Shown here: piece after piece, positions 1 to 64,000 of the stretch
How positions within the stretch are numbered: position 1 is the stretch's first letter
Layout of the letters: each line of letters begins with the position of its first letter
DNA from: a virus
Reading direction: 5' to 3' (one strand)
IMG/VR virus record: IMGVR_UViG_3300032893_000013
Span: 44,070 to 108,069 of that record
DNA: 64,000 bases
Notes under the pieces: generated by a model
What the model saw: the letters and a program-made list of their open reading frames with translations, nothing else
The model's database searches: none
What the model was told of the DNA's origin: nothing
Position numbers and translations under genes: made by a program

Positions 1-1383
1 GTTATCGACGAGGATATTGAAGCGGGGCAATTTCACCATCAACGAGCAGAAGCGATAGAACGCTTTGGGAGTCGTGAGATCGGTTTGAGCGAGTTGTTGT
101 GATTTGAACGAACTCAGTTCAGCCATTTCAAGACCGCGCATGTCAAGGGCGAAACCCGTGACGAAGCCAGGGAGCCGGTTGTTCAGGTCAGTGAAGACCG
201 TAGTAGCGGCACCGCTGTTCACAACGCGACCAACATATTGGCGCACGCCGGAAGCATCGTTCGCATTCGAGCGATAGACGTTGAAGTAGCGAGCGGCAAT
301 ACCGCCAGCGGGAGTGATTGTAACGGCAATCTGGTTACCGTTTGCCGACATCGTAATGTTCGACACAGCCGAAGCCGGGCTTTCACCCACATCACCACAA
401 GCAGTTACGCTGTAGTAATAAACTTCACCGGAAAGGAACGAAGTCGATCCAGCCGATTGACCGAGCGAGATGCCAGGAGCGGCGGGAACACCAACACGCG
501 GACGTGCGGGCGAGGTTTTACCAGACAAGAAACGGCTAGATTCAATCGAGATCGCGCCGCCAGCTACCCACTGTTCATTCAACGAAGCGCCAGTGGCTTT
601 TTGAGGCGAACCGGCAAGAACGATACGTTCTTTGGAGTGGCTGATTTTGTTGTACGCGCCATGAGTAAGCGGATCAATGTACAACTTCTCGGGATTACCG
701 TGGCTCATTTGAGCGCGGCTGTAAATGTCCTCAATCGTGCTCTGTTGGAGAACGCCGTTCTGAGGAATCACAACGGAACCGTCAGCGCCATATTCTTGGA
801 ACATCAAGTCTTTGGTGCTGTTGTCGAAATCCGACTGACGAATTTGGGGATCAAGACCGTGCATACCGGGTTCCGACTGGCTCATCGCCAACGGGTTACC
901 GTCATACAATCCACCGTTCGAGTAAGCGGACTTACCACGGAAAAGGTGGAACTCGATGTCACCAGCGAGTTTGAGAGCGGCAGAGGCTTCAACGCGATCT
1001 TCGGCTTTAACACCGTCGAAGGTTTCAACCAACTGAGCTTGCAAAGTCACCCGACGAACGTGAACATAATATGCCATCGGAACAACGGCACGGTTCAACG
1101 TATCGGTTTCTTCTTGACCAACGGCGCCTTCCAGCACTGCCGATCCACCGAAGATACCATAATCCAGTTGTCTATTGAACTGGACAAGAGTGCCCTTGGC
1201 AGGAGTAACCTTGAAGATTTTTTGCAACTTGATTTTGCTGTCATCATAAGTTGCGATGTTCATTACATCACTGAGGTCTTCGCGTTGGAGCGAGGAACCT
1301 TGAGAGAGCGTGCCTGGGGCAGCGTTCATCCCACCGGCTTCTAAAGCCTTTTTCAACATTTCAAGTTTGGCGATGTCTAACAC
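1..1383 (-). CDS. Major capsid protein (SPO1/Herelleviridae-type), 3' end runs off the window
   Basis: Translated by hand at both ends; not in the ORF track. GTG start at 1383 with SD AAGGAG. N-term MLDIAKLEMLKKALEAGGMNAAPGTLSQGSSLQREDL..., C-term ...ELSSFKSQQLAQTDLTTPKAFYRFCSLMVKLPRFNILVDN, matching the layout of SPO1-like MCPs. Lies downstream of protease and scaffold. Confidence 0.88.
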   Translation of the reverse strand, partial: MLDIAKLEMLKKALEAGGMNAAPGTLSQGSSLQREDLSDVMNIATYDDSKIKLQKIFKVTPAKGTLVQFNRQLDYGIFGGSAVLEGAVGQEETDTLNRAVVPMAYYVHVRRVTLQAQLVETFDGVKAEDRVEASAALKLAGDIEFHLFRGKSAYSNGGLYDGNPLAMSQSEPGMHGLDPQIRQSDFDNSTKDLMFQEYGADGSVVIPQNGVLQQSTIEDIYSRAQMSHGNPEKLYIDPLTHGAYNKISHSKERIVLAGSPQKATGASLNEQWVAGGAISIESSRFLSGKTSPARPRVGVPAAPGISLGQSAGSTSFLSGEVYYYSVTACGDVGESPASAVSNITMSANGNQIAVTITPAGGIAARYFNVYRSNANDASGVRQYVGRVVNSGAATTVFTDLNNRLPGFVTGFALDMRGLEMAELSSFKSQQLAQTDLTTPKAFYRFCSLMVKLPRFNILVDN

Positions 1384-1395
1384 GGTTTTCTCCTT

Positions 1396-2292
1396 TTATT
1401 TGGAAATCAGTTTCAAAACTTCAGATGACCGTTTTTTGGTCACGAAGTAGTTACTAAGAGCGTCGCGCTCATTCTTAGTAAGCGCACCGAGCGCGCTTCT
1501 ATCTCCGGCGATCTTTTTAGCCCGTTTATGGAACTCTTCGTCGGAAATATTTTCTTGCTCAGTCTTTTTCAGGTCTTTTTCGCCTTTATCGACATAATCG
1601 ACGCTGCGAATATCGGTAACCGCCTTAGTAACGGGACGGTTGACCATTTTTTCCATCAAATCTGTCAAAGTGCCAACGGCCTTTTCAAGATTCTTGGCAT
1701 TCTCTTCGGACTTTGAAAGTTTTTCTTTCATAGCGTCCATCTCTTTTTTATACATGGCCGAAGACTCTTCCGATTTCATAGCGGAAGAAGCAGCGGGAGA
1801 TGGCGAAGGAGAAGCGGCTGGCGCAGATTCCATCGGAGCAGGAGCGGCAGACTTGCTGCGGGCTTCCATTTCCATTTGAACACACTGCATCAACTCATGG
1901 AGCATTTCATCATCAAGACCATGAACCATCGACTCAAGCGAATCGCCTGCGTCAGCTTCAGGGCTGGCTTGTGCCGAAGGATCGGCAGGAGCCGGAGAAG
2001 ACGAAGCCGAGGCTTCCGGAGTCGGGCTTTCAAAACCCGAACCTTCATCCTTTTTCATGGATGATTCTTCTTTCTTCATGGAAGACTCTTCTTTTTTCAT
2101 CGAGGATTCTTCCTTTTTCATGGAACTTTCTTCTTTTTTCATTGAAGACTCTTCTTTTTTCATCGAAGACTCCTCATTCTTCTTGAGGCTATCAAGTCGA
2201 GCTTGCTCAGACTTAATAAGCTCGTCAACCTCACCGGCAACTTCTTTCAAAATTGCGTTCAGATCGACATTTTGTTCTTGAACCTGACTCAT
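1396..2292 (-). CDS. Scaffold/inner-head protein (coiled coil, EESSMKK repeats, many x-K-S/A sites)
   Basis: Immediately upstream of MCP; acidic, helical, with Pro/Ala/Ser linkers. Confidence 0.65.
   Translation of the reverse strand: MSQVQEQNVDLNAILKEVAGEVDELIKSEQARLDSLKKNEESSMKKEESSMKKEESSMKKEESSMKKEESSMKKEESSMKKDEGSGFESPTPEASASSSPAPADPSAQASPEADAGDSLESMVHGLDDEMLHELMQCVQMEMEARSKSAAPAPMESAPAASPSPSPAASSAMKSEESSAMYKKEMDAMKEKLSKSEENAKNLEKAVGTLTDLMEKMVNRPVTKAVTDIRSVDYVDKGEKDLKKTEQENISDEEFHKRAKKIAGDRSALGALTKNERDALSNYFVTKKRSSEVLKLISK
2050..2175 (-). repeat. 6 x 21-bp tandem repeat encoding EESSMKK
   Basis: Six perfect peptide copies with synonymous codon variation. Confidence 0.95.
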
Positions 2293-2315
2293 GGCGGTTT
2301 CCTTTATGGTCTTTA

Positions 2316-2789
2316 TTATTGACCAGACAGAGGCCAGTAGAGATCCGGGGCAATGCTTTGGTTCAGAGTAGAGCCAGAAACAGATCCGTCAGTTTGAAAT
2401 TGCGAGAGAGCGGGAACGGTTCCGTTTGCGTTAAGATAACGCTCTTGCTTCACGCCAGGGCGAGCAAGTTCCATGTCAATTTTTACACGGTTCAAAAGAG
2501 TCAAGAGAGAAACGCCAGAGATGGTGGAGGCTTCTTCGATGACTTGGAATTTCATCGGGCTGTAGGTGCGTTGCGGATTTCCGATGACATCGCTGAATTG
2601 TTGATCTTGGCCGATGGCGCGGATCGCAATGTTTTGTTCACCAGCGACTGCGGGAGAATGCTGAGAAATCAAAAGCTGAGCGCCTTGACTATCTTGCGAA
2701 GTCGTGAAAAAATACGAAGAACCAAGTCTGAGAGTCAGATGGTCCTGAAGGACTCGCATCAGGTTTTGTGATTTAGCAATGATCGACAT
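2316..2789 (-). CDS. Hypothetical virion (head) protein
   Basis: SD AAGGAG; located within the head module. Confidence 0.55.
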   Translation of the reverse strand: MSIIAKSQNLMRVLQDHLTLRLGSSYFFTTSQDSQGAQLLISQHSPAVAGEQNIAIRAIGQDQQFSDVIGNPQRTYSPMKFQVIEEASTISGVSLLTLLNRVKIDMELARPGVKQERYLNANGTVPALSQFQTDGSVSGSTLNQSIAPDLYWPLSGQ

Positions 2790-2830
2790 TTTAGCTCCTT
2801 TTATTGAAAACAGCTATTTTCAGCGGACAA

Positions 2831-2838
2831 TACAGATT
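2831..2838 (-). promoter_or_regulatory. Candidate late-promoter element AATCTGTA
   Basis: Similar AATCYKWA motif in three intergenic gaps upstream of head genes. Confidence 0.35.
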
Positions 2839-2890
2839 ATTAGGCTTTTTTCCTAACCGTGCGAAAATAGGTAATATTTTCGTTTCAAAT

Positions 2891-3901
2891 TTAGTGTTTT
2901 GCCTTACCCGTCATCTCGTCGTAAAGACGCTTGGTTAGGTCTACGTTGCCTTCGTGCATCCGCTTTCTGATTGCCGATTCAATTTTTCCGGCATCTTCGT
3001 CGGTTACACCAGGAACGAGTGTTTTTATGAGATCCTTACTGGGAGATTTTTTCCCCATCAGCTTTATCAGCTTGTCGAGTTGCGGCATTTTGCCGGAACG
3101 CGCCATTGGTTTGCTGAAGGACTCTTTCTGGAGGGCACTTCCTCCCGACAACGCGCCAGGAGCAGCAGACGGTGAGCCTGCTTCCAGAGCTTTCCGCAAA
3201 TTTGACAGCGCATCGCGTAAGCCGAAATCATTGATAACATTCGGCATTACCGTATTTATGTGTTGCATAGACACGGATTTTCGTAGTGGTTCCAGCCCAC
3301 CGGCATAAGTCGCTTTGGACATCGACTTGGAGACTTGCGGTGCGGAAGTATCCGCTACAATATCCACAGTTGCTGCTTTATTCGCTGGCTTCATTGTCAA
3401 AGCCATTTTTCTGATTACTGTTTTTTTGAGGAAGTTTCCCTGTCTCTCAAGGGTAGCGCCTTCCACAGAAAGTCCGAGTTGCGGGCCTTCCTGAGATTTA
3501 CTGAACATGCGCGCAATCGAGGCGGCGGCGCGGGCATTGTCGTGGGCTTCGGGACCATCCCAGATTTCGACAGAACCGTAAATCATTGGTTTTCTGAATT
3601 CATTCCAAGCAGTTAGCTCACGGTCAGACTTGCAATCGTCGGGCGAAAAGATTTTTTTCGCGTTCACAACGCGGCCAACTACGGCATTGAAGCCCTTGAA
3701 ATCGTCTTTGGTTTGACCGTCGCGCTTGTGCATCTCTTCATCTTCAGCATCTTCGGGATTGATGTGCTCAGTGTTGAGCGTCGCTTTTCCCGACTGAAGA
3801 TCAGAAATGTCCGCACCCTCGACCGACAGGACTTCGCCCGACGTATCTGGGGTTTCAACAGAAAAGATTCCTTCAAGTATGAGATTTTTGCTCAGTTTCA
3901 T
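2891..3901 (-). CDS. Prohead (maturation) protease
   Basis: G.FS.E..D..GE, N.EH (His), GLSVEG (Ser) and ALT..PAN motifs of HK97/herpes-fold prohead proteases; between portal and MCP. Confidence 0.85.
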   Translation of the reverse strand: MKLSKNLILEGIFSVETPDTSGEVLSVEGADISDLQSGKATLNTEHINPEDAEDEEMHKRDGQTKDDFKGFNAVVGRVVNAKKIFSPDDCKSDRELTAWNEFRKPMIYGSVEIWDGPEAHDNARAAASIARMFSKSQEGPQLGLSVEGATLERQGNFLKKTVIRKMALTMKPANKAATVDIVADTSAPQVSKSMSKATYAGGLEPLRKSVSMQHINTVMPNVINDFGLRDALSNLRKALEAGSPSAAPGALSGGSALQKESFSKPMARSGKMPQLDKLIKLMGKKSPSKDLIKTLVPGVTDEDAGKIESAIRKRMHEGNVDLTKRLYDEMTGKAKH

Positions 3902-3911
3902 ATATTCAATA

Positions 3912-3919
3912 TTAGGATT
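3912..3919 (-). promoter_or_regulatory. Candidate late-promoter element AATCCTAA
   Basis: 10 nt upstream of the protease ATG; no SD present. Confidence 0.35.
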
Positions 3920-4061
3920 TTTAGGTTAAGCCTGCGAATTCATTGAAAAACTTTCAAATCGTTATCATTTTTATACCGATCAGACTACTTTCTATAACAC
4001 TTCGGCGACAACTTATGGATTTTCCTTATTATTCTCATAATTAGAAGGCCGAAAAAATCTT

Positions 4062-4091
4062 TTGCAAACCCCGACAGCACTGTGATAACTT
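4062..4091 (+). promoter_or_regulatory. Sigma70-like promoter
   Basis: TTGCAA-N18-TAACTT with TGn extension. Confidence 0.45.
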
Positions 4092-4115
4092 GAAATTGTT
4101 ACAAGGAGGGGAAAG

Positions 4116-4496
4116 GTGACCGTTGATTATCGCCTAGTGGACATTTTCGTTCGAGTCTGGAACCGCAATCATCGTTCTTGGTTTGGTGGAGAAGGATTGG
4201 TCGCAGAAAATATCAACTGGGGATGGTGCTACCAATTCGCCCTTGTGATTCATGGAGTTTATGGCGGCGAACTCATCTCTTCGTGCGGTCACGCATGGGT
4301 ACGGATTGGAGAATGGGATTATGACAGCGAGCACCTGAGCGGCGGCGACATCTATTCGTATGGACGATCCGTTTATGACCGCGATCAATTCATCTCATAC
4401 TGGAACAACGGCGGCGGAAGCGGCCCGGTTTGTGAAACGACGATTGCAGAAACAATTCAGGAGTTTATGAAGCTGAAGCAGAATGAGGCGGCTTAA
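4116..4496 (+). CDS. Small papain/transglutaminase-like Cys-His-Asp protein
   Basis: GWCYQFA, GHAWV and YDS motifs; SD AGGAGG. Confidence 0.5.
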   Translation: MTVDYRLVDIFVRVWNRNHRSWFGGEGLVAENINWGWCYQFALVIHGVYGGELISSCGHAWVRIGEWDYDSEHLSGGDIYSYGRSVYDRDQFISYWNNGGGSGPVCETTIAETIQEFMKLKQNEAA

Positions 4497-4505
4497 AGAA
4501 TTTTT

Positions 4506-4534
4506 TTGCAAATTCTACAATAGTGCGAGATACT
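4506..4534 (+). promoter_or_regulatory. Sigma70-like promoter
   Basis: TTGCAA-N17-GATACT. Confidence 0.5.
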
Positions 4535-4550
4535 GGGTTTGGAGGTAATT

Positions 4551-4889
4551 ATGGGAATCAAACGAGTGCTCTATAAAGGTTTCGAGATTCTCGTTGGCGC
4601 CAGCTACACCAAGGTCATCCCTGACGAAGACAAAAAACTCGTCTACGAAGTCGCCAATCAAGTGGAAGCTGAGCAGTTCGTGGACCAATTTCGAGACGAA
4701 GCCGGAACCCATCCGATCAACTGCGAATTTTGCGGCGCCGTGCCGGAACGTTCCGAACTCAACACAACGCACTGGAAGGATGATAAGCCGATCACGTTCG
4801 TAATCCATGAATGCCAAAAAAAGGACTGCCGCAACGCCCGCGACTATTATTTCGATTTGGGCAAAGCGATGGCCAAGGGAGAAATATGA
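4551..4889 (+). CDS. Hypothetical protein with CxxC...CxxxxC zinc site
   Basis: SD GGAGGT before ATG 4551; CEFC and C-x4-C. Confidence 0.55.
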   Translation: MGIKRVLYKGFEILVGASYTKVIPDEDKKLVYEVANQVEAEQFVDQFRDEAGTHPINCEFCGAVPERSELNTTHWKDDKPITFVIHECQKKDCRNARDYYFDLGKAMAKGEI

Positions 4890-5311
4890 GAATCGCAACT
4901 AAAGCTCAAAAATTGAAGCTCAACATAATCATGTCCCGCGACTCTTCGGGAATGTGGAGTATGACCATCGAGGACAGCGTTGCTGGACTCATCATCGTTT
5001 CTGCGAAAATGAACGACGAACAATTCTCGGATTTCATGTCGCACCGATACGCCAAAATTGATGGCGAGCATTACGCCAATCCAAACATCGGGAAGAAAAT
5101 GGTGACAAAGTGGTACGACGTGAATCTGGAAAAGCTCAAGCCGATCTTTGAAAATTACGACGATGCCTCACGCGCCCGCGACATGAAACACATCTTCGAT
5201 CTGGCCGAACAGGAGAATCCTGGATTCAAAGCCGACCGCGAATCTTACAACAGCCATCGCAACAATCGCGGCTACTATCAAGTCACACTCAGGAAGTGGG
5301 AAGACGTATGA
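4886..5311 (+). CDS. Hypothetical protein
   Basis: ATGA overlap with upstream gene. Confidence 0.55.
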   Translation: MRIATKAQKLKLNIIMSRDSSGMWSMTIEDSVAGLIIVSAKMNDEQFSDFMSHRYAKIDGEHYANPNIGKKMVTKWYDVNLEKLKPIFENYDDASRARDMKHIFDLAEQENPGFKADRESYNSHRNNRGYYQVTLRKWEDV

Positions 5312-5595
5312 GTTGTCAACTGATGCTCTTGAAAAATGGAATGTGGTCAGCGCGCTCGAAAAAAACACGTTATTTCAAGGGGCCGGACGGAAGTATTTCT
5401 TCAGCGCCGGATTTCGTGGAATTTTTTCAGAACCAAACATTAGACCGCTGTGCGGAATTTCTTGCCCAGCGCGGAGTCGATCCGGATGAAGTCGAGGAAG
5501 CCGTTGTGTGTATGCTGAAAAACGATCACAATATTGCAGAATTTGGGATTCAGGGAAGATTCGTATTCAGTAAATACGAAGGAGTGGTTCACTAA
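5308..5595 (+). CDS. Hypothetical protein
   Basis: ATGA overlap; ends convergent with the head gene. Confidence 0.5.
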   Translation: MSCQLMLLKNGMWSARSKKTRYFKGPDGSISSAPDFVEFFQNQTLDRCAEFLAQRGVDPDEVEEAVVCMLKNDHNIAEFGIQGRFVFSKYEGVVH

Positions 5596-6401
5596 GCGCG
5601 TTGCTTAGCGTACTCGTCGTGGCCGGGGCCGACATAGATGATTCGGCCTTGATCTGAAAATCCGAAGCCAGGCATCAAAACTGTTAGAATGTCGCGACAA
5701 TTGACATGCGTTGGAGAAACGGACGGTTCGGGATTTTTCCAATGGCCGGGCGATCCTGAAAGTTCGCTCAATTTATACAGGCGCGGAGTCACTTTGTCGG
5801 GCATGGTCCATAGGCGCCAGCAATAGGGACAGCGGTGATCGTCCAAAACTCCCAGCTTGAAAACCACAGGATCATCAATCCCAACAGCTTTCGAGACTCC
5901 GATGATGCCATCTAAGGCGCCGACATTCTGAGCATTGTGAAGTTCATGGTTAACTAAAGTGTCAACTGCCTTATCCATGCGCTCTTTTTGCTTGAACAAT
6001 TCGGATTCGATTTGATCCATGATAGTCGTTCCCGTTTGGGATCGAACTAAATCTTCAACGCTTTTGCCTTCGCGCTTTGCCTGAAGAAGCAAGTTGTCAT
6101 ATTTTTCGCCAATGATTCGAGTCACATCGGCAATCGACTTTTTTTCGAGTGAGTCGATGTAATATTCGGCGACTTTTTGCACCTTTTGAATGGTCGCCTG
6201 ATCGACGCTTTCAGAAGTCGGAGAATTCAGGGAGTTGGCCGCCAAATAATTGGAAGCCAAAGTAGTCTGAGGATCAAATGTCCTGTAAGAAAAGACGATG
6301 GATTTCGGGACAGATTGCGGACCTAAAAGATTGATTCGCAAAGCGCCGAATGCTTTGGTGACGTACTCTTCAATGATTTTGTGAATGGCTGGAGTAAGCA
6401 T
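5592..6401 (-). CDS. Head morphogenesis protein (Mu gpF/SPP1 gp7-like)
   Basis: D..CPYC and HVNCR motifs; directly downstream of portal. Confidence 0.8.
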   Translation of the reverse strand: MLTPAIHKIIEEYVTKAFGALRINLLGPQSVPKSIVFSYRTFDPQTTLASNYLAANSLNSPTSESVDQATIQKVQKVAEYYIDSLEKKSIADVTRIIGEKYDNLLLQAKREGKSVEDLVRSQTGTTIMDQIESELFKQKERMDKAVDTLVNHELHNAQNVGALDGIIGVSKAVGIDDPVVFKLGVLDDHRCPYCWRLWTMPDKVTPRLYKLSELSGSPGHWKNPEPSVSPTHVNCRDILTVLMPGFGFSDQGRIIYVGPGHDEYAKQRA

Positions 6402-8371
6402 TAGTGTTCATGCTCATCTTTCTTGCCTTCCAAAGATGCCATGATTGAATTCATGAGATCCTTGGACTCTTTGGAGAAGGCATCCATGATTTTCTTGCGA
6501 GAAATTTTATGGCGCTTCAACAATTCTTTACGGGCCATCGGAAGAGCTTTTTCCGACTTGCCGAGAGCTTCGCCGAGTTGGGCCATTGCGCTGTCGAGAT
6601 CCTGACCGCCGCTCAATTCCTGAGCCGCCTGCGATTGTGCATTTTGCTGCTGACCGCCGCCGCCTTGACCTTGCTGGACGCCCATTTGCATTTGCTTGAA
6701 GCTGAACCAAGCCTGATCGCCCATGTAGTATGCCAAATCCGGATCTTTGTCCGCATTGGCGAATTCTTTTCCGCCAAAAGCCTTCAGGATCTGACCTTTG
6801 GTGAAATATTTCTCAATGACTTGCAAATATGCAGCATTCAATGGGAAGTCGCCGCCGAGAGGAACGTCTTTCTTTTCGACGCGCTCCATGATGTCGTTCA
6901 TTGTCAGGAACAACGCTGAGTCTTGTTGCAGGCGGGTAGCTTCTTTTTCAGGACTGTCGGCGTCCAAACCTTCAAGGTTGATCTGAACGAGTTTTGCCCA
7001 TTCCGGATTGATCTTGGGAAGTAGGCGAGTATTAAGGAAATCTTCAATGCTCAAAAGAAGTGGGCGCAAACCGATGTCTCGGGCGGCCATCAACTTCCAT
7101 TCATTGTTACTTTCAGACATGGACTGGCTATTCGTGCCGCGAGAAAGGTACGAAAGAGCAGCAACTTCGTCCGGCGACATTTGGTAGGCGGCGAAGATCA
7201 TCCGCTTGTTCAAATCTGCCAGGTATTGGAATTCCATGTCGCGCTGAGTTGGATCAAGCTGAACGACATCAACCGCATCGTCTTTGCCCATGCCGAAAAC
7301 CGGCATACGGAACGCGGCGTTTGCCGAATTGATGTGGGCCATCATCTGCGACTTAATAGCCGTGATGTCATCTTCTTCAAGATTTTCAGACTTGAACACC
7401 AACATATTGCGCGTTGCGCGACCGTTGATGAAATACATCTTGTTGTGAGTGGTCAAGTTCAAATGCGTGGTGATCGAACTCAACATCCGTTCGATTGGCG
7501 AAACGGGATAGCCTGAACGCAGAATGTCGGTCGAAGGAGTATTCGTCCAATAAAGAAGTTCATCGTCAGTGAAAATTTGGCGAGGAATTTCTTCGATTAC
7601 CTGAACGTATGTGTACTCATCGTCTTTGAATCTGGTGATGTCAACTTCAAGACCTTGGAGTTGTTCAAGAACTTTTTGAGCGGCGATGCGGATATTCTCG
7701 GCTTCTTGGCCTTGGCCGCGCTGTGGAGTCGTGAAGTAAATGGTCCCTGCATCAATTGCGCGGAAACTATGGAACTTGCCGAGTTGATTTTTACGAACCT
7801 CGACCGAGAACGCGCCGAAGGTCAGCAAGTCTTCAATGATTTCAACGAAAGTCTGACTGAAATTGCGTTTTTCTTTGTCAGTTACTCCCTCATTGGTGCC
7901 GCAATTCAAAAGAATGTTGCGCAACTGAGGAATGATTTCCTGCTTGATTTTCTCTTGCTCTGCCTCACTGTACTTTTCGATGATCTGAGGCAGAAGGTTG
8001 ACTGTGAATCCAACGTCGAAACGATTGGCGCGAGGACGCGCAAACAAAGATCCTTGCTTTGCACGGATCGGAATGATGACGCCGCCGATCAATTCTTCGG
8101 TATCACGAATCCGCTTGAGGATTACGGGAGGAACCTGATTGGTTCTTCGGCGATAGACGGATGAATAAACCTGATCGGTTTTGATTGGATCGACTTCAAA
8201 AGCCAACTTGACGGCTTTAGAGTTTTGATCCTTCTTGAACTTCGTGAGAATCTCAAAAAGTTCTTTGTTCTCGCTGCCTTCGTCGCCGCCAAGCTCAATG
8301 CCAAAGAAACGCTTGTCGTTCACTTTGACATTCTTGGGTGTGAGGGCAGCTTTTTGTTCGTTTTCGCTCAT
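6401..8371 (-). CDS. Portal protein
   Basis: 656 aa; GYPVSPIE, N..YF.NG, DMEF..L and GL.PLL..IED..N patterns of SPO1-like portals. Confidence 0.88.
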   Translation of the reverse strand: MSENEQKAALTPKNVKVNDKRFFGIELGGDEGSENKELFEILTKFKKDQNSKAVKLAFEVDPIKTDQVYSSVYRRRTNQVPPVILKRIRDTEELIGGVIIPIRAKQGSLFARPRANRFDVGFTVNLLPQIIEKYSEAEQEKIKQEIIPQLRNILLNCGTNEGVTDKEKRNFSQTFVEIIEDLLTFGAFSVEVRKNQLGKFHSFRAIDAGTIYFTTPQRGQGQEAENIRIAAQKVLEQLQGLEVDITRFKDDEYTYVQVIEEIPRQIFTDDELLYWTNTPSTDILRSGYPVSPIERMLSSITTHLNLTTHNKMYFINGRATRNMLVFKSENLEEDDITAIKSQMMAHINSANAAFRMPVFGMGKDDAVDVVQLDPTQRDMEFQYLADLNKRMIFAAYQMSPDEVAALSYLSRGTNSQSMSESNNEWKLMAARDIGLRPLLLSIEDFLNTRLLPKINPEWAKLVQINLEGLDADSPEKEATRLQQDSALFLTMNDIMERVEKKDVPLGGDFPLNAAYLQVIEKYFTKGQILKAFGGKEFANADKDPDLAYYMGDQAWFSFKQMQMGVQQGQGGGGQQQNAQSQAAQELSGGQDLDSAMAQLGEALGKSEKALPMARKELLKRHKISRKKIMDAFSKESKDLMNSIMASLEGKKDEHEH

Positions 8372-8374
8372 AGA

Positions 8375-9349
8375 TTACTCTGCGCTCGAAACTGTGACCT
8401 GAAGAGGTTCCAGACTTAAATTGTTGATTGACAGAGAGTAAACGGTTCCTTGCTTCAAGAATACGCCTGGACGCTCCGGATTGTCGGCTTCGACCGGCTC
8501 AACGACGTTGTTGTCGCTTACGTCCGAATTGCATCGAATGCTGCACTTTTGCTGGGCCTGAACCATCACAAATCTTTTGGCCGCGCTGTAAAAAATCAAA
8601 CCGGAAGTTCCGGGCATGATTCCCGTCTCAAGCGGAAGTCCATTGGGAGCGGCGACTGCAATTTCAAAATATGTCGGAGTTACCTGAGTCACGTCATAAG
8701 TGCCCCAAGTGACCTGGCTGAATCCAGCGGCGATGATCGCTTTATCGCCAATCTGAATTTGATTGGAGTTTCCGCCGCCATTGCTGTACACGAAAAACTG
8801 CGTGAAATCGGCAACGGTTACGGTTTCTGCGGCGGCATTGAGATTCTGAACTGTCAAAGAATTTGAGGACTTGGCGATGATTGTGAACTGCCCACAGTTT
8901 GCCGGATTGAATCCGGAGCCGAGTCCAAGAAGAAGCTGATCGCCGACAACAACGTTGGTCGTGTCAAGTGCAGTTCCGCCAGTGTTGGTGATCGTCATGA
9001 GCGGGCCATTGACCGTGACAGAGAACTGAGAAGTGTTGTCAACTGCGGGAACACGGTCGGTCCTGAGAACCGGGGCCGTTCCGCCAGAATTCGTGAATCG
9101 GTAAACGTTTACGGAAGGATCTGGCTGGCTTACGTCAAAAGCGGTCGTACCGTCGATTGCCGTCGTGCGCGTGCCATTGAAAATATTACGCACTTCGCCG
9201 GGAGCAATCGTGTAATCATTGGACTTTGGAAGATTTACGGCATTTCCAAGGAGCTTGATTGTGTAGTCGAAAGCCCGCATCAACGGGTTATTGGACGGTT
9301 TGTTGTCCTTATATGCAATTGCGTTGATTTGAAGGTTCAAAGTACCCAC
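8375..9349 (-). CDS. Beta-rich putative virion protein
   Basis: Thr/Asn/Gly-rich; between terminase and portal; SD AGGAG. Confidence 0.55.
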   Translation of the reverse strand: MGTLNLQINAIAYKDNKPSNNPLMRAFDYTIKLLGNAVNLPKSNDYTIAPGEVRNIFNGTRTTAIDGTTAFDVSQPDPSVNVYRFTNSGGTAPVLRTDRVPAVDNTSQFSVTVNGPLMTITNTGGTALDTTNVVVGDQLLLGLGSGFNPANCGQFTIIAKSSNSLTVQNLNAAAETVTVADFTQFFVYSNGGGNSNQIQIGDKAIIAAGFSQVTWGTYDVTQVTPTYFEIAVAAPNGLPLETGIMPGTSGLIFYSAAKRFVMVQAQQKCSIRCNSDVSDNNVVEPVEADNPERPGVFLKQGTVYSLSINNLSLEPLQVTVSSAE

Positions 9350-9380
9350 GGGATTCTCCTAAAAGTCTGATGCCTCAAAA

Positions 9381-9388
9381 TTAAGATT
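9381..9388 (-). promoter_or_regulatory. Candidate late-promoter element AATCTTAA
   Basis: In the gap between terL and the downstream head operon. Confidence 0.35.
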
Positions 9389-9410
9389 TCAGCATATCTT
9401 ATTGTTATCA

Positions 9411-11276
9411 TTAGTCAATTTCCCAAAAAAACGTCTTCGATTTGGATGATTTCACGCCGCCCGACGCGCCCTGCACCTTCTGTTCCTGGTTGATTTGTTG
9501 CGTCAGCCAGTTGTCATATTGGGCTTGTACTTTTTTCTTATACTCATCAATCGGCTCTTTCTGTTTCTGGGGATCATTCAGCGGATCGACGCCGGTATTG
9601 GCAGTCACAATCGGTTTCGAGCGGTGCCATCGGTTCTGGGCCGGGTAAGAAAGAGCGTCGTGGGAATCGTCGAATTCCTTGACCGGCTTGTCGGTCAGCT
9701 TGCCGGAAGTGTCGTATGCGAAATGGTATTTTTCAAAGTTGTTGACCAACGAATCCACGCGGCCTTTCAGACCGTAGAGTTTCGTTCCGCCCGCACTTGG
9801 GCACATTTTATCGCGTATGAGCGCAATGCCTTCGGTTGGATTTTTGTTGAAGTCATCGCCAACATTGACAACTTTTGAAATCATCTTGTTCACGGCGGGC
9901 GATGCAGTATCTGGATAGAGATGCGTGAAGCGGTACTTTTCCTTCATTTCCTGAACAATCTGCACACACTCTGGCGGTTCCAGCCCAGATTCCTCATACG
10001 AGCACATGATGTAAACGTTGTTGGAAGAGTCCTCAAAGATCACCACAATCGCAAACGGGTGAGTGTATCCATGGTCAACTCCAGCGTAGCGTTTCACGCC
10101 AGCCTTTATCATTTCGCGGATCAAATCATCTTCTGTAATGTCGAAGCCAGGATCTTTGCCGGAGAAAACTGTGTACATTTCACGCGGAGTCTTCTCAAAC
10201 TCATTGCGCTTGAATTTTGGATAAACGAGATCCTCTGCGGACGGTTGGAGGCTCATGCGCTGAGAAAGAAACCAATCGAAGGGTGAACTTTTGAAGTCGC
10301 TGATCGTTGCTTTGACCGGCTTGAGCGTTTTGCACAGTGATGTTTGTTTTTTCAGATCGCCCGAACAGAGAGCCTTGAGAGGGCAAGTGTAGCATCCTTT
10401 TTTGGCCTCTACGCGCTCAAACTTTCCTTTTTCAAGATCATCGAGCTTCTCATATTCAGCTTCAAGAATGGCTTTGTTCTCAAAAGGATTGACGTACATC
10501 GTCAACGGCTCAGTTCCAGAAATCGAATCGGGGCATCGTTTGGTGTTTTCGAGTGCTGTCCAGAACTTGAAGACGGCGCCTGTTTTGTGACGCTCTTCAT
10601 ACTCAGTCTCGATGATGGTGTAGCGCCCTTTTCTAGAGGAAATGCCGAATTTCACCCACGGACGGCCAGTGTCTGGCGTGTAAATCGGGATACCCGCAAT
10701 AGACGGATATGCGGCCAACTTGTTCGGAGCCAGAGACGCCAACTCGTCAATTGAAACGACAGGTTGGTGAGGCCCTTGGACTGAGGCTTCGGTAATTGGC
10801 AAGATTTCCACATCTACTTCATTCCCGGCCACAATGAACGTGGTCTTGGAAATCTTCGGAACATCTTTGAGGTAATCAGAAATGTATGGCTTTCCTACAA
10901 ACTTTTTGAAATACGAATAGGCACGATTAGCTTGATCTTCCGTTCCTCCAAGGTGAACAATACCTCGCCCAAAATGTAAAGGAAGGAGGACGGCCAGAAC
11001 AGCAGACGAAAGTGTTTTTTGTGAGCCTCGACCGGCAATATAGAATGTTGAGAGCGGCTCATCGGTTTCCTCATTTGCGCAGAATTGGTAAATGTCCCAG
11101 ACCATATCCAAAGGAGTGCTCGTCGCGTAGCGCGAAACAATGCAATCTGCCAGATCGACTTGAAGATAGTGCATGAGCCAATACTTCAAGTCTTCCTTGC
11201 GATTGAATCTCTGGCGGACCAGAGCTTTGCTAAATTCGTGACGCTCTTGAGGCGTCAGTTCGTTTATGTCACTCAT
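9411..11276 (-). CDS. terL: Terminase large subunit
   Basis: Variant Walker A AGRGSQKT, Walker B VSIDE, nuclease GVDHG and DDSHDA. Confidence 0.9.
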   Translation of the reverse strand: MSDINELTPQERHEFSKALVRQRFNRKEDLKYWLMHYLQVDLADCIVSRYATSTPLDMVWDIYQFCANEETDEPLSTFYIAGRGSQKTLSSAVLAVLLPLHFGRGIVHLGGTEDQANRAYSYFKKFVGKPYISDYLKDVPKISKTTFIVAGNEVDVEILPITEASVQGPHQPVVSIDELASLAPNKLAAYPSIAGIPIYTPDTGRPWVKFGISSRKGRYTIIETEYEERHKTGAVFKFWTALENTKRCPDSISGTEPLTMYVNPFENKAILEAEYEKLDDLEKGKFERVEAKKGCYTCPLKALCSGDLKKQTSLCKTLKPVKATISDFKSSPFDWFLSQRMSLQPSAEDLVYPKFKRNEFEKTPREMYTVFSGKDPGFDITEDDLIREMIKAGVKRYAGVDHGYTHPFAIVVIFEDSSNNVYIMCSYEESGLEPPECVQIVQEMKEKYRFTHLYPDTASPAVNKMISKVVNVGDDFNKNPTEGIALIRDKMCPSAGGTKLYGLKGRVDSLVNNFEKYHFAYDTSGKLTDKPVKEFDDSHDALSYPAQNRWHRSKPIVTANTGVDPLNDPQKQKEPIDEYKKKVQAQYDNWLTQQINQEQKVQGASGGVKSSKSKTFFWEID

Positions 11277-11955
11277 CGTCTTTCTTGTCTGTCTTCGCTT
11301 CGGATAATGCCAGCTTCTTCAGCATTTTGGACTGAAGTTCAGGATTTATAATCGTAACCGGCTGATTTGACTCAACCACAACTTTGGACTCAGAGCGGAT
11401 GTTGTGGTTGGACACTCGATCTTCTCCGGTGATCTTTTGAATGGTTTCAACCATAGCCTTGTACGCCGTTGGAGTGTTGAGCCAGTGATCGGGCTTGTCT
11501 TCTTCTTTGCCAGTCTGAATGTATCGCTTCGCCTTTTCGTTGAAATCTTTGTGGGCCACGGACATTTGGTTCATGGTGAATTCAAGCATTTCCAGCTTCA
11601 TCTTGGCCAATCGGGCGCCCATCTGAACCTGAAGATTGTAGACGTATTCGTCGCGGGCCTGATCCCACTTGTACTTTTTTCGCAAATAGAGAACATCGCC
11701 CTCTCGAACTTTCAGGTGAGAATTGACCTTGGCAATGTGCTCACATGAATAGCCTTCAAGGAAAAGTTGGTACATTTGCGCGGCCACACTAGGGGAAAGA
11801 GGAATGACGCCGGTCGTTTCGACTTTTTTCAGCGACTCCTGCTCTTTTGGAGTCAGAAGCGATGTGATGTCATCGGGTTTTGCTGCGGGAACCGGCTTAT
11901 TGTCACCAATTTCCGTTACATCCCTAGTTGGATTTTTGTTCGACGTGTCTTCCAT
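11269..11955 (-). CDS. Putative terminase small subunit (HTH plus helical)
   Basis: Overlaps the terL start; HTH-like LFLEGYSCEHIA...KYKW. Confidence 0.55.
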   Translation of the reverse strand: MEDTSNKNPTRDVTEIGDNKPVPAAKPDDITSLLTPKEQESLKKVETTGVIPLSPSVAAQMYQLFLEGYSCEHIAKVNSHLKVREGDVLYLRKKYKWDQARDEYVYNLQVQMGARLAKMKLEMLEFTMNQMSVAHKDFNEKAKRYIQTGKEEDKPDHWLNTPTAYKAMVETIQKITGEDRVSNHNIRSESKVVVESNQPVTIINPELQSKMLKKLALSEAKTDKKDDE

Positions 11956-12343
11956 CTATCATCACCTTTATTTTTGTATCGTCGCCCCAAAGAAGCTCAC
12001 GAGTCCAGGTATTCAAATTGATCGTTGCCAACGCGACTTCATCGAGATACTTCTTCTTGGAAGTCAGCATGTTCAGCTTGATCGACCACTTATTGCGAGG
12101 CGACAACTTTTTCTCTTTATTGCGCTTCCAATAACCGCTGGTGTAAATCTGATACGAGACGCTCTTGTTGTCCGCATCAATCTCAACCGTTCCGTCAAGT
12201 GCTGTCTTGCAGCACGCGACCAAATAGCACTCAAGCTGTCGAATGTGAAACTCATGTAGGATGCCATAATTCCTGAGAAGCAACTTTGCTATCAGGAGTT
12301 GGCGTTTCCAAGATTTGGTATTAGAGTCTGAAGTTTGGTCCAT
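11924..12343 (-). CDS. Hypothetical protein
   Basis: Coupled ORF in the operon. Confidence 0.5.
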   Translation of the reverse strand: MDQTSDSNTKSWKRQLLIAKLLLRNYGILHEFHIRQLECYLVACCKTALDGTVEIDADNKSVSYQIYTSGYWKRNKEKKLSPRNKWSIKLNMLTSKKKYLDEVALATINLNTWTRELLWGDDTKIKVMIDGRHVEQKSN

Positions 12344-13350
12344 ATCTTAGCTTTCGTTTGATCGTCTGCATCGTAAACCTTGTGGACGTACTGATGCAAT
12401 GATTTGTTGACGCTGCCGCCTTCTGCTTCGATGTCGATTTTCTTTCTGATGTCTTTCCGTATGTCCGGTATGAACTTCACACGTTCGGTGAGATGACCAT
12501 ACAGGGCCAAGGTTTCTCGGTAAAACTCTTCTGATCCGTGAACACAAATCCGCACATCATCTTTCGGATTCCATTTACTTTCATCAACCGGCAAATGCTC
12601 TTTGCCTTCTTCGATGTCATAACGTATGAACGACTTCACAAGGCCGTTGGTCGAATACTTCATCCACTGATCGTTTTGGTTATCGTAGACAAAAATCCCT
12701 TTGTTCTCGTTATATTCTGTTGGAAGGAGTGCTCTCGGAGTTCCTGGATAGTAAACATTACCAACACGCTGCTCCATATGGATGTGACCAGAAATAATTC
12801 TACGCTGGGGCAAACGACGTTGATCGACGCCTCCTGGAGCAAGGCTTTTATTTTCATAGTAAGCTCCCTCAACAGTTTGATGACAGACTAAAATTTTGTC
12901 TGCGTTTTGTTGGCAAGTTTGGACAAACTTCTCATTATCACCAATGAACGGAACCATGAAATAAGGACCGTCCACCATTCCCTTTTCAGTATCATCAACG
13001 ACATGAACGGAAGGGATGCCATCGAATACAAGGCGAACAGCATTCTTCTCGACAGAGTGTGGAGAAGAGCCGTCATGATTGCCTGCCATCAAAAATGGCT
13101 GTCGCGCAGTTCGCTGGAAAATCTCAAGCATTTTGTCACGCACAAAATATGCTGTCTCTTGGCGCACAACAGAGTGAGTATGGAAAATATCACCAAGGAA
13201 AATGATGCGATGGACAGAAGGATTTTCTTCTGCCGTCTTCGCAACTAAATCGAGTATCAGGCCCGTGTCTTCCATGTTAGACGGCATTGCGTGCAAGTCG
13301 CCGACAAAGAGAGTATAGCCATTGTTTGCAAAATCTAAATTATTGTCCAT
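12292..13350 (-). CDS. sbcD: SbcD/Mre11-like nuclease
   Basis: GDLH, GDIFH, GNHD, HQ, GHIH and YPGTP metallophosphoesterase motifs. Confidence 0.85.
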   Translation of the reverse strand: MDNNLDFANNGYTLFVGDLHAMPSNMEDTGLILDLVAKTAEENPSVHRIIFLGDIFHTHSVVRQETAYFVRDKMLEIFQRTARQPFLMAGNHDGSSPHSVEKNAVRLVFDGIPSVHVVDDTEKGMVDGPYFMVPFIGDNEKFVQTCQQNADKILVCHQTVEGAYYENKSLAPGGVDQRRLPQRRIISGHIHMEQRVGNVYYPGTPRALLPTEYNENKGIFVYDNQNDQWMKYSTNGLVKSFIRYDIEEGKEHLPVDESKWNPKDDVRICVHGSEEFYRETLALYGHLTERVKFIPDIRKDIRKKIDIEAEGGSVNKSLHQYVHKVYDADDQTKAKIWTKLQTLIPNLGNANS

Positions 13351-13678
13351 TTGAACTCAACGGAAGTGCTTCAGGTCGGCCATCGGCTGTTTTGTTTTTT
13401 CTCGGGCGCTTGTGGAACACCGGAAGTTCTTCGTGCATCAAAATGAAGGTCACGTCACCAAGTTGCAACTTTTGAGTTGCCTGCGGCAAACGCATCACAT
13501 CCGCACGGAAATACAAAATATCGCCCTTCTTAAAGCGTTCGGAGTCGAACAAAACTTCTGTCTCGATCAATTTCGTGACCGTCACGTCAGTCAAGTCAAG
13601 ACCTTTCACGCGCTGACGTTCTTCGGTGTCTTTTTTGAACGGCGCAACGGCGACCTGCTTATTCATCGTTTCCATCAA
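13340..13678 (-). CDS. Divergent GroES-like co-chaperonin
   Basis: Aligns by eye to Cpn10: N.QVAV.P, mobile-loop-like KGLDLT, EVL, KKGDILYF, DVTFILMHE. Confidence 0.55.
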   Translation of the reverse strand: MMETMNKQVAVAPFKKDTEERQRVKGLDLTDVTVTKLIETEVLFDSERFKKGDILYFRADVMRLPQATQKLQLGDVTFILMHEELPVFHKRPRKNKTADGRPEALPLSSNGQ

Positions 13679-14675
13679 TTTTGATCCCTTTCAATCGTAA
13701 AACTTTTCTTTCAATCAAGGATAATACACCAAAACTTTTCTGAAGTACATCCAAAGTGTCATCGTCCTCAACGGCCTGGTATCCGTCCATGCCATCAGTC
13801 GGGGCTACGAACGTATCTACCAGTCGGGTGTCGGAGTCTTCCGAAATGGTATCATCAAGCGATGAGTAGGAAGTGGCGGCGAGTAAATCATTCACTTCTT
13901 CTTCAGCGATGTCCAAAGCCTGAGCCACATCTCTGTTTTGCATATTCGGATTTTTTTGTAACATTTTCCGAATCTGATAGAGTTTTTTCTTGGCGTGTTC
14001 ACCAACCGTAGCAGATGAAATGGTCGATCCGTTGCTTATGAGATTGCTGATGATTCTTCCAATAGCCATAGCGTGGAAGCTGGAGGCTTCTTCGTCCATC
14101 ACATATTTGTCCACAGCCACAACAAGTGCTTCATTGGCAAGTTGGATCAAGTCCTCAAACTCAGACGCTCCAGCGGCCCAAGACTTCTTGAAAATTCCAG
14201 CTTTATGAAGCGAAAGGTACAAATGCTTGTTGATGATTTCTTCGCGCAATTCCTTGATCTCTGAGAAAAGTTTACTCAAAGTCTCGCGGAACGTCGGCTT
14301 CTTGTCTTTCTTCTCTTCCTTGCCCTCAAGACACTGGATGGCAAAAAGGCAGAATCGGTAATTTATCGGGACCGGATACATGAGCTTTGGCTGAACGTCT
14401 CGTATAGCCTTGTTCACCGTGTCGAGGTACGAATCCTGCCGAGCGCGGAAATATGACTTGGCAACTTTGATGCCGCCCTGCGACCGGGAAATTTTCTGAA
14501 TGAATTCCAGATATACCTTGCGGCCCGCCGCCGTAGATTGTAACTTTTTCGCAAAAAGCTGTTCGCGCTCATAGAGTCTTCCGAAAACTTCCAGGATGTC
14601 CTCATCCGAAAGATTCTTGAGGGCACCGTTGATGTCCTCCAGGTAGACTTTTACGAGATCCGCGAATTCGTTCAT
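13659..14675 (-). CDS. Sigma-70 family factor lacking region 4.2
   Basis: Region 2 EDLIQLANEALVVAVDKY...SF, region 3 HTH, region 3.2 SLDDTISEDSD, region 4.1 LSLIERKVLRLKG, then stop. Confidence 0.82.
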   Translation of the reverse strand: MNEFADLVKVYLEDINGALKNLSDEDILEVFGRLYEREQLFAKKLQSTAAGRKVYLEFIQKISRSQGGIKVAKSYFRARQDSYLDTVNKAIRDVQPKLMYPVPINYRFCLFAIQCLEGKEEKKDKKPTFRETLSKLFSEIKELREEIINKHLYLSLHKAGIFKKSWAAGASEFEDLIQLANEALVVAVDKYVMDEEASSFHAMAIGRIISNLISNGSTISSATVGEHAKKKLYQIRKMLQKNPNMQNRDVAQALDIAEEEVNDLLAATSYSSLDDTISEDSDTRLVDTFVAPTDGMDGYQAVEDDDTLDVLQKSFGVLSLIERKVLRLKGIKIDGNDE

Positions 14676-16114
14676 GTTCTGTATTCCAAAATTTGGACCG
14701 GCCCAACTTCTTTGAGCAGCTTGATCCTGGCATTACCATGCCTCTTGAGCATAGGGACGTTGTTGACACGGAAATCAACCAGCTTACACTCAGTCTTTCC
14801 GGTTTCTTTGTCGATGCGAGTGCTCCTGCCTATGACGCCTTGCTTGAATTTCGTTTCTGCCTTGCCGCCCTGCCAATTTATGGTGAGACGAACGGGCTTG
14901 AAGTTCGTGCCAGTTGATACAGCCGAAGTTCCAACGACGCACATAATCTTGCCAGCGTTGAAGTCTTGACAAATCTGGTCCGTGTCGGCGCCGCCGCGTG
15001 CGTAGGCATAGACGGGACCGATTCGATTGCGGAGCGCCAGTTCTTGTTCGTGCTCATCAATCAGAATCAGCGTCGGAAGACCTTGAGCTAGAGCGTCGGG
15101 AACCATCTGAGCAATGATGTCAAGGATGAAGTTGTTGCGATAAAAGTGGCTTTGATTCATCTTCACGGTGTTGTTACTGTTGGTGTACGCCGAATATGAA
15201 GGAACGTCGAACACGAGGGTATTGAGCTTTGCCAGATAGCCCTTTTCTTGACCTTCTTGAATCGTCATCGAATAAACGTTCTTGCCAATAATTCCCTCAA
15301 GCAAAAGATCCTTGCCATCATTTCGTTCCTGAGTCGCAGAGAGAAACCAGCGGTACGGGCAGTGCCCGAGAACACTGTGGCAAAAATAGTTAAATTGATT
15401 TGCGGGAAGCGTGTGTGATTCATCGCTGATGAAAACTTGGTACTTCTTGAATTTGTCGAGCTTTTCTTCATCTTTCACGAGAGCCAAGCTCTTGCCGACA
15501 CAAACGAGTATGTCCTTGCCAATTTCTTTTTTGCTTCCGCCAAACATGCCGACTTTGCGCTTGCCGAAATACCGACACAAGTCGTTGTACATTGACTTTG
15601 CCAAGCCAATCGTAGGAGTAGAGATGATCGTCGGCAGTCCCGTTGCCTTCACCAGCAAAACAGCGATGTGACTTTTCCCAAGTCCAGTCGCAATTTCGAC
15701 GTGCGAATGCGGACTGTTCAGCATTCCCTCTACCGCTTTGTCTTGATAGTCATAGGGATCAAAGTCTGGAATACGATCCCACGGAATCAACTGAAAGTCC
15801 GGGTAGTAAACTTGATTTTCAAATTCGACCTGAAACTCTCGTTGCAATCGAGACAAAACTCCGGGCAGCGTGTAATAGCCCTCTTCATCTTCGTAGAGAA
15901 GAGACTTGTACAGTTCTTCCTCCAGATCGGCAAGCATCTCGTGGAAGCGTTCTTTGCCGTACTGCTTGATGTAAAATGGATTTTTCTTCAGGCGACGGAT
16001 TTTCTCATCTACCGTAGCGTCTCGGTACTTCAGAACATTCTGAAGAGTCATGACTTCAGCTTCAGAAGCGTTTTGGATTCTAAGTTTTACTGGCGTTTGA
16101 AGAATCAGTTTCAT
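14672..16114 (-). CDS. SF2 helicase (UvsW-like)
   Basis: YDYQ, ATGLGKS, DESH, SAT and Q..GR motifs. Confidence 0.88.
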   Translation of the reverse strand: MKLILQTPVKLRIQNASEAEVMTLQNVLKYRDATVDEKIRRLKKNPFYIKQYGKERFHEMLADLEEELYKSLLYEDEEGYYTLPGVLSRLQREFQVEFENQVYYPDFQLIPWDRIPDFDPYDYQDKAVEGMLNSPHSHVEIATGLGKSHIAVLLVKATGLPTIISTPTIGLAKSMYNDLCRYFGKRKVGMFGGSKKEIGKDILVCVGKSLALVKDEEKLDKFKKYQVFISDESHTLPANQFNYFCHSVLGHCPYRWFLSATQERNDGKDLLLEGIIGKNVYSMTIQEGQEKGYLAKLNTLVFDVPSYSAYTNSNNTVKMNQSHFYRNNFILDIIAQMVPDALAQGLPTLILIDEHEQELALRNRIGPVYAYARGGADTDQICQDFNAGKIMCVVGTSAVSTGTNFKPVRLTINWQGGKAETKFKQGVIGRSTRIDKETGKTECKLVDFRVNNVPMLKRHGNARIKLLKEVGPVQILEYRT

Positions 16115-16301
16115 TTTCAGGTTCCCAAAAGTGGTCGGAAAATTTTTGTCCGGCGACAGAATATTCCGCTCGTGGAGGAATCATGCCTGCCTCTTGAATT
16201 GCTTTCAGAATTTCATTAGGCCAATGGTCACTCAATAAAACGACATCATCCATCTGAAGCAAAACGTCTTTGATTTTTTTCAGCATTTCACTTCGCTTCA
16301 T
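16080..16301 (-). CDS. Small EAGMxPP-family protein
   Basis: Paralog of 58388..58618. Confidence 0.55.
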   Translation of the reverse strand: MKRSEMLKKIKDVLLQMDDVVLLSDHWPNEILKAIQEAGMIPPRAEYSVAGQKFSDHFWEPENETDSSNASKT

Positions 16302-16433
16302 CGAGACGTGACTCTCATCAAAAAAAGAAGGCCGAGGAGTATTGCAACTTCGGCGATTACTGGATTGGCTGATAGCAAAAAGTACGCCTGCCAGAGAAGA
16401 TGTCTAATTTTCATGGGATAGCCTCTGTTGCCC

Positions 16434-16462
16434 ATACTAGCGTCTCAAAATGGGATTGTCAA
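16434..16462 (-). promoter_or_regulatory. Leftward sigma70-like promoter
   Basis: TTGACA-N17-TAGTAT on the minus strand. Confidence 0.65.
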
Positions 16463-16473
16463 GCGGAAATCAA

Positions 16474-16502
16474 TTGACCTGTGTACTTTTTTGGGACATA
16501 CT
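16474..16502 (+). promoter_or_regulatory. Rightward sigma70-like promoter
   Basis: TTGACC-N17-CATACT; ATG 6 nt downstream. Confidence 0.65.
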
Positions 16503-16508
16503 CAGGCA

Positions 16509-17411
16509 ATGTCGGCAAAAAAGCAGTTTGAAAAACTTCCATACCACATCCTGTTGAACCCCGATCTTTCGCCAGAATCCAAGCTACTCTTCCTGATCCT
16601 TAAGAAATATAAAGGCTTTGGGAAGGCGTTTGCCAAGATTGACACACTCGCGGAGCGTCTCAACTGCTCCAGGAACTGCATTGGATCATACGTCGATGAG
16701 CTTGTAAAGGCAAAGCTCCTGACTTACAAAAAAGGCGGCTTCAAAAAGGCCAATGAATACGAGCCTGACATGAATCCGGCGACGCGCTATGCCATGGTTT
16801 CCGTTGATTTTCTTCAAAGTAAAAATTTTACATCAACTGAAAAAATTATACTGATCTACCTGAAGGAGCGGGCCGGTCTTGAATTCGGCTACAGGCAGAT
16901 GTCAAAGGACCTTGGACTTAGCCCCAAAACCTTCCAGCGGTTTTTCTCCGGCGACAAATGGCACCGATTCTTCGTGAGAAACGTCGGCCAGGGAAAGAAC
17001 AAAAGTACATACACACTCACGAAAGAGGGGCATTCAATCTCGGAAGGGGGTATGGACATTTTTGACGATGGTATGGACAAAACCGTGTCTCTACCTGTGG
17101 ACAAAACTGTGCAAGGGGTATGGACAAATCTGACAGGGGGTATGGACAAAACCATGTCACCAATCAGACTTAATAAAAACAGACTTAGGAAATCAGACTT
17201 AAACATTCAAGTCTTTTCTATTCAGACATGGAATTGCAGTTGTGGATGCAAGACAGAAGACGAACATAAAAAATTCCAAGAAAAAATTAAAGCCGACTTC
17301 GATAGAGAAATTTCTCGTCCTCCCAAAAAGACTATCCTCTCAGAACAACAAGAAGAAATGGCAAAAAAAATCAAAGAGTGGGAACAAACAGGCTTCTTTC
17401 CCAAAAAATAG
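16509..17411 (+). CDS. Replication initiator-like protein with tandem winged HTH and internal iterons
   Basis: Two related HTH blocks (LSPESKLL...TLAERLNCS; FTSTEKII...QMSKDLGLS); GMDK repeats; lambda O-like layout. Confidence 0.75.
   Translation: MSAKKQFEKLPYHILLNPDLSPESKLLFLILKKYKGFGKAFAKIDTLAERLNCSRNCIGSYVDELVKAKLLTYKKGGFKKANEYEPDMNPATRYAMVSVDFLQSKNFTSTEKIILIYLKERAGLEFGYRQMSKDLGLSPKTFQRFFSGDKWHRFFVRNVGQGKNKSTYTLTKEGHSISEGGMDIFDDGMDKTVSLPVDKTVQGVWTNLTGGMDKTMSPIRLNKNRLRKSDLNIQVFSIQTWNCSCGCKTEDEHKKFQEKIKADFDREISRPPKKTILSEQQEEMAKKIKEWEQTGFFPKK
17046..17201. repeat. Putative replication origin: 5 iterons plus 3 AT-rich CAGACTTA repeats
   Basis: TGGACA cores at 17053, 17074, 17098, 17121 and 17143; CAGACTTA at 17165, 17180 and 17194. 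Confidence 0.75.
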
Positions 17412-17459
17412 TTGCTTCAAGGACCTTCAAATTGGGATATTAACCTTGTAGGAGCTACT

Positions 17460-17663
17460 ATGGATTTGTTTACCCTTACGGAATTGAAAACTATTCACTC
17501 AGCACTCTGCCTGAGAGAAGCAACTCTTCTTCAGATCGCCGACACTGAACACACTGAAGTTCCACCGGAACAGAGATTTTTTGTTCCGCAACTTCGACAG
17601 GTTCGTCTTTTGAAAGAAAAAGTTGCATCTGAAATTCGCGTTTCCCTGAGAACGGAAGGATAA
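17460..17663 (+). CDS. Hypothetical protein
   Basis: SD AGGAG before ATG 17460. Confidence 0.55.
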   Translation: MDLFTLTELKTIHSALCLREATLLQIADTEHTEVPPEQRFFVPQLRQVRLLKEKVASEIRVSLRTEG

Positions 17664-17666
17664 AAA

Positions 17667-19493
17667 ATGTACAGAGAACTTGTCAAAGCAAAGACAGCCG
17701 CAAAGAAAATTACCTACGGTGGAGGCGGCGGCGGAAACTCCGACGATCTCAAAACTGTAGTTTTAGACACTGTAAGGAAAGCCAGCCAGTTGGTGGGCAG
17801 TACCCTTGGACCTAATGGGCGCGTGGTTTTAATCGAAAGGCAAGAGAGCCTTCCCCCTTTTACAACGAAGGATGGGATCACCGTTTTCAATTCCATGGCG
17901 TTTGCTAACCCAACTGCGCAGGCTGTTTTAGAAGCTGCGCGGGATAGTAGTAGCAAAACGAACGTAGAGGCGGGAGATGGGACCACTACGGCTACTATCC
18001 TTGCGGAAGCTCTTATCCGCTTAGGTTTTGAATACCTTGAAAAAAATCCAAAGTTGAGCGTTCAGAAGGTCATGCGCGAAATGGAAAGAACTTTCCGCGA
18101 CCTTGTGGTTCCCGCGATCAAAAGTTTGTCAGTAAAGATTACAGAGCAAAACAGCGACGATCTACTTCGTAAAGTGGCTATGGTAGCGACGAATAACGAT
18201 GAGGAGATGTCAGATGCAGTCATTAGAGCTTTTGGAACTGTTGGGCACGGTGGAAACATTACCATCGACGAAGGCCCAGGAGCATCGGGATACCAAGTCG
18301 AAAAGATTGAAGGTCTTCCTATCGCCCGTGGATTTGAAGATTCGTGCGGTCGCTTTTTTGAAGAGTTCATCAATGACAAAGCCAATTATCGTGTCATTCT
18401 CGAAAAACCGCATTTCATTCTCTACAACGGAAAGCTCAACGAACCTTCTGCCTTGATTCCGATTCTTCAGAAAGTGGCGACTGCGACCGGCTTGACCGGC
18501 GAAGAGATCCGCGCCTCAAAATTTTCCCCGAATATCATCGTTGTGGCGCACCATTTCTCAGAAGCCGTACTCGCGTTCATGATGAATAACTTCAAGAATG
18601 CCGAGGCTTTGAATCTTTTTCCTCTTAAGACTCCGCTTACACAACAAACGAACAGTCCATTTCATTTTTTACACGATCTATCGGCGTTTACCGGCGCGAT
18701 TGTTTTCGATCCGGTGAGCAGACCGCTCGAAAGTGCAGAACTTGAGGATCTAGGTGTAGATGAGATGCGTCTGTTCGAGTCTTATCGCTACAAATCCCTC
18801 CTTTTAGGAGAACCGCCAGAACCTATCCTGATTGCCCGAGTCGAAGAACTTGAGCAACAGGCTAAACAGCCGGAAAGTGAGCTTGATGGCGAAATTATTC
18901 GTGAGCGCATGTCCCTTTTGACGGGAGGCGTTGCCCGAGTGCGCGTTCTTGGCTCATCTGAGTCCGAACTGAAGGAAAAGAAACACCGCGTTGAAGATGC
19001 GGTCATGGCAATCAAAGGCGCGCTCAAAGAAGGAGTGTTGCCCGGATGTTGCAAAACTCTTCTCGTCCTTTCGTCAGCCATCGCTCAAAATCCGACAACA
19101 TCCGACGCCGTGAAACAAATCATGGCTCGCGCCTTGGCCGAACCGTTCAGTAGAATTTTCACAAATGGTGGAGCTACTACCGATGAAATCCAAGCGATCT
19201 ATGCAAAAATGATGGATGTAAAAAATCCTTTCTTTTACACATACGACGCTTTGAGCGGAAAAACCGGCGATGCCATCGAGTTGGGAATCGTTGACTCTGC
19301 ATCCGCCGTCCTGATGGCAATTAAAAACAGCCTGGCGGTCGCTAAGATGCTTATGGGACTGTCTGGCATTGTTGTGTTCCAACGCGATCTCGAAACGGAA
19401 ATTGACGCCTCTAGGACGTTCAAAGCGGAAAATCAGGCAATGGCCGAAGCGATCCGCGACTCTAACCAAGAACATTGGGAACCGCCAATTTGA
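17667..19493 (+). CDS. groEL: Phage chaperonin GroEL (Cpn60)
   Basis: TLGPNG, TKDGITV, AGDGTTTAT, GGVA and RVEDA motifs; no GGM tail. Confidence 0.93.
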   Translation: MYRELVKAKTAAKKITYGGGGGGNSDDLKTVVLDTVRKASQLVGSTLGPNGRVVLIERQESLPPFTTKDGITVFNSMAFANPTAQAVLEAARDSSSKTNVEAGDGTTTATILAEALIRLGFEYLEKNPKLSVQKVMREMERTFRDLVVPAIKSLSVKITEQNSDDLLRKVAMVATNNDEEMSDAVIRAFGTVGHGGNITIDEGPGASGYQVEKIEGLPIARGFEDSCGRFFEEFINDKANYRVILEKPHFILYNGKLNEPSALIPILQKVATATGLTGEEIRASKFSPNIIVVAHHFSEAVLAFMMNNFKNAEALNLFPLKTPLTQQTNSPFHFLHDLSAFTGAIVFDPVSRPLESAELEDLGVDEMRLFESYRYKSLLLGEPPEPILIARVEELEQQAKQPESELDGEIIRERMSLLTGGVARVRVLGSSESELKEKKHRVEDAVMAIKGALKEGVLPGCCKTLLVLSSAIAQNPTTSDAVKQIMARALAEPFSRIFTNGGATTDEIQAIYAKMMDVKNPFFYTYDALSGKTGDAIELGIVDSASAVLMAIKNSLAVAKMLMGLSGIVVFQRDLETEIDASRTFKAENQAMAEAIRDSNQEHWEPPI

Positions 19494-19501
19494 GGTAGAC
19501 C

Positions 19502-21907
19502 ATGATTGTGCTGTATAAATGTAATCTTTGCTCAAATTCGATCAAGAAATATTACTCGCAGGGGCAGAAACAAGCTCCGTTCATTCAGTGCGAGTGCAAA
19601 GGTGTCATGGAAAAACAATTACCCGAATTCAGCACGTCTAGCTTTGAAACCGTAGACAATGGTAACATGGTGAAGAAAGTGGAACTTCGTAAGGGCGCGG
19701 TCGAAAAGGCACGCGCAAAGGGCGATGACTTCATCCAAAAAATGGAAGATCGCAATAGGGTAATAAGAATGAGACTTGATCTTGCGTCACTAAACATCAG
19801 CGCGCTCAAGAATTTCGCCGCCAATCAGCATGTGGACTTACCTTCCTATGGCGTAACCGCAATTGTTGGGAAGAATGAAGATGATGGCGGAAGCAACGGA
19901 ACCGGCAAATCATCCTTCTCGATTGCCGCACTCGTCAATCTTTTTGGACCAAAATACGTCGGGGCCTCGATTAAGGATCTTGAAAACCGCTACCTGAAAG
20001 ATTCAGCCAGAGTCGTTGGCCGATACTATCTTGACGGTAAAGAGCTTCTGGTTGACAGAACGCTTGGCGGACGCCTGTGGTTCATGTTCGATGGTAAGCC
20101 GAACCGTGATGGCAAAGCCGAAGAAGTTCAAGTTCAGTTGAATCAAATCTTGGGCATCACTCCAGAACAATTGGATTTTTTGAGCAACAAATCTCAAGGG
20201 CAATTCGGCGGATTCCTTCTCATGAAGGACGCGGATAAAAAGGACTTCTTGAGTTCTTTCTTCGATGTGACGGACATCGAAAAAGCCAAAGATAAAGCCG
20301 ATCTCGAACTTTCCGTCAAAACCAAAGAATTGAATGCTGCAACTGGCAAACTTCAATATGTCGAGGGCGAAGTCAAGCGTCTGGCCGATCTCGTCAATTC
20401 CGCAAAAATTGAAGTTGAGCGCGTCAACACAAGCGACTTCCGCAAGACCATTGACGCAATGAAACTTCAGCTTTCTGACCTTGAAGCGAACAAATCTGCC
20501 CTAGAATCTCTCAAGAACAAAAGCGAATCTGAATTTGCAGAATATGCCATGGCCATAGCCGAAGTTAAATCGGCCTATGAGGCTTCCATGCTGAAGCGGG
20601 CCAACATTGAAGCCCAAATCGCCGAGCAAAATGCCAGAATGGAAGAGACGAAGCTCAAGATCGAAGAGCTTAACCTGAAAATTTACAATACGCCATCGAC
20701 GCCAAAAGAATTGCTGGATCAAAAGGCTCAGATAGAAGCCGTCATCGCTGAGTTGAATCGTCGCAAAAATAGCGTCGCTCAACAGCAATACGCTCATTCC
20801 TTGTCCTTGCAGCGCCTTGTGAATTTGCAGACTTCTCTGGAACAGGCCGAGAATGCGAAATGCTCCTACTGTGAATCTCCATTGAGTGACGAAAAGAAGG
20901 CGGCAACTAAGGCTAAAATTCAAGCTGACATAGACGCTACCAGAGCTTCGGACAGTCTGATCCTGGAAAAGATTGCTGCCGAAACTGTCAACGAAGATGA
21001 TGTCAAACAGGCACAGGTCTTCAAAGACACTATCCTTCAAAAAATTGCAGACTTTTCTGCGGCTAACAATCCGGAAACCTTCAAAAGAGAATCAGCATTA
21101 GTGCGCGAGACTCAAAAGGTCATCACGTCTACAATCCTTCAGCTTCGTATGGCTCTTGATATGGAATCTGGAGCCGTAAAGCAAGCTATTCAGAAAGTTC
21201 GTGACGGAATCAACAGCGCGCTAACCAAAATCAATTACGACATCTACAATGCGCAGCTTGGAATTCAGGCAAAAGAAGCTGAAATCGCTGACAAGCTCAA
21301 AGAATTGAGTCGCGCCGAAGCCGAACATAAACGAGTCTGTGAAGAATTCGCTCAAGTTTTTCGCTCGAAGGAAGCTCTTGATGAGGAAGTCACTACTCTA
21401 ACGCACGTCACCAAAGTCACGTCGAAGGCTGGATTCATCGGTTACATTTTTGACAGTATGCTTGAGAATTTCAACTCCGAAATCAATGAAAATCTCAAGA
21501 TGATTCCGAACGCCAGAAAGTTCAGCCTTCAATTCTCATCAGACAGGTTGGTAAAAACTACAGGTGCTGTCAACAAGGCAATCACGTACCAAATCTTCAG
21601 CGGAACGGAGAAAGTAGATTTTGAGACTTTATCTGGCGGTGAAAAACTCAGCGTGATCGCTGCGGTAGATGAATCTCTTGATACGGTCCTGAGTAAACGT
21701 CTTGGCGTATCTATTGGATGGAAATTCTTGGACGAACAATTCTACTGGATTGATGAAAACAGCAAGGAGTCCATCTTGAATTTCTACAAAGCCAAGTCAA
21801 GCAAGAGAGCCTATTTCATCGTAGATCACGCATCTGAATTCAATGCTGCGTTTGACAGTAAAATCACCATCGTTCGCTCAAACAATGTGGCGCGGTTTGC
21901 GTCATGA
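19502..21907 (+). CDS. sbcC: SbcC/Rad50 ATPase with N-terminal zinc-ribbon extension
   Basis: SNGTGKSS, coiled coil, CSYC zinc hook, LSGGE, FLDE and VDH; N-terminal CNLC...CEC. Confidence 0.88.
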   Translation: MIVLYKCNLCSNSIKKYYSQGQKQAPFIQCECKGVMEKQLPEFSTSSFETVDNGNMVKKVELRKGAVEKARAKGDDFIQKMEDRNRVIRMRLDLASLNISALKNFAANQHVDLPSYGVTAIVGKNEDDGGSNGTGKSSFSIAALVNLFGPKYVGASIKDLENRYLKDSARVVGRYYLDGKELLVDRTLGGRLWFMFDGKPNRDGKAEEVQVQLNQILGITPEQLDFLSNKSQGQFGGFLLMKDADKKDFLSSFFDVTDIEKAKDKADLELSVKTKELNAATGKLQYVEGEVKRLADLVNSAKIEVERVNTSDFRKTIDAMKLQLSDLEANKSALESLKNKSESEFAEYAMAIAEVKSAYEASMLKRANIEAQIAEQNARMEETKLKIEELNLKIYNTPSTPKELLDQKAQIEAVIAELNRRKNSVAQQQYAHSLSLQRLVNLQTSLEQAENAKCSYCESPLSDEKKAATKAKIQADIDATRASDSLILEKIAAETVNEDDVKQAQVFKDTILQKIADFSAANNPETFKRESALVRETQKVITSTILQLRMALDMESGAVKQAIQKVRDGINSALTKINYDIYNAQLGIQAKEAEIADKLKELSRAEAEHKRVCEEFAQVFRSKEALDEEVTTLTHVTKVTSKAGFIGYIFDSMLENFNSEINENLKMIPNARKFSLQFSSDRLVKTTGAVNKAITYQIFSGTEKVDFETLSGGEKLSVIAAVDESLDTVLSKRLGVSIGWKFLDEQFYWIDENSKESILNFYKAKSSKRAYFIVDHASEFNAAFDSKITIVRSNNVARFAS

Positions 21908-22281
21908 TAAAGGCCGATCTGGAATCAGCGTTGGCCCTATGGGACGCTCTTGAGGAAGAGGCGGAAATCTACGTCCCAGTCGTTCTCGACAGCACCAGCA
22001 ACGGGAAATTTTTCGTTGAGCGCGGAACACTACCGGCTAATAAAGATCGAATGCTGGTGAGAGTGTTCGTAAACAGAGACGAAGCCGATTCATATAAACT
22101 TTTCAAGAAGGGCAATCGCCTCACTCTTGCCACAACGACGGTAGGACACCTTCTCGCTTCACTCGAAAGAAACTTGACAACTATTGACGGTAAAATAGAA
22201 TGTGTGCTATCTACTTTGGATATGAATGGAAATTTCCACATCCTCGAAACTTTGTGGTCGAACACTAACCGAAACTCATAG
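21904..22281 (+). CDS. Hypothetical protein
   Basis: Coupled ORF. Confidence 0.55.
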   Translation: MIKADLESALALWDALEEEAEIYVPVVLDSTSNGKFFVERGTLPANKDRMLVRVFVNRDEADSYKLFKKGNRLTLATTTVGHLLASLERNLTTIDGKIECVLSTLDMNGNFHILETLWSNTNRNS

Positions 22282-22289
22282 GAGAAAAA

Positions 22290-22577
22290 ATGGACGCACG
22301 CGAACTTGATGAAAAGATTCAGGACTTGAAAGATAAGTTGGACGAAAATTTTGTTAAGGAAGTTAAGGCTTCTAGTCCAGAAGCTCTCAAAGAAAAAATC
22401 GTTCAATTGTCGAAAAGAGTTCAGGAAATTGATGACGAGAAGGCTAAAGACGGCAAACTGAAAACTCTTCGCACCCAAAAGTCTGACCTTGAGGGCGGAT
22501 ACCGGGATCGCAAGAAAGAAGTGGATCGTCAGCGTCAATACGTTATGCTCACTTTGATGGAGCGCGGTAATCTATAA
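22290..22577 (+). CDS. Small coiled-coil protein
   Basis: SD AGGAG. Confidence 0.6.
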   Translation: MDARELDEKIQDLKDKLDENFVKEVKASSPEALKEKIVQLSKRVQEIDDEKAKDGKLKTLRTQKSDLEGGYRDRKKEVDRQRQYVMLTLMERGNL

Positions 22578-22921
22578 TGTCCGAACAGCCCGCAGAAAAG
22601 CCTAAGAAGAAACGTAAGCGCAAGCCGAAACCTTCTGGGCTGAGAAAATATTGGCCACATCTTACGCTCAAACAAGCCGAAGCGGAACGGCAAAAACTGT
22701 CAGATGCTCAAGGAGCCAAATGTGCCATATGCGGGAAGGACGAATCTTCGTTCGTTAACCGATTAGCGGTCGATCATAACCATGCGACCGGGAAAGTACG
22801 CGGACTTCTGTGTTATCGCTGCAACAAGTTCCTGGTTGGAAGAAACACTATTGAGTCGGCCACAAAAATCTTGAATTACTTACAGACCTATGATATACCA
22901 GCCGCTCAGGAGGAAACATGA
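22577..22921 (+). CDS. Recombination endonuclease VII
   Basis: CAIC...VDHNH.TGKVRGLLC..CN. Confidence 0.88.
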   Translation: MSEQPAEKPKKKRKRKPKPSGLRKYWPHLTLKQAEAERQKLSDAQGAKCAICGKDESSFVNRLAVDHNHATGKVRGLLCYRCNKFLVGRNTIESATKILNYLQTYDIPAAQEET

Positions 22922-23430
22922 AAGTTAGAGTACAAAAATTGAATCCCGAAGCTGTGATTCCTAAATACGCCAAGCCTGGCGATGCCGGTCTTGATCTCGT
23001 GGCAGTCTCTGTTGAGGTTGACGCAAATCTTAGGCAGGTGACGTATGGAACTGGTCTTGCGGTAGAAATTCCGCAAGGGTTTGTTGGATTGATCTTCCCG
23101 CGCTCTTCGATCCGCAACAACACTCTGTCTCTCTCAAATGCGGTAGGAGTGATTGATAGCGGCTATCGCGGTGAAATCAAAGCCGTTTTCAACATAGTTG
23201 ACGGCAGAACTACAACGCAGAAAGAAACGCGCCCTTTCTGGGATGATTCTGGATCTTTTGAAGGCTACCGGGACAAGCATTTGAAGGTTCCGATAGAAAA
23301 AATTTATGGCGTCGGCGACAAAATCGCCCAACTTATGATCGTTCCATATCCTCAAATCGAATTGGTTCAGGCCGAGTCTCTTTCTGAGACAGAGCGCGGA
23401 GCCGGTGGATTTGGCAGTACCGGAAGATAG
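22918..23430 (+). CDS. dut: Trimeric dUTPase
   Basis: AGLDL, RSS, GVIDSGYRGE, IAQL and RGAGGFGSTG. Confidence 0.95.
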   Translation: MKVRVQKLNPEAVIPKYAKPGDAGLDLVAVSVEVDANLRQVTYGTGLAVEIPQGFVGLIFPRSSIRNNTLSLSNAVGVIDSGYRGEIKAVFNIVDGRTTTQKETRPFWDDSGSFEGYRDKHLKVPIEKIYGVGDKIAQLMIVPYPQIELVQAESLSETERGAGGFGSTGR

Positions 23431-23431
23431 G

Positions 23432-23460
23432 TTGATTTTCTCAAAAAGATACGGTAAGAT
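23432..23460 (+). promoter_or_regulatory. Sigma70-like promoter
   Basis: TTGATT-N17-TAAGAT. Confidence 0.45.
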
Positions 23461-23486
23461 CGTATCAATTTGAGCTAGGAGTAAGT

Positions 23487-24389
23487 ATGTACGACTTTGA
23501 CGAAGAAGCTGGCGAGTACGATGGTAACGCCGAAGAGGTTCTCGAAAACCTCGAAGATGGACTTCCTGCTGATTTTCAGAATGGGGAAGAGTACGCCGCC
23601 GATGTCATGAACAGCGCCATGCAGCGTATTGAAGAGGCGAATCTGTTCAAGACTCTTGTCAATCAAGACATCTTCGCTCCGAACTCTGCACGTCCGGAAA
23701 TTCTAAACTCTGTCAACGCAAAGATCCGACAATTTGCGATTGAGCAGCTTGAGACTCTTCTCGGCATACGCTCACCCAAGTCACAAAGCGCCGACCTTCC
23801 GTTTGATGATGGAGAAGTCGCCCAACTGAAAATGCTTCTCGGCAACTTCTCTGAAGTAGAAGTTCGCGTTTTGAAAATGCTCATTGGGAAAGTCCTGAAG
23901 ACGGATTCAAACTTCGTCGCTCAAAGTACGCCAGAACGTAAACCGGAACTTCAGCAAATCCAAGCTCCGACTCCGGTCGTGAAGCAAATTGGAACCCCGG
24001 CTCAACCGCTTAAAAAGGCCCAACCCAAAAGACAGCCTGCGCGCCAAACTCAGCCGCATCCAACTCCGGCTCAGCCTGCACCTGGACAAAAGCGCAAACG
24101 TCAAAAGCCAGGAACTGCAACGCCCAATACCACTACCAAAGTGAAGCCAATGCCGAGCGCAGAGCAGCTTATCCCGGTATTGGGAGCAGCTAATCAGGGA
24201 GTCGTTGCCTCACGCGCAACGAAGGGATCTCAAGGCGTTTCTGAAGGTGAAATGAATAGAGGTATAATGTCAGTCGGCGATGTCGTTCAAAGATTGACTG
24301 GTGGAAATATCATTGCTACTGACAATTCAAATCCGGCAGATGCCGCAATGGCAGATGGTGGAGGGGTAGATGTCAACGGTAGATTCTAA
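23487..24389 (+). CDS. Hypothetical protein (acidic N-term, Pro/Gln linker)
   Basis: SD AGGAG; 300 aa. Confidence 0.6.
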   Translation: MYDFDEEAGEYDGNAEEVLENLEDGLPADFQNGEEYAADVMNSAMQRIEEANLFKTLVNQDIFAPNSARPEILNSVNAKIRQFAIEQLETLLGIRSPKSQSADLPFDDGEVAQLKMLLGNFSEVEVRVLKMLIGKVLKTDSNFVAQSTPERKPELQQIQAPTPVVKQIGTPAQPLKKAQPKRQPARQTQPHPTPAQPAPGQKRKRQKPGTATPNTTTKVKPMPSAEQLIPVLGAANQGVVASRATKGSQGVSEGEMNRGIMSVGDVVQRLTGGNIIATDNSNPADAAMADGGGVDVNGRF

Positions 24390-25038
24390 TAAGGAGAAAA
24401 AAGTGGAAACTAATACTCAACAACCGAAAACTCCGGCTCCCGCTCCGGCACCAAAAGCCCCTGCAAAGCCGCAAGAACCTCAAAAAGTGAAAAGCTACAC
24501 CGAACGCTTCGTGGACATGGAAAACATGATTGTTCGCATGAGCTACGCCATCAACTTTCAGGCCAAAACCATCGAAGAGTTGATGAAGCAAATTCAGGTC
24601 ATGAATGAAGAGCTTGATCGCTTGACTCTTGTTCGCAAGAGCGTCAATGCCATCATGAAAATTTCCGAAACCGAAGAAACCAGCACCCATATGTTCTCAC
24701 TGGAAAGAGTTGCTGAAAAAGTTGAGCAGCTTGAACTCCAGGCCGCTAAAGAACAACTTGCTAAAGACCTTCAAGATGGCGTTGTAAAACAAGCCGATAC
24801 CGTCGAAAATGACCTTACGGTTATTGAATTCGAGTCAATTCCCGAAGGCTCCTACGGCCTTATCAGCGTCGGAACCACAGTTCCCGAACTGAAAAAGGAA
24901 TTGATTGGAAAGAAAGTCGGAGATGTTGTGCAAAAGGTGAAGATTACCGGCATCTACGCATACGTCCTCGAAACACCCAAAACCGAAGGTACAGATGGCA
25001 AAACTCAAGAAAACCCCCAAAGTCCAGCAGCGCAGTAA
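24370..25038 (+). CDS. Coiled-coil protein with GreA-C/FKBP-like C-terminus
   Basis: ELIGKKVGD motif after a long coiled coil. Confidence 0.4.
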   Translation: MSTVDSNKEKKVETNTQQPKTPAPAPAPKAPAKPQEPQKVKSYTERFVDMENMIVRMSYAINFQAKTIEELMKQIQVMNEELDRLTLVRKSVNAIMKISETEETSTHMFSLERVAEKVEQLELQAAKEQLAKDLQDGVVKQADTVENDLTVIEFESIPEGSYGLISVGTTVPELKKELIGKKVGDVVQKVKITGIYAYVLETPKTEGTDGKTQENPQSPAAQ

Positions 25039-26647
25039 AGAAGAGGAACGAGAAGAGCGTCGGAAACAACTTGCAGAAACTTACGCAAACCTTGTAGATG
25101 ACGGGATCTTTTTCCCGTCTCGCGCCGATCTCCGAACTCAAGGCGTCACTGTTGATACTGTTCGACACCATTTTGGAACTCTGTCAAAGCTTCGACAAAC
25201 CGCGAAAACTCTGTTTCCAGAGTCTTTCACCGGCAGCATCAATCTTGAAGAATACCTGTCAGAAAAAAATCTGAAAAGAATTCACAAGAGCATTAAGTCT
25301 CACAAGAGATTCGTCATTACGACAGCCGTTGCAGGACAACCCCTTCATGATGGATTTTTGAACTCCATCCGTCGCTATTGCGACATGAACAAAGCCAAGT
25401 TGCTGATCCTTCCGTCGCACGATCCGGCTCACAATCTGGACAATGAGATTGATTGGCACTTCGATCCTCGAATCATTGAGGAAGACATCATCTTTGAAGA
25501 GACTCAGCTAAACTCAAATCTGTTCATCAGCGAGATTCGCGTTACCGCCAAACAGATCAACCCCGTCACCGGACTGTCTGAAATTTCTCAAAATAAAGGC
25601 AGTTTCATCTTCGCTTCTCCCAAACAAAGCCTTGAGTTTGACGCTGTGTCGGCTAACAAGCTCCCGCACGCTCGTATGAGCACCGGGGCCATTACGATGC
25701 CAAACTACAAAACGACACGAGGAAATAGCCTGCGCACGGGCTATTTGGCAACTTTTCAACACGTAATGGGCGCCTTAATCGTTGAAGTGAAGGACGAGAA
25801 CATCTATCATTTCCGTCAAATCCAGATGGGCAAAGACGGCTCATTTTGTGACCTTGGAAAAGAATACTCACCTACTGGTGTCCGGAAAGTGACTCCAAAA
25901 TTGGTCATGGGCGATTACCACGCTGGCGAGCATGACGATACAGCCGTAGGCGCTTGGATTGAGATGATTCGAGCCATGGAAATCGAAGAAGTCATGTTCC
26001 ACGATATGTTCAATGGCGTATCGGTGAACCCCCACGAAGAAGATGACATCATCCTCAAGACTGAGCGTGCGGCCCTTGGATTGAACAGTATCGAAACCGA
26101 AATGAAGATTACCTCATCTGAGTTTGATCGAATCTTAGGTCAGCCCAGCGTGAAGCGGGGAGTGGTCATTAAGTCGAATCACGATGACTTCATTGACCGC
26201 TGGCTCCGCAAAGGAAAATTTGCAAAAGATCCAATCAACTTCAAGTTCGGCTGTAGATTGGCCGTGGAAGTCGTTGGAACGAAAAAAGATTTCTTCAACG
26301 AAGGTCTGAAACTCGTCGGCGTGCCTAAGCATTACGGTAAGTTGAAATGGCTGAGCGTTGATGAAGATTATGTGATTGGCGGCATCAATTGTGGCGCCCA
26401 CGGAGATCGCGGAGCAAACGGTGCTCGTGGCGGTATCAGAGGATTGGCAAAAGCCTATCCGAAATGCGTCGTAGGCCATTCACATACGCCTGGAATCTAT
26501 CGTGGAGTCTTCCAGGTAGGAACGACCAGCAAGTTGCGTCTGGGATACAACAAAGGCCCGTCATCGTGGGTTCATTGTTCGTGTCTTGTGTATGACAATG
26601 GTCAGCGTCAGTTGATTAACTCAATCGGCGGACAGTGGCATCTGTAA
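24995..26647 (+). CDS. HTH plus calcineurin-like metallophosphoesterase
   Basis: RHHFGT HTH; GDYH, HD, SNHD, HGD and GHSH motifs. Confidence 0.75.
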   Translation: MAKLKKTPKVQQRSKEEEREERRKQLAETYANLVDDGIFFPSRADLRTQGVTVDTVRHHFGTLSKLRQTAKTLFPESFTGSINLEEYLSEKNLKRIHKSIKSHKRFVITTAVAGQPLHDGFLNSIRRYCDMNKAKLLILPSHDPAHNLDNEIDWHFDPRIIEEDIIFEETQLNSNLFISEIRVTAKQINPVTGLSEISQNKGSFIFASPKQSLEFDAVSANKLPHARMSTGAITMPNYKTTRGNSLRTGYLATFQHVMGALIVEVKDENIYHFRQIQMGKDGSFCDLGKEYSPTGVRKVTPKLVMGDYHAGEHDDTAVGAWIEMIRAMEIEEVMFHDMFNGVSVNPHEEDDIILKTERAALGLNSIETEMKITSSEFDRILGQPSVKRGVVIKSNHDDFIDRWLRKGKFAKDPINFKFGCRLAVEVVGTKKDFFNEGLKLVGVPKHYGKLKWLSVDEDYVIGGINCGAHGDRGANGARGGIRGLAKAYPKCVVGHSHTPGIYRGVFQVGTTSKLRLGYNKGPSSWVHCSCLVYDNGQRQLINSIGGQWHL

Positions 26648-26654
26648 ATCGTAG

Positions 26655-27005
26655 ATGAAGCGAATAAAAGGCCACGGTTGGGGCCATGCGATGAAAAAAC
26701 ACAATAGGCACCATCAAAGACGCAGCGGTGATGAGTCTGAGGAAAACCTACGGGGAAGACTCAGAGAAGCCGAAAAAGCACTTGAAAGGGAACGGCGCTA
26801 TAGTCGCTCCTTGGAAAAGAGACTCGCCCAAAAGCGAGATGTGAAAGAAAGAACTGAACATGAGCCGAAGCCCGAACCGATACTGGATTGTCCAAACTGC
26901 GGTAAGGGGCGCTTGATTGAGCAAAAAATTTACAGCCCTACGAAGGAAATCATCTGGGCTGTCTGTAACAATGAGGCGTGCAAACACCGTGAAAGAAGAA
27001 AATGA
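26655..27005 (+). CDS. Coiled-coil plus zinc-ribbon protein
   Basis: CPNC...CNNEAC. Confidence 0.6.
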   Translation: MKRIKGHGWGHAMKKHNRHHQRRSGDESEENLRGRLREAEKALERERRYSRSLEKRLAQKRDVKERTEHEPKPEPILDCPNCGKGRLIEQKIYSPTKEIIWAVCNNEACKHRERRK

Positions 27006-27008
27006 CAA

Positions 27009-27410
27009 ATGTCTTGGCTACCAACCGACGTGGAATATCGCATCAAGGTCATCGAGAAAGAGATCGAGAGAGCTTATGCGCAGATCCCCGTCTTTGAACT
27101 TGGCATAAGAGAGGAACAGAAAGACCTGGACCTTCAATGGATTTATCGTCAGACTTTGATAGAAGCGATTGCCTTTCTCAAAGCTCAAGGCCCCACGGCA
27201 GTTTCTCTTTCCGAATACAAGAATATACTGGTAGACTTAGCCATAACCGACCAGACGATCACTCAAAAGCAAACGGCCATCACGAACATAACCAAGGCTT
27301 TAGGTGAGAAAAAACGAGAGATTGAGCACATGAAGAACAGCATAGTAAGACTTACAATGACCAACAGGCGAGGCGTACTGCTCGACTTTAGGAAGAAAAA
27401 TGAGCGTTGA
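27009..27410 (+). CDS. Coiled-coil hypothetical protein
   Basis: ORF in operon. Confidence 0.55.
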   Translation: MSWLPTDVEYRIKVIEKEIERAYAQIPVFELGIREEQKDLDLQWIYRQTLIEAIAFLKAQGPTAVSLSEYKNILVDLAITDQTITQKQTAITNITKALGEKKREIEHMKNSIVRLTMTNRRGVLLDFRKKNER

Positions 27411-27621
27411 GAAAGAAGAAGTCAAATCTCGTGTCTTGAGTGAGCCGGACTTCATCAACTCCAAGAAGTACCGCTACAGCCTAGACCGATACCTCAAGAA
27501 CAATCCTACGTCGCCGGACAACATCATCGCACACCTTTTGTGCATGAGCGAAGAAGATGTGAAAAAAGTATTCGAGGGTGCCGTCGTAAAGATTAGACAG
27601 TTCATGAAGGTTGAGGTATAG
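27400..27621 (+). CDS. Stand-alone sigma region-4-like HTH protein
   Basis: DNIIAHLLCMSEEDVKKVFEGAVVKIRQ resembles sigma4.2 consensus EEIA..LG.S.E.V.QI...AL.KLR. Confidence 0.55.
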   Translation: MSVEKEEVKSRVLSEPDFINSKKYRYSLDRYLKNNPTSPDNIIAHLLCMSEEDVKKVFEGAVVKIRQFMKVEV

Positions 27622-27629
27622 TCGAACGC

Positions 27630-30600
27630 ATGTGTACTGACAGACAAATAGTAGGCCCTCACAATCATCCGCTTTCTCTCGACTCTGGAAACTCAGTCAA
27701 ACAATTCATTCGTGCTGCCGCAAAAGACTTCGGTCGTAGTGCAATTGCCATCACAGATCACGGCACTCTCGGTGCCATCATCGAAGCGCACGACTACACC
27801 AAAGAACTCAAGAAAAAAGAAAATCTCGACATCAAGATCATTCCCGGCGTTGAACTCTATCTCCTGCCAGGATCTGACGATGATTCAGGCGAGTCGTATT
27901 ACCACGTCACGGTACACTTCAATGATTTCGATTCTTACCTCGATGCCTGCAAGCTGTCTAAACCCAGCTTTGAGCGTGCCATTTGGAAAGGTGCGGAATT
28001 CAAGCCGTTGACCACTTGGGAAGAACTTGAAACCTTATCTGGCAAAGTCACACTGTTCTCATCATGCCTTGTAGGTGCGGTACTCAGACCGTGGCTTAAA
28101 AATCGGAAAGACATAAGTGAAAGAAATTTCGTCCGCCTCATGCGAATCGCCGGAGCCGGTCGGTACTTTGGCGAAATCTTCCCCTATGAAGTGAGCAAAA
28201 ACTGGAATTCGCAAAAGAAAATTTTCGAGCAAATCGCACCAAGCGAATGCTCCGCGACTGGCCAGCTTCAGGTTGACGCAAACCGATGGATCATCCATTT
28301 ATGCCAGAAGTACAACATACCGATGGTTATATCGGAAGATGCCCATTATGCCCACGAGGAAGACAAGTTCATTCAGGACGCCCGCCTAAACAAAGACGGA
28401 AAATCGACCTGGAAAATGTCCGACGCAAACTGCCTGCACAATAGCGAATGGCTTTACAAGGAACTAAAGCGCATTCATCCAGAATTCATGAACGAAAAAG
28501 TCTTCAATGAAATGGTGGACAACTCGTACAGGTTCCTGGAGAATTTCAAAGGATTCGATCCAAAGTTCAAGCCAGCACTTCCAAAAGTGTTCGTTGAACG
28601 GCTTAATTCACAAGGGCAGATCGTAAAAGAAGAGCCGAAGAGCGACGATGAATTGACTCAATGGGTTCTAGGTCTTGTCGTTAAAAAAGGCCGCATCAAT
28701 CTGGCCGATCCCATCTATGCTGCGCGCTTAAACAAAGAAATTCATCAGTTGGCCTACAACGGCAAAGTGAACATCCTTCCTTACATGCTGACTTTGAATA
28801 CGATTGTCGATTTCTGCGAAGCCAACGATATTCTCATTGGTCCTGGTCGTGGATCTGCTGCCGGATGTCTCTTGGCATACGCTCTGGGCATTACTTCTGT
28901 CGATCCAATCAAAGAAGACCTTAGTTTTGAGCGTTTCTTCGATGTTACCCGCGTGGAAGAGGGTTTGGCCGACATAGACACGGATTTCAGCGACCGAGAA
29001 GCTGTCGTGGCGTTCATCAAGCAGCATTGGGGAGATAATTTTGCGTTTTTAGGAATCGGCACTACTTTCAAGACAAAATCTGCTCTCAAAGACATTGACC
29101 GCTTCATAAATGGTGAAGTTCGCAAAGAAACCGAAGACGTTTGCAAAACAATCGGCCTTACTCCTCAAGGAGTCGAGGAAGAGAAGTTTTTGAACGGATA
29201 CAACGACGCAGATGGCGTTTACCACGAGGGCGAACTCGAACGCAACGAAAAATTGCGCGCATTTCTCGAAGTCAATCCTCAGATCAAAGAAAATATGTTC
29301 AAAATGGTCGGAATCGTGCGTCAAATGGGCCGTCACGCTGCCGGAGTGCTGATTGCTGACCGTCCAGTCCATAGTTTCATCCCGATCATGAAAATTAGTG
29401 ACGAACCCACCACTCAATTGCTGCCCAAATGGGTAGAAAAATGCGGCGGCGTCAAATACGACATTCTCGGCGTGAGTACGCTCAACGACATTCGCCTTTG
29501 CCTCAAATTCATCAAGCAACGCACCGGAAAAGTCATTGATCCGTGGAAAATTGAAGATTCTCAAGACTTTTGGGAAGCCTGTGCCAATGAACCATCGACG
29601 GTTTTCCAACTTCATACGGATACCGTGCGCCCTGGCCTTCAAACTATGCGCCCTAAGAGCGTTCAGCAGGCCGCAATCTTGACTTCCGTTTACAGACCTG
29701 GCGCTATGGATGCCCCTTCGGACGAAGATCCGACAAAAATGATGTCAACGATCTTTTTGGAGCGTTGGACAGGCCAAAGGCCGGTAAATTACGTCCATCC
29801 AGAGCTTGAGCCGATTCTTAGCCCGACAAAAGGCATCATCGTCTATCAGGAACAGATCATGCGCATTGTTCATGAACTTGGCGGCCTCACGATGCCAGAA
29901 ACAAACAAGTTGCGGAAGGCAATTTCCAAAAAAGCCGGTGACGATCTACTCAACATGCTTGCCCGCGTGAAGGAAAACCTTACAAAACGTGGATGGACCG
30001 AAAAACAGGCCCAAACTACTGTCGATCAGATGAAGGCGTCCGGTCGATACTGCTTCAACAAGTCTCATGCCGTGTCTTACTGCTATATCGCACGCGCTTG
30101 CGCCTACCTGAAGTACCATTATCCTATGGAATGGTGGACAGCCGTCCTCAGTAATGCCAGCAAAGACGATCTACAGGCATATTGGCAACGTGTTTCCAAG
30201 TTGACGCTTCCTCCAGACATCAACAACTCAACGGAACTCTTCCAAATTGTCCAAAGAGACGGTTCAGAGCGAATTTTGTCGCCCTTGACGCTAATCGAAG
30301 GTGTCGGAGCCGCCGTAATGACTGAAATTTTACGCGCACGACCATTCAATTCACTCGAAGATATGATGACAAAGGTCAGTCGGCGCATCGTAAACAAGGG
30401 ACCGATGATAAAACTCATCATCAGCGGCACTTTGGACGCATTTTTCCCCGCCGAAGCCAAAGATTACGAGAAAATTCAGATATATCTGAACAAAAAAGCT
30501 GAACTAGAGGGCAAAGGATCGCCAGAATCAGTGCCGATGGAGTACATCGAAACCACTCCTTTGAAAAATTTCCTCCTCAAGAAGAGCGTTTTCAAGGTTT

Positions 30601-31109
30601 ACTCAGACAATGTGAAAAATTTAGCCATGCCCAAGCTGTCCGCTCAAGGAAAGGCGACACAAGTTGGCGCTTCAGGCGTGTTCATGTACAACTCGAATCC
30701 GCGCCGCTCCATCGTCTCTGTAAAAATGTTAGAAAAGTTGATCGACAGCACTGAAGTTTGCAAGATCGCCGTCATAGGATATGTTGTTGACACCGAAACC
30801 AAGTTGTTTCATAATAACACCAAGTCTCGCCTGATTGCCTCTATTGAAGTTGAGAACAAAGTTTTTGATTTCATCAAGTGGCCCGATTGGGGATCATCCC
30901 ATCACGGAGTAGATCAAGACATTACCGAAAGCGTTTGCGTGTTTTTATTGTCGCGCAGACGGCCAGGAGATGATCTTTTCATTGATGGAATAGACGTTTT
31001 AGAAAACCTCGACTTCTTAAAGGAGAAGACAGATGGAAGTACCGACACTGGCAAGCCTAAAGGCAGAGCTAAAGCAGCTAAAAGAACTTCTGGCGATAAA
31101 TCTACATAA
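27630..31109 (+). CDS. dnaE: DNA polymerase III alpha subunit with PHP domain
   Basis: HNH..S.D, TDHG, DAHY, GPGRGSAAG, DIDTDF, RHAAG, KYDILG, YQEQIM and FNKSHA. Confidence 0.96.
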   Translation: MCTDRQIVGPHNHPLSLDSGNSVKQFIRAAAKDFGRSAIAITDHGTLGAIIEAHDYTKELKKKENLDIKIIPGVELYLLPGSDDDSGESYYHVTVHFNDFDSYLDACKLSKPSFERAIWKGAEFKPLTTWEELETLSGKVTLFSSCLVGAVLRPWLKNRKDISERNFVRLMRIAGAGRYFGEIFPYEVSKNWNSQKKIFEQIAPSECSATGQLQVDANRWIIHLCQKYNIPMVISEDAHYAHEEDKFIQDARLNKDGKSTWKMSDANCLHNSEWLYKELKRIHPEFMNEKVFNEMVDNSYRFLENFKGFDPKFKPALPKVFVERLNSQGQIVKEEPKSDDELTQWVLGLVVKKGRINLADPIYAARLNKEIHQLAYNGKVNILPYMLTLNTIVDFCEANDILIGPGRGSAAGCLLAYALGITSVDPIKEDLSFERFFDVTRVEEGLADIDTDFSDREAVVAFIKQHWGDNFAFLGIGTTFKTKSALKDIDRFINGEVRKETEDVCKTIGLTPQGVEEEKFLNGYNDADGVYHEGELERNEKLRAFLEVNPQIKENMFKMVGIVRQMGRHAAGVLIADRPVHSFIPIMKISDEPTTQLLPKWVEKCGGVKYDILGVSTLNDIRLCLKFIKQRTGKVIDPWKIEDSQDFWEACANEPSTVFQLHTDTVRPGLQTMRPKSVQQAAILTSVYRPGAMDAPSDEDPTKMMSTIFLERWTGQRPVNYVHPELEPILSPTKGIIVYQEQIMRIVHELGGLTMPETNKLRKAISKKAGDDLLNMLARVKENLTKRGWTEKQAQTTVDQMKASGRYCFNKSHAVSYCYIARACAYLKYHYPMEWWTAVLSNASKDDLQAYWQRVSKLTLPPDINNSTELFQIVQRDGSERILSPLTLIEGVGAAVMTEILRARPFNSLEDMMTKVSRRIVNKGPMIKLIISGTLDAFFPAEAKDYEKIQIYLNKKAELEGKGSPESVPMEYIETTPLKNFLLKKSVFKVYSDNVKNLAMPKLSAQGKATQVGASGVFMYNSNPRRSIVSVKMLEKLIDSTEVCKIAVIGYVVDTETKLFHNNTKSRLIASIEVENKVFDFIKWPDWGSSHHGVDQDITESVCVFLLSRRRPGDDLFIDGIDVLENLDFLKEKTDGSTDTGKPKGRAKAAKRTSGDKST

Positions 31110-31953
31110 CTGGGACATTCGCACCAAGGCCGGAATGCAAGGCCGACAGAACGCTGCCAAGATTCGCGTTGAAGAAATCGAATCTTCTTTAGGCTATTAC
31201 ATCCTGAAAAATTCAGCCGTTGTTCTCTTGATGAGAGATTACGCCGAATCCGGAACTGTGATCGAAAGTGCCAAGAAGAATCCATCAGCCAACATCGTCC
31301 TCGATGCGCTCATGATCGAGAAAAAGATGTTCCAACAGGTTTTCGGCAATCAACGAACCCAAGTCTACACCTACAACTCTGATGTAGTGAACCGCATGAA
31401 CATTCTGATGTCTGAAATCGGAATGAAGATTGAAGCCCTGTCTCTGCCGATCATTATGGCCGAAGCAAAATACTTCGGAACGACCAAATCACGCGAGGAG
31501 ATGATCCTTCGCATGGAGCGCGTTTTGTACGAAACGTACCACGACGAATTGAAACTCCATTTCTTCCGCTCACTCATCATGGATGAAATTGCCACTCGTT
31601 TTGACCGAGATGCAGTGAACATCGTGATCGCCAACGTGAATCCGAACATGGTGCGCGCATTCAGTTCGTACTCTGACAACACGCAAATCATGTCCAACGA
31701 TGGAATTGTTTCAAAAGGGAAACGTTCACCCGCTCCTGCTCCTGTTGAAAAAACTACAGAGCCAGAAGCACCCGCTCAAACGGCACCACAAGTCACCGGA
31801 CCAGTATTGAATCGACTTTCCGTTGAAGGAAATACTTCTCCAGTCGTGAAGAAACCTTACACGGGTGCAAAGCGCGGAAGAAAGACGAACGAAGAGCGCG
31901 CTGCCCGAGCCGCTGCTGAAACAAAAAAAGATTCGGGATTGACAGAACAATAG
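31033..31953 (+). CDS. Hypothetical protein
   Basis: SD AAGGAG; 306 aa. Confidence 0.6.
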   Translation: MEVPTLASLKAELKQLKELLAINLHNWDIRTKAGMQGRQNAAKIRVEEIESSLGYYILKNSAVVLLMRDYAESGTVIESAKKNPSANIVLDALMIEKKMFQQVFGNQRTQVYTYNSDVVNRMNILMSEIGMKIEALSLPIIMAEAKYFGTTKSREEMILRMERVLYETYHDELKLHFFRSLIMDEIATRFDRDAVNIVIANVNPNMVRAFSSYSDNTQIMSNDGIVSKGKRSPAPAPVEKTTEPEAPAQTAPQVTGPVLNRLSVEGNTSPVVKKPYTGAKRGRKTNEERAARAAAETKKDSGLTEQ

Positions 31954-31967
31954 TTCTGTATTATTTT
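31939..31967 (+). promoter_or_regulatory. Sigma70-like promoter with overlapping palindromic operator
   Basis: TTGACA-N17-TATTTT; ACAGAAC-AATA-GTTCTGT at 31942-31959. Confidence 0.55.
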
Positions 31968-32015
31968 GAGATAGTCATTAACCACAGGCTTTTATGCCAC
32001 TGAAAGGAAGAACTT

Positions 32016-33104
32016 ATGTCAGGAACTGGAACATACAATCCGCGAGCACTTGATGGATTTCCAAAAAAGAATCGTTTCTACCTCAAAGACGGTAGCAACA
32101 TCTTTCGCGTTTTGCCGCCCTTCGGCTCTTTGAAAAACGACGGGATCGTTGCAAAATACTGGGCAGTCTATTGGCTTCCCACTACAAAAAAGAATCGCAA
32201 AGGTGAAGACATCTCCTTTCCGGTCCCTTCCATGCTTGAGATGACGAAAGACAAAAAGATCATCACTCCCGATCCTATCTACGACAAAGTTCAGAATCTC
32301 ACCAAGAGTCTGGAAGCTATGAAAGCCGGGAAGCAACATCCTGAAGCCGTCATCACCGCTCTCGAAGAGCGTTTGAAAAAGCTCCAACTCGACAAAGCGT
32401 ACTACCTCAATGTGATCTCGCCCGCAGGTGAGATTGGCTCTCTGAAACTTCGCTACACCGCTTTCCAAGCTCTCAAGGAAAAACTGCGCGATCTTGAGAA
32501 ACTCAGCATTGATCCGATCAACATTGGTGTCGGCGTCTACTTTGACTTCAAAAAAGGCAAAGATGACAAAGGCAAAACGGTGTACACCGTCGATATTCAC
32601 CAAAAAACCTCCCGTGATCCCCAAACTGGCGGCTTCAAAACTGAGATCGTTGAAGCTCGAATCGACAATTCGATCCTTGACCGCATGGAAAAGGAAGCGT
32701 TTGACCTTGCCACTCTCTACAAGCGTTTGACGGTAGAAGAGCAAGCAATGGCCGCAAGTCTCGATCCGGTTGTCATTGAGCGCCTCTTTGCGCGCCCGGA
32801 AGATAGCGAACAAGAGCAAGTCTATGTGGATGAAGAAGAGCAAGAGCTTAAAGCCAACGCTCCGGCAGCTACAACTGCCGCACCCGTTCAGACAGCCGCC
32901 GCAGTCCAACAAACTGCCACGACTCCTGCACCGGCTCCAGCCGCTACGACACAAGCTCCGGCAGCAACTCCTGCGCCTCAAGCTCAGGCTCCCGCTGCCC
33001 CTGTTGGCGGTCCCGCTCCGAACGCTGCCGTGAATGCCGGTAGCGCCGATTTCAACGACTACGTGAAGAAGTTCCTCCAAACTGGCGGCCAGCCACAAGG
33101 CTAA
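32016..33104 (+). CDS. Single-stranded DNA-binding protein (gp32-like)
   Basis: FYLKDGSNIFRVLPP, YYLNV and G..FDF.K.K motifs; disordered tail; upstream of recA. Confidence 0.7.
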   Translation: MSGTGTYNPRALDGFPKKNRFYLKDGSNIFRVLPPFGSLKNDGIVAKYWAVYWLPTTKKNRKGEDISFPVPSMLEMTKDKKIITPDPIYDKVQNLTKSLEAMKAGKQHPEAVITALEERLKKLQLDKAYYLNVISPAGEIGSLKLRYTAFQALKEKLRDLEKLSIDPINIGVGVYFDFKKGKDDKGKTVYTVDIHQKTSRDPQTGGFKTEIVEARIDNSILDRMEKEAFDLATLYKRLTVEEQAMAASLDPVVIERLFARPEDSEQEQVYVDEEEQELKANAPAATTAAPVQTAAAVQQTATTPAPAPAATTQAPAATPAPQAQAPAAPVGGPAPNAAVNAGSADFNDYVKKFLQTGGQPQG

Positions 33105-33107
33105 GAA

Positions 33108-33641
33108 GTGTCCGACATCATTCAAAATAATCTTGGATTGACAGAAAACAGCCTCATCATCCCTCGCGGGAAGGTGGGGCTTGATCCGATGAAAATTGAA
33201 TTGAAAGATATTCATGACATCGAAGCGCGCATTCCGGAAATCCAACGATCTACTCCCATTACGCTCCCCGATCTTGTGACTCAGTTCACCCTTGGCATCC
33301 TTAAAATGTCCAAAATTTTAGCCATGGTTGAGCTTGAAGTGAGAGATGCCAAAAGAACTCTTGAGCGTGCGAGAGCAGTGGCTCTTCTCGAACGTGCAGA
33401 ATTTACATTAGCCCAAAAGAAAGTGAAGTCCTCTACGGACACCCGAGAGGCCGCTTTGGCTCTCGATCCTGACGTTCAGACCGCCAATGACCGTCTTGAT
33501 TGTCTGATCGCAATTCAGACCTTTCTCAATGGCAAAAACAACGCTCTTGAGATGGCCTATCACGGCGCCAAGAAAATTTGCGATGTCTTCATTAAAACTC
33601 CATCTTCGCCTCTCTATGCTGGCGAAAAATTTCAGGAATAA
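33108..33641 (+). CDS. UvsY-like recombination mediator (putative)
   Basis: Helical hairpin, REA...DPD motif; between SSB and RecA. Confidence 0.5.
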   Translation: MSDIIQNNLGLTENSLIIPRGKVGLDPMKIELKDIHDIEARIPEIQRSTPITLPDLVTQFTLGILKMSKILAMVELEVRDAKRTLERARAVALLERAEFTLAQKKVKSSTDTREAALALDPDVQTANDRLDCLIAIQTFLNGKNNALEMAYHGAKKICDVFIKTPSSPLYAGEKFQE

Positions 33642-33644
33642 CCT

Positions 33645-34763
33645 ATGGCAAAAAAGGAAGAAAAAATGAACAATCTCGAACCATCCCCATTTTCAGGCGA
33701 AGGCAAGGCAAAACTTAAAGCTGAAGCTACAGTCGAAACTCCGAAAAAGAAAGACTGGCTGTCGATGCTCCAGAAGGATGCAGACAAGCTGGTGATTGGA
33801 AGCCGCGATCCTTGGACCGCTCACTTCCCAAGCCCCGGCCTGAACTATTTGTTCGGTAAGGAACAGGGAATGAGAGCCGGATATTCACTCCTCCTCTATG
33901 GCCCTCCCAAATCTGGCAAATCACTCCTGGCTTTTGCCGCTGCTGGTCAACTTCACAAAGAAGATCCGGAAGCCATCGTCCTGCACTTCGACACCGAATA
34001 CCGCGACAACGTGGACACTTGGGTAGAAGTTTTCGGAATCGACAAAAAGCGTTGGCGTTCATTCCAGACGAACAATCCGGTGGACATCTTCGATTACATC
34101 GCCACGACCGTAAAAGCGATGCTCCAAGAGGGTGCTCCGATCAAAATGATTATCATTGACTCTCTGGCGATGATTAACTATCCCAAAGAAGCCAACAAGA
34201 AACAGAGTACAAACTTCGTCATCGGCGACGCCGGAGCATATCTGAGCGGTGCGATGAAAATGATTATCCCCGTCATGCGATCTTTCAAAGTTGCCATGAT
34301 CTTTTGTCAACACGTCCGTCAAAACATGGACCCCGATACAAAAGACTGGCGCGAGTGGATCATCCCTGGAGGCATGGCGCTGAAGCACTCCATTGAATAT
34401 TGGATGATCGCTCAGAAGATTGAGTCTAAGAAAACCAAACAATTTGACAGCGACCGCAAAGACGGATCTGGAAACTTGATCCAAACCGGCCACGCCATCC
34501 GCGTCAAGATGGAAGAAAACTCACTTGGCCCTCAAAACCGTGCAGTCGAGATTGACCTGTCCTACACTAGAGGACTCATCAATCAGACTACCGAGATTGC
34601 GCAGCTTGCCGTCAACATGGGTATCGTTGAAATCAACGGATCTTGGGTGACCTTCAATGGTCAAAAATGGCAGGGAGTGGAAAACTTCGGACTCTTCCTT
34701 GAAGGCGATGAAGAGTTGCAGCGCACTTTGATGCGACGAATTAAGGAAAATGATCTGACATAG
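33645..34763 (+). CDS. recA: RecA/UvsX recombinase
   Basis: GPPKSGKS, FDTE, IIDSL and PGG.ALKH. Confidence 0.9.
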   Translation: MAKKEEKMNNLEPSPFSGEGKAKLKAEATVETPKKKDWLSMLQKDADKLVIGSRDPWTAHFPSPGLNYLFGKEQGMRAGYSLLLYGPPKSGKSLLAFAAAGQLHKEDPEAIVLHFDTEYRDNVDTWVEVFGIDKKRWRSFQTNNPVDIFDYIATTVKAMLQEGAPIKMIIIDSLAMINYPKEANKKQSTNFVIGDAGAYLSGAMKMIIPVMRSFKVAMIFCQHVRQNMDPDTKDWREWIIPGGMALKHSIEYWMIAQKIESKKTKQFDSDRKDGSGNLIQTGHAIRVKMEENSLGPQNRAVEIDLSYTRGLINQTTEIAQLAVNMGIVEINGSWVTFNGQKWQGVENFGLFLEGDEELQRTLMRRIKENDLT

Positions 34764-34853
34764 GGGTGAGCGCCCTTCACGAACGGCTTTCCTGGTGCAA
34801 GCCCAGGTGTGTGGGAGTAGCTACCTGCTGAACCGTAAACGGCCTTCTATGTT
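34762..34853 (+). ncRNA. Candidate structured RNA element
   Basis: Hairpins GGGT/GCCC, CCTGG/CCAGG and GTGGG/CCTGC; ACGG/CCGT can close a junction around the last two. Confidence 0.35.
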
Positions 34854-34855
34854 CA

Positions 34856-34891
34856 CGCCCTAGAGTTAGCTTCTCTAGGGCGTTGTTGTAT
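34856..34891 (+). terminator. Intrinsic terminator-like hairpin
   Basis: CGCCCTAGAG-N7-CTCTAGGGCG followed by TTGTTGTAT. Confidence 0.6.
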
Positions 34892-34899
34892 GGTGACTG

Positions 34900-35895
34900 A
34901 TGGAAGAAAAAATAGCGGCGTTTCTGCGAAACCACAAGATAAATCCCAAGGCTCAAAACGCCCGTAGTTACATCTTTGACTGCCCAGCCTGTGGCGGCGA
35001 CAAAAAGCTCTACATTTCCAAGAAAGACGGCTTGTCAGTCTGCTTCAAGGGGAAGACCGACAAATGTCCGCGTCCCGGCAGTTCTGCCCAATACGCTCTT
35101 TCACTCATAAGCGGATTGCCGTTTGATGTAGTGAAACGTGAGATAGTCGATTTCGTTGAAAATCTTGCAGAACAGATTCGTGTAAAATTTGACAATGACG
35201 AAGTGAAGCAGGAAGAGGTGAAACTGCCCACTGTCATGTTGCCAATAGACATAGCTTTCATGGGCGAGCACGCGGCTGAAGAGGGGCAAAAATATCTCGA
35301 AGGTCGGGGATTGCCACTTGAAGTTCAGCAGAAGTACGGCGTTCTATATTCACCCTCCATGCGTCGCGTTATTTTCCCCGTCATCATGGACAAAAAACTC
35401 TACGGTTGGCAAGGTCGGGCAATCGACAATGTGCGCCATGAAGATCGCATGTACAATATTCCCGGTCCATGGAAAGCGCGCACTCTGATGTTCTATGAAA
35501 ACATCGTCGGAAAAGATTTCGTGATCGTCGCTGAAGGTCCAGTTTCAGCAATGAAGTTTTACAAAGTCGGCAATTTCGTAGCAACTATGGGTAAAGAAAT
35601 CAGCACCAGACAACTCGAACTCATGCGCAACGCTGGAGTGAAAAAAATCTATCTCGCAATAGATCCCGACGCCGTTGACAAGCTCAATAAGATCCGATAC
35701 ATTTTGGATAACGAACTTCTCGGTCGCATCGAGTGTTTTCACATCCCGGTTCCTGAAAATCGCGGTGACTTCGGAGATTGTACGTTTGAAGAATGCGAAG
35801 TCGCTTTTCAAAGAGCTTCTAAACTAGACGGAGATCAAATCTTCTCTCACATCGAATTCAAAATGAGCAAGTATGGCAGCAAAAAGAAAATATAA
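34900..35895 (+). CDS. DNA primase (zinc finger plus TOPRIM)
   Basis: CPAC, YL.GRG, WQGR, AEGP and DPD motifs. Confidence 0.85.
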   Translation: MEEKIAAFLRNHKINPKAQNARSYIFDCPACGGDKKLYISKKDGLSVCFKGKTDKCPRPGSSAQYALSLISGLPFDVVKREIVDFVENLAEQIRVKFDNDEVKQEEVKLPTVMLPIDIAFMGEHAAEEGQKYLEGRGLPLEVQQKYGVLYSPSMRRVIFPVIMDKKLYGWQGRAIDNVRHEDRMYNIPGPWKARTLMFYENIVGKDFVIVAEGPVSAMKFYKVGNFVATMGKEISTRQLELMRNAGVKKIYLAIDPDAVDKLNKIRYILDNELLGRIECFHIPVPENRGDFGDCTFEECEVAFQRASKLDGDQIFSHIEFKMSKYGSKKKI

Positions 35896-36562
35896 AAGCG
35901 ATCCTGTAGGCGTGCAACTGATGCACCTTTCATTCCCCGAAGCTGAAAATCAAACGGCAGTCAAGAAGATTCAGGAGAACAGATCGGCAATCAAAACATC
36001 GGCCAAAAATCTCTTCTACAAGTACAAGGTGACGTTCGATAAAGTGGGAATCAGAATTGAGGACGTTGAATCGTTCCTTTCGTCAAATGCGTATGTGGCC
36101 TTCTCGAAGCCAAAACCTCTCGAAGCCGACTTCTTGCCTGCCTTCCTAAAACAGCGTGGGCTGAAACTGGCCAATAGCTTCAAGAAAATTGCGGCGACTA
36201 TTGTCGAAGACGTGATCCCGCAGGAAGATGTGTACATAGACGATCTGATCGTTGACAATGCCAATCCGGAAGAGATTCTGATGGCCAAAGAAGAAGCCGC
36301 CTTCCGCTCTCGTGAAATTCAAGGCAAGCTGATAATTCGCAGTCGAGAATACGTTCAAAACTTCATAGACAAAAACAGCGTGGCGCTTGTGGCCGCTCGA
36401 ATTTCATCTGAAACTGTGTTTGAAATAGTCAACGGTGCTGCTGTTGAATTTGCAAGTTCTTTGTACAGACAGAATGGAGCGATTAGGTTCTCGGACTTCG
36501 GTCGATTCAAAAAGATTCTGTCAGTAAGAATGAGCCGCTTCGTAAAGGAACTTTCGGCGTAA
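35873..36562 (+). CDS. Hypothetical protein, possibly divergent sigma2-like
   Basis: G.RIEDV...L, FLKQR and NPEEIL..KEE patterns. Confidence 0.35.
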   Translation: MAAKRKYKSDPVGVQLMHLSFPEAENQTAVKKIQENRSAIKTSAKNLFYKYKVTFDKVGIRIEDVESFLSSNAYVAFSKPKPLEADFLPAFLKQRGLKLANSFKKIAATIVEDVIPQEDVYIDDLIVDNANPEEILMAKEEAAFRSREIQGKLIIRSREYVQNFIDKNSVALVAARISSETVFEIVNGAAVEFASSLYRQNGAIRFSDFGRFKKILSVRMSRFVKELSA

Positions 36563-38104
36563 ATGTCAGACGATAAGGTACTTACATTCAGCGAACAGTT
36601 CCAAGAGGCAATTGTTGGACACTGTTTTGAGAACCCCAATTTCTTTGCGAAATGTTGCGCGAAATTGGAACCGCAGTGGTTTACCAAGAATATGATGATT
36701 GGAACTCTCTTCAGTCAACTGCGTCAGGCGTATAAGAGCGAAGGCGTAGCTCCAAAGTCTACTGAGGAATTCAAGAACTTCGAGTTTTTCCTTGAGCAAA
36801 AACCAGATGAGCGCCAGAAATATTACAACTTGATCGACAGATGCGTGCTTTCTGCAAAGAATTTCAGTCTCGAAAAGATAGCCCGCCAATTGACCGGCTT
36901 CCTGCGCGTGTCTATGTTCAAAGAATCCATTGAGGGCGCATCCCGTCGCTACAACGCTTCTGGCTTTGATGAATCTTATGATTGGACTCAGAAGAAGCTG
37001 GCGGAAATAAAAGACGCGACCTTCGAGGAAAATAAGTCAGTCCTATCGTTCGATCATCCTGAAAGTTGGATTCGCAAGCAAGAAGAGCGACGCGAAAGAT
37101 CCATTTCAACCGGCAGTAGACTGCTCGATTCTGCTTTGGGCGGCGGCCTTTTCAAGAAGGAAACGACCGCGATCATGGCGCCGTCAAACGTCGGCAAAAC
37201 GACCGCGTTCATCACAATAGCCCGCCACGCCATCAAGACGGGCAACAACGTGCTCTTCATGATCCACGAGGGCGATCCTGAAGAAATTCGTCTTCGCATC
37301 CTGTGCGCGTTCATGGGAATCTCCACTAAGACTATGTTCGAGTGGATGAAGGACAGAACCAAACGAATGGTTGTCCATGCGATGGCTAAGTATGTCAATG
37401 AAAAACTTACGTTCGTTCCATACATCAAAACTGGTGGAATGTACGTTGAGGACGTGATTGATCTAGTGAAAAGATTGCACGAGGAAAAGAAGGCCGAAAC
37501 TGGTCGCGGCTTCGATCTCATCATCAACGATTACCCCAAAAAGTTGCGATCCCGATACCGTGGAGCCTCGAAAGAGGGCTTATACCGCGTGGAAGCCGCT
37601 GAGATTTATGACAATTTCAACCATTTGGCAGTTGAACTTGACGTTGCTTGCCTTGTGGCAATCCAGACAAATAGGACTGGCCTCAAGCAAAACAACAACC
37701 GAATCGAAGCCGATCACCTGTTGGGAATGGAAGAAATCGACGAAGCATACGGAATTGCGCAAAATATGCCGAACATCATCACTCTCAACAGAAGCCCAAG
37801 CGACCGTCAGAAAAACATTCTTCGCATCAACGTCGCCAAGTCAAGAAACAGCATGACTGATATTGCAATCAATACACGAACCTGTTACAATTGCTACGTC
37901 GTGTTCGGTGATCGTGAATTATTCGACACGGCAGGATTGTGGACCAATGAAATTAGTGGCGGATTCCTGGCGTCTTTCCATCAAGAAGACAATAGGAAAT
38001 TCCCGACTGAGGCGATTGATGAGGGCCTCATGAAACACGAAAACTTTTCCGATCCTGATTCCCAAGTGGGCGTAGTCGTTCCTGGAAGTAAGATCGAAGC
38101 ATAG
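36563..38104 (+). CDS. Replicative DnaB-like helicase
   Basis: ISTG...LD, APSNVGKT, INDY, QTNR and KSR. Confidence 0.9.
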   Translation: MSDDKVLTFSEQFQEAIVGHCFENPNFFAKCCAKLEPQWFTKNMMIGTLFSQLRQAYKSEGVAPKSTEEFKNFEFFLEQKPDERQKYYNLIDRCVLSAKNFSLEKIARQLTGFLRVSMFKESIEGASRRYNASGFDESYDWTQKKLAEIKDATFEENKSVLSFDHPESWIRKQEERRERSISTGSRLLDSALGGGLFKKETTAIMAPSNVGKTTAFITIARHAIKTGNNVLFMIHEGDPEEIRLRILCAFMGISTKTMFEWMKDRTKRMVVHAMAKYVNEKLTFVPYIKTGGMYVEDVIDLVKRLHEEKKAETGRGFDLIINDYPKKLRSRYRGASKEGLYRVEAAEIYDNFNHLAVELDVACLVAIQTNRTGLKQNNNRIEADHLLGMEEIDEAYGIAQNMPNIITLNRSPSDRQKNILRINVAKSRNSMTDIAINTRTCYNCYVVFGDRELFDTAGLWTNEISGGFLASFHQEDNRKFPTEAIDEGLMKHENFSDPDSQVGVVVPGSKIEA

Positions 38105-38112
38105 GAGAAAGT

Positions 38113-38556
38113 ATGAATAAGTATCTAGCAATGTTATTGGGCGCCATCTTGCTGGCAGGATTGGGTTACGCCTTCGGTCGATACGCTCAGCCCGCCAAAG
38201 TGGTTATCAAGACCGAGATTCAAACGGTTGAAGTCGAAAAAAAGCGCAACAATATTGTGACCGTCACTCACGAAGTTGAGCAAAAAGACGGAACGAAAAT
38301 TATCGACACAAGAACCGAAGACAAGAGCATTGAGATGAACACCATTGACCAAACCGTAAAACAGACGGAAACGATCACCAATGCAAAGCCGAACTGGAAG
38401 GTTCAAGGTCTGGCTGGAGCAAATTATCTTCACTTGACAAGCGATCCGCTGGTCTATACTGTCGATGTTGAGCATCGTTTCATTGGGCCTATTTTTCTGG
38501 GCGCCTATGGAAGATCCGACAAAGAGATTGGTCTGTCTATCAGCGTAGAGTTTTGA
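38113..38556 (+). CDS. Envelope protein: N-terminal TM/signal, C-terminal beta strands ending in Phe
   Basis: LAMLLGAILLAGLGYAFG; ...IGLSISVEF. Confidence 0.55.
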   Translation: MNKYLAMLLGAILLAGLGYAFGRYAQPAKVVIKTEIQTVEVEKKRNNIVTVTHEVEQKDGTKIIDTRTEDKSIEMNTIDQTVKQTETITNAKPNWKVQGLAGANYLHLTSDPLVYTVDVEHRFIGPIFLGAYGRSDKEIGLSISVEF

Positions 38557-38557
38557 G

Positions 38558-38770
38558 ATGGCAAAGAAGCCGTATGATGAATTTGTCCCTGAAATCCGTG
38601 AATTAGCGGACTCAATCAAGACGCAGAATCTTGTTCACATCCGCGATATTGCGCATAAAGAATGGTTGGCCGACTGTTCAAAGGACACCGACATGACGGC
38701 GCGTGCGTGGGTTAACGCAACTTTGATTGTTCTGGCAGCGAGCGGATATGAAATCAAAAAGAAGTCCTGA
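38558..38770 (+). CDS. Hypothetical protein
   Basis: Coupled ORF. Confidence 0.5.
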   Translation: MAKKPYDEFVPEIRELADSIKTQNLVHIRDIAHKEWLADCSKDTDMTARAWVNATLIVLAASGYEIKKKS

Positions 38771-39009
38771 TGTTTCTCGCAACTGTAATTTTTTCTACAA
38801 AAATTGGCCCCTCTCGGGAGTCCTGTGTCGCCTCGAATACGCTTGAAGGCGTGCATGACAAAATAGAACGTCTCAAAAAGGTACTGCTGGCCAATCGGCT
38901 ACTCTTCATTGGCAGTATTGTTGAGGAAGTCCAAGGCGTTACGCCGGAAACGGACACTCTCCTGTCGCCACTTGATTTTACGACTCAAAATGGTAAAATG
39001 TTTCATTGA
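38770..39009 (+). CDS. Hypothetical protein
   Basis: Coupled ORF. Confidence 0.45.
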   Translation: MFLATVIFSTKIGPSRESCVASNTLEGVHDKIERLKKVLLANRLLFIGSIVEEVQGVTPETDTLLSPLDFTTQNGKMFH

Positions 39010-39150
39010 AAGCCATGAAACGCAAGAAACGAAAGGCCCTTGCGCGAAAAATTCAGAAGATGTCCGGTTTCAGTGACAAGACATACGAGAAATTTTCCAA
39101 GGGTAAATACATAGAGCAGGAAGCTCCTCAAAAGGATACCGAGAAGTCGC

Positions 39151-39777
39151 ATGAAAAAAGTGATTGACAATATCGACAAGTTTCACGATTACGGTATCTA
39201 CATACCTGAGCGCACCATATACATCGGCTCTGTTGACGTAAGCGCCGAGCACGGGGAATCCGGAACCGATGCTGCCCTAGCCGAAGCCGCCATAAAAAAT
39301 CTTTTCATCCTCGAAGCGATGGGCAACGATCCAATCAAAATCATACAAAACAACGTGGGCGGCGATGAGCACCACGGAATGGCAGTTTATGACGCGATAC
39401 GCAACTGCAAAAGCGAAGTCACGATCATAGGAATGGGCAACATACATTCCATGGGAAGCGTCATATTCCAGTCTGGAGATGTGCGCATCATAGCGCCAAA
39501 CGCAAAGCAACTTATTCACTACGGCACTCCGCTTCATGCAGATCCGGACATGCACGCCAAGTCACAATGGTCTTGGACCGAAGAGTGCAAACGGTTCTCG
39601 CGCTGGATGGAAGAAATGTACCTCGAAAAGATCCGCGAGAAGCATCCTGACTTCAAGCTGAGAAAGTTGCAAGAGATGCTGAACTTTGATAAGGTCTTAG
39701 ATGCAAGAGAATCGGTCAATATGGGTTTGGCCGACAAAATTTTAGGAGAAGACGATGACGGAACAAAATCAGAATGA
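39151..39777 (+). CDS. clpP: ClpP-like protease
   Basis: RTIYI, N..GG, YDAI, SMGS (Ser), LIH (His) and GLAD. Confidence 0.85.
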   Translation: MKKVIDNIDKFHDYGIYIPERTIYIGSVDVSAEHGESGTDAALAEAAIKNLFILEAMGNDPIKIIQNNVGGDEHHGMAVYDAIRNCKSEVTIIGMGNIHSMGSVIFQSGDVRIIAPNAKQLIHYGTPLHADPDMHAKSQWSWTEECKRFSRWMEEMYLEKIREKHPDFKLRKLQEMLNFDKVLDARESVNMGLADKILGEDDDGTKSE

Positions 39778-40351
39778 GGATGTAACGACCAGCCAGGACA
39801 CGAGCAATGTTGAAGAGAAGAAAGACGAAACTCCTAAAGAGCCGACTCCGCAGGAAAAAGTCAAGGCCCTCCTCGAACAGCGCAAAGAGGAAGGTTTGTC
39901 GCTCTCTGAAGAACTTCAACTGAGCCGACTCCAAAAGAAGCTCAAAAAAGCAAAGCGCAATCAAAATGCTCAGCGCGAAATGTTTGAGAAACTGTTTCTC
40001 GGCGCCCAAAAGAAACGTGTCGCCAAGATGATGAAGCAAGTTCGCGTCGCCCGCGAATTGATTGGCCGCGAAGACTACAAAATGTTGCGCGACATCTTCA
40101 CGGTCAAGACCGAAGAGAAAAAGGACGAAAAAGGAAACGTGCTCTCACCAGCACGGACGGACGTGAACTATTACGGACTCCTATTGGAATCCAAAAACGT
40201 CATTGCAATGCAGCGTGAACAGAGAATCAAAGCCGGAAAACGCAAACGTTCCACCGGACGTAGCTCTGATCGTCGCGCTCACAAAAGCCTCCTGAATTTC
40301 TTGCTCAATCGGAACGCCGAAGAAGCCAAGAAAACCAATCCGGAAGCGTAA
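39755..40351 (+). CDS. Basic helical hypothetical protein
   Basis: SD AGGAG. Confidence 0.55.
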   Translation: MTEQNQNEDVTTSQDTSNVEEKKDETPKEPTPQEKVKALLEQRKEEGLSLSEELQLSRLQKKLKKAKRNQNAQREMFEKLFLGAQKKRVAKMMKQVRVARELIGREDYKMLRDIFTVKTEEKKDEKGNVLSPARTDVNYYGLLLESKNVIAMQREQRIKAGKRKRSTGRSSDRRAHKSLLNFLLNRNAEEAKKTNPEA

Positions 40352-40575
40352 TGGCCGGATTAGGATTCTTTTTATCCATAGTATTTCTATTTTTAGCCCT
40401 GATCTCTCACGATCCGGGCTTTATTGTCATGTCGATAATTTTCATGACGCTGGAAATTCTGAGAGCTTTGACAGACAAAGCGAACGAAGTGAAGAAATGC
40501 CCGCCTCACGTCTGGCAAGTGACAGATTCCGGCAAACTGGTCTGTAAACTGTGCGGACAACGACCAAGCCAATGA
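40351..40575 (+). CDS. Small membrane protein with C-terminal zinc finger
   Basis: Two TM segments; CPPH...CKLC. Confidence 0.55.
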   Translation: MAGLGFFLSIVFLFLALISHDPGFIVMSIIFMTLEILRALTDKANEVKKCPPHVWQVTDSGKLVCKLCGQRPSQ

Positions 40576-40582
40576 GGCCGCG

Positions 40583-40897
40583 ATGCACGATGATTTCTTC
40601 AGATCAATACTCGAAGATCGGATAAACAGTATCCGAAAGACGTTCAGCATTGATGAAGACTATCAGATGCGCGGGCAACGTTTCAAGAGCACCGGCTACG
40701 CAACGGAAGCCGTCGAAGGCTCCATAATCATGAGAAAAAATCGCAACATAAAAGGATCAATCATTCAAGAAGCGATGGGGCTTGACTTCGATCCCAACCA
40801 GATTCTCGATGGCAAGTTTGATCCCTTGATTCGTACCATTCTGAAACACCTTGCATCTATGGATTTTGAGGCCGAAAACAGGCTTGACCGGAATTAA
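40583..40897 (+). CDS. Hypothetical protein
   Basis: ORF in operon. Confidence 0.5.
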   Translation: MHDDFFRSILEDRINSIRKTFSIDEDYQMRGQRFKSTGYATEAVEGSIIMRKNRNIKGSIIQEAMGLDFDPNQILDGKFDPLIRTILKHLASMDFEAENRLDRN

Positions 40898-40912
40898 TTA
40901 CACTGTTATCAT
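40884..40912 (+). promoter_or_regulatory. Sigma70-like promoter, ATG 6 nt after the -10 box
   Basis: TTGACC-N17-TATCAT. Confidence 0.55.
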
Positions 40913-40918
40913 AATGAC

Positions 40919-41899
40919 ATGACGCGAAAAAAAGTAGCTCAGTCACTATCGAAAGCCCTTCTCAAAATAAATTACATCCTGGCGGCCATTGTCTTCTTCC
41001 TACTTCTCGCCATCCACTTCAGGGCGCACGCGGACGTTACCGTAATGGTGATCGACTCCGGCATCGGCCCCAACAAATACCTAAACAGCTACGTTCAGTA
41101 CGATGACAGCGAAGACTATCATGATGACTCACGTTCTGGCCACGGCACTCACGTCGCTGGAATCGTCGCTTTTGGCAACAAACATCCTGGACATCTCACA
41201 CTCCCCGCTCTTTTTGGTTACGATCCCCTTTGTCACAAAGTCAAAATCTACTCGTGCAAATATTACGATGATGATATGAGCGGGTATTGGGCAATTCTCT
41301 GGGGAAAATCCATTCCGGCTCCCATCCTTCACGAGAAGAAGGAGCTTGGGTGCATACAACGCGCAATCGACATGAAAATCAACATCATCAACTTTTCTGG
41401 CGGCGGGCTGAATCCCATCAGGGACGAATACAACGCTCTGAAAAAGTTTACAGATCAAGGTGGATGGGTAATCGCCTCTGCCGGAAACGAAAACAGTGAT
41501 TTGCGAGTCAAGCCGTTCTTCCCCGCATCGTACCACTGGGGATACACAGTCACCAAGCCTTTCAAGAGCGAAACGAAGCGTGGCCATCACACGTTGACGA
41601 TTACTGGCGAAACGATTGTCGAAAAGTACGAGCCAATATATCGTATCGTTCCAGTCGCCGCCACGGACAAAAACGGAAAATTTTACCAGATCATGGGGCA
41701 TGGCTCAAATTGGCGTCCTGACATCAAGCGGGAAATGGGCGTTGACATTTGGTCAACTTTGCCCAATAATTACTTTGGAATGATGACTGGAACAAGTCAG
41801 GCGACAGCGGCGTTCACCCACCGGCTGTTGCAACACATATGTACAAAAATGGAGGAATCCCATGGTGCTACCGATAATCTTAACAGTAATGGTCATTAG
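40919..41899 (+). CDS. Secreted S8 subtilisin-like protease
   Basis: Signal/TM ending AHA; IDSG, HGTHVAG, SAGN and GTSQA. Confidence 0.92.
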   Translation: MTRKKVAQSLSKALLKINYILAAIVFFLLLAIHFRAHADVTVMVIDSGIGPNKYLNSYVQYDDSEDYHDDSRSGHGTHVAGIVAFGNKHPGHLTLPALFGYDPLCHKVKIYSCKYYDDDMSGYWAILWGKSIPAPILHEKKELGCIQRAIDMKINIINFSGGGLNPIRDEYNALKKFTDQGGWVIASAGNENSDLRVKPFFPASYHWGYTVTKPFKSETKRGHHTLTITGETIVEKYEPIYRIVPVAATDKNGKFYQIMGHGSNWRPDIKREMGVDIWSTLPNNYFGMMTGTSQATAAFTHRLLQHICTKMEESHGATDNLNSNGH

Positions 41900-42287
41900 C
41901 TTAGCTGCTGCGGCTTTTGCAGGATACTTGGCCTACGACGCGGGCAAAAAAGAAATGCTCTCTCGCGTCGGACAATTGAACAGTCACTTGCTGGCCCTTC
42001 AAGGTCGGTTGGCTGATGCAGAAAAGGCCATGAAAACTCACAAAGAAGAAATGGCGAAAGTCTCTCTCATGGTCGGGCAGGATCTCAAGAATTTTGAAGA
42101 TCGACTAGGTTCCGTTGAAAGTGATTTGTCCGACAAAGCGGACATTCAGGCCATCGACAACATGAATAACGAATTTTTCTCTCTCAAGAGCGCGACTGAA
42201 GCTCTTGGACAGAAATTCGGCAAAAAGCGCCGACCGATGAAGTCAATTGCCAAAGACATCAAAAAGAACCGTAACAGGAGGGCCTAA
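41862..42287 (+). CDS. Membrane-anchored coiled-coil protein
   Basis: N-terminal TM; SD GGAGG. Confidence 0.55.
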   Translation: MVLPIILTVMVISLAAAAFAGYLAYDAGKKEMLSRVGQLNSHLLALQGRLADAEKAMKTHKEEMAKVSLMVGQDLKNFEDRLGSVESDLSDKADIQAIDNMNNEFFSLKSATEALGQKFGKKRRPMKSIAKDIKKNRNRRA

Positions 42288-42688
42288 TGCTCAACATTCA
42301 AAGCATGACCGAAGCCGAAATGGAAGCGACCGCAAAAACTATCCGCGAAAAAGCGGTTAGGGTGATCCAACTCAAGGCCATACTTGATGCCAATAAGCCA
42401 CTTTACGAAGAGCTTGATCGTCTGACTCTTGAATTGAATGAAACCATGGGCGTCGGCACTATCCCGGTGACCTTGAATGAAAAAGAAACGATGTACATGC
42501 ACAATGATGAAGTGAAATTTCTTTCGCCTAATCAAATGCTCACCATCGTTGACAACTTCGCAGAAAAGAACACCGTGTTCCGCCCTGCCGGAGTAAAACG
42601 CTTTGAGGCTTCAGTTGAAACTGCCGAAGCACGCCAGCTTCGTCAAGACAAGGAAGCGAAGAAAAAAGCGAAAGATGCTCAGAAGTGA
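42287..42688 (+). CDS. Hypothetical protein
   Basis: Coupled ORF. Confidence 0.55.
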   Translation: MLNIQSMTEAEMEATAKTIREKAVRVIQLKAILDANKPLYEELDRLTLELNETMGVGTIPVTLNEKETMYMHNDEVKFLSPNQMLTIVDNFAEKNTVFRPAGVKRFEASVETAEARQLRQDKEAKKKAKDAQK

Positions 42689-43037
42689 AGTAGAGCACTT
42701 TATTGAACTTTGGGAGTCCGGCGATTGCAAGGTCTTTAGATACATCCGACCGCTCGTGCCAAACGAGTATGTGGTGATCCGAAAGGCCAGTCAAGGCAAC
42801 TGCGTCTACCTGTATGAGCCTGATGACCAGAAAAGCACCTACTGTCTTCCGCCAATGGAAGAGGATAAAATGGTGAAGGCAATGGCCAACGAAGAGTTGG
42901 TGTACGTCAAACCGTGGAACTGGCAAGTCAGTACGCGGGATATGAAAACTGGCGGATGCGTTTGCGGAGCTTGGGCAGTCAGAGAAAGTGAGCGGATACA
43001 TACGAGAGGCTGTCCGCTTGGAAGAGGGATGTTATAA
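42675..43037 (+). CDS. Hypothetical protein with C-terminal CxC...H...C zinc site
   Basis: CVCGA...HTRGCP. Confidence 0.5.
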   Translation: MLRSEVEHFIELWESGDCKVFRYIRPLVPNEYVVIRKASQGNCVYLYEPDDQKSTYCLPPMEEDKMVKAMANEELVYVKPWNWQVSTRDMKTGGCVCGAWAVRESERIHTRGCPLGRGML

Positions 43038-43399
43038 TGGTCATACTTGTCGGCGATAAGCCAAGTCCGAAGATGAAAGAGGGCGCCAAACCATTTGAAG
43101 GCGCCGCTTGCGAAAAACGCTTGAGAGCTTGGATTCAGGCTCTTGGTATCAAAGATCACATTCTTGTCAACAGTTACAGCGGCCACGACTGGGATTATGC
43201 CCTGGAAATCCTGGACGCATACGATCACGCACCAATCATTGCCCTTGGGAAAAATGCGTCGAAGAGGCTTGACTCTGAATGCTTGGATCATTTCAAAATG
43301 CCACATCCGTCCGGACGAAACCGGCTCCTGAACGACAAATCGTTCATTGCTGGCAAGTTAATTGAGTGCAAAAAGTGGCTTGACGAGTACGCGAAATAG
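43037..43399 (+). CDS. Minimal uracil-DNA glycosylase-like protein
   Basis: LVGDKP, PF.G, IIALG..A and PHPS motifs. Confidence 0.75.
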   Translation: MVILVGDKPSPKMKEGAKPFEGAACEKRLRAWIQALGIKDHILVNSYSGHDWDYALEILDAYDHAPIIALGKNASKRLDSECLDHFKMPHPSGRNRLLNDKSFIAGKLIECKKWLDEYAK

Positions 43400-43417
43400 C
43401 GATACTGTGGAGGAGTT

Positions 43418-43666
43418 ATGAAATATCTCTTGACAATGCTCATGTTGGCATCCCCGGTTGTAGGCGCACAGACGGTGACTTACAATCCCGACGATTATTA
43501 CATCGACTATCTGACGCCGACAGAAAAGGACAAATCCCTTCTGGTGTTCGAGAACACCAACACGGGATACACCGTCAAAATTCTCGTCCTGACAAAGACG
43601 TTGCAAGATCCCGAAGCACTTCGGGCAATCAAAATGAAAGTTGCCACTGAAAATGCTCGTCATTGA
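43418..43666 (+). CDS. Small secreted protein
   Basis: Signal peptide; SD GGAGG. Confidence 0.55.
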   Translation: MKYLLTMLMLASPVVGAQTVTYNPDDYYIDYLTPTEKDKSLLVFENTNTGYTVKILVLTKTLQDPEALRAIKMKVATENARH

Positions 43667-44030
43667 GAAAGACGTTACATTCCCATTCGACGTAGATCAT
43701 ACTCTGATCTTTTGGGTTCCACGCGGCAAAGAGCCGCCAGAAGGTGCTCTTGAGGCCGACTATTACGGCGAGCGCGTGTTCTTTGTTCCGCATTGGGCGC
43801 ACATTCAACTTCTGAAGGCGTCGATTGGAAGAAAGCGCGGAACCGTCGTTTGGTCAGGCAACGGCTACCAATGGGCAAAAAATGTACTGGCCGCTCTCGG
43901 ATTCAAAGAAGAAGATGACATCATAGTCATGGCAAAGCCAGCCGGATACGTTGATGATTTGCCGTGCAACGAGTGGATGGGCCAGAGAATTTACTTGCCG
44001 TCCAAAGACAAACTTCCTTGGGAGGACTAA
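43653..44030 (+). CDS. HAD-superfamily phosphatase-like protein
   Basis: FDVDHTL, WSG, KP and VDD motifs. Confidence 0.75.
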   Translation: MLVIEKDVTFPFDVDHTLIFWVPRGKEPPEGALEADYYGERVFFVPHWAHIQLLKASIGRKRGTVVWSGNGYQWAKNVLAALGFKEEDDIIVMAKPAGYVDDLPCNEWMGQRIYLPSKDKLPWED

Positions 44031-44368
44031 TGAAAGTTTTACTCATTGACGATGAAAGAGAAGCCCCGCACATCAAGTCTATGTACGGCGTTGACGTTAC
44101 GAAGATTGCCCGAAGCTACAGCGAAGGAATCGAAGATTTGAAACAGGGCGGATGGGACGTTCTCCTGCTCGACCACGATCTAAATTCGTACCCAGACGGA
44201 GTTGAGAAGACTGGAACTGACATCATGAAATTTCTTCAAGAAAACCCGCAGCTTTTGCCCCAATCCATCATTTTTGTTACCATGAATCCAGGAGGACGCC
44301 GTAGAATGGAAGGCATCCTCAGTGACATCAAAAAGCAGCTTTCTGCAAAAAAGGACGATCAAACATGA
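44030..44368 (+). CDS. Cyclic-phosphate-processing receiver-like domain
   Basis: LIDDER, LDHDL, TG.D and T.NP.G..RM. Confidence 0.75.
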   Translation: MKVLLIDDEREAPHIKSMYGVDVTKIARSYSEGIEDLKQGGWDVLLLDHDLNSYPDGVEKTGTDIMKFLQENPQLLPQSIIFVTMNPGGRRRMEGILSDIKKQLSAKKDDQT

Positions 44369-45603
44369 TTCTCAATGCTAGAATTATTCCGACAAGCGAC
44401 TTTACCTTTGGCGTTTCCGTTGAGCTTCCCAGTGGAAAGTATCGCCATTACAAAGTAACCAATCAATTACTCACACAACTCATCGCAAAAGAAGTTGGCC
44501 TCTCTCAGAGTGCCAATGACGTGGCTCTCGAAGCCGTGCGCGCCCGCGTGAAGCAAGATTTTGGATCGGAGTATGAGCTTGGGTTCGTCAACTTGATTGA
44601 AATGAACGATCTTTACAAGTTCCACGCAACGCGCAGAATGATTCCCCTTCCGGATGGAATTTTCAGTCCCGGCGTTATCGGTGCCTTGCGAGCGAACCAT
44701 TCCACCACTTATCAATTTAAGTACAAGAAAAACATCTCGCGTCTGCCAGATTTCTTGGCCACGTTTTTGGATCGCGTTGTGCAAAAGCTGGCGCCTCCAA
44801 CCAGTTTCGTGAATCGGCTGATTTCTTCTTTCAATCGCACGTTGCAAGTATTCTACGGCGTTGATAGCCTATGGGATGATGCGCAGCAGGCATTCGAGGA
44901 TCGTATGGCGTTCATCGGCCTCGAAGGTACGGACGAGATGACTGAAGAGGAAAAGAAATACAATGAAGCCGTCAAAGGCAAGTTCTTCGTACCTTATGTT
45001 CCGTTTTTTCAACCCAATCATGTGACCAGCTACAGCCCAACCGTCTATCTTGCCCGCATTAGTGGCGAAGAGGATCTTGATAAGGCCGTCGCTGACATCA
45101 GCGATGATCTTGACCGCATGAATGCACTTGGATTGATTTTCGGAAGCCTTTCCATGCCCCGCGTTATGGAGTTGGACAATACGGTTGGAAATGGCAAGAA
45201 AGTCTATGCCGTTTTCGCATTCCCGCTCCTGAATCTAAAGAATTTCTCAAAGGCCCTCAAGCTGGATCATGAATTAACGGCAACGCCGGTTCGCAATCCA
45301 GAAGAAGATTCAATCTATGTCCAAGGCTTACGCCAATTGAATATCGGAACAGCAGTCGGCGAAGGCGAAACGAGCGGAACATATCCGTATCTTGATTTGG
45401 TCGAAAGCGAAGTCATTATCAACAACGCACCGCTCCCCGAAACTGTATTTGTCAAAGCCGATGGAACTACCGAAATTGTTCACGATCCAGACCGCACATT
45501 CAGGCAGGCTGAGCTTGAGAAGGCTTTCTTGAGTCAGAGAGAAAAGGGACGAAAGATCATGGAAAAGAAAATTGAGGCCGCTAAAAACCTTACGAAGCAG
45601 TAA
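44365..45603 (+). CDS. Hypothetical protein (412 aa)
   Basis: Long coupled ORF; no motif recognised. Confidence 0.6.
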   Translation: MILNARIIPTSDFTFGVSVELPSGKYRHYKVTNQLLTQLIAKEVGLSQSANDVALEAVRARVKQDFGSEYELGFVNLIEMNDLYKFHATRRMIPLPDGIFSPGVIGALRANHSTTYQFKYKKNISRLPDFLATFLDRVVQKLAPPTSFVNRLISSFNRTLQVFYGVDSLWDDAQQAFEDRMAFIGLEGTDEMTEEEKKYNEAVKGKFFVPYVPFFQPNHVTSYSPTVYLARISGEEDLDKAVADISDDLDRMNALGLIFGSLSMPRVMELDNTVGNGKKVYAVFAFPLLNLKNFSKALKLDHELTATPVRNPEEDSIYVQGLRQLNIGTAVGEGETSGTYPYLDLVESEVIINNAPLPETVFVKADGTTEIVHDPDRTFRQAELEKAFLSQREKGRKIMEKKIEAAKNLTKQ

Positions 45604-45605
45604 AC

Positions 45606-46082
45606 ATGCACAAGCCGATTGTCACATACCCCAATGACGTTCTAAGGAAAATGGCTCTTCCTGTTTCTATGGTGGAGCTAAAAAGCGGTTCCATCTATGA
45701 ACTTGCTACTCGCATGATGGAAACGATGGTCGCAGAAAATGGCATTGGATTGGCGGCCAATCAGATCGGCATTCTCAAGCGCGTGATCCTCATTGGAGTT
45801 CCAGGCCCAGATGGATTCTTTGGCGCAATGGTAAATCCCTTCATCCTGAAGTCTTCTGGCATCAAATCTACGCTCGAAGAAGGATGCTTGTCTTTTCCTG
45901 GACAATTGGTTAATGTTGAGAGGCCGGAAGAGATCGAAGTTCAATACTGGGATGTGACGGGCAAAATGCACACAAACACTTTTTCAGGACTCGTAAGTAA
46001 GTGCATTCAACACGAAATCGACCATCTGAATGGCGTTTTGATGAATGATTATGGCACCCTCCACGAAAAGAGCAAAACATGA
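45606..46082 (+). CDS. def: Peptide deformylase
   Basis: GIGLAANQ, EGCLS and QHEIDHLNG. Confidence 0.96.
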   Translation: MHKPIVTYPNDVLRKMALPVSMVELKSGSIYELATRMMETMVAENGIGLAANQIGILKRVILIGVPGPDGFFGAMVNPFILKSSGIKSTLEEGCLSFPGQLVNVERPEEIEVQYWDVTGKMHTNTFSGLVSKCIQHEIDHLNGVLMNDYGTLHEKSKT

Positions 46083-46363
46083 ACGAAACGACTGGGTTAG
46101 TTTTGATAGTGTTCACAATTTCTCTGGCGACCGTGATCCACAAGTTGGTTGATCGTCTTTGGCCTGCACAGCCAATGGACATGAGCGAAGTCGAAGCTCT
46201 GGACAACGAGCTTGGACGCCTTCACAATGAAATCGGACATTACGACAGCGCACCTTCTTGGGCGTCAAATGAAATCGCACGAATCAACGAAAAATTGGCA
46301 GAAGCCAACAAAATTGTAGCCGAATCAGTGGCAAAGGAGATATTCGATGGACAGCAGGGGTAA
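46079..46363 (+). CDS. Small membrane-anchored protein
   Basis: N-terminal TM. Confidence 0.5.
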   Translation: MNETTGLVLIVFTISLATVIHKLVDRLWPAQPMDMSEVEALDNELGRLHNEIGHYDSAPSWASNEIARINEKLAEANKIVAESVAKEIFDGQQG

Positions 46364-46886
46364 TCTGTACGAAGAAAGCAGCGGCATCTTGAAAGACATG
46401 GAAAAACAGGGCGTCATCAAAAACGTCTCTGAAGTTCCCGATCTAGTTCCTTTGACCGACAAAGAGGCCGGTGATGCCAAAAACATGAGCACGGAAGAGC
46501 GCCTGAAGCTCTATGAGCAAAAGTTGGCGGAACTGCAAGAAGAAACGCTTACGGAACCTTTGACTCGTGCAGAGCGCGAGATGATGAACGCCCTTTCCCT
46601 GCAAGCGTATGGGAAACGTCTTGAGTGGCAAAAGATGCTGCGCAAGGGCGAACTGCGGCCCGAAACCATTCAGACATCGAGCGGCGATGGCATCGCCGGT
46701 AAACGACTCCACTACTTCACCGTTGACCAAATTCGTCTGACGATGAAAAAAATCCTGGCCGACCGCGAAGAAGCCGCACGCAAGTCGGAAGCTGAACGTT
46801 TGGAACGCGAAAAAGCTCAACAAGCCAAAGAAAAGGAACTTGAAAATGAACAAAGCAAGACGGGAACTGGTACAGAAACTCCGTGA
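46347..46886 (+). CDS. Hypothetical protein
   Basis: SD AAGGAG. Confidence 0.55.
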   Translation: MDSRGNLYEESSGILKDMEKQGVIKNVSEVPDLVPLTDKEAGDAKNMSTEERLKLYEQKLAELQEETLTEPLTRAEREMMNALSLQAYGKRLEWQKMLRKGELRPETIQTSSGDGIAGKRLHYFTVDQIRLTMKKILADREEAARKSEAERLEREKAQQAKEKELENEQSKTGTGTETP

Positions 46887-47112
46887 GAGCGATCCGGCTC
46901 TCTCGCCAAAAGACGCCTATTTCTTGACTCGTAAGGTCAAGTTCACCGGCCCTCTCAAAGACAAGTTGGCCGCAAAAGGTTTGGACGTGTCCAAACGACG
47001 CATGTTTACGCCAGAAGAGTTCGGAATTGTTCAACAAACAATCGAAGAAATGCTGGCCGAAGCCAAGGCTAAGGCGGCGGAAGAGGCTCAAAATGCAAAT
47101 CCCAATAGTTGA
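46846..47112 (+). CDS. Hypothetical protein
   Basis: SD AAGGA. Confidence 0.5.
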   Translation: MNKARRELVQKLRESDPALSPKDAYFLTRKVKFTGPLKDKLAAKGLDVSKRRMFTPEEFGIVQQTIEEMLAEAKAKAAEEAQNANPNS

Positions 47113-47929
47113 TTACCGATCCAACGATGCTGCGGCCCGATTCATCAAATCAATCAAGGAATCAGGCTTCGGGGTACTCAACAATACGTTCGTAGAGCGT
47201 GATCTGCTCAAAAACGTGTATAATGACTGGGAACACTTCTTCGCCCGCGACCTGGAATACAAAGAGAAGTTCAAATTCAACGTGGAACTTCAAGATGGCT
47301 ATTTCCCTATCAATTCGGAGAAGGCCAAGGGCGCTTCAGTCGCCGATCTGAAAGAATTCATTCATCACTTCCCCAATCGAGAAAAAAGTACAATCAAAGT
47401 GTCAGACAGCACCAAGGTCCTTTGCATGGCCCTTGAAGACTTGGCCGTTGAGATTCTTGAGTGGCTTGAGGACGCCGCTCCAAAGGGATTGCCACAAGAC
47501 TGGGGCAGCATGGTTGGAAACAGCCAACAAACGCTTTACCGCGTGATCCACTATCCGCCTTTGACCGGCCTGAAAGCTCAAGAAGGAGCCGTGCGCGCCG
47601 CCGCTCACGAGGACATCAATTTCATTACGCTTCTTCCGGCAGCTACCGAATCCGGCCTGGAAGTATTGAATCGAAAGGGTGAATGGCAAAAAATTCACAC
47701 TGATTCCAGCAGTATCGTCGTGAATGTCGGGGATATGTTAGATTTAATGACGGAAGGATTTTATCGCTCAACAACGCATAGAGTAGTAAATCCTTCTGGA
47801 GAAGCGGCATCAAAATCTCGATATTCAATGCCGCTGTTTCTTCATCCGCATCCGGAAACTCAGCTTTCCGCCAACAAAACCGCAGGCCAGTACCTGGACG
47901 AACGCCTCAAGGAATTAGGGCTGAAATGA
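47093..47929 (+). CDS. 2OG-Fe(II) oxygenase, IPNS-like family
   Basis: SGFGVL, HYPP, HED (HxD), NVGDML, HRV and RYS. Confidence 0.92.
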   Translation: MQIPIVDYRSNDAAARFIKSIKESGFGVLNNTFVERDLLKNVYNDWEHFFARDLEYKEKFKFNVELQDGYFPINSEKAKGASVADLKEFIHHFPNREKSTIKVSDSTKVLCMALEDLAVEILEWLEDAAPKGLPQDWGSMVGNSQQTLYRVIHYPPLTGLKAQEGAVRAAAHEDINFITLLPAATESGLEVLNRKGEWQKIHTDSSSIVVNVGDMLDLMTEGFYRSTTHRVVNPSGEAASKSRYSMPLFLHPHPETQLSANKTAGQYLDERLKELGLK

Positions 47930-48249
47930 CCGCAACGACTGTCAAATACATCGCTCTCGCTGAGATGCGCCGGATCTGGAAATGCTCACTCAAAGCGCGT
48001 AATGAGATTTTTTACACCCACCAATACTCATTCCTGGCCAAAGCTCTGGGGATGTTTGCGATGATTCCCCTATTCGCGTCAATTGTCGTTTTTCTGGCGG
48101 CCATGCTGGGATTCTTTGCCCTGATGGTTGTTCCCGAAATTTGCTTGAAAACGACAGTGAAATATGTCAAGATTCTGTTGAAAAAGCGGCGATTGAAAAA
48201 TAACCGCGAATTTTATCGAAAATACTATAACCGTCAGGAGAACGTATGA
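47926..48249 (+). CDS. Membrane protein
   Basis: Long hydrophobic stretch. Confidence 0.5.
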   Translation: MTATTVKYIALAEMRRIWKCSLKARNEIFYTHQYSFLAKALGMFAMIPLFASIVVFLAAMLGFFALMVVPEICLKTTVKYVKILLKKRRLKNNREFYRKYYNRQENV

Positions 48250-48644
48250 AATCTCTGTTCATGTCCGTCGTATTCGCCGCACTCACGGCTTTCACTTTTT
48301 CGCACGTTGCCCAAGCTGCAACTGAAGTGACTGACCAAAACTACAAGCAAACACTCGATGCGCCAATCTTGAAGGGCGAAAGTGTTGTTGTGGTGTTCTA
48401 CGCCAACTGGTGCCCTCATTGCAAAAACTTTGAGCCGATGGTCGCTGCTGCCGAGAAGAAGTTCAAAAACGTAAAATTCACCCGCATCGACGTTGACAAG
48501 AATCCGATGCTGAGCAGTCGAATTCGCGGCCTTCCGACAATGATGCTTGTGAAGGGCAAAAAGATCGTCGGGATTCTCGAAGGCGAAGCTCCTTCTCAAG
48601 AAGCCCTTGAACAAACTCTTCAAAAGGTTTTCGGTAACAAATGA
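48246..48644 (+). CDS. Exported thioredoxin with CPHC active site
   Basis: Signal peptide ending AQA; FYANWCPHCK; GLPT cis-Pro loop. Confidence 0.88.
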   Translation: MKSLFMSVVFAALTAFTFSHVAQAATEVTDQNYKQTLDAPILKGESVVVVFYANWCPHCKNFEPMVAAAEKKFKNVKFTRIDVDKNPMLSSRIRGLPTMMLVKGKKIVGILEGEAPSQEALEQTLQKVFGNK

Positions 48645-49273
48645 GATTTCTTCTCCCCTTACTCGCCACTTTAATTGTGGGATGCGCAAGTACCCCCGCG
48701 TACCAGGACGCTTACGCCACAAATCCTTCTGAATCAGAAGAGTTCGGCGTATATGTCCGCCTCTTTCAGCTTGAAGCAGAGAAGAGGGGGGTTCAACTTT
48801 CCATGCCCAATCTCGACCGGAGCCTAAGAATTTACAAGGTAGATAATTTCAACGAAGAATTGCAGAAGAAGTACGTCATAGGTCTTTGCATCAAGACTGC
48901 CACTGAAGTTGACATCTACATCGACAGAGACTCGTGGAATTCATACGACAGTCAGCAGCGTGAGCTTTTGCTGTTCCATGAATTGGGACATTGCGTGCTC
49001 GATCTCGAACACGATAAATCGACGGATAGTGAAGGATTGCCGGATGACATCATGTTCCCGGTGAATTTCGACTCCTACGAATATTACAAATATCGGACTT
49101 TCTTCTTAGATCGAATGTTCAAGAAGGTGTCGAAAAAGAAAGACAATCCTGCGCCTGTAGGAGAAACTGTCTACACATGCCGCTGGGGCCTCAAATACCG
49201 AAAGGGAAAAGTTTACCGTGATAAATCTGGAAAAGATCAACGATATTCTCCAATTTCTGGCCAAAAGTTCTGA
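48641..49273 (+). CDS. Lipoprotein zinc metallopeptidase (metzincin-like)
   Basis: Lipobox IVGC; HELGHCVLDLEH; IMFP Met-turn. Confidence 0.82.
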   Translation: MRFLLPLLATLIVGCASTPAYQDAYATNPSESEEFGVYVRLFQLEAEKRGVQLSMPNLDRSLRIYKVDNFNEELQKKYVIGLCIKTATEVDIYIDRDSWNSYDSQQRELLLFHELGHCVLDLEHDKSTDSEGLPDDIMFPVNFDSYEYYKYRTFFLDRMFKKVSKKKDNPAPVGETVYTCRWGLKYRKGKVYRDKSGKDQRYSPISGQKF

Positions 49274-49598
49274 TGGCTTAAAAGAAGTCAAGGGTAAAGG
49301 CGGGATCATTCTCAGCCTGTTGCCTTGGATTTCTGTCATGCACCTTTATCACACTGCGTCTGAGGCCGAAAAGCGCGTCAAGGCTCTTGAGAAGAGGGCC
49401 GAGATTCATGAGCAGCGTTTTGAAGATGAAGCGGAAAAAGCTGAAGAGCACGCGGTCATCTATGCCGGATCTTCAATCAAGGTCGCCACTGAAGCTCAAG
49501 AGCAGGTGGACCAATTCATGTCCCAACAACAACTCTATAACCAGGGACTCGACACTCGAATAAAAACTCTCGAAAGACTTTGCCGGAAGAAAAAGTGA
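49218..49598 (+). CDS. Hypothetical membrane/coiled-coil protein
   Basis: Hydrophobic patch plus coiled coil. Confidence 0.45.
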   Translation: MINLEKINDILQFLAKSSDGLKEVKGKGGIILSLLPWISVMHLYHTASEAEKRVKALEKRAEIHEQRFEDEAEKAEEHAVIYAGSSIKVATEAQEQVDQFMSQQQLYNQGLDTRIKTLERLCRKKK

Positions 49599-51661
49599 AA
49601 ACCTTCGGTAGAGTCTTTGAGCAAAACGAAAAAATCGTTTTGGATGCGGAGCCTCACGTCATGCAGCGGCTTCGTCCCATGTTCGCGCACGCGCAGAACC
49701 TGCACAGTTACGGCCAATACACCCACAATCCAATCGCAATGACTCTCACGCGGGCCGCCGCGAAGGATATTCTTTGGGTGAACACTCGATACAATCTGGA
49801 CATAAAACAGGACATGATGTCCAGATTGCAGGCTATGTCATTGGAATATGACAGGATTGTTCAGTCAGTTTCTGACAGCGCAAACGACAAAGAACTGAAG
49901 TTGAGCAAAGAAGCGTGGCCGTTCGCCATTCCGCTCCGTGAGCATCAAATCAAGTTCATGAACATGGCCAAGAAGTCCAAGCGGATTTTGCTTGCTGACA
50001 AAATAGGTCTTGGGAAGACATTTTCCGCACTCTCAATCTTGGCTGAACCGGAAGCCCGACCGGCCATCATCATTACCCCAACGCACCTTTGCAATCAGTG
50101 GGACCGCGAGATCAAGCGCCTTTATCCGATGGCGACTACGCACATCATCAAGGGTTTTAAGAATTACGAGCTTCCTGTCGTTGACATCTACATAACCTCT
50201 TATAATCGCTTGGCTCCTTGGCAAGATGTCCTTTTCAAAACTACTTGCAAAACGGTCATTTTGGAGGAAGCCCATGAGCTTCGCCATACGGGAACTGGCA
50301 AGCGCGAAGTATCGCAGATGCTGTCGAAAAAAGCGGAATATTGCATCGAACTAAGCGGCACTCCAATCTATAACTACGGAGCGGAGATTTGGTCAATCAT
50401 TGATGTGGCTTCAGAAAACGCTCTTGGAACTTACGAAGAATTTACATCTGAATGGTGTACTTGGGAGCGCGTGCGCGAGCCTAGCGTCCTAAACTCATAC
50501 CTCAAAAGCATGGGCTTGATGTTGCGCCGGGAACCTGAAGAAGTAGGTCTAAACTTCGGAACAACATCCAAGCACGTCTATACTCTTGATGCGGACATGG
50601 CAGAGCTTGAGAAGATCGAAGACATCGCAAAAATGCTGGCCCTATCGGTTCTGTCCGGTCGCGTGGGTGAAAGTGATGAATCTGCCCGAGAACTTGATTG
50701 GAAACTGCGGCACGCAACGGGAGTGGCAAAGGCCCGCCCGACTGCCGAGTTCGTCAAAATGATGTGCGAGCAAGGCGAAAAGGTTGTTCTGGCCGGTTGG
50801 CACCGCGACGTTTACGATGTCTGGATGAAAGAGCTTGAGATGTACAATCCGGTAATGTACACCGGCACAGAATCTCCCCACCAAAAAGATGCTGCGGTAA
50901 AAAAATTCATCGAAGGAGATGCGAAAGTTTTCATCATCAGTCTTCGCTCCGGAGCCGGTCTTGATGGTCTTCAAAGAGTATCCAACACGGTCGTTTTTGG
51001 AGAACTGGATTGGTCACCGCACGTTATGGACCAAGTGATTGGACGCCTGGCCCGCGATGGCCAAACCAAACACGTCCAAGCCTTTTATCTGACGATTGCG
51101 GACGGCGCAGATCCTTTCATGATGCAAGTTTTGAACGTGAAGCGAAGCCAGCATGAAGGTCTGGTCGAGGGTAAGACGGCAGACGTAGAAATCTTAAAAG
51201 ACACGAATCCTGGAACTGACCGCGTGCGCGAGATGGCAAAACAATATCTCACGTCGATTGGCGAAGAAGTTCCAGTGATTGTCGAGGAAGTTGGCCTGAT
51301 GGGCGATGTTGCGCGGGCATTACGAAAGATCCGCGTCTCGACAAACACAGAGCAAGAAATGCAAGAAGCCGTCAACAAAGTCCTTCCCGACATGCTACCA
51401 TCGTCTCAAATTGAGAGAGAATTCAAAATTTCTTCGCGCTCCAGATTGGACTTTCTTGTCTCAAAAGGAGACGAAAAGGTCGCAATCGAGTGCAAGATCG
51501 ACTCGACCAAGCGCGCCGAAGTGTATCGCCAAGTACGCAGATACGTTGAGGAAGCCAAGGTTACATCCGTCGTTCTCTATGCGCCGTGGTCCGGCGTCCC
51601 ATCTTTTGTCGTTGATGGAACACCCGTAATTGTTGTAGATCCCTCCTTGACGGCACTGTGA
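49580..51661 (+). CDS. SNF2-family helicase fused to a C-terminal PD-(D/E)XK-like nuclease
   Basis: LADKIGLGKT, EEAH, SGTP, GLDG and Q..GR..R.GQ; C-term ERE...RLDF...IECK...QV.RY. Confidence 0.85.
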   Translation: MPEEKVKTFGRVFEQNEKIVLDAEPHVMQRLRPMFAHAQNLHSYGQYTHNPIAMTLTRAAAKDILWVNTRYNLDIKQDMMSRLQAMSLEYDRIVQSVSDSANDKELKLSKEAWPFAIPLREHQIKFMNMAKKSKRILLADKIGLGKTFSALSILAEPEARPAIIITPTHLCNQWDREIKRLYPMATTHIIKGFKNYELPVVDIYITSYNRLAPWQDVLFKTTCKTVILEEAHELRHTGTGKREVSQMLSKKAEYCIELSGTPIYNYGAEIWSIIDVASENALGTYEEFTSEWCTWERVREPSVLNSYLKSMGLMLRREPEEVGLNFGTTSKHVYTLDADMAELEKIEDIAKMLALSVLSGRVGESDESARELDWKLRHATGVAKARPTAEFVKMMCEQGEKVVLAGWHRDVYDVWMKELEMYNPVMYTGTESPHQKDAAVKKFIEGDAKVFIISLRSGAGLDGLQRVSNTVVFGELDWSPHVMDQVIGRLARDGQTKHVQAFYLTIADGADPFMMQVLNVKRSQHEGLVEGKTADVEILKDTNPGTDRVREMAKQYLTSIGEEVPVIVEEVGLMGDVARALRKIRVSTNTEQEMQEAVNKVLPDMLPSSQIEREFKISSRSRLDFLVSKGDEKVAIECKIDSTKRAEVYRQVRRYVEEAKVTSVVLYAPWSGVPSFVVDGTPVIVVDPSLTAL

Positions 51662-51676
51662 AAATTTTGGTATTCT
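51647..51676 (+). promoter_or_regulatory. Sigma70-like promoter
   Basis: TTGACG-N18-TATTCT with TGn extension. Confidence 0.55.
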
Positions 51677-51695
51677 GTCCTTGGAGGATAGAGCC

Positions 51696-51953
51696 ATGAC
51701 CACAGTAATCAAGCGTTACGCCAATCGTAAACTTTACAACACCCGCACCAGCCAATACGTCACGCTGACCGATCTGTGCGATATGGTCCGCCATGGCGAA
51801 GAATTCGACGTGATCGACAACCGCACTGGCGAATTCATCACTGCCGCGACTCTCACGCAGGCCCTCCACGAAGAAAAGCTGAAATCTGGAAAATTTGGTC
51901 AAGTTGCCGACATCCGCCGCGAGATTATTGGCACGATAGGGCATGGTGGATAA
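51696..51953 (+). CDS. PhaR-like (PHB accumulation regulator) DNA-binding domain protein
   Basis: IKRYANRKLYNT..S.YVTL...V.D..TG..IT...LTQ. Confidence 0.9.
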   Translation: MTTVIKRYANRKLYNTRTSQYVTLTDLCDMVRHGEEFDVIDNRTGEFITAATLTQALHEEKLKSGKFGQVADIRREIIGTIGHGG

Positions 51954-52357
51954 TGGACGTTCAGCGATCAATCAACGGATTCAACGCTGGGCAAAACCTC
52001 TACCTTGCCGTGATTCAACAGACATTGTTGGATGTTCAGTCCATCGTTGAGGCGACCAAAAGGGAAGTGTCCGAATTCAAGGTCGCAGACATCCGCCGCA
52101 AAAAAGACAAAGAAACGCTCCTCATGGAAATCAACCATGAGCATTTCAAGACCATCTGCGCAAATGCTGGCGTAAGTCACGAGCGCGTGATGGATGAGCT
52201 TCTGGATGCTTTTGACACTATCAAGTGGCACGGCATCAAGTTTGTGAATCTTCGCAAACACATTGATGCCAGCGGAATTCATCGAGTCGCCAAATATCAC
52301 CCAAAATCGCTCTATGACCGATTTCCTTGGGTTCACGAAAGAGAGGAAACCGTATGA
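51953..52357 (+). CDS. Hypothetical protein
   Basis: Coupled ORF. Confidence 0.5.
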   Translation: MDVQRSINGFNAGQNLYLAVIQQTLLDVQSIVEATKREVSEFKVADIRRKKDKETLLMEINHEHFKTICANAGVSHERVMDELLDAFDTIKWHGIKFVNLRKHIDASGIHRVAKYHPKSLYDRFPWVHEREETV

Positions 52358-52914
52358 AACGCCCGATGAGACTTTTGCTCCACGCGCACTCAGTCCTGAA
52401 CGTCCACGGCCCGCTTTTCTTCGAGGAACTTGTTGATAAGCTGGTCATCCGTGGCCTTCGCTTCTATCCGGTGGATCTGAGCAAGTTGCTCAATTCAGAA
52501 GCGGCAACGTACTTCATGATTCGCAAGGATCACGATGCCGGAGCCTACGAAGTCATTCCGGTCAAAAAAGTCGAATACAAAGTCGGCGTAGCTTCCAAAC
52601 TGAATGTGGAATACCCCAAAGGCCCGGTTCCATGGCCCAAAACGCCGATGGTCGCGGTCGTTATGACGCCTTCACCGCGCCAGATTGCCAAGGAAGAGAA
52701 GAAGCGCGAAGTGTTGCGCTTTTGCGAACTGATGGGCAGATGGCCAAGTCAACTCAAAAAAGAGGAAAAAACGCTCTACGGCTTCATCCAGAACAATCGC
52801 AAGGACGAAGTTTTCATGGCGCAGCTTAAGAAATTCAAAAAAGGCGGTCGCATTCTCAGCAATGAAGAAAAACTTGGCCTACAACTCGCTGATTCGGGCG
52901 GAACGGGGTTCTAA
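52354..52914 (+). CDS. Hypothetical protein
   Basis: Coupled ORF; SD GAGG. Confidence 0.5.
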   Translation: MKRPMRLLLHAHSVLNVHGPLFFEELVDKLVIRGLRFYPVDLSKLLNSEAATYFMIRKDHDAGAYEVIPVKKVEYKVGVASKLNVEYPKGPVPWPKTPMVAVVMTPSPRQIAKEEKKREVLRFCELMGRWPSQLKKEEKTLYGFIQNNRKDEVFMAQLKKFKKGGRILSNEEKLGLQLADSGGTGF

Positions 52915-53826
52915 TGAGCAAGAAAAAGGTCGGAATGACAGTTAGAGAGGCAGTTGAGGAGGCGCAAAAGACTTTCAGCGTCTCTATGGGCGAACAGGGC
53001 ACCTATTTTACGGCTATCGGCTGGGAAAGTCCCGAAACTGGACAAAAAACAGGCCCCTTTTTCGTTTGCATCGTTGATGGATTAGCAATCGAAGTAGATA
53101 AAGACGGAAAATTCCGAGATTTTTACTCAGCCAAAGCCGAGCATTACTTCCCATTCTTCTCGGCGGACATAAAAACGGAGCGGCCATGAAGAAAATTGAC
53201 GGATTCCAATGCGAAAACTGCAAAGTGATCCATCCCACGGCTCAGGAAGCTGAGAAGTGCGAGAGACATCACCGAGAAAGGCTTGCTGGTATCAAAATCA
53301 TGGGAGGCCATTTCAAAAATCCTGAAGGAACGTGGGGTTTTGGCCGAGAACAACGAATCATGTACCCGCAAACCATCAACATCCGCTTCTCGGATGGATA
53401 TGGCGATTTCGCTGAGTACACTCTTTCACACGTTGGATATAGAGGTTTATGATGGGCAATCTAGGACGAATCCTGACAATTCGAGTGAAGATCACCGATC
53501 CTGAAAAAGCCAAGTGGATCTGGGACGCGCACATTGGCCCGGCGCAACACGGCGTTGAAGTCGGAGCGATTGCAGACGGCGATCTGTTTGCCGAGCGTAA
53601 TCAGTTGCGAGAATTGGTGTTGGACGAGAATTCAATCGCCATCCCCAAGAAATACTACGTCAAGCAAGCCGACGAAACTGCCGAAGAGGCCATCGAAGCG
53701 CACTGCAACGGCGGATTTGACACGCTGGAGAACGCAAAAAACGACGCGCCACACTGCACAGATCCTGGCGTCAAGTGGGATGTGATCGACATTACTGGGA
53801 AAGTCTACGCTTCTGGAGGCGGATAA
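52914..53826 (+). other. Three small coupled hypothetical ORFs (52914-53189, 53186-53452, 53449-53826)
   Basis: Start/stop overlaps. Confidence 0.5.
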
Positions 53827-54284
53827 TGCTTGAAGATGGACAAAAAGTCGAAATCTACAGGAACCTGAATCGCCGCAATGGAATTTGGTTTTCAGTGCGC
53901 GACCGCAAATCCGGACTTGTCGTTCGTCGCATGAACATCAAAGATTTTGAATGCCTTGTTCTCAAAAACGCCGAGTTCAAGGTGTCAAAAGCCGGTCGTG
54001 ATCGAGTGTTGCGAGAAAAGCGCAAGAATGTTCACGCCTTAATCAAGGCTGACGTTTTTCGTCATCCATCCGGAAAGACTCCCTTGACCTTTTACGATCA
54101 GGGGTATTATCCTGTGACCGTGAGTTACAATCCATACGCCAACGAAACCTTCATTGCCAACTTGATGAACGGAAAGGTTCACATCCAAGCTCCAATTGAG
54201 CGCGCCGACTTTGTAACGATTGACGATGCTGGCGTGCGTGCGTGGGTTCGCCGTGGCGATCTTTCTGGAGGGAAAACGGTATGA
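53826..54284 (+). CDS. Conserved phage protein of unknown function
   Basis: YRNL...FSV...GRDRVLREKRKNVHA pattern recalled from other phages. Confidence 0.6.
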   Translation: MLEDGQKVEIYRNLNRRNGIWFSVRDRKSGLVVRRMNIKDFECLVLKNAEFKVSKAGRDRVLREKRKNVHALIKADVFRHPSGKTPLTFYDQGYYPVTVSYNPYANETFIANLMNGKVHIQAPIERADFVTIDDAGVRAWVRRGDLSGGKTV

Positions 54285-54853
54285 AACTGGAAGTCATGGG
54301 ATATGCTGAAGACAAAGCCGAGATGGTCCGCTTCCGCCTCAATCAAGGCTGGGATTACGTTTGGATCACTTACCACGACACCAAAGGCTTTCTCACCATC
54401 ACTTCCAGCTATGGTAACTGGTCCTTCATTTGGAGTTCAATGGGCGAAGGAACAACTTTGCGTGAGTTCATCATGCGCGCAGGCGACGATTATTTGGCCA
54501 ACAAGATGTGGGGCAAAGACCAAGAGTATTTCGATGAAGACGAAGCGGTCAACGACATCAAGCGTTCGATCATAGAGGATCGTCGTATGGGCTACATTGA
54601 TTCCGATAAGGCGCGGTTCCTGTGGCGAGAAGCCGAGGATCTCGGTGAGGATTACGAAGGCGCGAGCCGCGACCTATTCATGAGTGCATTTTCCGACAAT
54701 CGACATCTTTGCGAGTGGAAAACTGAATGGTGGGAAACAAACTGGGGAATGCGCCCGAAGCCAAATTTCATGACACTCAGGAATGAAATCATTCCCATGT
54801 TTCGCCGATACCTGAAGGGAGAATTGCTTGAAAAAGCTACTCCAACTCTTTAA
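54281..54853 (+). CDS. Hypothetical phage protein
   Basis: SD GGAGG; coupled. Confidence 0.55.
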   Translation: MKLEVMGYAEDKAEMVRFRLNQGWDYVWITYHDTKGFLTITSSYGNWSFIWSSMGEGTTLREFIMRAGDDYLANKMWGKDQEYFDEDEAVNDIKRSIIEDRRMGYIDSDKARFLWREAEDLGEDYEGASRDLFMSAFSDNRHLCEWKTEWWETNWGMRPKPNFMTLRNEIIPMFRRYLKGELLEKATPTL

Positions 54854-55184
54854 GCGATGGCTTGGCCTCAAGCCTAAGCCGGTTCTCGTCAAGTCAGCCT
54901 GGAGTGAACTGCTCACGCCGTTTCGCTATCAAGACGAACTGATGAAGAAGTTCCACGATGAAAACGAGAAAAACTTCCAGGAAATGCTGGCGAAGATCAC
55001 GTCCGATCAAAAGATTGTTGTAACGGGCATCGCCAAAATGCCAGGCCCTTACGTCAGCTATGAGACGTATTATTTGAGCGATGGCTCTGCGTATCCGTTC
55101 CGATTCCGCGCTTCCCTTCATTGGGTAGACACATTGACTCCGCAAGAGGTTTACGCTAACATTCAAACAAAAGGTGATGTATGA
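54828..55184 (+). CDS. Hypothetical protein
   Basis: ORF in operon. Confidence 0.45.
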   Translation: MKKLLQLFKRWLGLKPKPVLVKSAWSELLTPFRYQDELMKKFHDENEKNFQEMLAKITSDQKIVVTGIAKMPGPYVSYETYYLSDGSAYPFRFRASLHWVDTLTPQEVYANIQTKGDV

Positions 55185-55360
55185 AACAAGAAACGCTTAT
55201 CAAAGCAATGCTGGTGTTGTTCATTTCGTTGATGGCTTTCAGTGTCGGCACGTTTGTTGGAAAAGAAGTCGCCGACTCCGATCATAAACGCGAACAGCTT
55301 ATCAAGGAATTGTACCCCAATGATGGCGCAAAGCCCGAAGGCACCGTTTATGGCCCGTGA
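55181..55360 (+). CDS. 59-aa single-pass membrane protein, possible mimic of a SPOR/FtsN-like N-terminus
   Basis: Hand translation MKQETLIKAMLVLFISLMAFSVGTFVGKEVADSDHKREQL...; below ORF-track cut-off; SD AAGGTG; ATGA overlap. Confidence 0.65.
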   Translation: MKQETLIKAMLVLFISLMAFSVGTFVGKEVADSDHKREQLIKELYPNDGAKPEGTVYGP

Positions 55361-55607
55361 ACTGAAGGATAATGCTGTGAAAATTCAATTCTATTGGAAC
55401 GAAAACTATCCCGAAACTCTTTACGTCATGAGCCGCGATCTTCTCAGTGGCCAAGACGTTCTGTACGTTTTACACGATAACTTTGAAGACGATCCTGGTG
55501 ACGGTAAGAGACGGGCGTCCGGCGATCTTCGCTGGCACCGCTGTTCGTGGGCTACAAGTCCACGCGCCATGAAGAGCAATGGATTTGAGCTTATCGGTGC
55601 GCTATGA
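55350..55607 (+). CDS. Hypothetical protein
   Basis: 3' part of the tracked ORF 55242..55607. Confidence 0.45.
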   Translation: MARELKDNAVKIQFYWNENYPETLYVMSRDLLSGQDVLYVLHDNFEDDPGDGKRRASGDLRWHRCSWATSPRAMKSNGFELIGAL

Positions 55608-56050
55608 ATCAGATTTTCTTTTGGGCGCAACGCGATCAGTACGGAGCCTTCTCGAACTTCTTCTATTCGCCGATCAAAATTGGCGACTGGACGTATCCTA
55701 CTGTTGAGCACTTCTACCAGGCCCAGAAGTTCGTTCACGATTACGACAAATGGCTTGCCGTAGCTTGCGCATCCACACCCATGCGCGCAAAGCATCTTTC
55801 GCACAAATTTGGCAAAGACCGCAGAACCGACTGGGAAGACGTGAAATTTGACATCATGGTGAGCGCCCTGATAGTCAAGTTCAATTCGCATCCGAAGCTG
55901 AAAGAGCTTCTTTTGGGCACTGGCGACGCGGAAATCTACGAAGACAGCCCGAAGGACAAAATCTGGGGAACCGGCGAAAAGGGCGGCGTTGGCACTGGCC
56001 AGAATCTTCTTGGTAAGGCGCTCATGCAGGTGCGGGAGATGTTGCGATGA
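55604..56050 (+). CDS. NADAR (YbiA-like) ADP-ribosyl/N-glycosidase
   Basis: FSNF, TVEHFYQAQKF, KF..H..L..LL.TG, EDSP.D..WG and GQNLLGKALM..RE. Confidence 0.92.
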   Translation: MNQIFFWAQRDQYGAFSNFFYSPIKIGDWTYPTVEHFYQAQKFVHDYDKWLAVACASTPMRAKHLSHKFGKDRRTDWEDVKFDIMVSALIVKFNSHPKLKELLLGTGDAEIYEDSPKDKIWGTGEKGGVGTGQNLLGKALMQVREMLR

Positions 56051-56661
56051 AACAGTTCTTTAGTCGTTTCAAAAAATCGAAGACTCCTCCACAACCCCAA
56101 ACGTTTTTCATCAAGGTTGATCGAGACTCAATAAAGCCCAACGCAAAGGCCGGGCAAACGTCCGACTATGAATATATTTCATCTACCGGCTACATCATCA
56201 TTAGCGCGAACTATCCATCCATCGAATTCATGGACGAACGGATCAAACTCGTAAGAACCACTACGTCACTTGAACGTCGAAGTTTGCGCACAGAGAGAGA
56301 GTATATCGTCGGCGGAATGAATATCGAGGAACTTCACATGCTGGCCGACACGCTGCGAGAAGTGTTCCCCAAGCAAGTGAATTTTAAGTTTGAAAATCAC
56401 TACCAAGAATATCGCTTTCTGACTCCAATTCCGTCACACAGTTACAAGTACGAACGGACGAAGGTGACTTGCTGCCACTGCGGAGCCGAGTTCTTCCACG
56501 ACGAAATCAAAGACGAATATTACGATGATAGCGACGAGTACAGTCCGATGTACGATTGCTGTCCCAAATGCAAAAAGGCCGATTGCGTCAAGCTGGAATT
56601 CGAGGACTTTGAAGGAATCATGCTGGAGCGCGCCGGACTGCCGAAGTTGGAGATGGGATGA
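56047..56661 (+). CDS. Hypothetical protein with C-terminal zinc finger
   Basis: CCHC...CPKC. Confidence 0.55.
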   Translation: MKQFFSRFKKSKTPPQPQTFFIKVDRDSIKPNAKAGQTSDYEYISSTGYIIISANYPSIEFMDERIKLVRTTTSLERRSLRTEREYIVGGMNIEELHMLADTLREVFPKQVNFKFENHYQEYRFLTPIPSHSYKYERTKVTCCHCGAEFFHDEIKDEYYDDSDEYSPMYDCCPKCKKADCVKLEFEDFEGIMLERAGLPKLEMG

Positions 56662-56816
56662 AAATTCCAGGCATTGTAAAATTTAGTTTTTTCTTCTTGG
56701 TTCCTATGGCGGTTTGCCGCTACATGGAGTGGCACGGAGTTTCACTCGCGCTGTTCGCAATGTATCCGGTCGCCCTGCTTGGATACCTCAACTTGGGAGG
56801 AACGGTCGATGAGTAA
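56658..56816 (+). CDS. Small membrane protein (52 aa)
   Basis: Hand translation; ATGA overlap; hydrophobic. Confidence 0.45.
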   Translation: MKIPGIVKFSFFFLVPMAVCRYMEWHGVSLALFAMYPVALLGYLNLGGTVDE

Positions 56817-56983
56817 GTACGACATCGTAATCATGCACCTGAAGATCAAGGGCTTTTTCCTTGGGGAATACATCGTCTACAACGACATAGATGGCTTTAA
56901 TATCCACAAGATGCGAAAACTCTGGAATGAACACATCAAAAGTGCTAAGGTAACCTACAGGTGCCCGGTAATAGGAGGATGAC

Positions 56984-57580
56984 GTGAACTTGATGATTGA
57001 TCTTGAAACTCTCGACCAGAAAGTCACGACCGCGATCCTCTCTGTTGGCATCGTCGCCTTCGACAAAGAAGGAATCAAAGATGAGCTTTACGTCGTACCG
57101 AACCTCCAAGAGCAACTCGATGGCGGCCATACCGTCAGCGCCGCGACTCTTTGCTGGTGGGCCAGACAATCAGACCAAGCCCGCAAAGTCTTCGAGGAGC
57201 AAGAAACCAAATCCGTTCCGTTGGCGGCGGCATTCAAACAGATCCATATGTTCATTCGCAAGTACAAAGACGCCAACATCTACAGCTATGGCGCTGACTT
57301 CGACATCCCGATCCTCAAGTACATCTACGACAGCGCGAATACTCAGGTTCCTTGGTATTACGGTCGCGTCCGGTGCCTGCGAACTTGGTGCGATGACAAC
57401 AATCTTCCGTACAAGTCGGCCAAAGATCCGAACTACACGCACAATGCCTTGCAGGACGCCCGCGATCAGGCCCAGCACATGATTGACCACTGGAGTCCCA
57501 AACCGCCACTCGAAGACGGTAAACTCAAGATGACCGTCGAAGAATATGACGAAACAATTCCACGATCAGGAGCCGTATAA
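56984..57580 (+). CDS. DEDDh 3'-5' exonuclease
   Basis: MIDLET, FD..IL and HNALQDA. Confidence 0.9.
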   Translation: MNLMIDLETLDQKVTTAILSVGIVAFDKEGIKDELYVVPNLQEQLDGGHTVSAATLCWWARQSDQARKVFEEQETKSVPLAAAFKQIHMFIRKYKDANIYSYGADFDIPILKYIYDSANTQVPWYYGRVRCLRTWCDDNNLPYKSAKDPNYTHNALQDARDQAQHMIDHWSPKPPLEDGKLKMTVEEYDETIPRSGAV

Positions 57581-57825
57581 TGAGCAAAGAAAAAACTTCC
57601 GTTGACAAAACCATTGACAAAATCTTTCCCGAAGGCCAGCGCAAGATGATTAAGAAGGCCATCGTTGACACCGTACAGGTCAGCCCGAACTTGACCGCAT
57701 CCGTGCTCAGAATTGGGAACGACACCAGCGTCCTTTTGACGGGCCGCGATGACAACAACAACTTGCACTACACCATGATGTCGAAGGACACCTTCAATCA
57801 ACTCAAAAAATCCGTGAAACTTTAG
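57580..57825 (+). CDS. Hypothetical protein
   Basis: Coupled ORF. Confidence 0.5.
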   Translation: MSKEKTSVDKTIDKIFPEGQRKMIKKAIVDTVQVSPNLTASVLRIGNDTSVLLTGRDDNNNLHYTMMSKDTFNQLKKSVKL

Positions 57826-57833
57826 GAGGAACC

Positions 57834-58391
57834 ATGGGAATGCGAAAAATTTTCAGAATGCAATATGAGCCGTGCAATGGTCAGTGTTACGCTTGGGATG
57901 ACGATGATGATGACACGTCAACTTCGTCTGGCGGTGGAGGCGGCGGCTCCGACGATGACGATGATCGTGACAGCGACATTCTCCCGCTCCGCGCACTCCG
58001 CAATGATCCTGTCCGTCTGAAGCGCGTCATGGACAAACTTGTCGCAATGCACCAAGAACTGTGTGGAAACAAGAACTTACGCTATGGCATTGATTTGGAT
58101 GAAGACAATCATATTTTCATCGGCAGCTTCTGGCATTACGGAAAGCTGGAACTTTTCACCGACAAGAATCACATTGCTTTGATTGAAAAGATGGCCGACT
58201 TCGTTCTGCCATTCTATCAGTCGGAAGCGTACCACGAAGAATCTAAGCACGACAAAGGCTTAGGCCATGAAGTGTGCGAGCACGGCGAAGATGACAACTT
58301 GCTCCGCTTCATCATCCGAAGCTCGAAGATCCCGACTCCGAACGGCGTCGATGCGTACCTGAATGAACTGGGTTTCCGAGTTGGCGCATGA
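57834..58391 (+). CDS. Hypothetical protein with Asp/Gly low-complexity insert
   Basis: SD AGGAGG; DDDDDDTSTSSGGGGGGSDDDDD. Confidence 0.55.
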   Translation: MGMRKIFRMQYEPCNGQCYAWDDDDDDTSTSSGGGGGGSDDDDDRDSDILPLRALRNDPVRLKRVMDKLVAMHQELCGNKNLRYGIDLDEDNHIFIGSFWHYGKLELFTDKNHIALIEKMADFVLPFYQSEAYHEESKHDKGLGHEVCEHGEDDNLLRFIIRSSKIPTPNGVDAYLNELGFRVGA

Positions 58392-58618
58392 GCGAACGCA
58401 AACGTGGCATAACCAGAGGCCAAATGGTGCAACTCATGGTCGATAAGGCCAACGAGAGGCACAAGGGCGAAAGTATCTTAGAGCCTGGATTCGCCCACAG
58501 ATTGGCTTCTACAATGCTCGAAGCGTGCGAGGAAGCCGGAATGCTCCCTCCACAGCGAGACGCAGAAAATAAGTCGAGCTACGGATACGCTCAGCTTTGG
58601 CGATGGGAGAAAGAATGA
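58388..58618 (+). CDS. Small EAGMxPP-family protein
   Basis: Paralog of 16080..16301. Confidence 0.55.
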   Translation: MSERKRGITRGQMVQLMVDKANERHKGESILEPGFAHRLASTMLEACEEAGMLPPQRDAENKSSYGYAQLWRWEKE

Positions 58619-59029
58619 AATACGTTGCCAAGATTGAAATGGATGACGGCCAGGTGTTTGAAGGATGCCTGGTCCAGCACGAGGACAAAATTCCGATCAC
58701 GTCCTTGGAGCAAGCCACGAACATCTTCCAAAATCAGAAATGGACCACAGACGGCACCGGACGTTGGATAAGCCGAGAATACCGGCGCTACTTCTGGATT
58801 CATGAAAAGTGAAGTCTATCACACGACAGACGGAACGGGCGACTGGATGTGTTGCTGGGTTTGGGAGTTCCAAAAGCACTATCAGCGCATGGGCTGGACC
58901 AACTGGCTCTATTTTGCGACTGAGGAGTTAGCCAATCGCTGGCTGGATGAATACGTCATTCCCGGTCGCCCTGGCGTTGAAGCGAAGGTCAAACTGCGCG
59001 TCGGGACTCAGGATATGTTTTCCAAATGA
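58615..59029 (+). other. Two small ORFs (58615-58812, 58802-59029) sharing TTDGTGxW
   Basis: Shared peptide visible in both translations. Confidence 0.5.
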
Positions 59030-59355
59030 TCTATACCAAAGAATACATCGAACAGGCCATCAAAGATTTCCAGAAGCGAATGGAAACCGAACTTGATTTC
59101 TGTCAGGAACTGTTCCGCGATGCTACTATCCGATTGATGGCCGCCAAATACGGCTATTACGTTTGCAGCGATCCCTGGATGGATGACATTGCTTATGATC
59201 TGTGCGAAAAAGGCTGGTATGTTATGGGCCGGGCGCTTGGCGTGCTGAAGGAAGATGAGACTAGCCCGTGCATTGACTTCGATCCAAAACATCCGTATGC
59301 TGAAGAAGGAATCAAGCTGGCAGAACGGTTCATGAAGAAGGGGAAGAAAAAATGA
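59026..59355 (+). CDS. Stand-alone NAD+-ligase subdomain Ia-like protein
   Basis: YGYYVCSDPWMDDIAYD matches the LigA Ia pattern Y.YY..D.P...D.EYD. Confidence 0.65.
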   Translation: MIYTKEYIEQAIKDFQKRMETELDFCQELFRDATIRLMAAKYGYYVCSDPWMDDIAYDLCEKGWYVMGRALGVLKEDETSPCIDFDPKHPYAEEGIKLAERFMKKGKKK

Positions 59356-60724
59356 CACAGAAGCCAATCGCCGGACGCATTCAAGTTTGGGCAGATTTCC
59401 ACGATCCAGGAAACACCGTCATTCGCATCGTACAGCCCGATGGACAAGTCTTTTTCCACTCCGAATTCTCCTGGCTGAAAAGCGCATATGCAAGGCTGAC
59501 TGGAGAATCAGACGTTCAGCGTAAAATAGGCAACGAACTTCGTCGTGATGGCCATACTTTTGTGGGGAATTTATGAGGTTAATGAGAGTAGCGAGCGGAA
59601 AGTTTCTACACCCGGAAATGATTGAAAGCCTTGATGTTCAAGAAGCGGCAACGGAAGATGGCATCGAAAAGGTCGTTCTTCACCTAACCATGTTCAGCGG
59701 CGCCAAACACACCGTCAAGTGCCGACGAGAAGATGCCGCCAGTCTCATCGAAAAGTACACGGATGATTTGGAGCTTAGGCCATGACTTGCCGCCATCCAC
59801 ACGGAGCATTGTTTCTTGAGCGCGAATCCGATTCCTGTCCTGACGGATATGGCGGAACCGACACTTGGAGTTGGACGAACCTGAAGTGCAACAAGTGCGG
59901 AAAGAAGCTCAAGGTCTACGACGAGAATCAACGTCACGGCGTAGACAAGCAACAATACACGGAACTGACAGGACGTGCTGTTGATCTGAAAGAATTGCAG
60001 AAGCTCTTCCAAACCAATAGGCCAGTCTATCTCCATCTTAATATCTCAGCCGAGATGAATGACGCCGTTCTGCGCACCGTTGGCAAGAGAACCGACGCGC
60101 TCGAAAAAGCCATCCAGCGCAAGAAAAAATCCATCCAAAAACAGATCAAGCAGCTTGAGAGTATGGTCGCCGACTATGACGGCCACAACATGAGAAGCTG
60201 GTCTATCGTCAATCTTCTGGGGTTATGATGCCGCGCACAGTAACAAACGTACACAAATTCATGACCGTAGGCGATCTTCGAGATTTTCTCAACAGCGAGG
60301 AAGTGAAGAAGCTCAACGAAAACGCCTTCATTTGGATTCCACAGGGCGACGCTTCGTGGAACATCGACTGCCTCACTGATGCTACGATTGAAAAAGTTTC
60401 CACACCTGAAGATAGCTTCCCTCAAGAAATGGGGATCTGCCTGTACTCCAAAAAAGTCGCAAACAAGGTGCAAGAATGAATGAAATGAAGCAAGACGAGC
60501 AATTCCAGACGTATGAACGCCAATGGGGAGTGAAGCTCTTCACGGGCGCGAAGGACGGTTCAGAACTTCAACAGCAAATCACCAACTTCCTGATTGAAAT
60601 GCGAACCAAACCTATGGGCAGACTTTTCAGGCCGCATTCGACAGCTATCGCTTTCAAGTGGACGGCTTCCATGGTCTATGAGCATTACGTTCCTGTGGAG
60701 GAGAAAAATGAAGGTCAGTCGTGA
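59352..60724 (+). other. Run of five small coupled hypothetical ORFs
   Basis: 59352-59576, 59573-59785, 59782-60228, 60225-60479 and 60476-60724, all with ATGA overlaps. Confidence 0.5.
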
Positions 60725-61337
60725 CGGCTCCCTCTTTCACGTTCAGTATCCGAGCCAGAAAGAGCTTGCGAAGGCTTTTTGCCGGTTCCAAGAGCATTAC
60801 GAAAACCCAAAGTTCCGTGGCGAAATCTTCACTCTCGGACAACTTCGAGAGTGGTACAGTCTTCATCGTGGTGCGTGGACGTACTATGATGATTGGAATG
60901 GCTTCAATTTTCCATCATACGTCCTAGATCCTTTCAAGGCGGGCATGTTTGATCCGCTCTCAAGAGCAGAAAAACGCCTCTTAAATGCTCTCAAGAGCAT
61001 TCCCGGCAAGTTCTATGTGATTGGCACGCATGAAAAAGATGAGTCAACTGAAGAGGTTCTGAAACACGAGAAGCTCCACGCTCTTTATTACACGAACCCG
61101 GCCTACAAAGCCGACATCGACGCTTATTTTGATTTGATCTTCCCGGCCAAGTTGTCGCCGCTCCGCAATCACTTACGCGAGCTTGGTTACCACGAGGCAG
61201 TGATTCAAGATGAGATGCAGGCTTACATGGGCGCGTCCACGTCGTATTTGAAGTCTGAAGGAATCGAGTATCCGCAAGTTGTCTCAGAACGGATCAAGGA
61301 GATCGCTCGACAACATTGGCCCGATTTGGTATTGTAG
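60708..61337 (+). CDS. HExxH zincin-like protein
   Basis: HEKLH plus downstream DEMQAY. Confidence 0.55.
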   Translation: MKVSRDGSLFHVQYPSQKELAKAFCRFQEHYENPKFRGEIFTLGQLREWYSLHRGAWTYYDDWNGFNFPSYVLDPFKAGMFDPLSRAEKRLLNALKSIPGKFYVIGTHEKDESTEEVLKHEKLHALYYTNPAYKADIDAYFDLIFPAKLSPLRNHLRELGYHEAVIQDEMQAYMGASTSYLKSEGIEYPQVVSERIKEIARQHWPDLVL

Positions 61338-61353
61338 TGTCTAGGAGAAGCGC

Positions 61354-61725
61354 ATGAATAGGTGGATCTTTTTAGTCGGATTGATTGCCGTTACTGCCCT
61401 TTACGTCGCAGTCAGATTCGCGGCGTGGTCCGATATGGTCGCCGTCCCTTATATGTCTGCACAGTACGAAACTGTTCGATGCAACAAATATATTGCCGCC
61501 CACAACACACAGCGACTTGCGATTGGAATGGGCGTGATGGACAAAATGGTGCAGAAAGATGCTGTCCCTGCCATTTGCACAATTGATGAAGCGGGATGCG
61601 ATAAAGCTGAAAAAATGTGGTCAGAGTATCAGGAATCACGAGAGCAGTATCTGCGTCACAATTGGATTCCGTTTTTTAAGCACTTGTTCAGAATCGAAAA
61701 ACACTGGGTAGATAAATACAAATGA
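61354..61725 (+). CDS. Membrane-anchored/secreted protein
   Basis: N-terminal TM; SD AGGAG. Confidence 0.5.
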   Translation: MNRWIFLVGLIAVTALYVAVRFAAWSDMVAVPYMSAQYETVRCNKYIAAHNTQRLAIGMGVMDKMVQKDAVPAICTIDEAGCDKAEKMWSEYQESREQYLRHNWIPFFKHLFRIEKHWVDKYK

Positions 61726-62403
61726 GTAAAGCTGTTCACATCAACGATCTTGAATGGAAATACATGGTTGGACGTAGCAACGTGCTGATTGAGCCGCCAC
61801 AAGGATCGGGAATCAAGAAATTTTACATCACGTTCGAGCAGCTTCTTGGGACTGCCAAATACCGGCGCATCATCAACGACGATGACTTCAATGGCCGAGT
61901 TGCCATTTGGCCATCAGATGTGAAGCGATATATCGAAGAAAACATTCGGATGGGATCATATGGGCCAAGTGTTTCACTCAAAAAGTAGCGTTTGGTCCCG
62001 GCTTCGTCAATGGCTGTCTGATTTATTCGGCGTGCTATTCGCGTTGCCTTCGTACATCAATCCAGAGCCTCTCAAGCCTGCTCCGCTCAGCGCCGAAGAA
62101 CGGGCTGAAGCTGAAAAACTGTTGGCCGAAGAAGATGGCGACTGGGTTCTGTCTTTTATGAAGAAAGCCGATGGACAATACGTCACCAAAGATTTCAAAG
62201 TCTACTGGCGCGACAACGACTCTGCCGTGTTCGACATCAAGCGGGCCGCGCACTTCGAGTCCAAAGCTGACGCTGAAGCTGCCAATGCCCGATATGAAGC
62301 ATTCATGCGCGAAGAAGTGAGAATTGGCCGAGCGACTAATAAGAGTTATTTGCGCTTCTCGCCTGAGCGCGTGGGAGATGAAATTGGTGCGGAAAAAGAG
62401 TAA
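61722..62403 (+). other. Two hypothetical ORFs (61722-61988, 61960-62403)
   Basis: Coupled ORFs. Confidence 0.45.
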
Positions 62404-62626
62404 GAAAAACAAAACCATCACGGGAGCCAAGGCAAATATTTACGTCAACGGCAGATTGATTGGCGAATGCACCGGAGCGTCTTTGGTTTATGGCGAAAGT
62501 CCAAAACAAATTCCCACACTTGGCAGATATACTGGTCCTAAGAAGGGTTCAGTCTCTTGCCGATTGCTGAAACTTGATCCAGAAGTGGCGCAAAGACTCT
62601 CAAAATCCAAAAAGGACGAAAAATGA
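62378..62626 (+). CDS. Short tail-tube-like fragment protein
   Basis: TITGAKANIYVNGRLIGECTGAS....E....LG pattern of tube-protein N-termini. Confidence 0.4.
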   Translation: MKLVRKKSKKNKTITGAKANIYVNGRLIGECTGASLVYGESPKQIPTLGRYTGPKKGSVSCRLLKLDPEVAQRLSKSKKDEK

Positions 62627-62940
62627 TCCAGTTCCAGATCATGGAAACTCTAGGTTGGCTTGGTTCGTGGCTGTTGGCGCTTTGCGCGATCCCGGCAGCT
62701 TACAAATGTTGGTATGACGGGCACGCACGCGGGCTTTCATCAACATCTTTGATAATGTGGTTCGCGGGCGAAGTGATGACTCTTTTGTACGTTTTACCGA
62801 AGCAAGATTTTCCGCTCATGCTGAACTACGCCTCGAACATCGCATTGCTTTTGGTGATCTTTTATTACAAACTATGGCCGAGGGATAATGAACTACCACA
62901 AAGACCAGAACGGAACTTGGGCAAAGAAAACGCTGGATAG
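62623..62940 (+). CDS. PQ-loop/SemiSWEET-like membrane protein
   Basis: LGWLG...IP, GLS, GE...L.YV and P...NY..N; three TMs. Confidence 0.78.
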   Translation: MIQFQIMETLGWLGSWLLALCAIPAAYKCWYDGHARGLSSTSLIMWFAGEVMTLLYVLPKQDFPLMLNYASNIALLLVIFYYKLWPRDNELPQRPERNLGKENAG

Positions 62941-63274
62941 CCAGATCATTTGCTTCGATCCTGAAATTGAAAAGGCGCTTGAGGAAGAAGAGTGGATCTT
63001 CAAGGTCGAGCCGTCGAATTCCGGTCTGCGCTATATTCTCACGATGGTTGGCGGGAAGAACTGCGAGTGGGGAGTCAGCCCAGATGACAAGGGTTGGTAC
63101 GTGAGAACTTTGAAAATGGATCTACAGGAGTCAATCAATGCTGCTAAGACCTTCATCGGCCCCTCAAGGCCGATCCTCGTTGATCGAGAAGCAATCGCCT
63201 TCAATAAAGAGCCAAGCCCAGAGTGGGAAGCCTTCGAGCGTTGGTTCAAACGGTTTGAATCGCGTAAGAATTGA
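62888..63274 (+). CDS. Hypothetical protein
   Basis: ORF in operon. Confidence 0.45.
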   Translation: MNYHKDQNGTWAKKTLDSQIICFDPEIEKALEEEEWIFKVEPSNSGLRYILTMVGGKNCEWGVSPDDKGWYVRTLKMDLQESINAAKTFIGPSRPILVDREAIAFNKEPSPEWEAFERWFKRFESRKN

Positions 63275-63425
63275 AGTCAAGAAAACGATCTTGAACCGCG
63301 CAATAGGCGGTACAATTTACGCTCTAGTCATGCTTGACGAGATTCGATTTTTTTACATCAATGAAAAGAAAGTCGCCGCCTATAGAAAAAGCGGCGAGAG
63401 AATTATGACTTTTGCAGGGCTTCGT

Positions 63426-63884
63426 TTAAGCCGGTAGGTCGTATTTGCTTCGATCATAATTCCCATCCCAAATGTCCGGAGCAGGAGCCGGAGCCGCCGA
63501 GGGAATGTAAATCCGATGTCCGGAACCCGGCTTAACACATTGGAAGTGAACCCAAGTTGGTGTGTATCTTTTATCTTCCATGTACAAACCGAGCTTTTGC
63601 ATAAGATCAAGATTGAACAAAACCCACTTCCAAAGACTGCCGTCAGGATCGGCGATGTCAGCGGCCAGGCCCCAAAGGTGATTCGAGCCTTTTGCGGCGT
63701 TCGACGTGGCTTCATTGATTGCAGGCGGGCGCCAACCGGAGTTGACAGTCATCGGTTTGCCATAGGCAGCGCGAACTTGGTTGAAGATTGACAGAAACTT
63801 GTCGATGTTGTCAGAAATCTGTTGCGTGTATTGGTCCGGATACTGGAGATCGCGGCCCTTGAGCATTTCATCTTTGGTAATCAT
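63426..63884 (-). CDS. Endolysin, peptidase M15A-like
   Basis: SGWR...N, SNH..GLAADI and WVH; likely start ATG 63884 with SD AAGGA. Confidence 0.85.
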   Translation of the reverse strand: MITKDEMLKGRDLQYPDQYTQQISDNIDKFLSIFNQVRAAYGKPMTVNSGWRPPAINEATSNAAKGSNHLWGLAADIADPDGSLWKWVLFNLDLMQKLGLYMEDKRYTPTWVHFQCVKPGSGHRIYIPSAAPAPAPDIWDGNYDRSKYDLPA

Positions 63885-64000
63885 TGAACTTTCCTTTTCT
63901 TCGCGTGTTCGATTTTCTTGTTCTTGGGCTTGCGCTTGAATCGGCGCTCCATCCATTCACTCGTCAAAGCCAACACAATCATAGTAGCAGCACCGAACAT
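63881..64000 (-). CDS. C-terminus of a membrane protein with basic tail (holin-like?), 5' truncated
   Basis: ...MFGAATMIVLALTSEWMERRFKRKPKNKKIEHAKKRKVQ*; ATGA overlap with the endolysin. Confidence 0.35.
   Translation of the reverse strand: MFGAATMIVLALTSEWMERRFKRKPKNKKIEHAKKRKVQ

Follow-up and report, generated by a model that had tools for sequence, protein, structure and literature searches.

A sigma factor ending before region 4.2 and a free-standing sigma-type HTH protein in Mx1-like phages: a possible two-piece system for late transcription

Results

The window analysed here (64,000 nt, positions 44,070 to 108,069 of the IMG/VR virus record IMGVR_UViG_3300032893_000013) holds a sigma-70-family gene on a leftward arm and, on the rightward replication arm, a small HTH gene in front of dnaE (Table 1). 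The rightward ORF (16428-17411) contains, right behind its start, a match to TTGACA-N17-TAGTAT (16462-16434, minus strand). Both the sigma gene and the small gene are near the divergent start region.

Table 1. Features of the locus, with the basis of each assignment
Feature	Position	Strand	Basis
Promoter-like motif, one of seven copies: upstream ATCA and TTAG blocks, then AAATCTTAAT	9378..9413	-	
Beta-rich protein of ~108 aa overlapping the sigma stop, possibly Cpn10-like	13340..13675	-	ORF
Sigma-70-family factor, 338 aa, without the region 4.2 HTH	13659..14675	-	ORF, profile and structure matches
Variable 8-residue tail and TAA, after which 4.2 would come	13659..13685	-	Sequence
Region 4.1 remnant, residues ~298-330, two helices up to L-x-L-K-G	13686..13784	-	AF2, alignment
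Region 3 HTH, residues ~223-288	13812..14009	-	Pfam Sigma70_r3 at 239-288, E 3.6e-4
Region 2, residues ~144-216, core-binding and -10-recognition	14028..14246	-	RpoS alignment
Divergent intergenic region: sigma arm leftward, replication arm rightward	16302..16427	.	ORF map
Three genes before the small gene: phosphoesterase-like (550 aa), Zn-ribbon-like (116 aa), coiled-coil (133 aa)	24995..27410	+	
Free-standing 73-aa sigma-type HTH protein, r4.2-like, clade core gene	27400..27621	+	ORF, family profile
HTH proper, residues 39-69, aligned with sigma 4.2	27514..27606	+	hhalign to FliA 201-238, RpoS 286-317
DNA polymerase III alpha (dnaE), 8 nt past the small gene	27630..31109	+	ORF

The sigma factor ends in ...ERKVLRLKGIKIDGNDE, followed by a TAA stop, with an invariant L-x-L-K-G motif 8 residues before its end. 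With the family profile (hhalign), its residues 144-327 align with residues 91-275 of E. coli RpoS (probability 94%, E 1.8e-7), the two proteins being colinear over 184 residues from region 2 through region 4.1, and since this alignment reaches only RpoS 275, the phage protein ends where the region 4.2 HTH of RpoS (about residues 286-317) would begin, a segment whose counterpart is missing. In addition, its AF2 model matched group-1 sigmas (sigma70/sigmaA) in holoenzyme structures (Foldseek probability 1.0), and a PHROG scan placed it in the sigma family phrog_351 (E 5e-16). Within region 2, for which the Pfam Sigma70_r2 match at residues 170-210 is weak (E 0.08), the DLIQ-ANE-VDKY block is kept among homologues and D175, Q178, N181, D189 and K190 are invariant in 45 sequences, and region 3 scores above the Pfam curated cut-off in the relatives G004 and G001 (31.8 and 27.6 bits). 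The remnant of region 4.1 forms two C-terminal helices in the AF2 model (298-316 and 320-328), which carry an E-x-K-x-L-x-L-K-G motif; its L318, K324, L326, L328 and G330 are invariant, and this retention of hydrophobic and charged positions suggests that the remnant still belongs to a folded or bound unit.

A reading of this DNA from the sequence alone had held that the sigma lacks region 4.2, that no other frame continues it and that the next gene overlaps its stop. All of this was borne out: the protein ends 8 residues past region 4.1, six-frame searches of the whole 108-kb record returned no Sigma70_r4 match at E<=10, and the overlapping gene runs in a different frame. No Sigma70_r4 match was found in the sigma ORFs among 23 records either.

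The end point of the sigma is identical in every relative, from 79% down to about 25% identity, the cultured phage Mx1 included. Indeed, the 46 database homologues (321-351 aa), the 17 loci of viral contigs and Mx1 all stop 2-12 residues past L-x-L-K-G, which upholds the expectation of a truncation point conserved across related phages, and a full-length sigma, which would have pointed to a lesion, was found in none of them. The odd end point, taken alone, could have come from a lesion, a frameshift or an assembly error in the contig, but this origin is refuted by the same end point in more than 60 independent sequences, among them the complete genome of the isolate Mx1, and it also runs against the downstream sequence, in which no HTH is encoded in any frame; we give it practically no weight. 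The truncation is natural, rather than a product of chance or damage, and the truncated sigma belongs to the core genes of the clade of Mx1-like phages. As part of our best explanation, we take the 338-aa protein to function as a sigma that lacks region 4.2 by design, a tentative view that we place a little below even odds.

The gene overlapping the sigma stop starts at ATG 13666 or 13675, and its beta-rich product is not an HTH protein. It is always found directly downstream of the sigma, usually overlapping its stop, and in L004 and P0047, both of them diverged sequences, it is joined to the sigma by an in-frame fusion, as would be expected if this translationally coupled neighbour, and not the distant HTH protein, were the functional partner of the sigma. 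We regard such a partnership as very improbable: the protein gave no PDB or Pfam match and has no HTH or sigma likeness, and a co-chaperonin role is the simpler reading, since the phage encodes a Cpn60-type chaperonin and 12% of the members of the nearest Atlas cluster are Cpn10 (a weak lead).

The 73-aa ORF just upstream of dnaE is present exactly as the sequence-only reading described it, and an exhaustive HMMER search puts its family, which consists of free-standing proteins of ~70-90 aa, at 264 clusters or more. The claim that it looks like the missing HTH stands in part. Pfam Sigma70_r4 is matched by 8 of 58 relatives (best E 8.5e-6) but not by the protein of the window, which has no Pfam match of its own; family members also match the PhyR sigma-like and GerE models, and against general models the matches of the relatives go to r4, with none to r3. 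In six-frame searches, three small ORFs of related genomes matched r4 profile positions 13-50, at 12-17 bits and under the 24.1-bit cut-off, and no other r4-containing ORF was found in 23 related records. The profile of the family falls on FliA 201-238, in the 4.2 region (hhalign, E 2.7e-4, probability 41%); on FliA and RpoS it covers region 4.2, directly past the end of the phage sigma, and against the PDB its positions 34-70 matched the HTHs of NarL and of sigmas. A correction concerns the junction: at its N-terminus the protein carries ~38 additional residues, with a helix that corresponds to the second one of 4.1, and it overlaps the last helix of the sigma rather than continuing it, the second 4.1 helix being duplicated. 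Because the profile equally matches the phage sigma's own region 3 (hhalign, E 4e-6), an origin from region 4.2 is not certain.

The AF2 model of the small protein has five helices (pLDDT 76), and its residues 37-70 superpose on HTHs, homeodomain included (rmsd 1.2-1.5 A over 32-34 residues). Structure searches gave generic HTH matches only, none above noise, with all Z scores at or below 3.4 and the sigma-4 rows (Z 2.3-2.7) lying among unrelated ones. Across the 58 members, positions 51-53, at the start of the third ("recognition") helix, are Glu/Asp in 45-83%, and most members have Glu/Asp where region 4.2 of sigma70 contacts DNA through arginines. The basic residues expected of region 4 at the start of this helix are not found, only K64 and R66 being conserved as basic, and the proteins are acidic to neutral, with a median pI of 5.8 over the 58 members. 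At the level of the family, the resemblance to region 4.2 exceeds what chance would give and, as judged from these matches, the 73-aa ORF encodes a sigma-type HTH protein, which is the sole r4-like element of these genomes.

Both genes are carried by all eight genomes that are complete or at least 90% complete (G001, G004, G007, G009, G010, G015, G017 and Mx1). Records found through the sigma had the small gene in 8/8 cases, and records found through the small gene had the sigma in 10/15, the five others being fragments 30-65% complete. Note that the small gene lacks annotation in the Mx1 record. In all near-complete relatives the two genes lie on divergent arms, and the small gene is directly upstream of dnaE, so that both its co-occurrence with the sigma on opposite arms and its tie to the replication arm, as first proposed, are seen throughout. 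The distance between them is 12-19 kb among relatives and ~13 kb here, on opposite strands. The order of the three genes before the small gene is kept in 8 related records; the phosphoesterase-like protein matches phrog_1745 (E 7e-103), and the position equivalent to dnaE is annotated as Pol III alpha in Mx1. No fusion of the sigma to the small protein was found among the 150 relatives listed. This co-occurrence is confined to one clade with frozen gene order and may result from shared descent alone.

The genome has seven candidate late promoters, each on the strand of the genes and upstream of a start in the packaging/head arm, and G001 carries the same motif 14 times. In G000, G001, G004, G007, G015, G017 and Mx1, the AATCTT core shows both enrichment and strand bias, and in G010 it is enriched ahead of genes; this -10-like core is all that these candidates share clade-wide. 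The upstream blocks are confined to the subclade of the window (G000, G001 and G004), ~6-24 nt before the core, that is at about -36 to -18 if AATCTT is assumed to be -12 to -7. No conservation of an upstream (-35) block was seen in the motifs of G007 and G010, though both genes are kept there. We infer that the AATCTT motifs are promoters read by the truncated sigma.

In its strict form, the sequence-only reading takes the small protein as a true -35-reading region 4.2, split off inside domain 4, with late transcription needing both arms, as in an AND gate. The upstream blocks, which the sigma itself has no region 4.2 to read, and the tiling of the two proteins along the RpoS ruler speak for this version. 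It nevertheless has to meet the Glu/Asp residues where sigma70 has its DNA-contacting arginines and the two genomes that keep both genes without upstream conservation, its promoter numbering is an assumption, and the sigma and small genes are both close to the divergent start region; we consider it improbable.

Somewhat better placed, though still unlikely, is a reading in which the sigma alone is a -10-only factor, like gp55 but with regions 3 and 4.1 retained, and the small HTH protein does other work in the replication module, perhaps as a regulator of the replication operon or by binding DNA alongside the polymerase. The two genes would then co-occur through core-genome descent only. The fixed four-gene block in which the small gene is always embedded upstream of dnaE, its lack of linkage or fusion to the sigma, the single-block promoter motifs of distant members and the superposition of its last two helices on generic HTHs all agree with this. 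What such a job leaves poorly explained is that the family matches sigma r4, PhyR and GerE models and not repressor-type HTH families, that its DNA-reading face is acidic, and that the sigma bears a strictly conserved two-helix half-domain, which is hard to explain without a partner.

Discussion

Altogether, our preferred reading, with a probability of about 0.4, is a two-piece arrangement resembling T4 gp55/gp33. The sigma would bind the host core RNA polymerase via regions 2, 3 and 4.1 and steer it to the phage late (packaging and head) promoters with an AATCTT core near gene starts. The 73-aa protein would be a detached sigma-4-type domain, produced from the replication arm along with DnaE and most likely acting in trans on the same polymerase as the sigma. 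There it would stand in for the absent half of domain 4 in the manner of T4 gp33, at the beta-flap or at the 4.1 remnant, and it would not be a classical sequence-reading -35 module. The acidic DNA-contact positions and the absence of an upstream block in G007 and G010 favour such a gp33-like role over -35 reading, and a flap-binding gp33/AsiA-like role explains the observations no less well than -35 reading would. Binding of the small protein to RNA polymerase or to the sigma, and its exact role, are inferred.

That the sigma and the small protein work together is plausible. The sigma is without a function, that of region 4.2, which the one r4-like ORF could supply, and the two genes are co-inherited within one clade. 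A search of the genome for an RNA polymerase of the phage's own came up empty, which we count in favour of the two-piece reading together with the precedents for split sigmas. We count against it that the genes are unlinked and, among the relatives listed, unfused, that the 4.1 helix is duplicated, that the profile also matches sigma region 3, and that structure searches gave nothing above noise. The wider proposition, that a globally distributed Mx1-like clade has a sigma-70-type factor divided inside domain 4, with a body of regions 2, 3 and 4.1 produced by the late-gene arm, an unlinked domain-4 module, itself a core gene, co-expressed with the replicative polymerase and a late holoenzyme that needs the replication operon, is more doubtful, and we offer it as a possibility only.

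To our knowledge, the ways in which domain 4 is dispensed with, replaced or supplied in trans are known in detail for T4 only. A second solution, unrelated to that of T4, would mark the loss of domain 4 as a recurring route of host polymerase takeover, and the one proposed here differs in keeping regions 3 and 4.1 and in using a free-standing r4-like protein. Mx1, a member of this large clade, is culturable on Myxococcus xanthus, and therefore the two-piece idea is directly testable, with the clade-wide AATCTT motif providing concrete candidate promoters.

Comparison with known systems

Like the canonical group 1-3 factors RpoD, RpoS and FliA, the phage sigma has regions 2, 3 and 4.1 colinear with RpoS and a sigmaA/sigma70 fold; unlike them, every phage member is missing the region 4.2 HTH. 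An RpoD-like sigma ending just past region 4.1 is also found at locus L008, but there the candidate partner is a 96-aa ORF directly downstream and translationally coupled, which is unrelated to the small family described here (hhalign probability 0.3%). The anti-sigma AsiA of T4 attaches to region 4 of sigma70, which it remodels on the flap, and is not r4-like. The small protein resembles AsiA as a small helical phage protein with a putative action at the sigma-4/beta-flap site, and no similarity between the two was detected.

In B. subtilis SigO-RsoA, Tn916 Sig7-Sig8 and SPO1 gp33/gp34, the genes of each pair are adjacent, unlike the two genes here, which are 13 kb apart on opposite strands. 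These two-subunit sigmas are summarised as being split between regions 2 and 4 (bioRxiv 10.64898/2026.10.01.756105). The likeness is that sigma functions are spread over two polypeptides for one polymerase, a pairing that is putative here, and the difference is that the break falls inside domain 4, after 4.1, and not between domains 2 and 4.

T4 late transcription uses gp55, a minimal sigma, together with gp33, a co-activator that binds the beta-flap, and the gp45 clamp. No relationship to gp55 or gp33 was found by sequence or PHROG: the scan assigned the sigma to the general sigma family phrog_351 and returned no family for the small protein. Unlike gp55, the sigma here retains regions 3 and 4.1 and resembles RpoS/RpoD along 184 residues, and unlike gp33, the small protein is r4-like. 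The likeness lies in the design: a phage sigma lacking its -35-reading portion, a second protein, small and non-basic, proposed in place of sigma domain 4, candidate promoters defined mainly by one short -10-like element near gene starts, and a link to the replication module.

Truncation of the sigma factor

The 338-aa sigma-70-family protein (sigma) and the 73-aa ORF upstream of dnaE (the small protein) were both present exactly as first described, within a 108-kb IMG/VR source record estimated to be 67% complete, of which the window covers bases 44070-108069. Sigma belongs to phrog_351, the general sigma family (PHROGs, E 5e-16), and matches Pfam Sigma70_r3 (r3) and r2, both weakly, while Foldseek related its AF2 model (pLDDT 73) to sigma70/sigmaA chains of holoenzyme structures with a probability of 1.0. 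Using a 45-sequence family profile, hhalign aligned residues 144-327 with E. coli RpoS 91-275 (probability 94%, E 1.8e-7), a span running from region 2 to the second helix of region 4.1; beyond it, RpoS has 55 further residues, including the -35-binding helix-turn-helix (HTH) of region 4.2, and the phage protein has 11. This alignment confirms the claim, made from the sequence alone, that sigma ends where region 4.2 should start. The modelled C-terminal end consists of two helices (298-316 and 320-328), and the sigma stop is overlapped in another frame by the following gene, which begins at ATG 13666 or 13675 and whose product is beta-rich with no HTH.

Features of the window and of its source record discussed in the text
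Feature	Position	Strand	Remarks
Sigma	13659-14675	-	338 aa; C-terminal end ...LRLKGIKIDGNDE, TAA stop
Small protein ORF	27400-27621	+	73 aa; 11-nt overlap with the coiled-coil ORF before; 8 nt to dnaE
dnaE	27630-31109		follows the small ORF
Cpn60/GroEL-type chaperonin	17667-19493	+	Pfam Cpn60_TCP1, E 2.4e-42
Promoter-like motif	~9378-9413	-	one of seven copies
Promoter-like motif (G000, own record of the window)	sites 5384, 12095, 14418, 22392, 29852, 31532, 53456		upstream of late-arm genes

The end point is shared by the relatives. A protein search retrieved 46 homologues with 36-79% identity, nearly all of 321-351 aa, the outliers being P0023 (240 aa, 71% of the query covered) and P0047 (422 aa). 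L318, K324, L326, L328 and G330 are invariant in the 45-sequence alignment, with no conservation past G330. Translated sigma genes from 17 viral-contig loci and from Mx1, a cultured Myxococcus phage, without exception end 2-12 residues past L-x-L-K/R-G, at identities as low as about 25%. No full-length sigma relative was found among the homologues and translated loci searched, and the same end point across relatives excludes a lesion, a frameshift or an assembly error as the cause. Judged by these alignments and translations, the truncation is a family trait.

At one related locus (L004:2968-4272, plus strand) and in P0047, which owes its additional residues to the downstream beta-rich protein, the sigma ORF reads through in frame into the beta-rich gene; the fused product of this one sublineage has 422-434 aa and an internal Met where the two parts join. 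The beta-rich protein, fused to sigma in two diverged sequences, could be considered as its partner; however, a Cpn60-type chaperonin is also encoded in the window, and according to a weak Atlas lead the beta-rich ORF (13340-13675) may be the Cpn10-like partner of that chaperonin, which makes it the weaker candidate. The profile of the beta-rich protein had no match in PDB.

Nature of the small protein

A word-based search returned only seven close relatives of the small protein, whose profile recovered 264 cluster representatives at E<=1e-3 in an exhaustive HMMER search. Members are nearly all free-standing (64-105 aa) and share an N-terminal D-P-D-F-I-x-S-x-K-x-x-N-S-L signature followed by an HTH with a terminal K-L-R. 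Note that the pattern search was run with subgroup A5, the broad alignment A4 having no conserved stretch. Longer carriers of the domain (P0066, P0109, P0188, P0190 and P0193) were rejected as sigma factors, their extra parts being low-complexity or unrelated, and P0129 proved to be a tandem-repeat artefact.

The sequence-only reading had likened the end of this ORF to the missing 4.2 HTH. Sigma70_r4 (r4) matched 8 of 58 diverse family members (best E 8.5e-6), besides PhyR sigma-like (2), GerE (2), r4_2 (1) and r3 (1), but the window protein alone gave no Pfam or PHROG match in single-sequence scans. In six-frame translations of 23 related phage records, the r4 matches fell on three small ORFs, over profile positions 13-50, with none on a sigma ORF, and r3 matched sigma ORFs only. 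Against PDB sequences, the family profile weakly matched the C-terminal domain of NarL and the final ~37 residues of sigma factors, and hhalign placed it on FliA 201-238 (E 2.7e-4) and, more weakly, on RpoS 286-317, just beyond the RpoS position matching the phage sigma end. Residues 37-70 of the five-helix AF2 model (pLDDT 76) can be laid over classical HTHs at 1.2-1.5 A, but the structure searches with this model (Foldseek with PDB and with BFVD, VIA wide, VIA second look) scored nothing above noise, which speaks neither for nor against a sigma-4 fold. Because of the r4, PhyR and GerE matches in the family, the PDB and hhalign results and the HTH superposition, the small protein is predicted to be a sigma-type HTH, the sole r4-like element of these genomes.

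Several features nevertheless cloud its assignment to region 4.2. The family profile fits region 3 of sigma itself (residues 228-268; hhalign E 4e-6) no worse than any region 4.2, with an HMM score of 15.7 bits vs 13.9 bits for FliA 4.2. The r4 match begins within the second helix of region 4.1, and therefore the small protein overlaps the sigma end instead of continuing it; it also carries a further conserved N-terminal segment beyond the r4-like part. In addition, the proteins of this family are near-neutral to acidic, with a median pI of 5.8, and at positions 51-53, which correspond to the first, DNA-contacting part of the 4.2 recognition helix, 45-83% of members have Glu/Asp. The strict version, in which the small protein would be a detached -35 reader forming an AND gate with sigma, is considered improbable.

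Co-occurrence and gene order

The expected co-occurrence of the two genes was borne out: the small gene is present in 8/8 records holding a sigma-family member, and a ninth record without it is a 13%-complete fragment with a different, RpoD-like sigma. When records were found via a distant small-protein subgroup, sigma was present in 10 of the 15, including all four with at least 90% completeness, and the five without it are fragments (30-65% complete). Mx1 also carries both genes, with sigma annotated (WNM70309.1). Its small HTH gene (OR576727.2, 157473-157679, minus strand; L046:5001-5207), unannotated in the published genome, has a hypothetical gene on one side and DNA polymerase III alpha on the other. 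Compared at the DNA level, the window matched no known phage.

A phosphoesterase-like, Zn-ribbon-like and coiled-coil block precedes the small gene in 8/8 records examined, and the small gene lies immediately ahead of dnaE in six of these eight, being one gene off in loci L011 and L016. In the window, this block includes (26655-27410, plus strand) a basic protein that ends in a zinc-ribbon-like CxxC...CxxC segment and a coiled-coil protein of 133 aa, both conserved ahead of the HTH gene in all relatives. Sigma is always preceded by a helicase and followed by the beta-rich gene and an SbcD-like phosphoesterase, and it heads the arm leading into terminase, portal and protease genes. Thus, given their co-presence and fixed order, sigma and the small gene are core genes of one clade (phages related to Mx1) in frozen synteny, a status required for a partnership, yet providing no independent support for one. 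Nearly as likely as such a partnership is that sigma would work alone and that the small HTH, encoded beside dnaE, would serve the replication module, a possibility to be set against the r4-like character predicted for the small protein.

A different phage (L008) encodes a 275-aa RpoD-like sigma (292-1119, plus strand) that also ends shortly past region 4.1. Translationally coupled to it is an ORF of 96 aa (1116-1406, plus strand), part of which resembles an HTH; this ORF was rejected as a small-family member, being unrelated.

Candidate promoters

When intergenic DNA was scanned by k-mers, one ~32-nt motif turned up seven times, made of an ATCA block, a TTAG block and AAATCTTAAT in this order, with 5 nt between successive elements; 7/7 copies lie on the gene strand and upstream of leftward-arm starts. 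Among related genomes, G001 has 14 gene-strand copies of the full motif and G004 also has it; distant genomes keep the core alone (ACAATCTTT in G007, CAATCTTC in G010), with no conservation upstream, and 15 of the 18 G007 sites lie at most 40 nt upstream of same-strand starts. In G015, G017 and Mx1, CAATCTT occurs more often than expected and with a strong strand bias, and the AATCTT core is enriched clade-wide, including cultured Mx1, and strand-biased wherever checked. Sigma-70-type -10 elements follow an established A(-11) and T(-7) rule, which AATCTT, on an assumed numbering, would fit as a putative -10 element. Since distant genomes keep the core only, the clade-wide constant appears to be a single -10-like element. 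The upstream blocks of the window subclade need a reader that sigma cannot supply; these blocks are not universal in the clade, whereas the small protein is.

In the window, the sigma and replication arms are separated by a divergent control region (16302-16462), with one good leftward sigma-70-type match, TTGACA-N17-TAGTAT, at 16462-16434, just within the first rightward ORF.

Comparison with known systems

No phage RNA polymerase was found as a sigma target in the 67%-complete record, the T7-type half of this search being weak since its control matched nowhere. The literature searched held nothing on the Mx1 sigma, nor on 4.2-less phage sigmas with a detached partner, and a break inside domain 4 combined with an unlinked r4-like partner is undescribed there. 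The most likely reading, with a probability of roughly 40%, is that sigma and the small protein would both act on one host polymerase, in a gp55/gp33-like manner, with the small protein replacing the half of domain 4 that sigma lacks. T4 late promoters likewise consist of one -10-like element, as does the putative clade-wide constant here, and split sigmas are already known from T4 gp55/gp33, SPO1 gp33/gp34, SigO-RsoA and Tn916 Sig7-8 (bioRxiv 10.64898/2026.10.01.756105).
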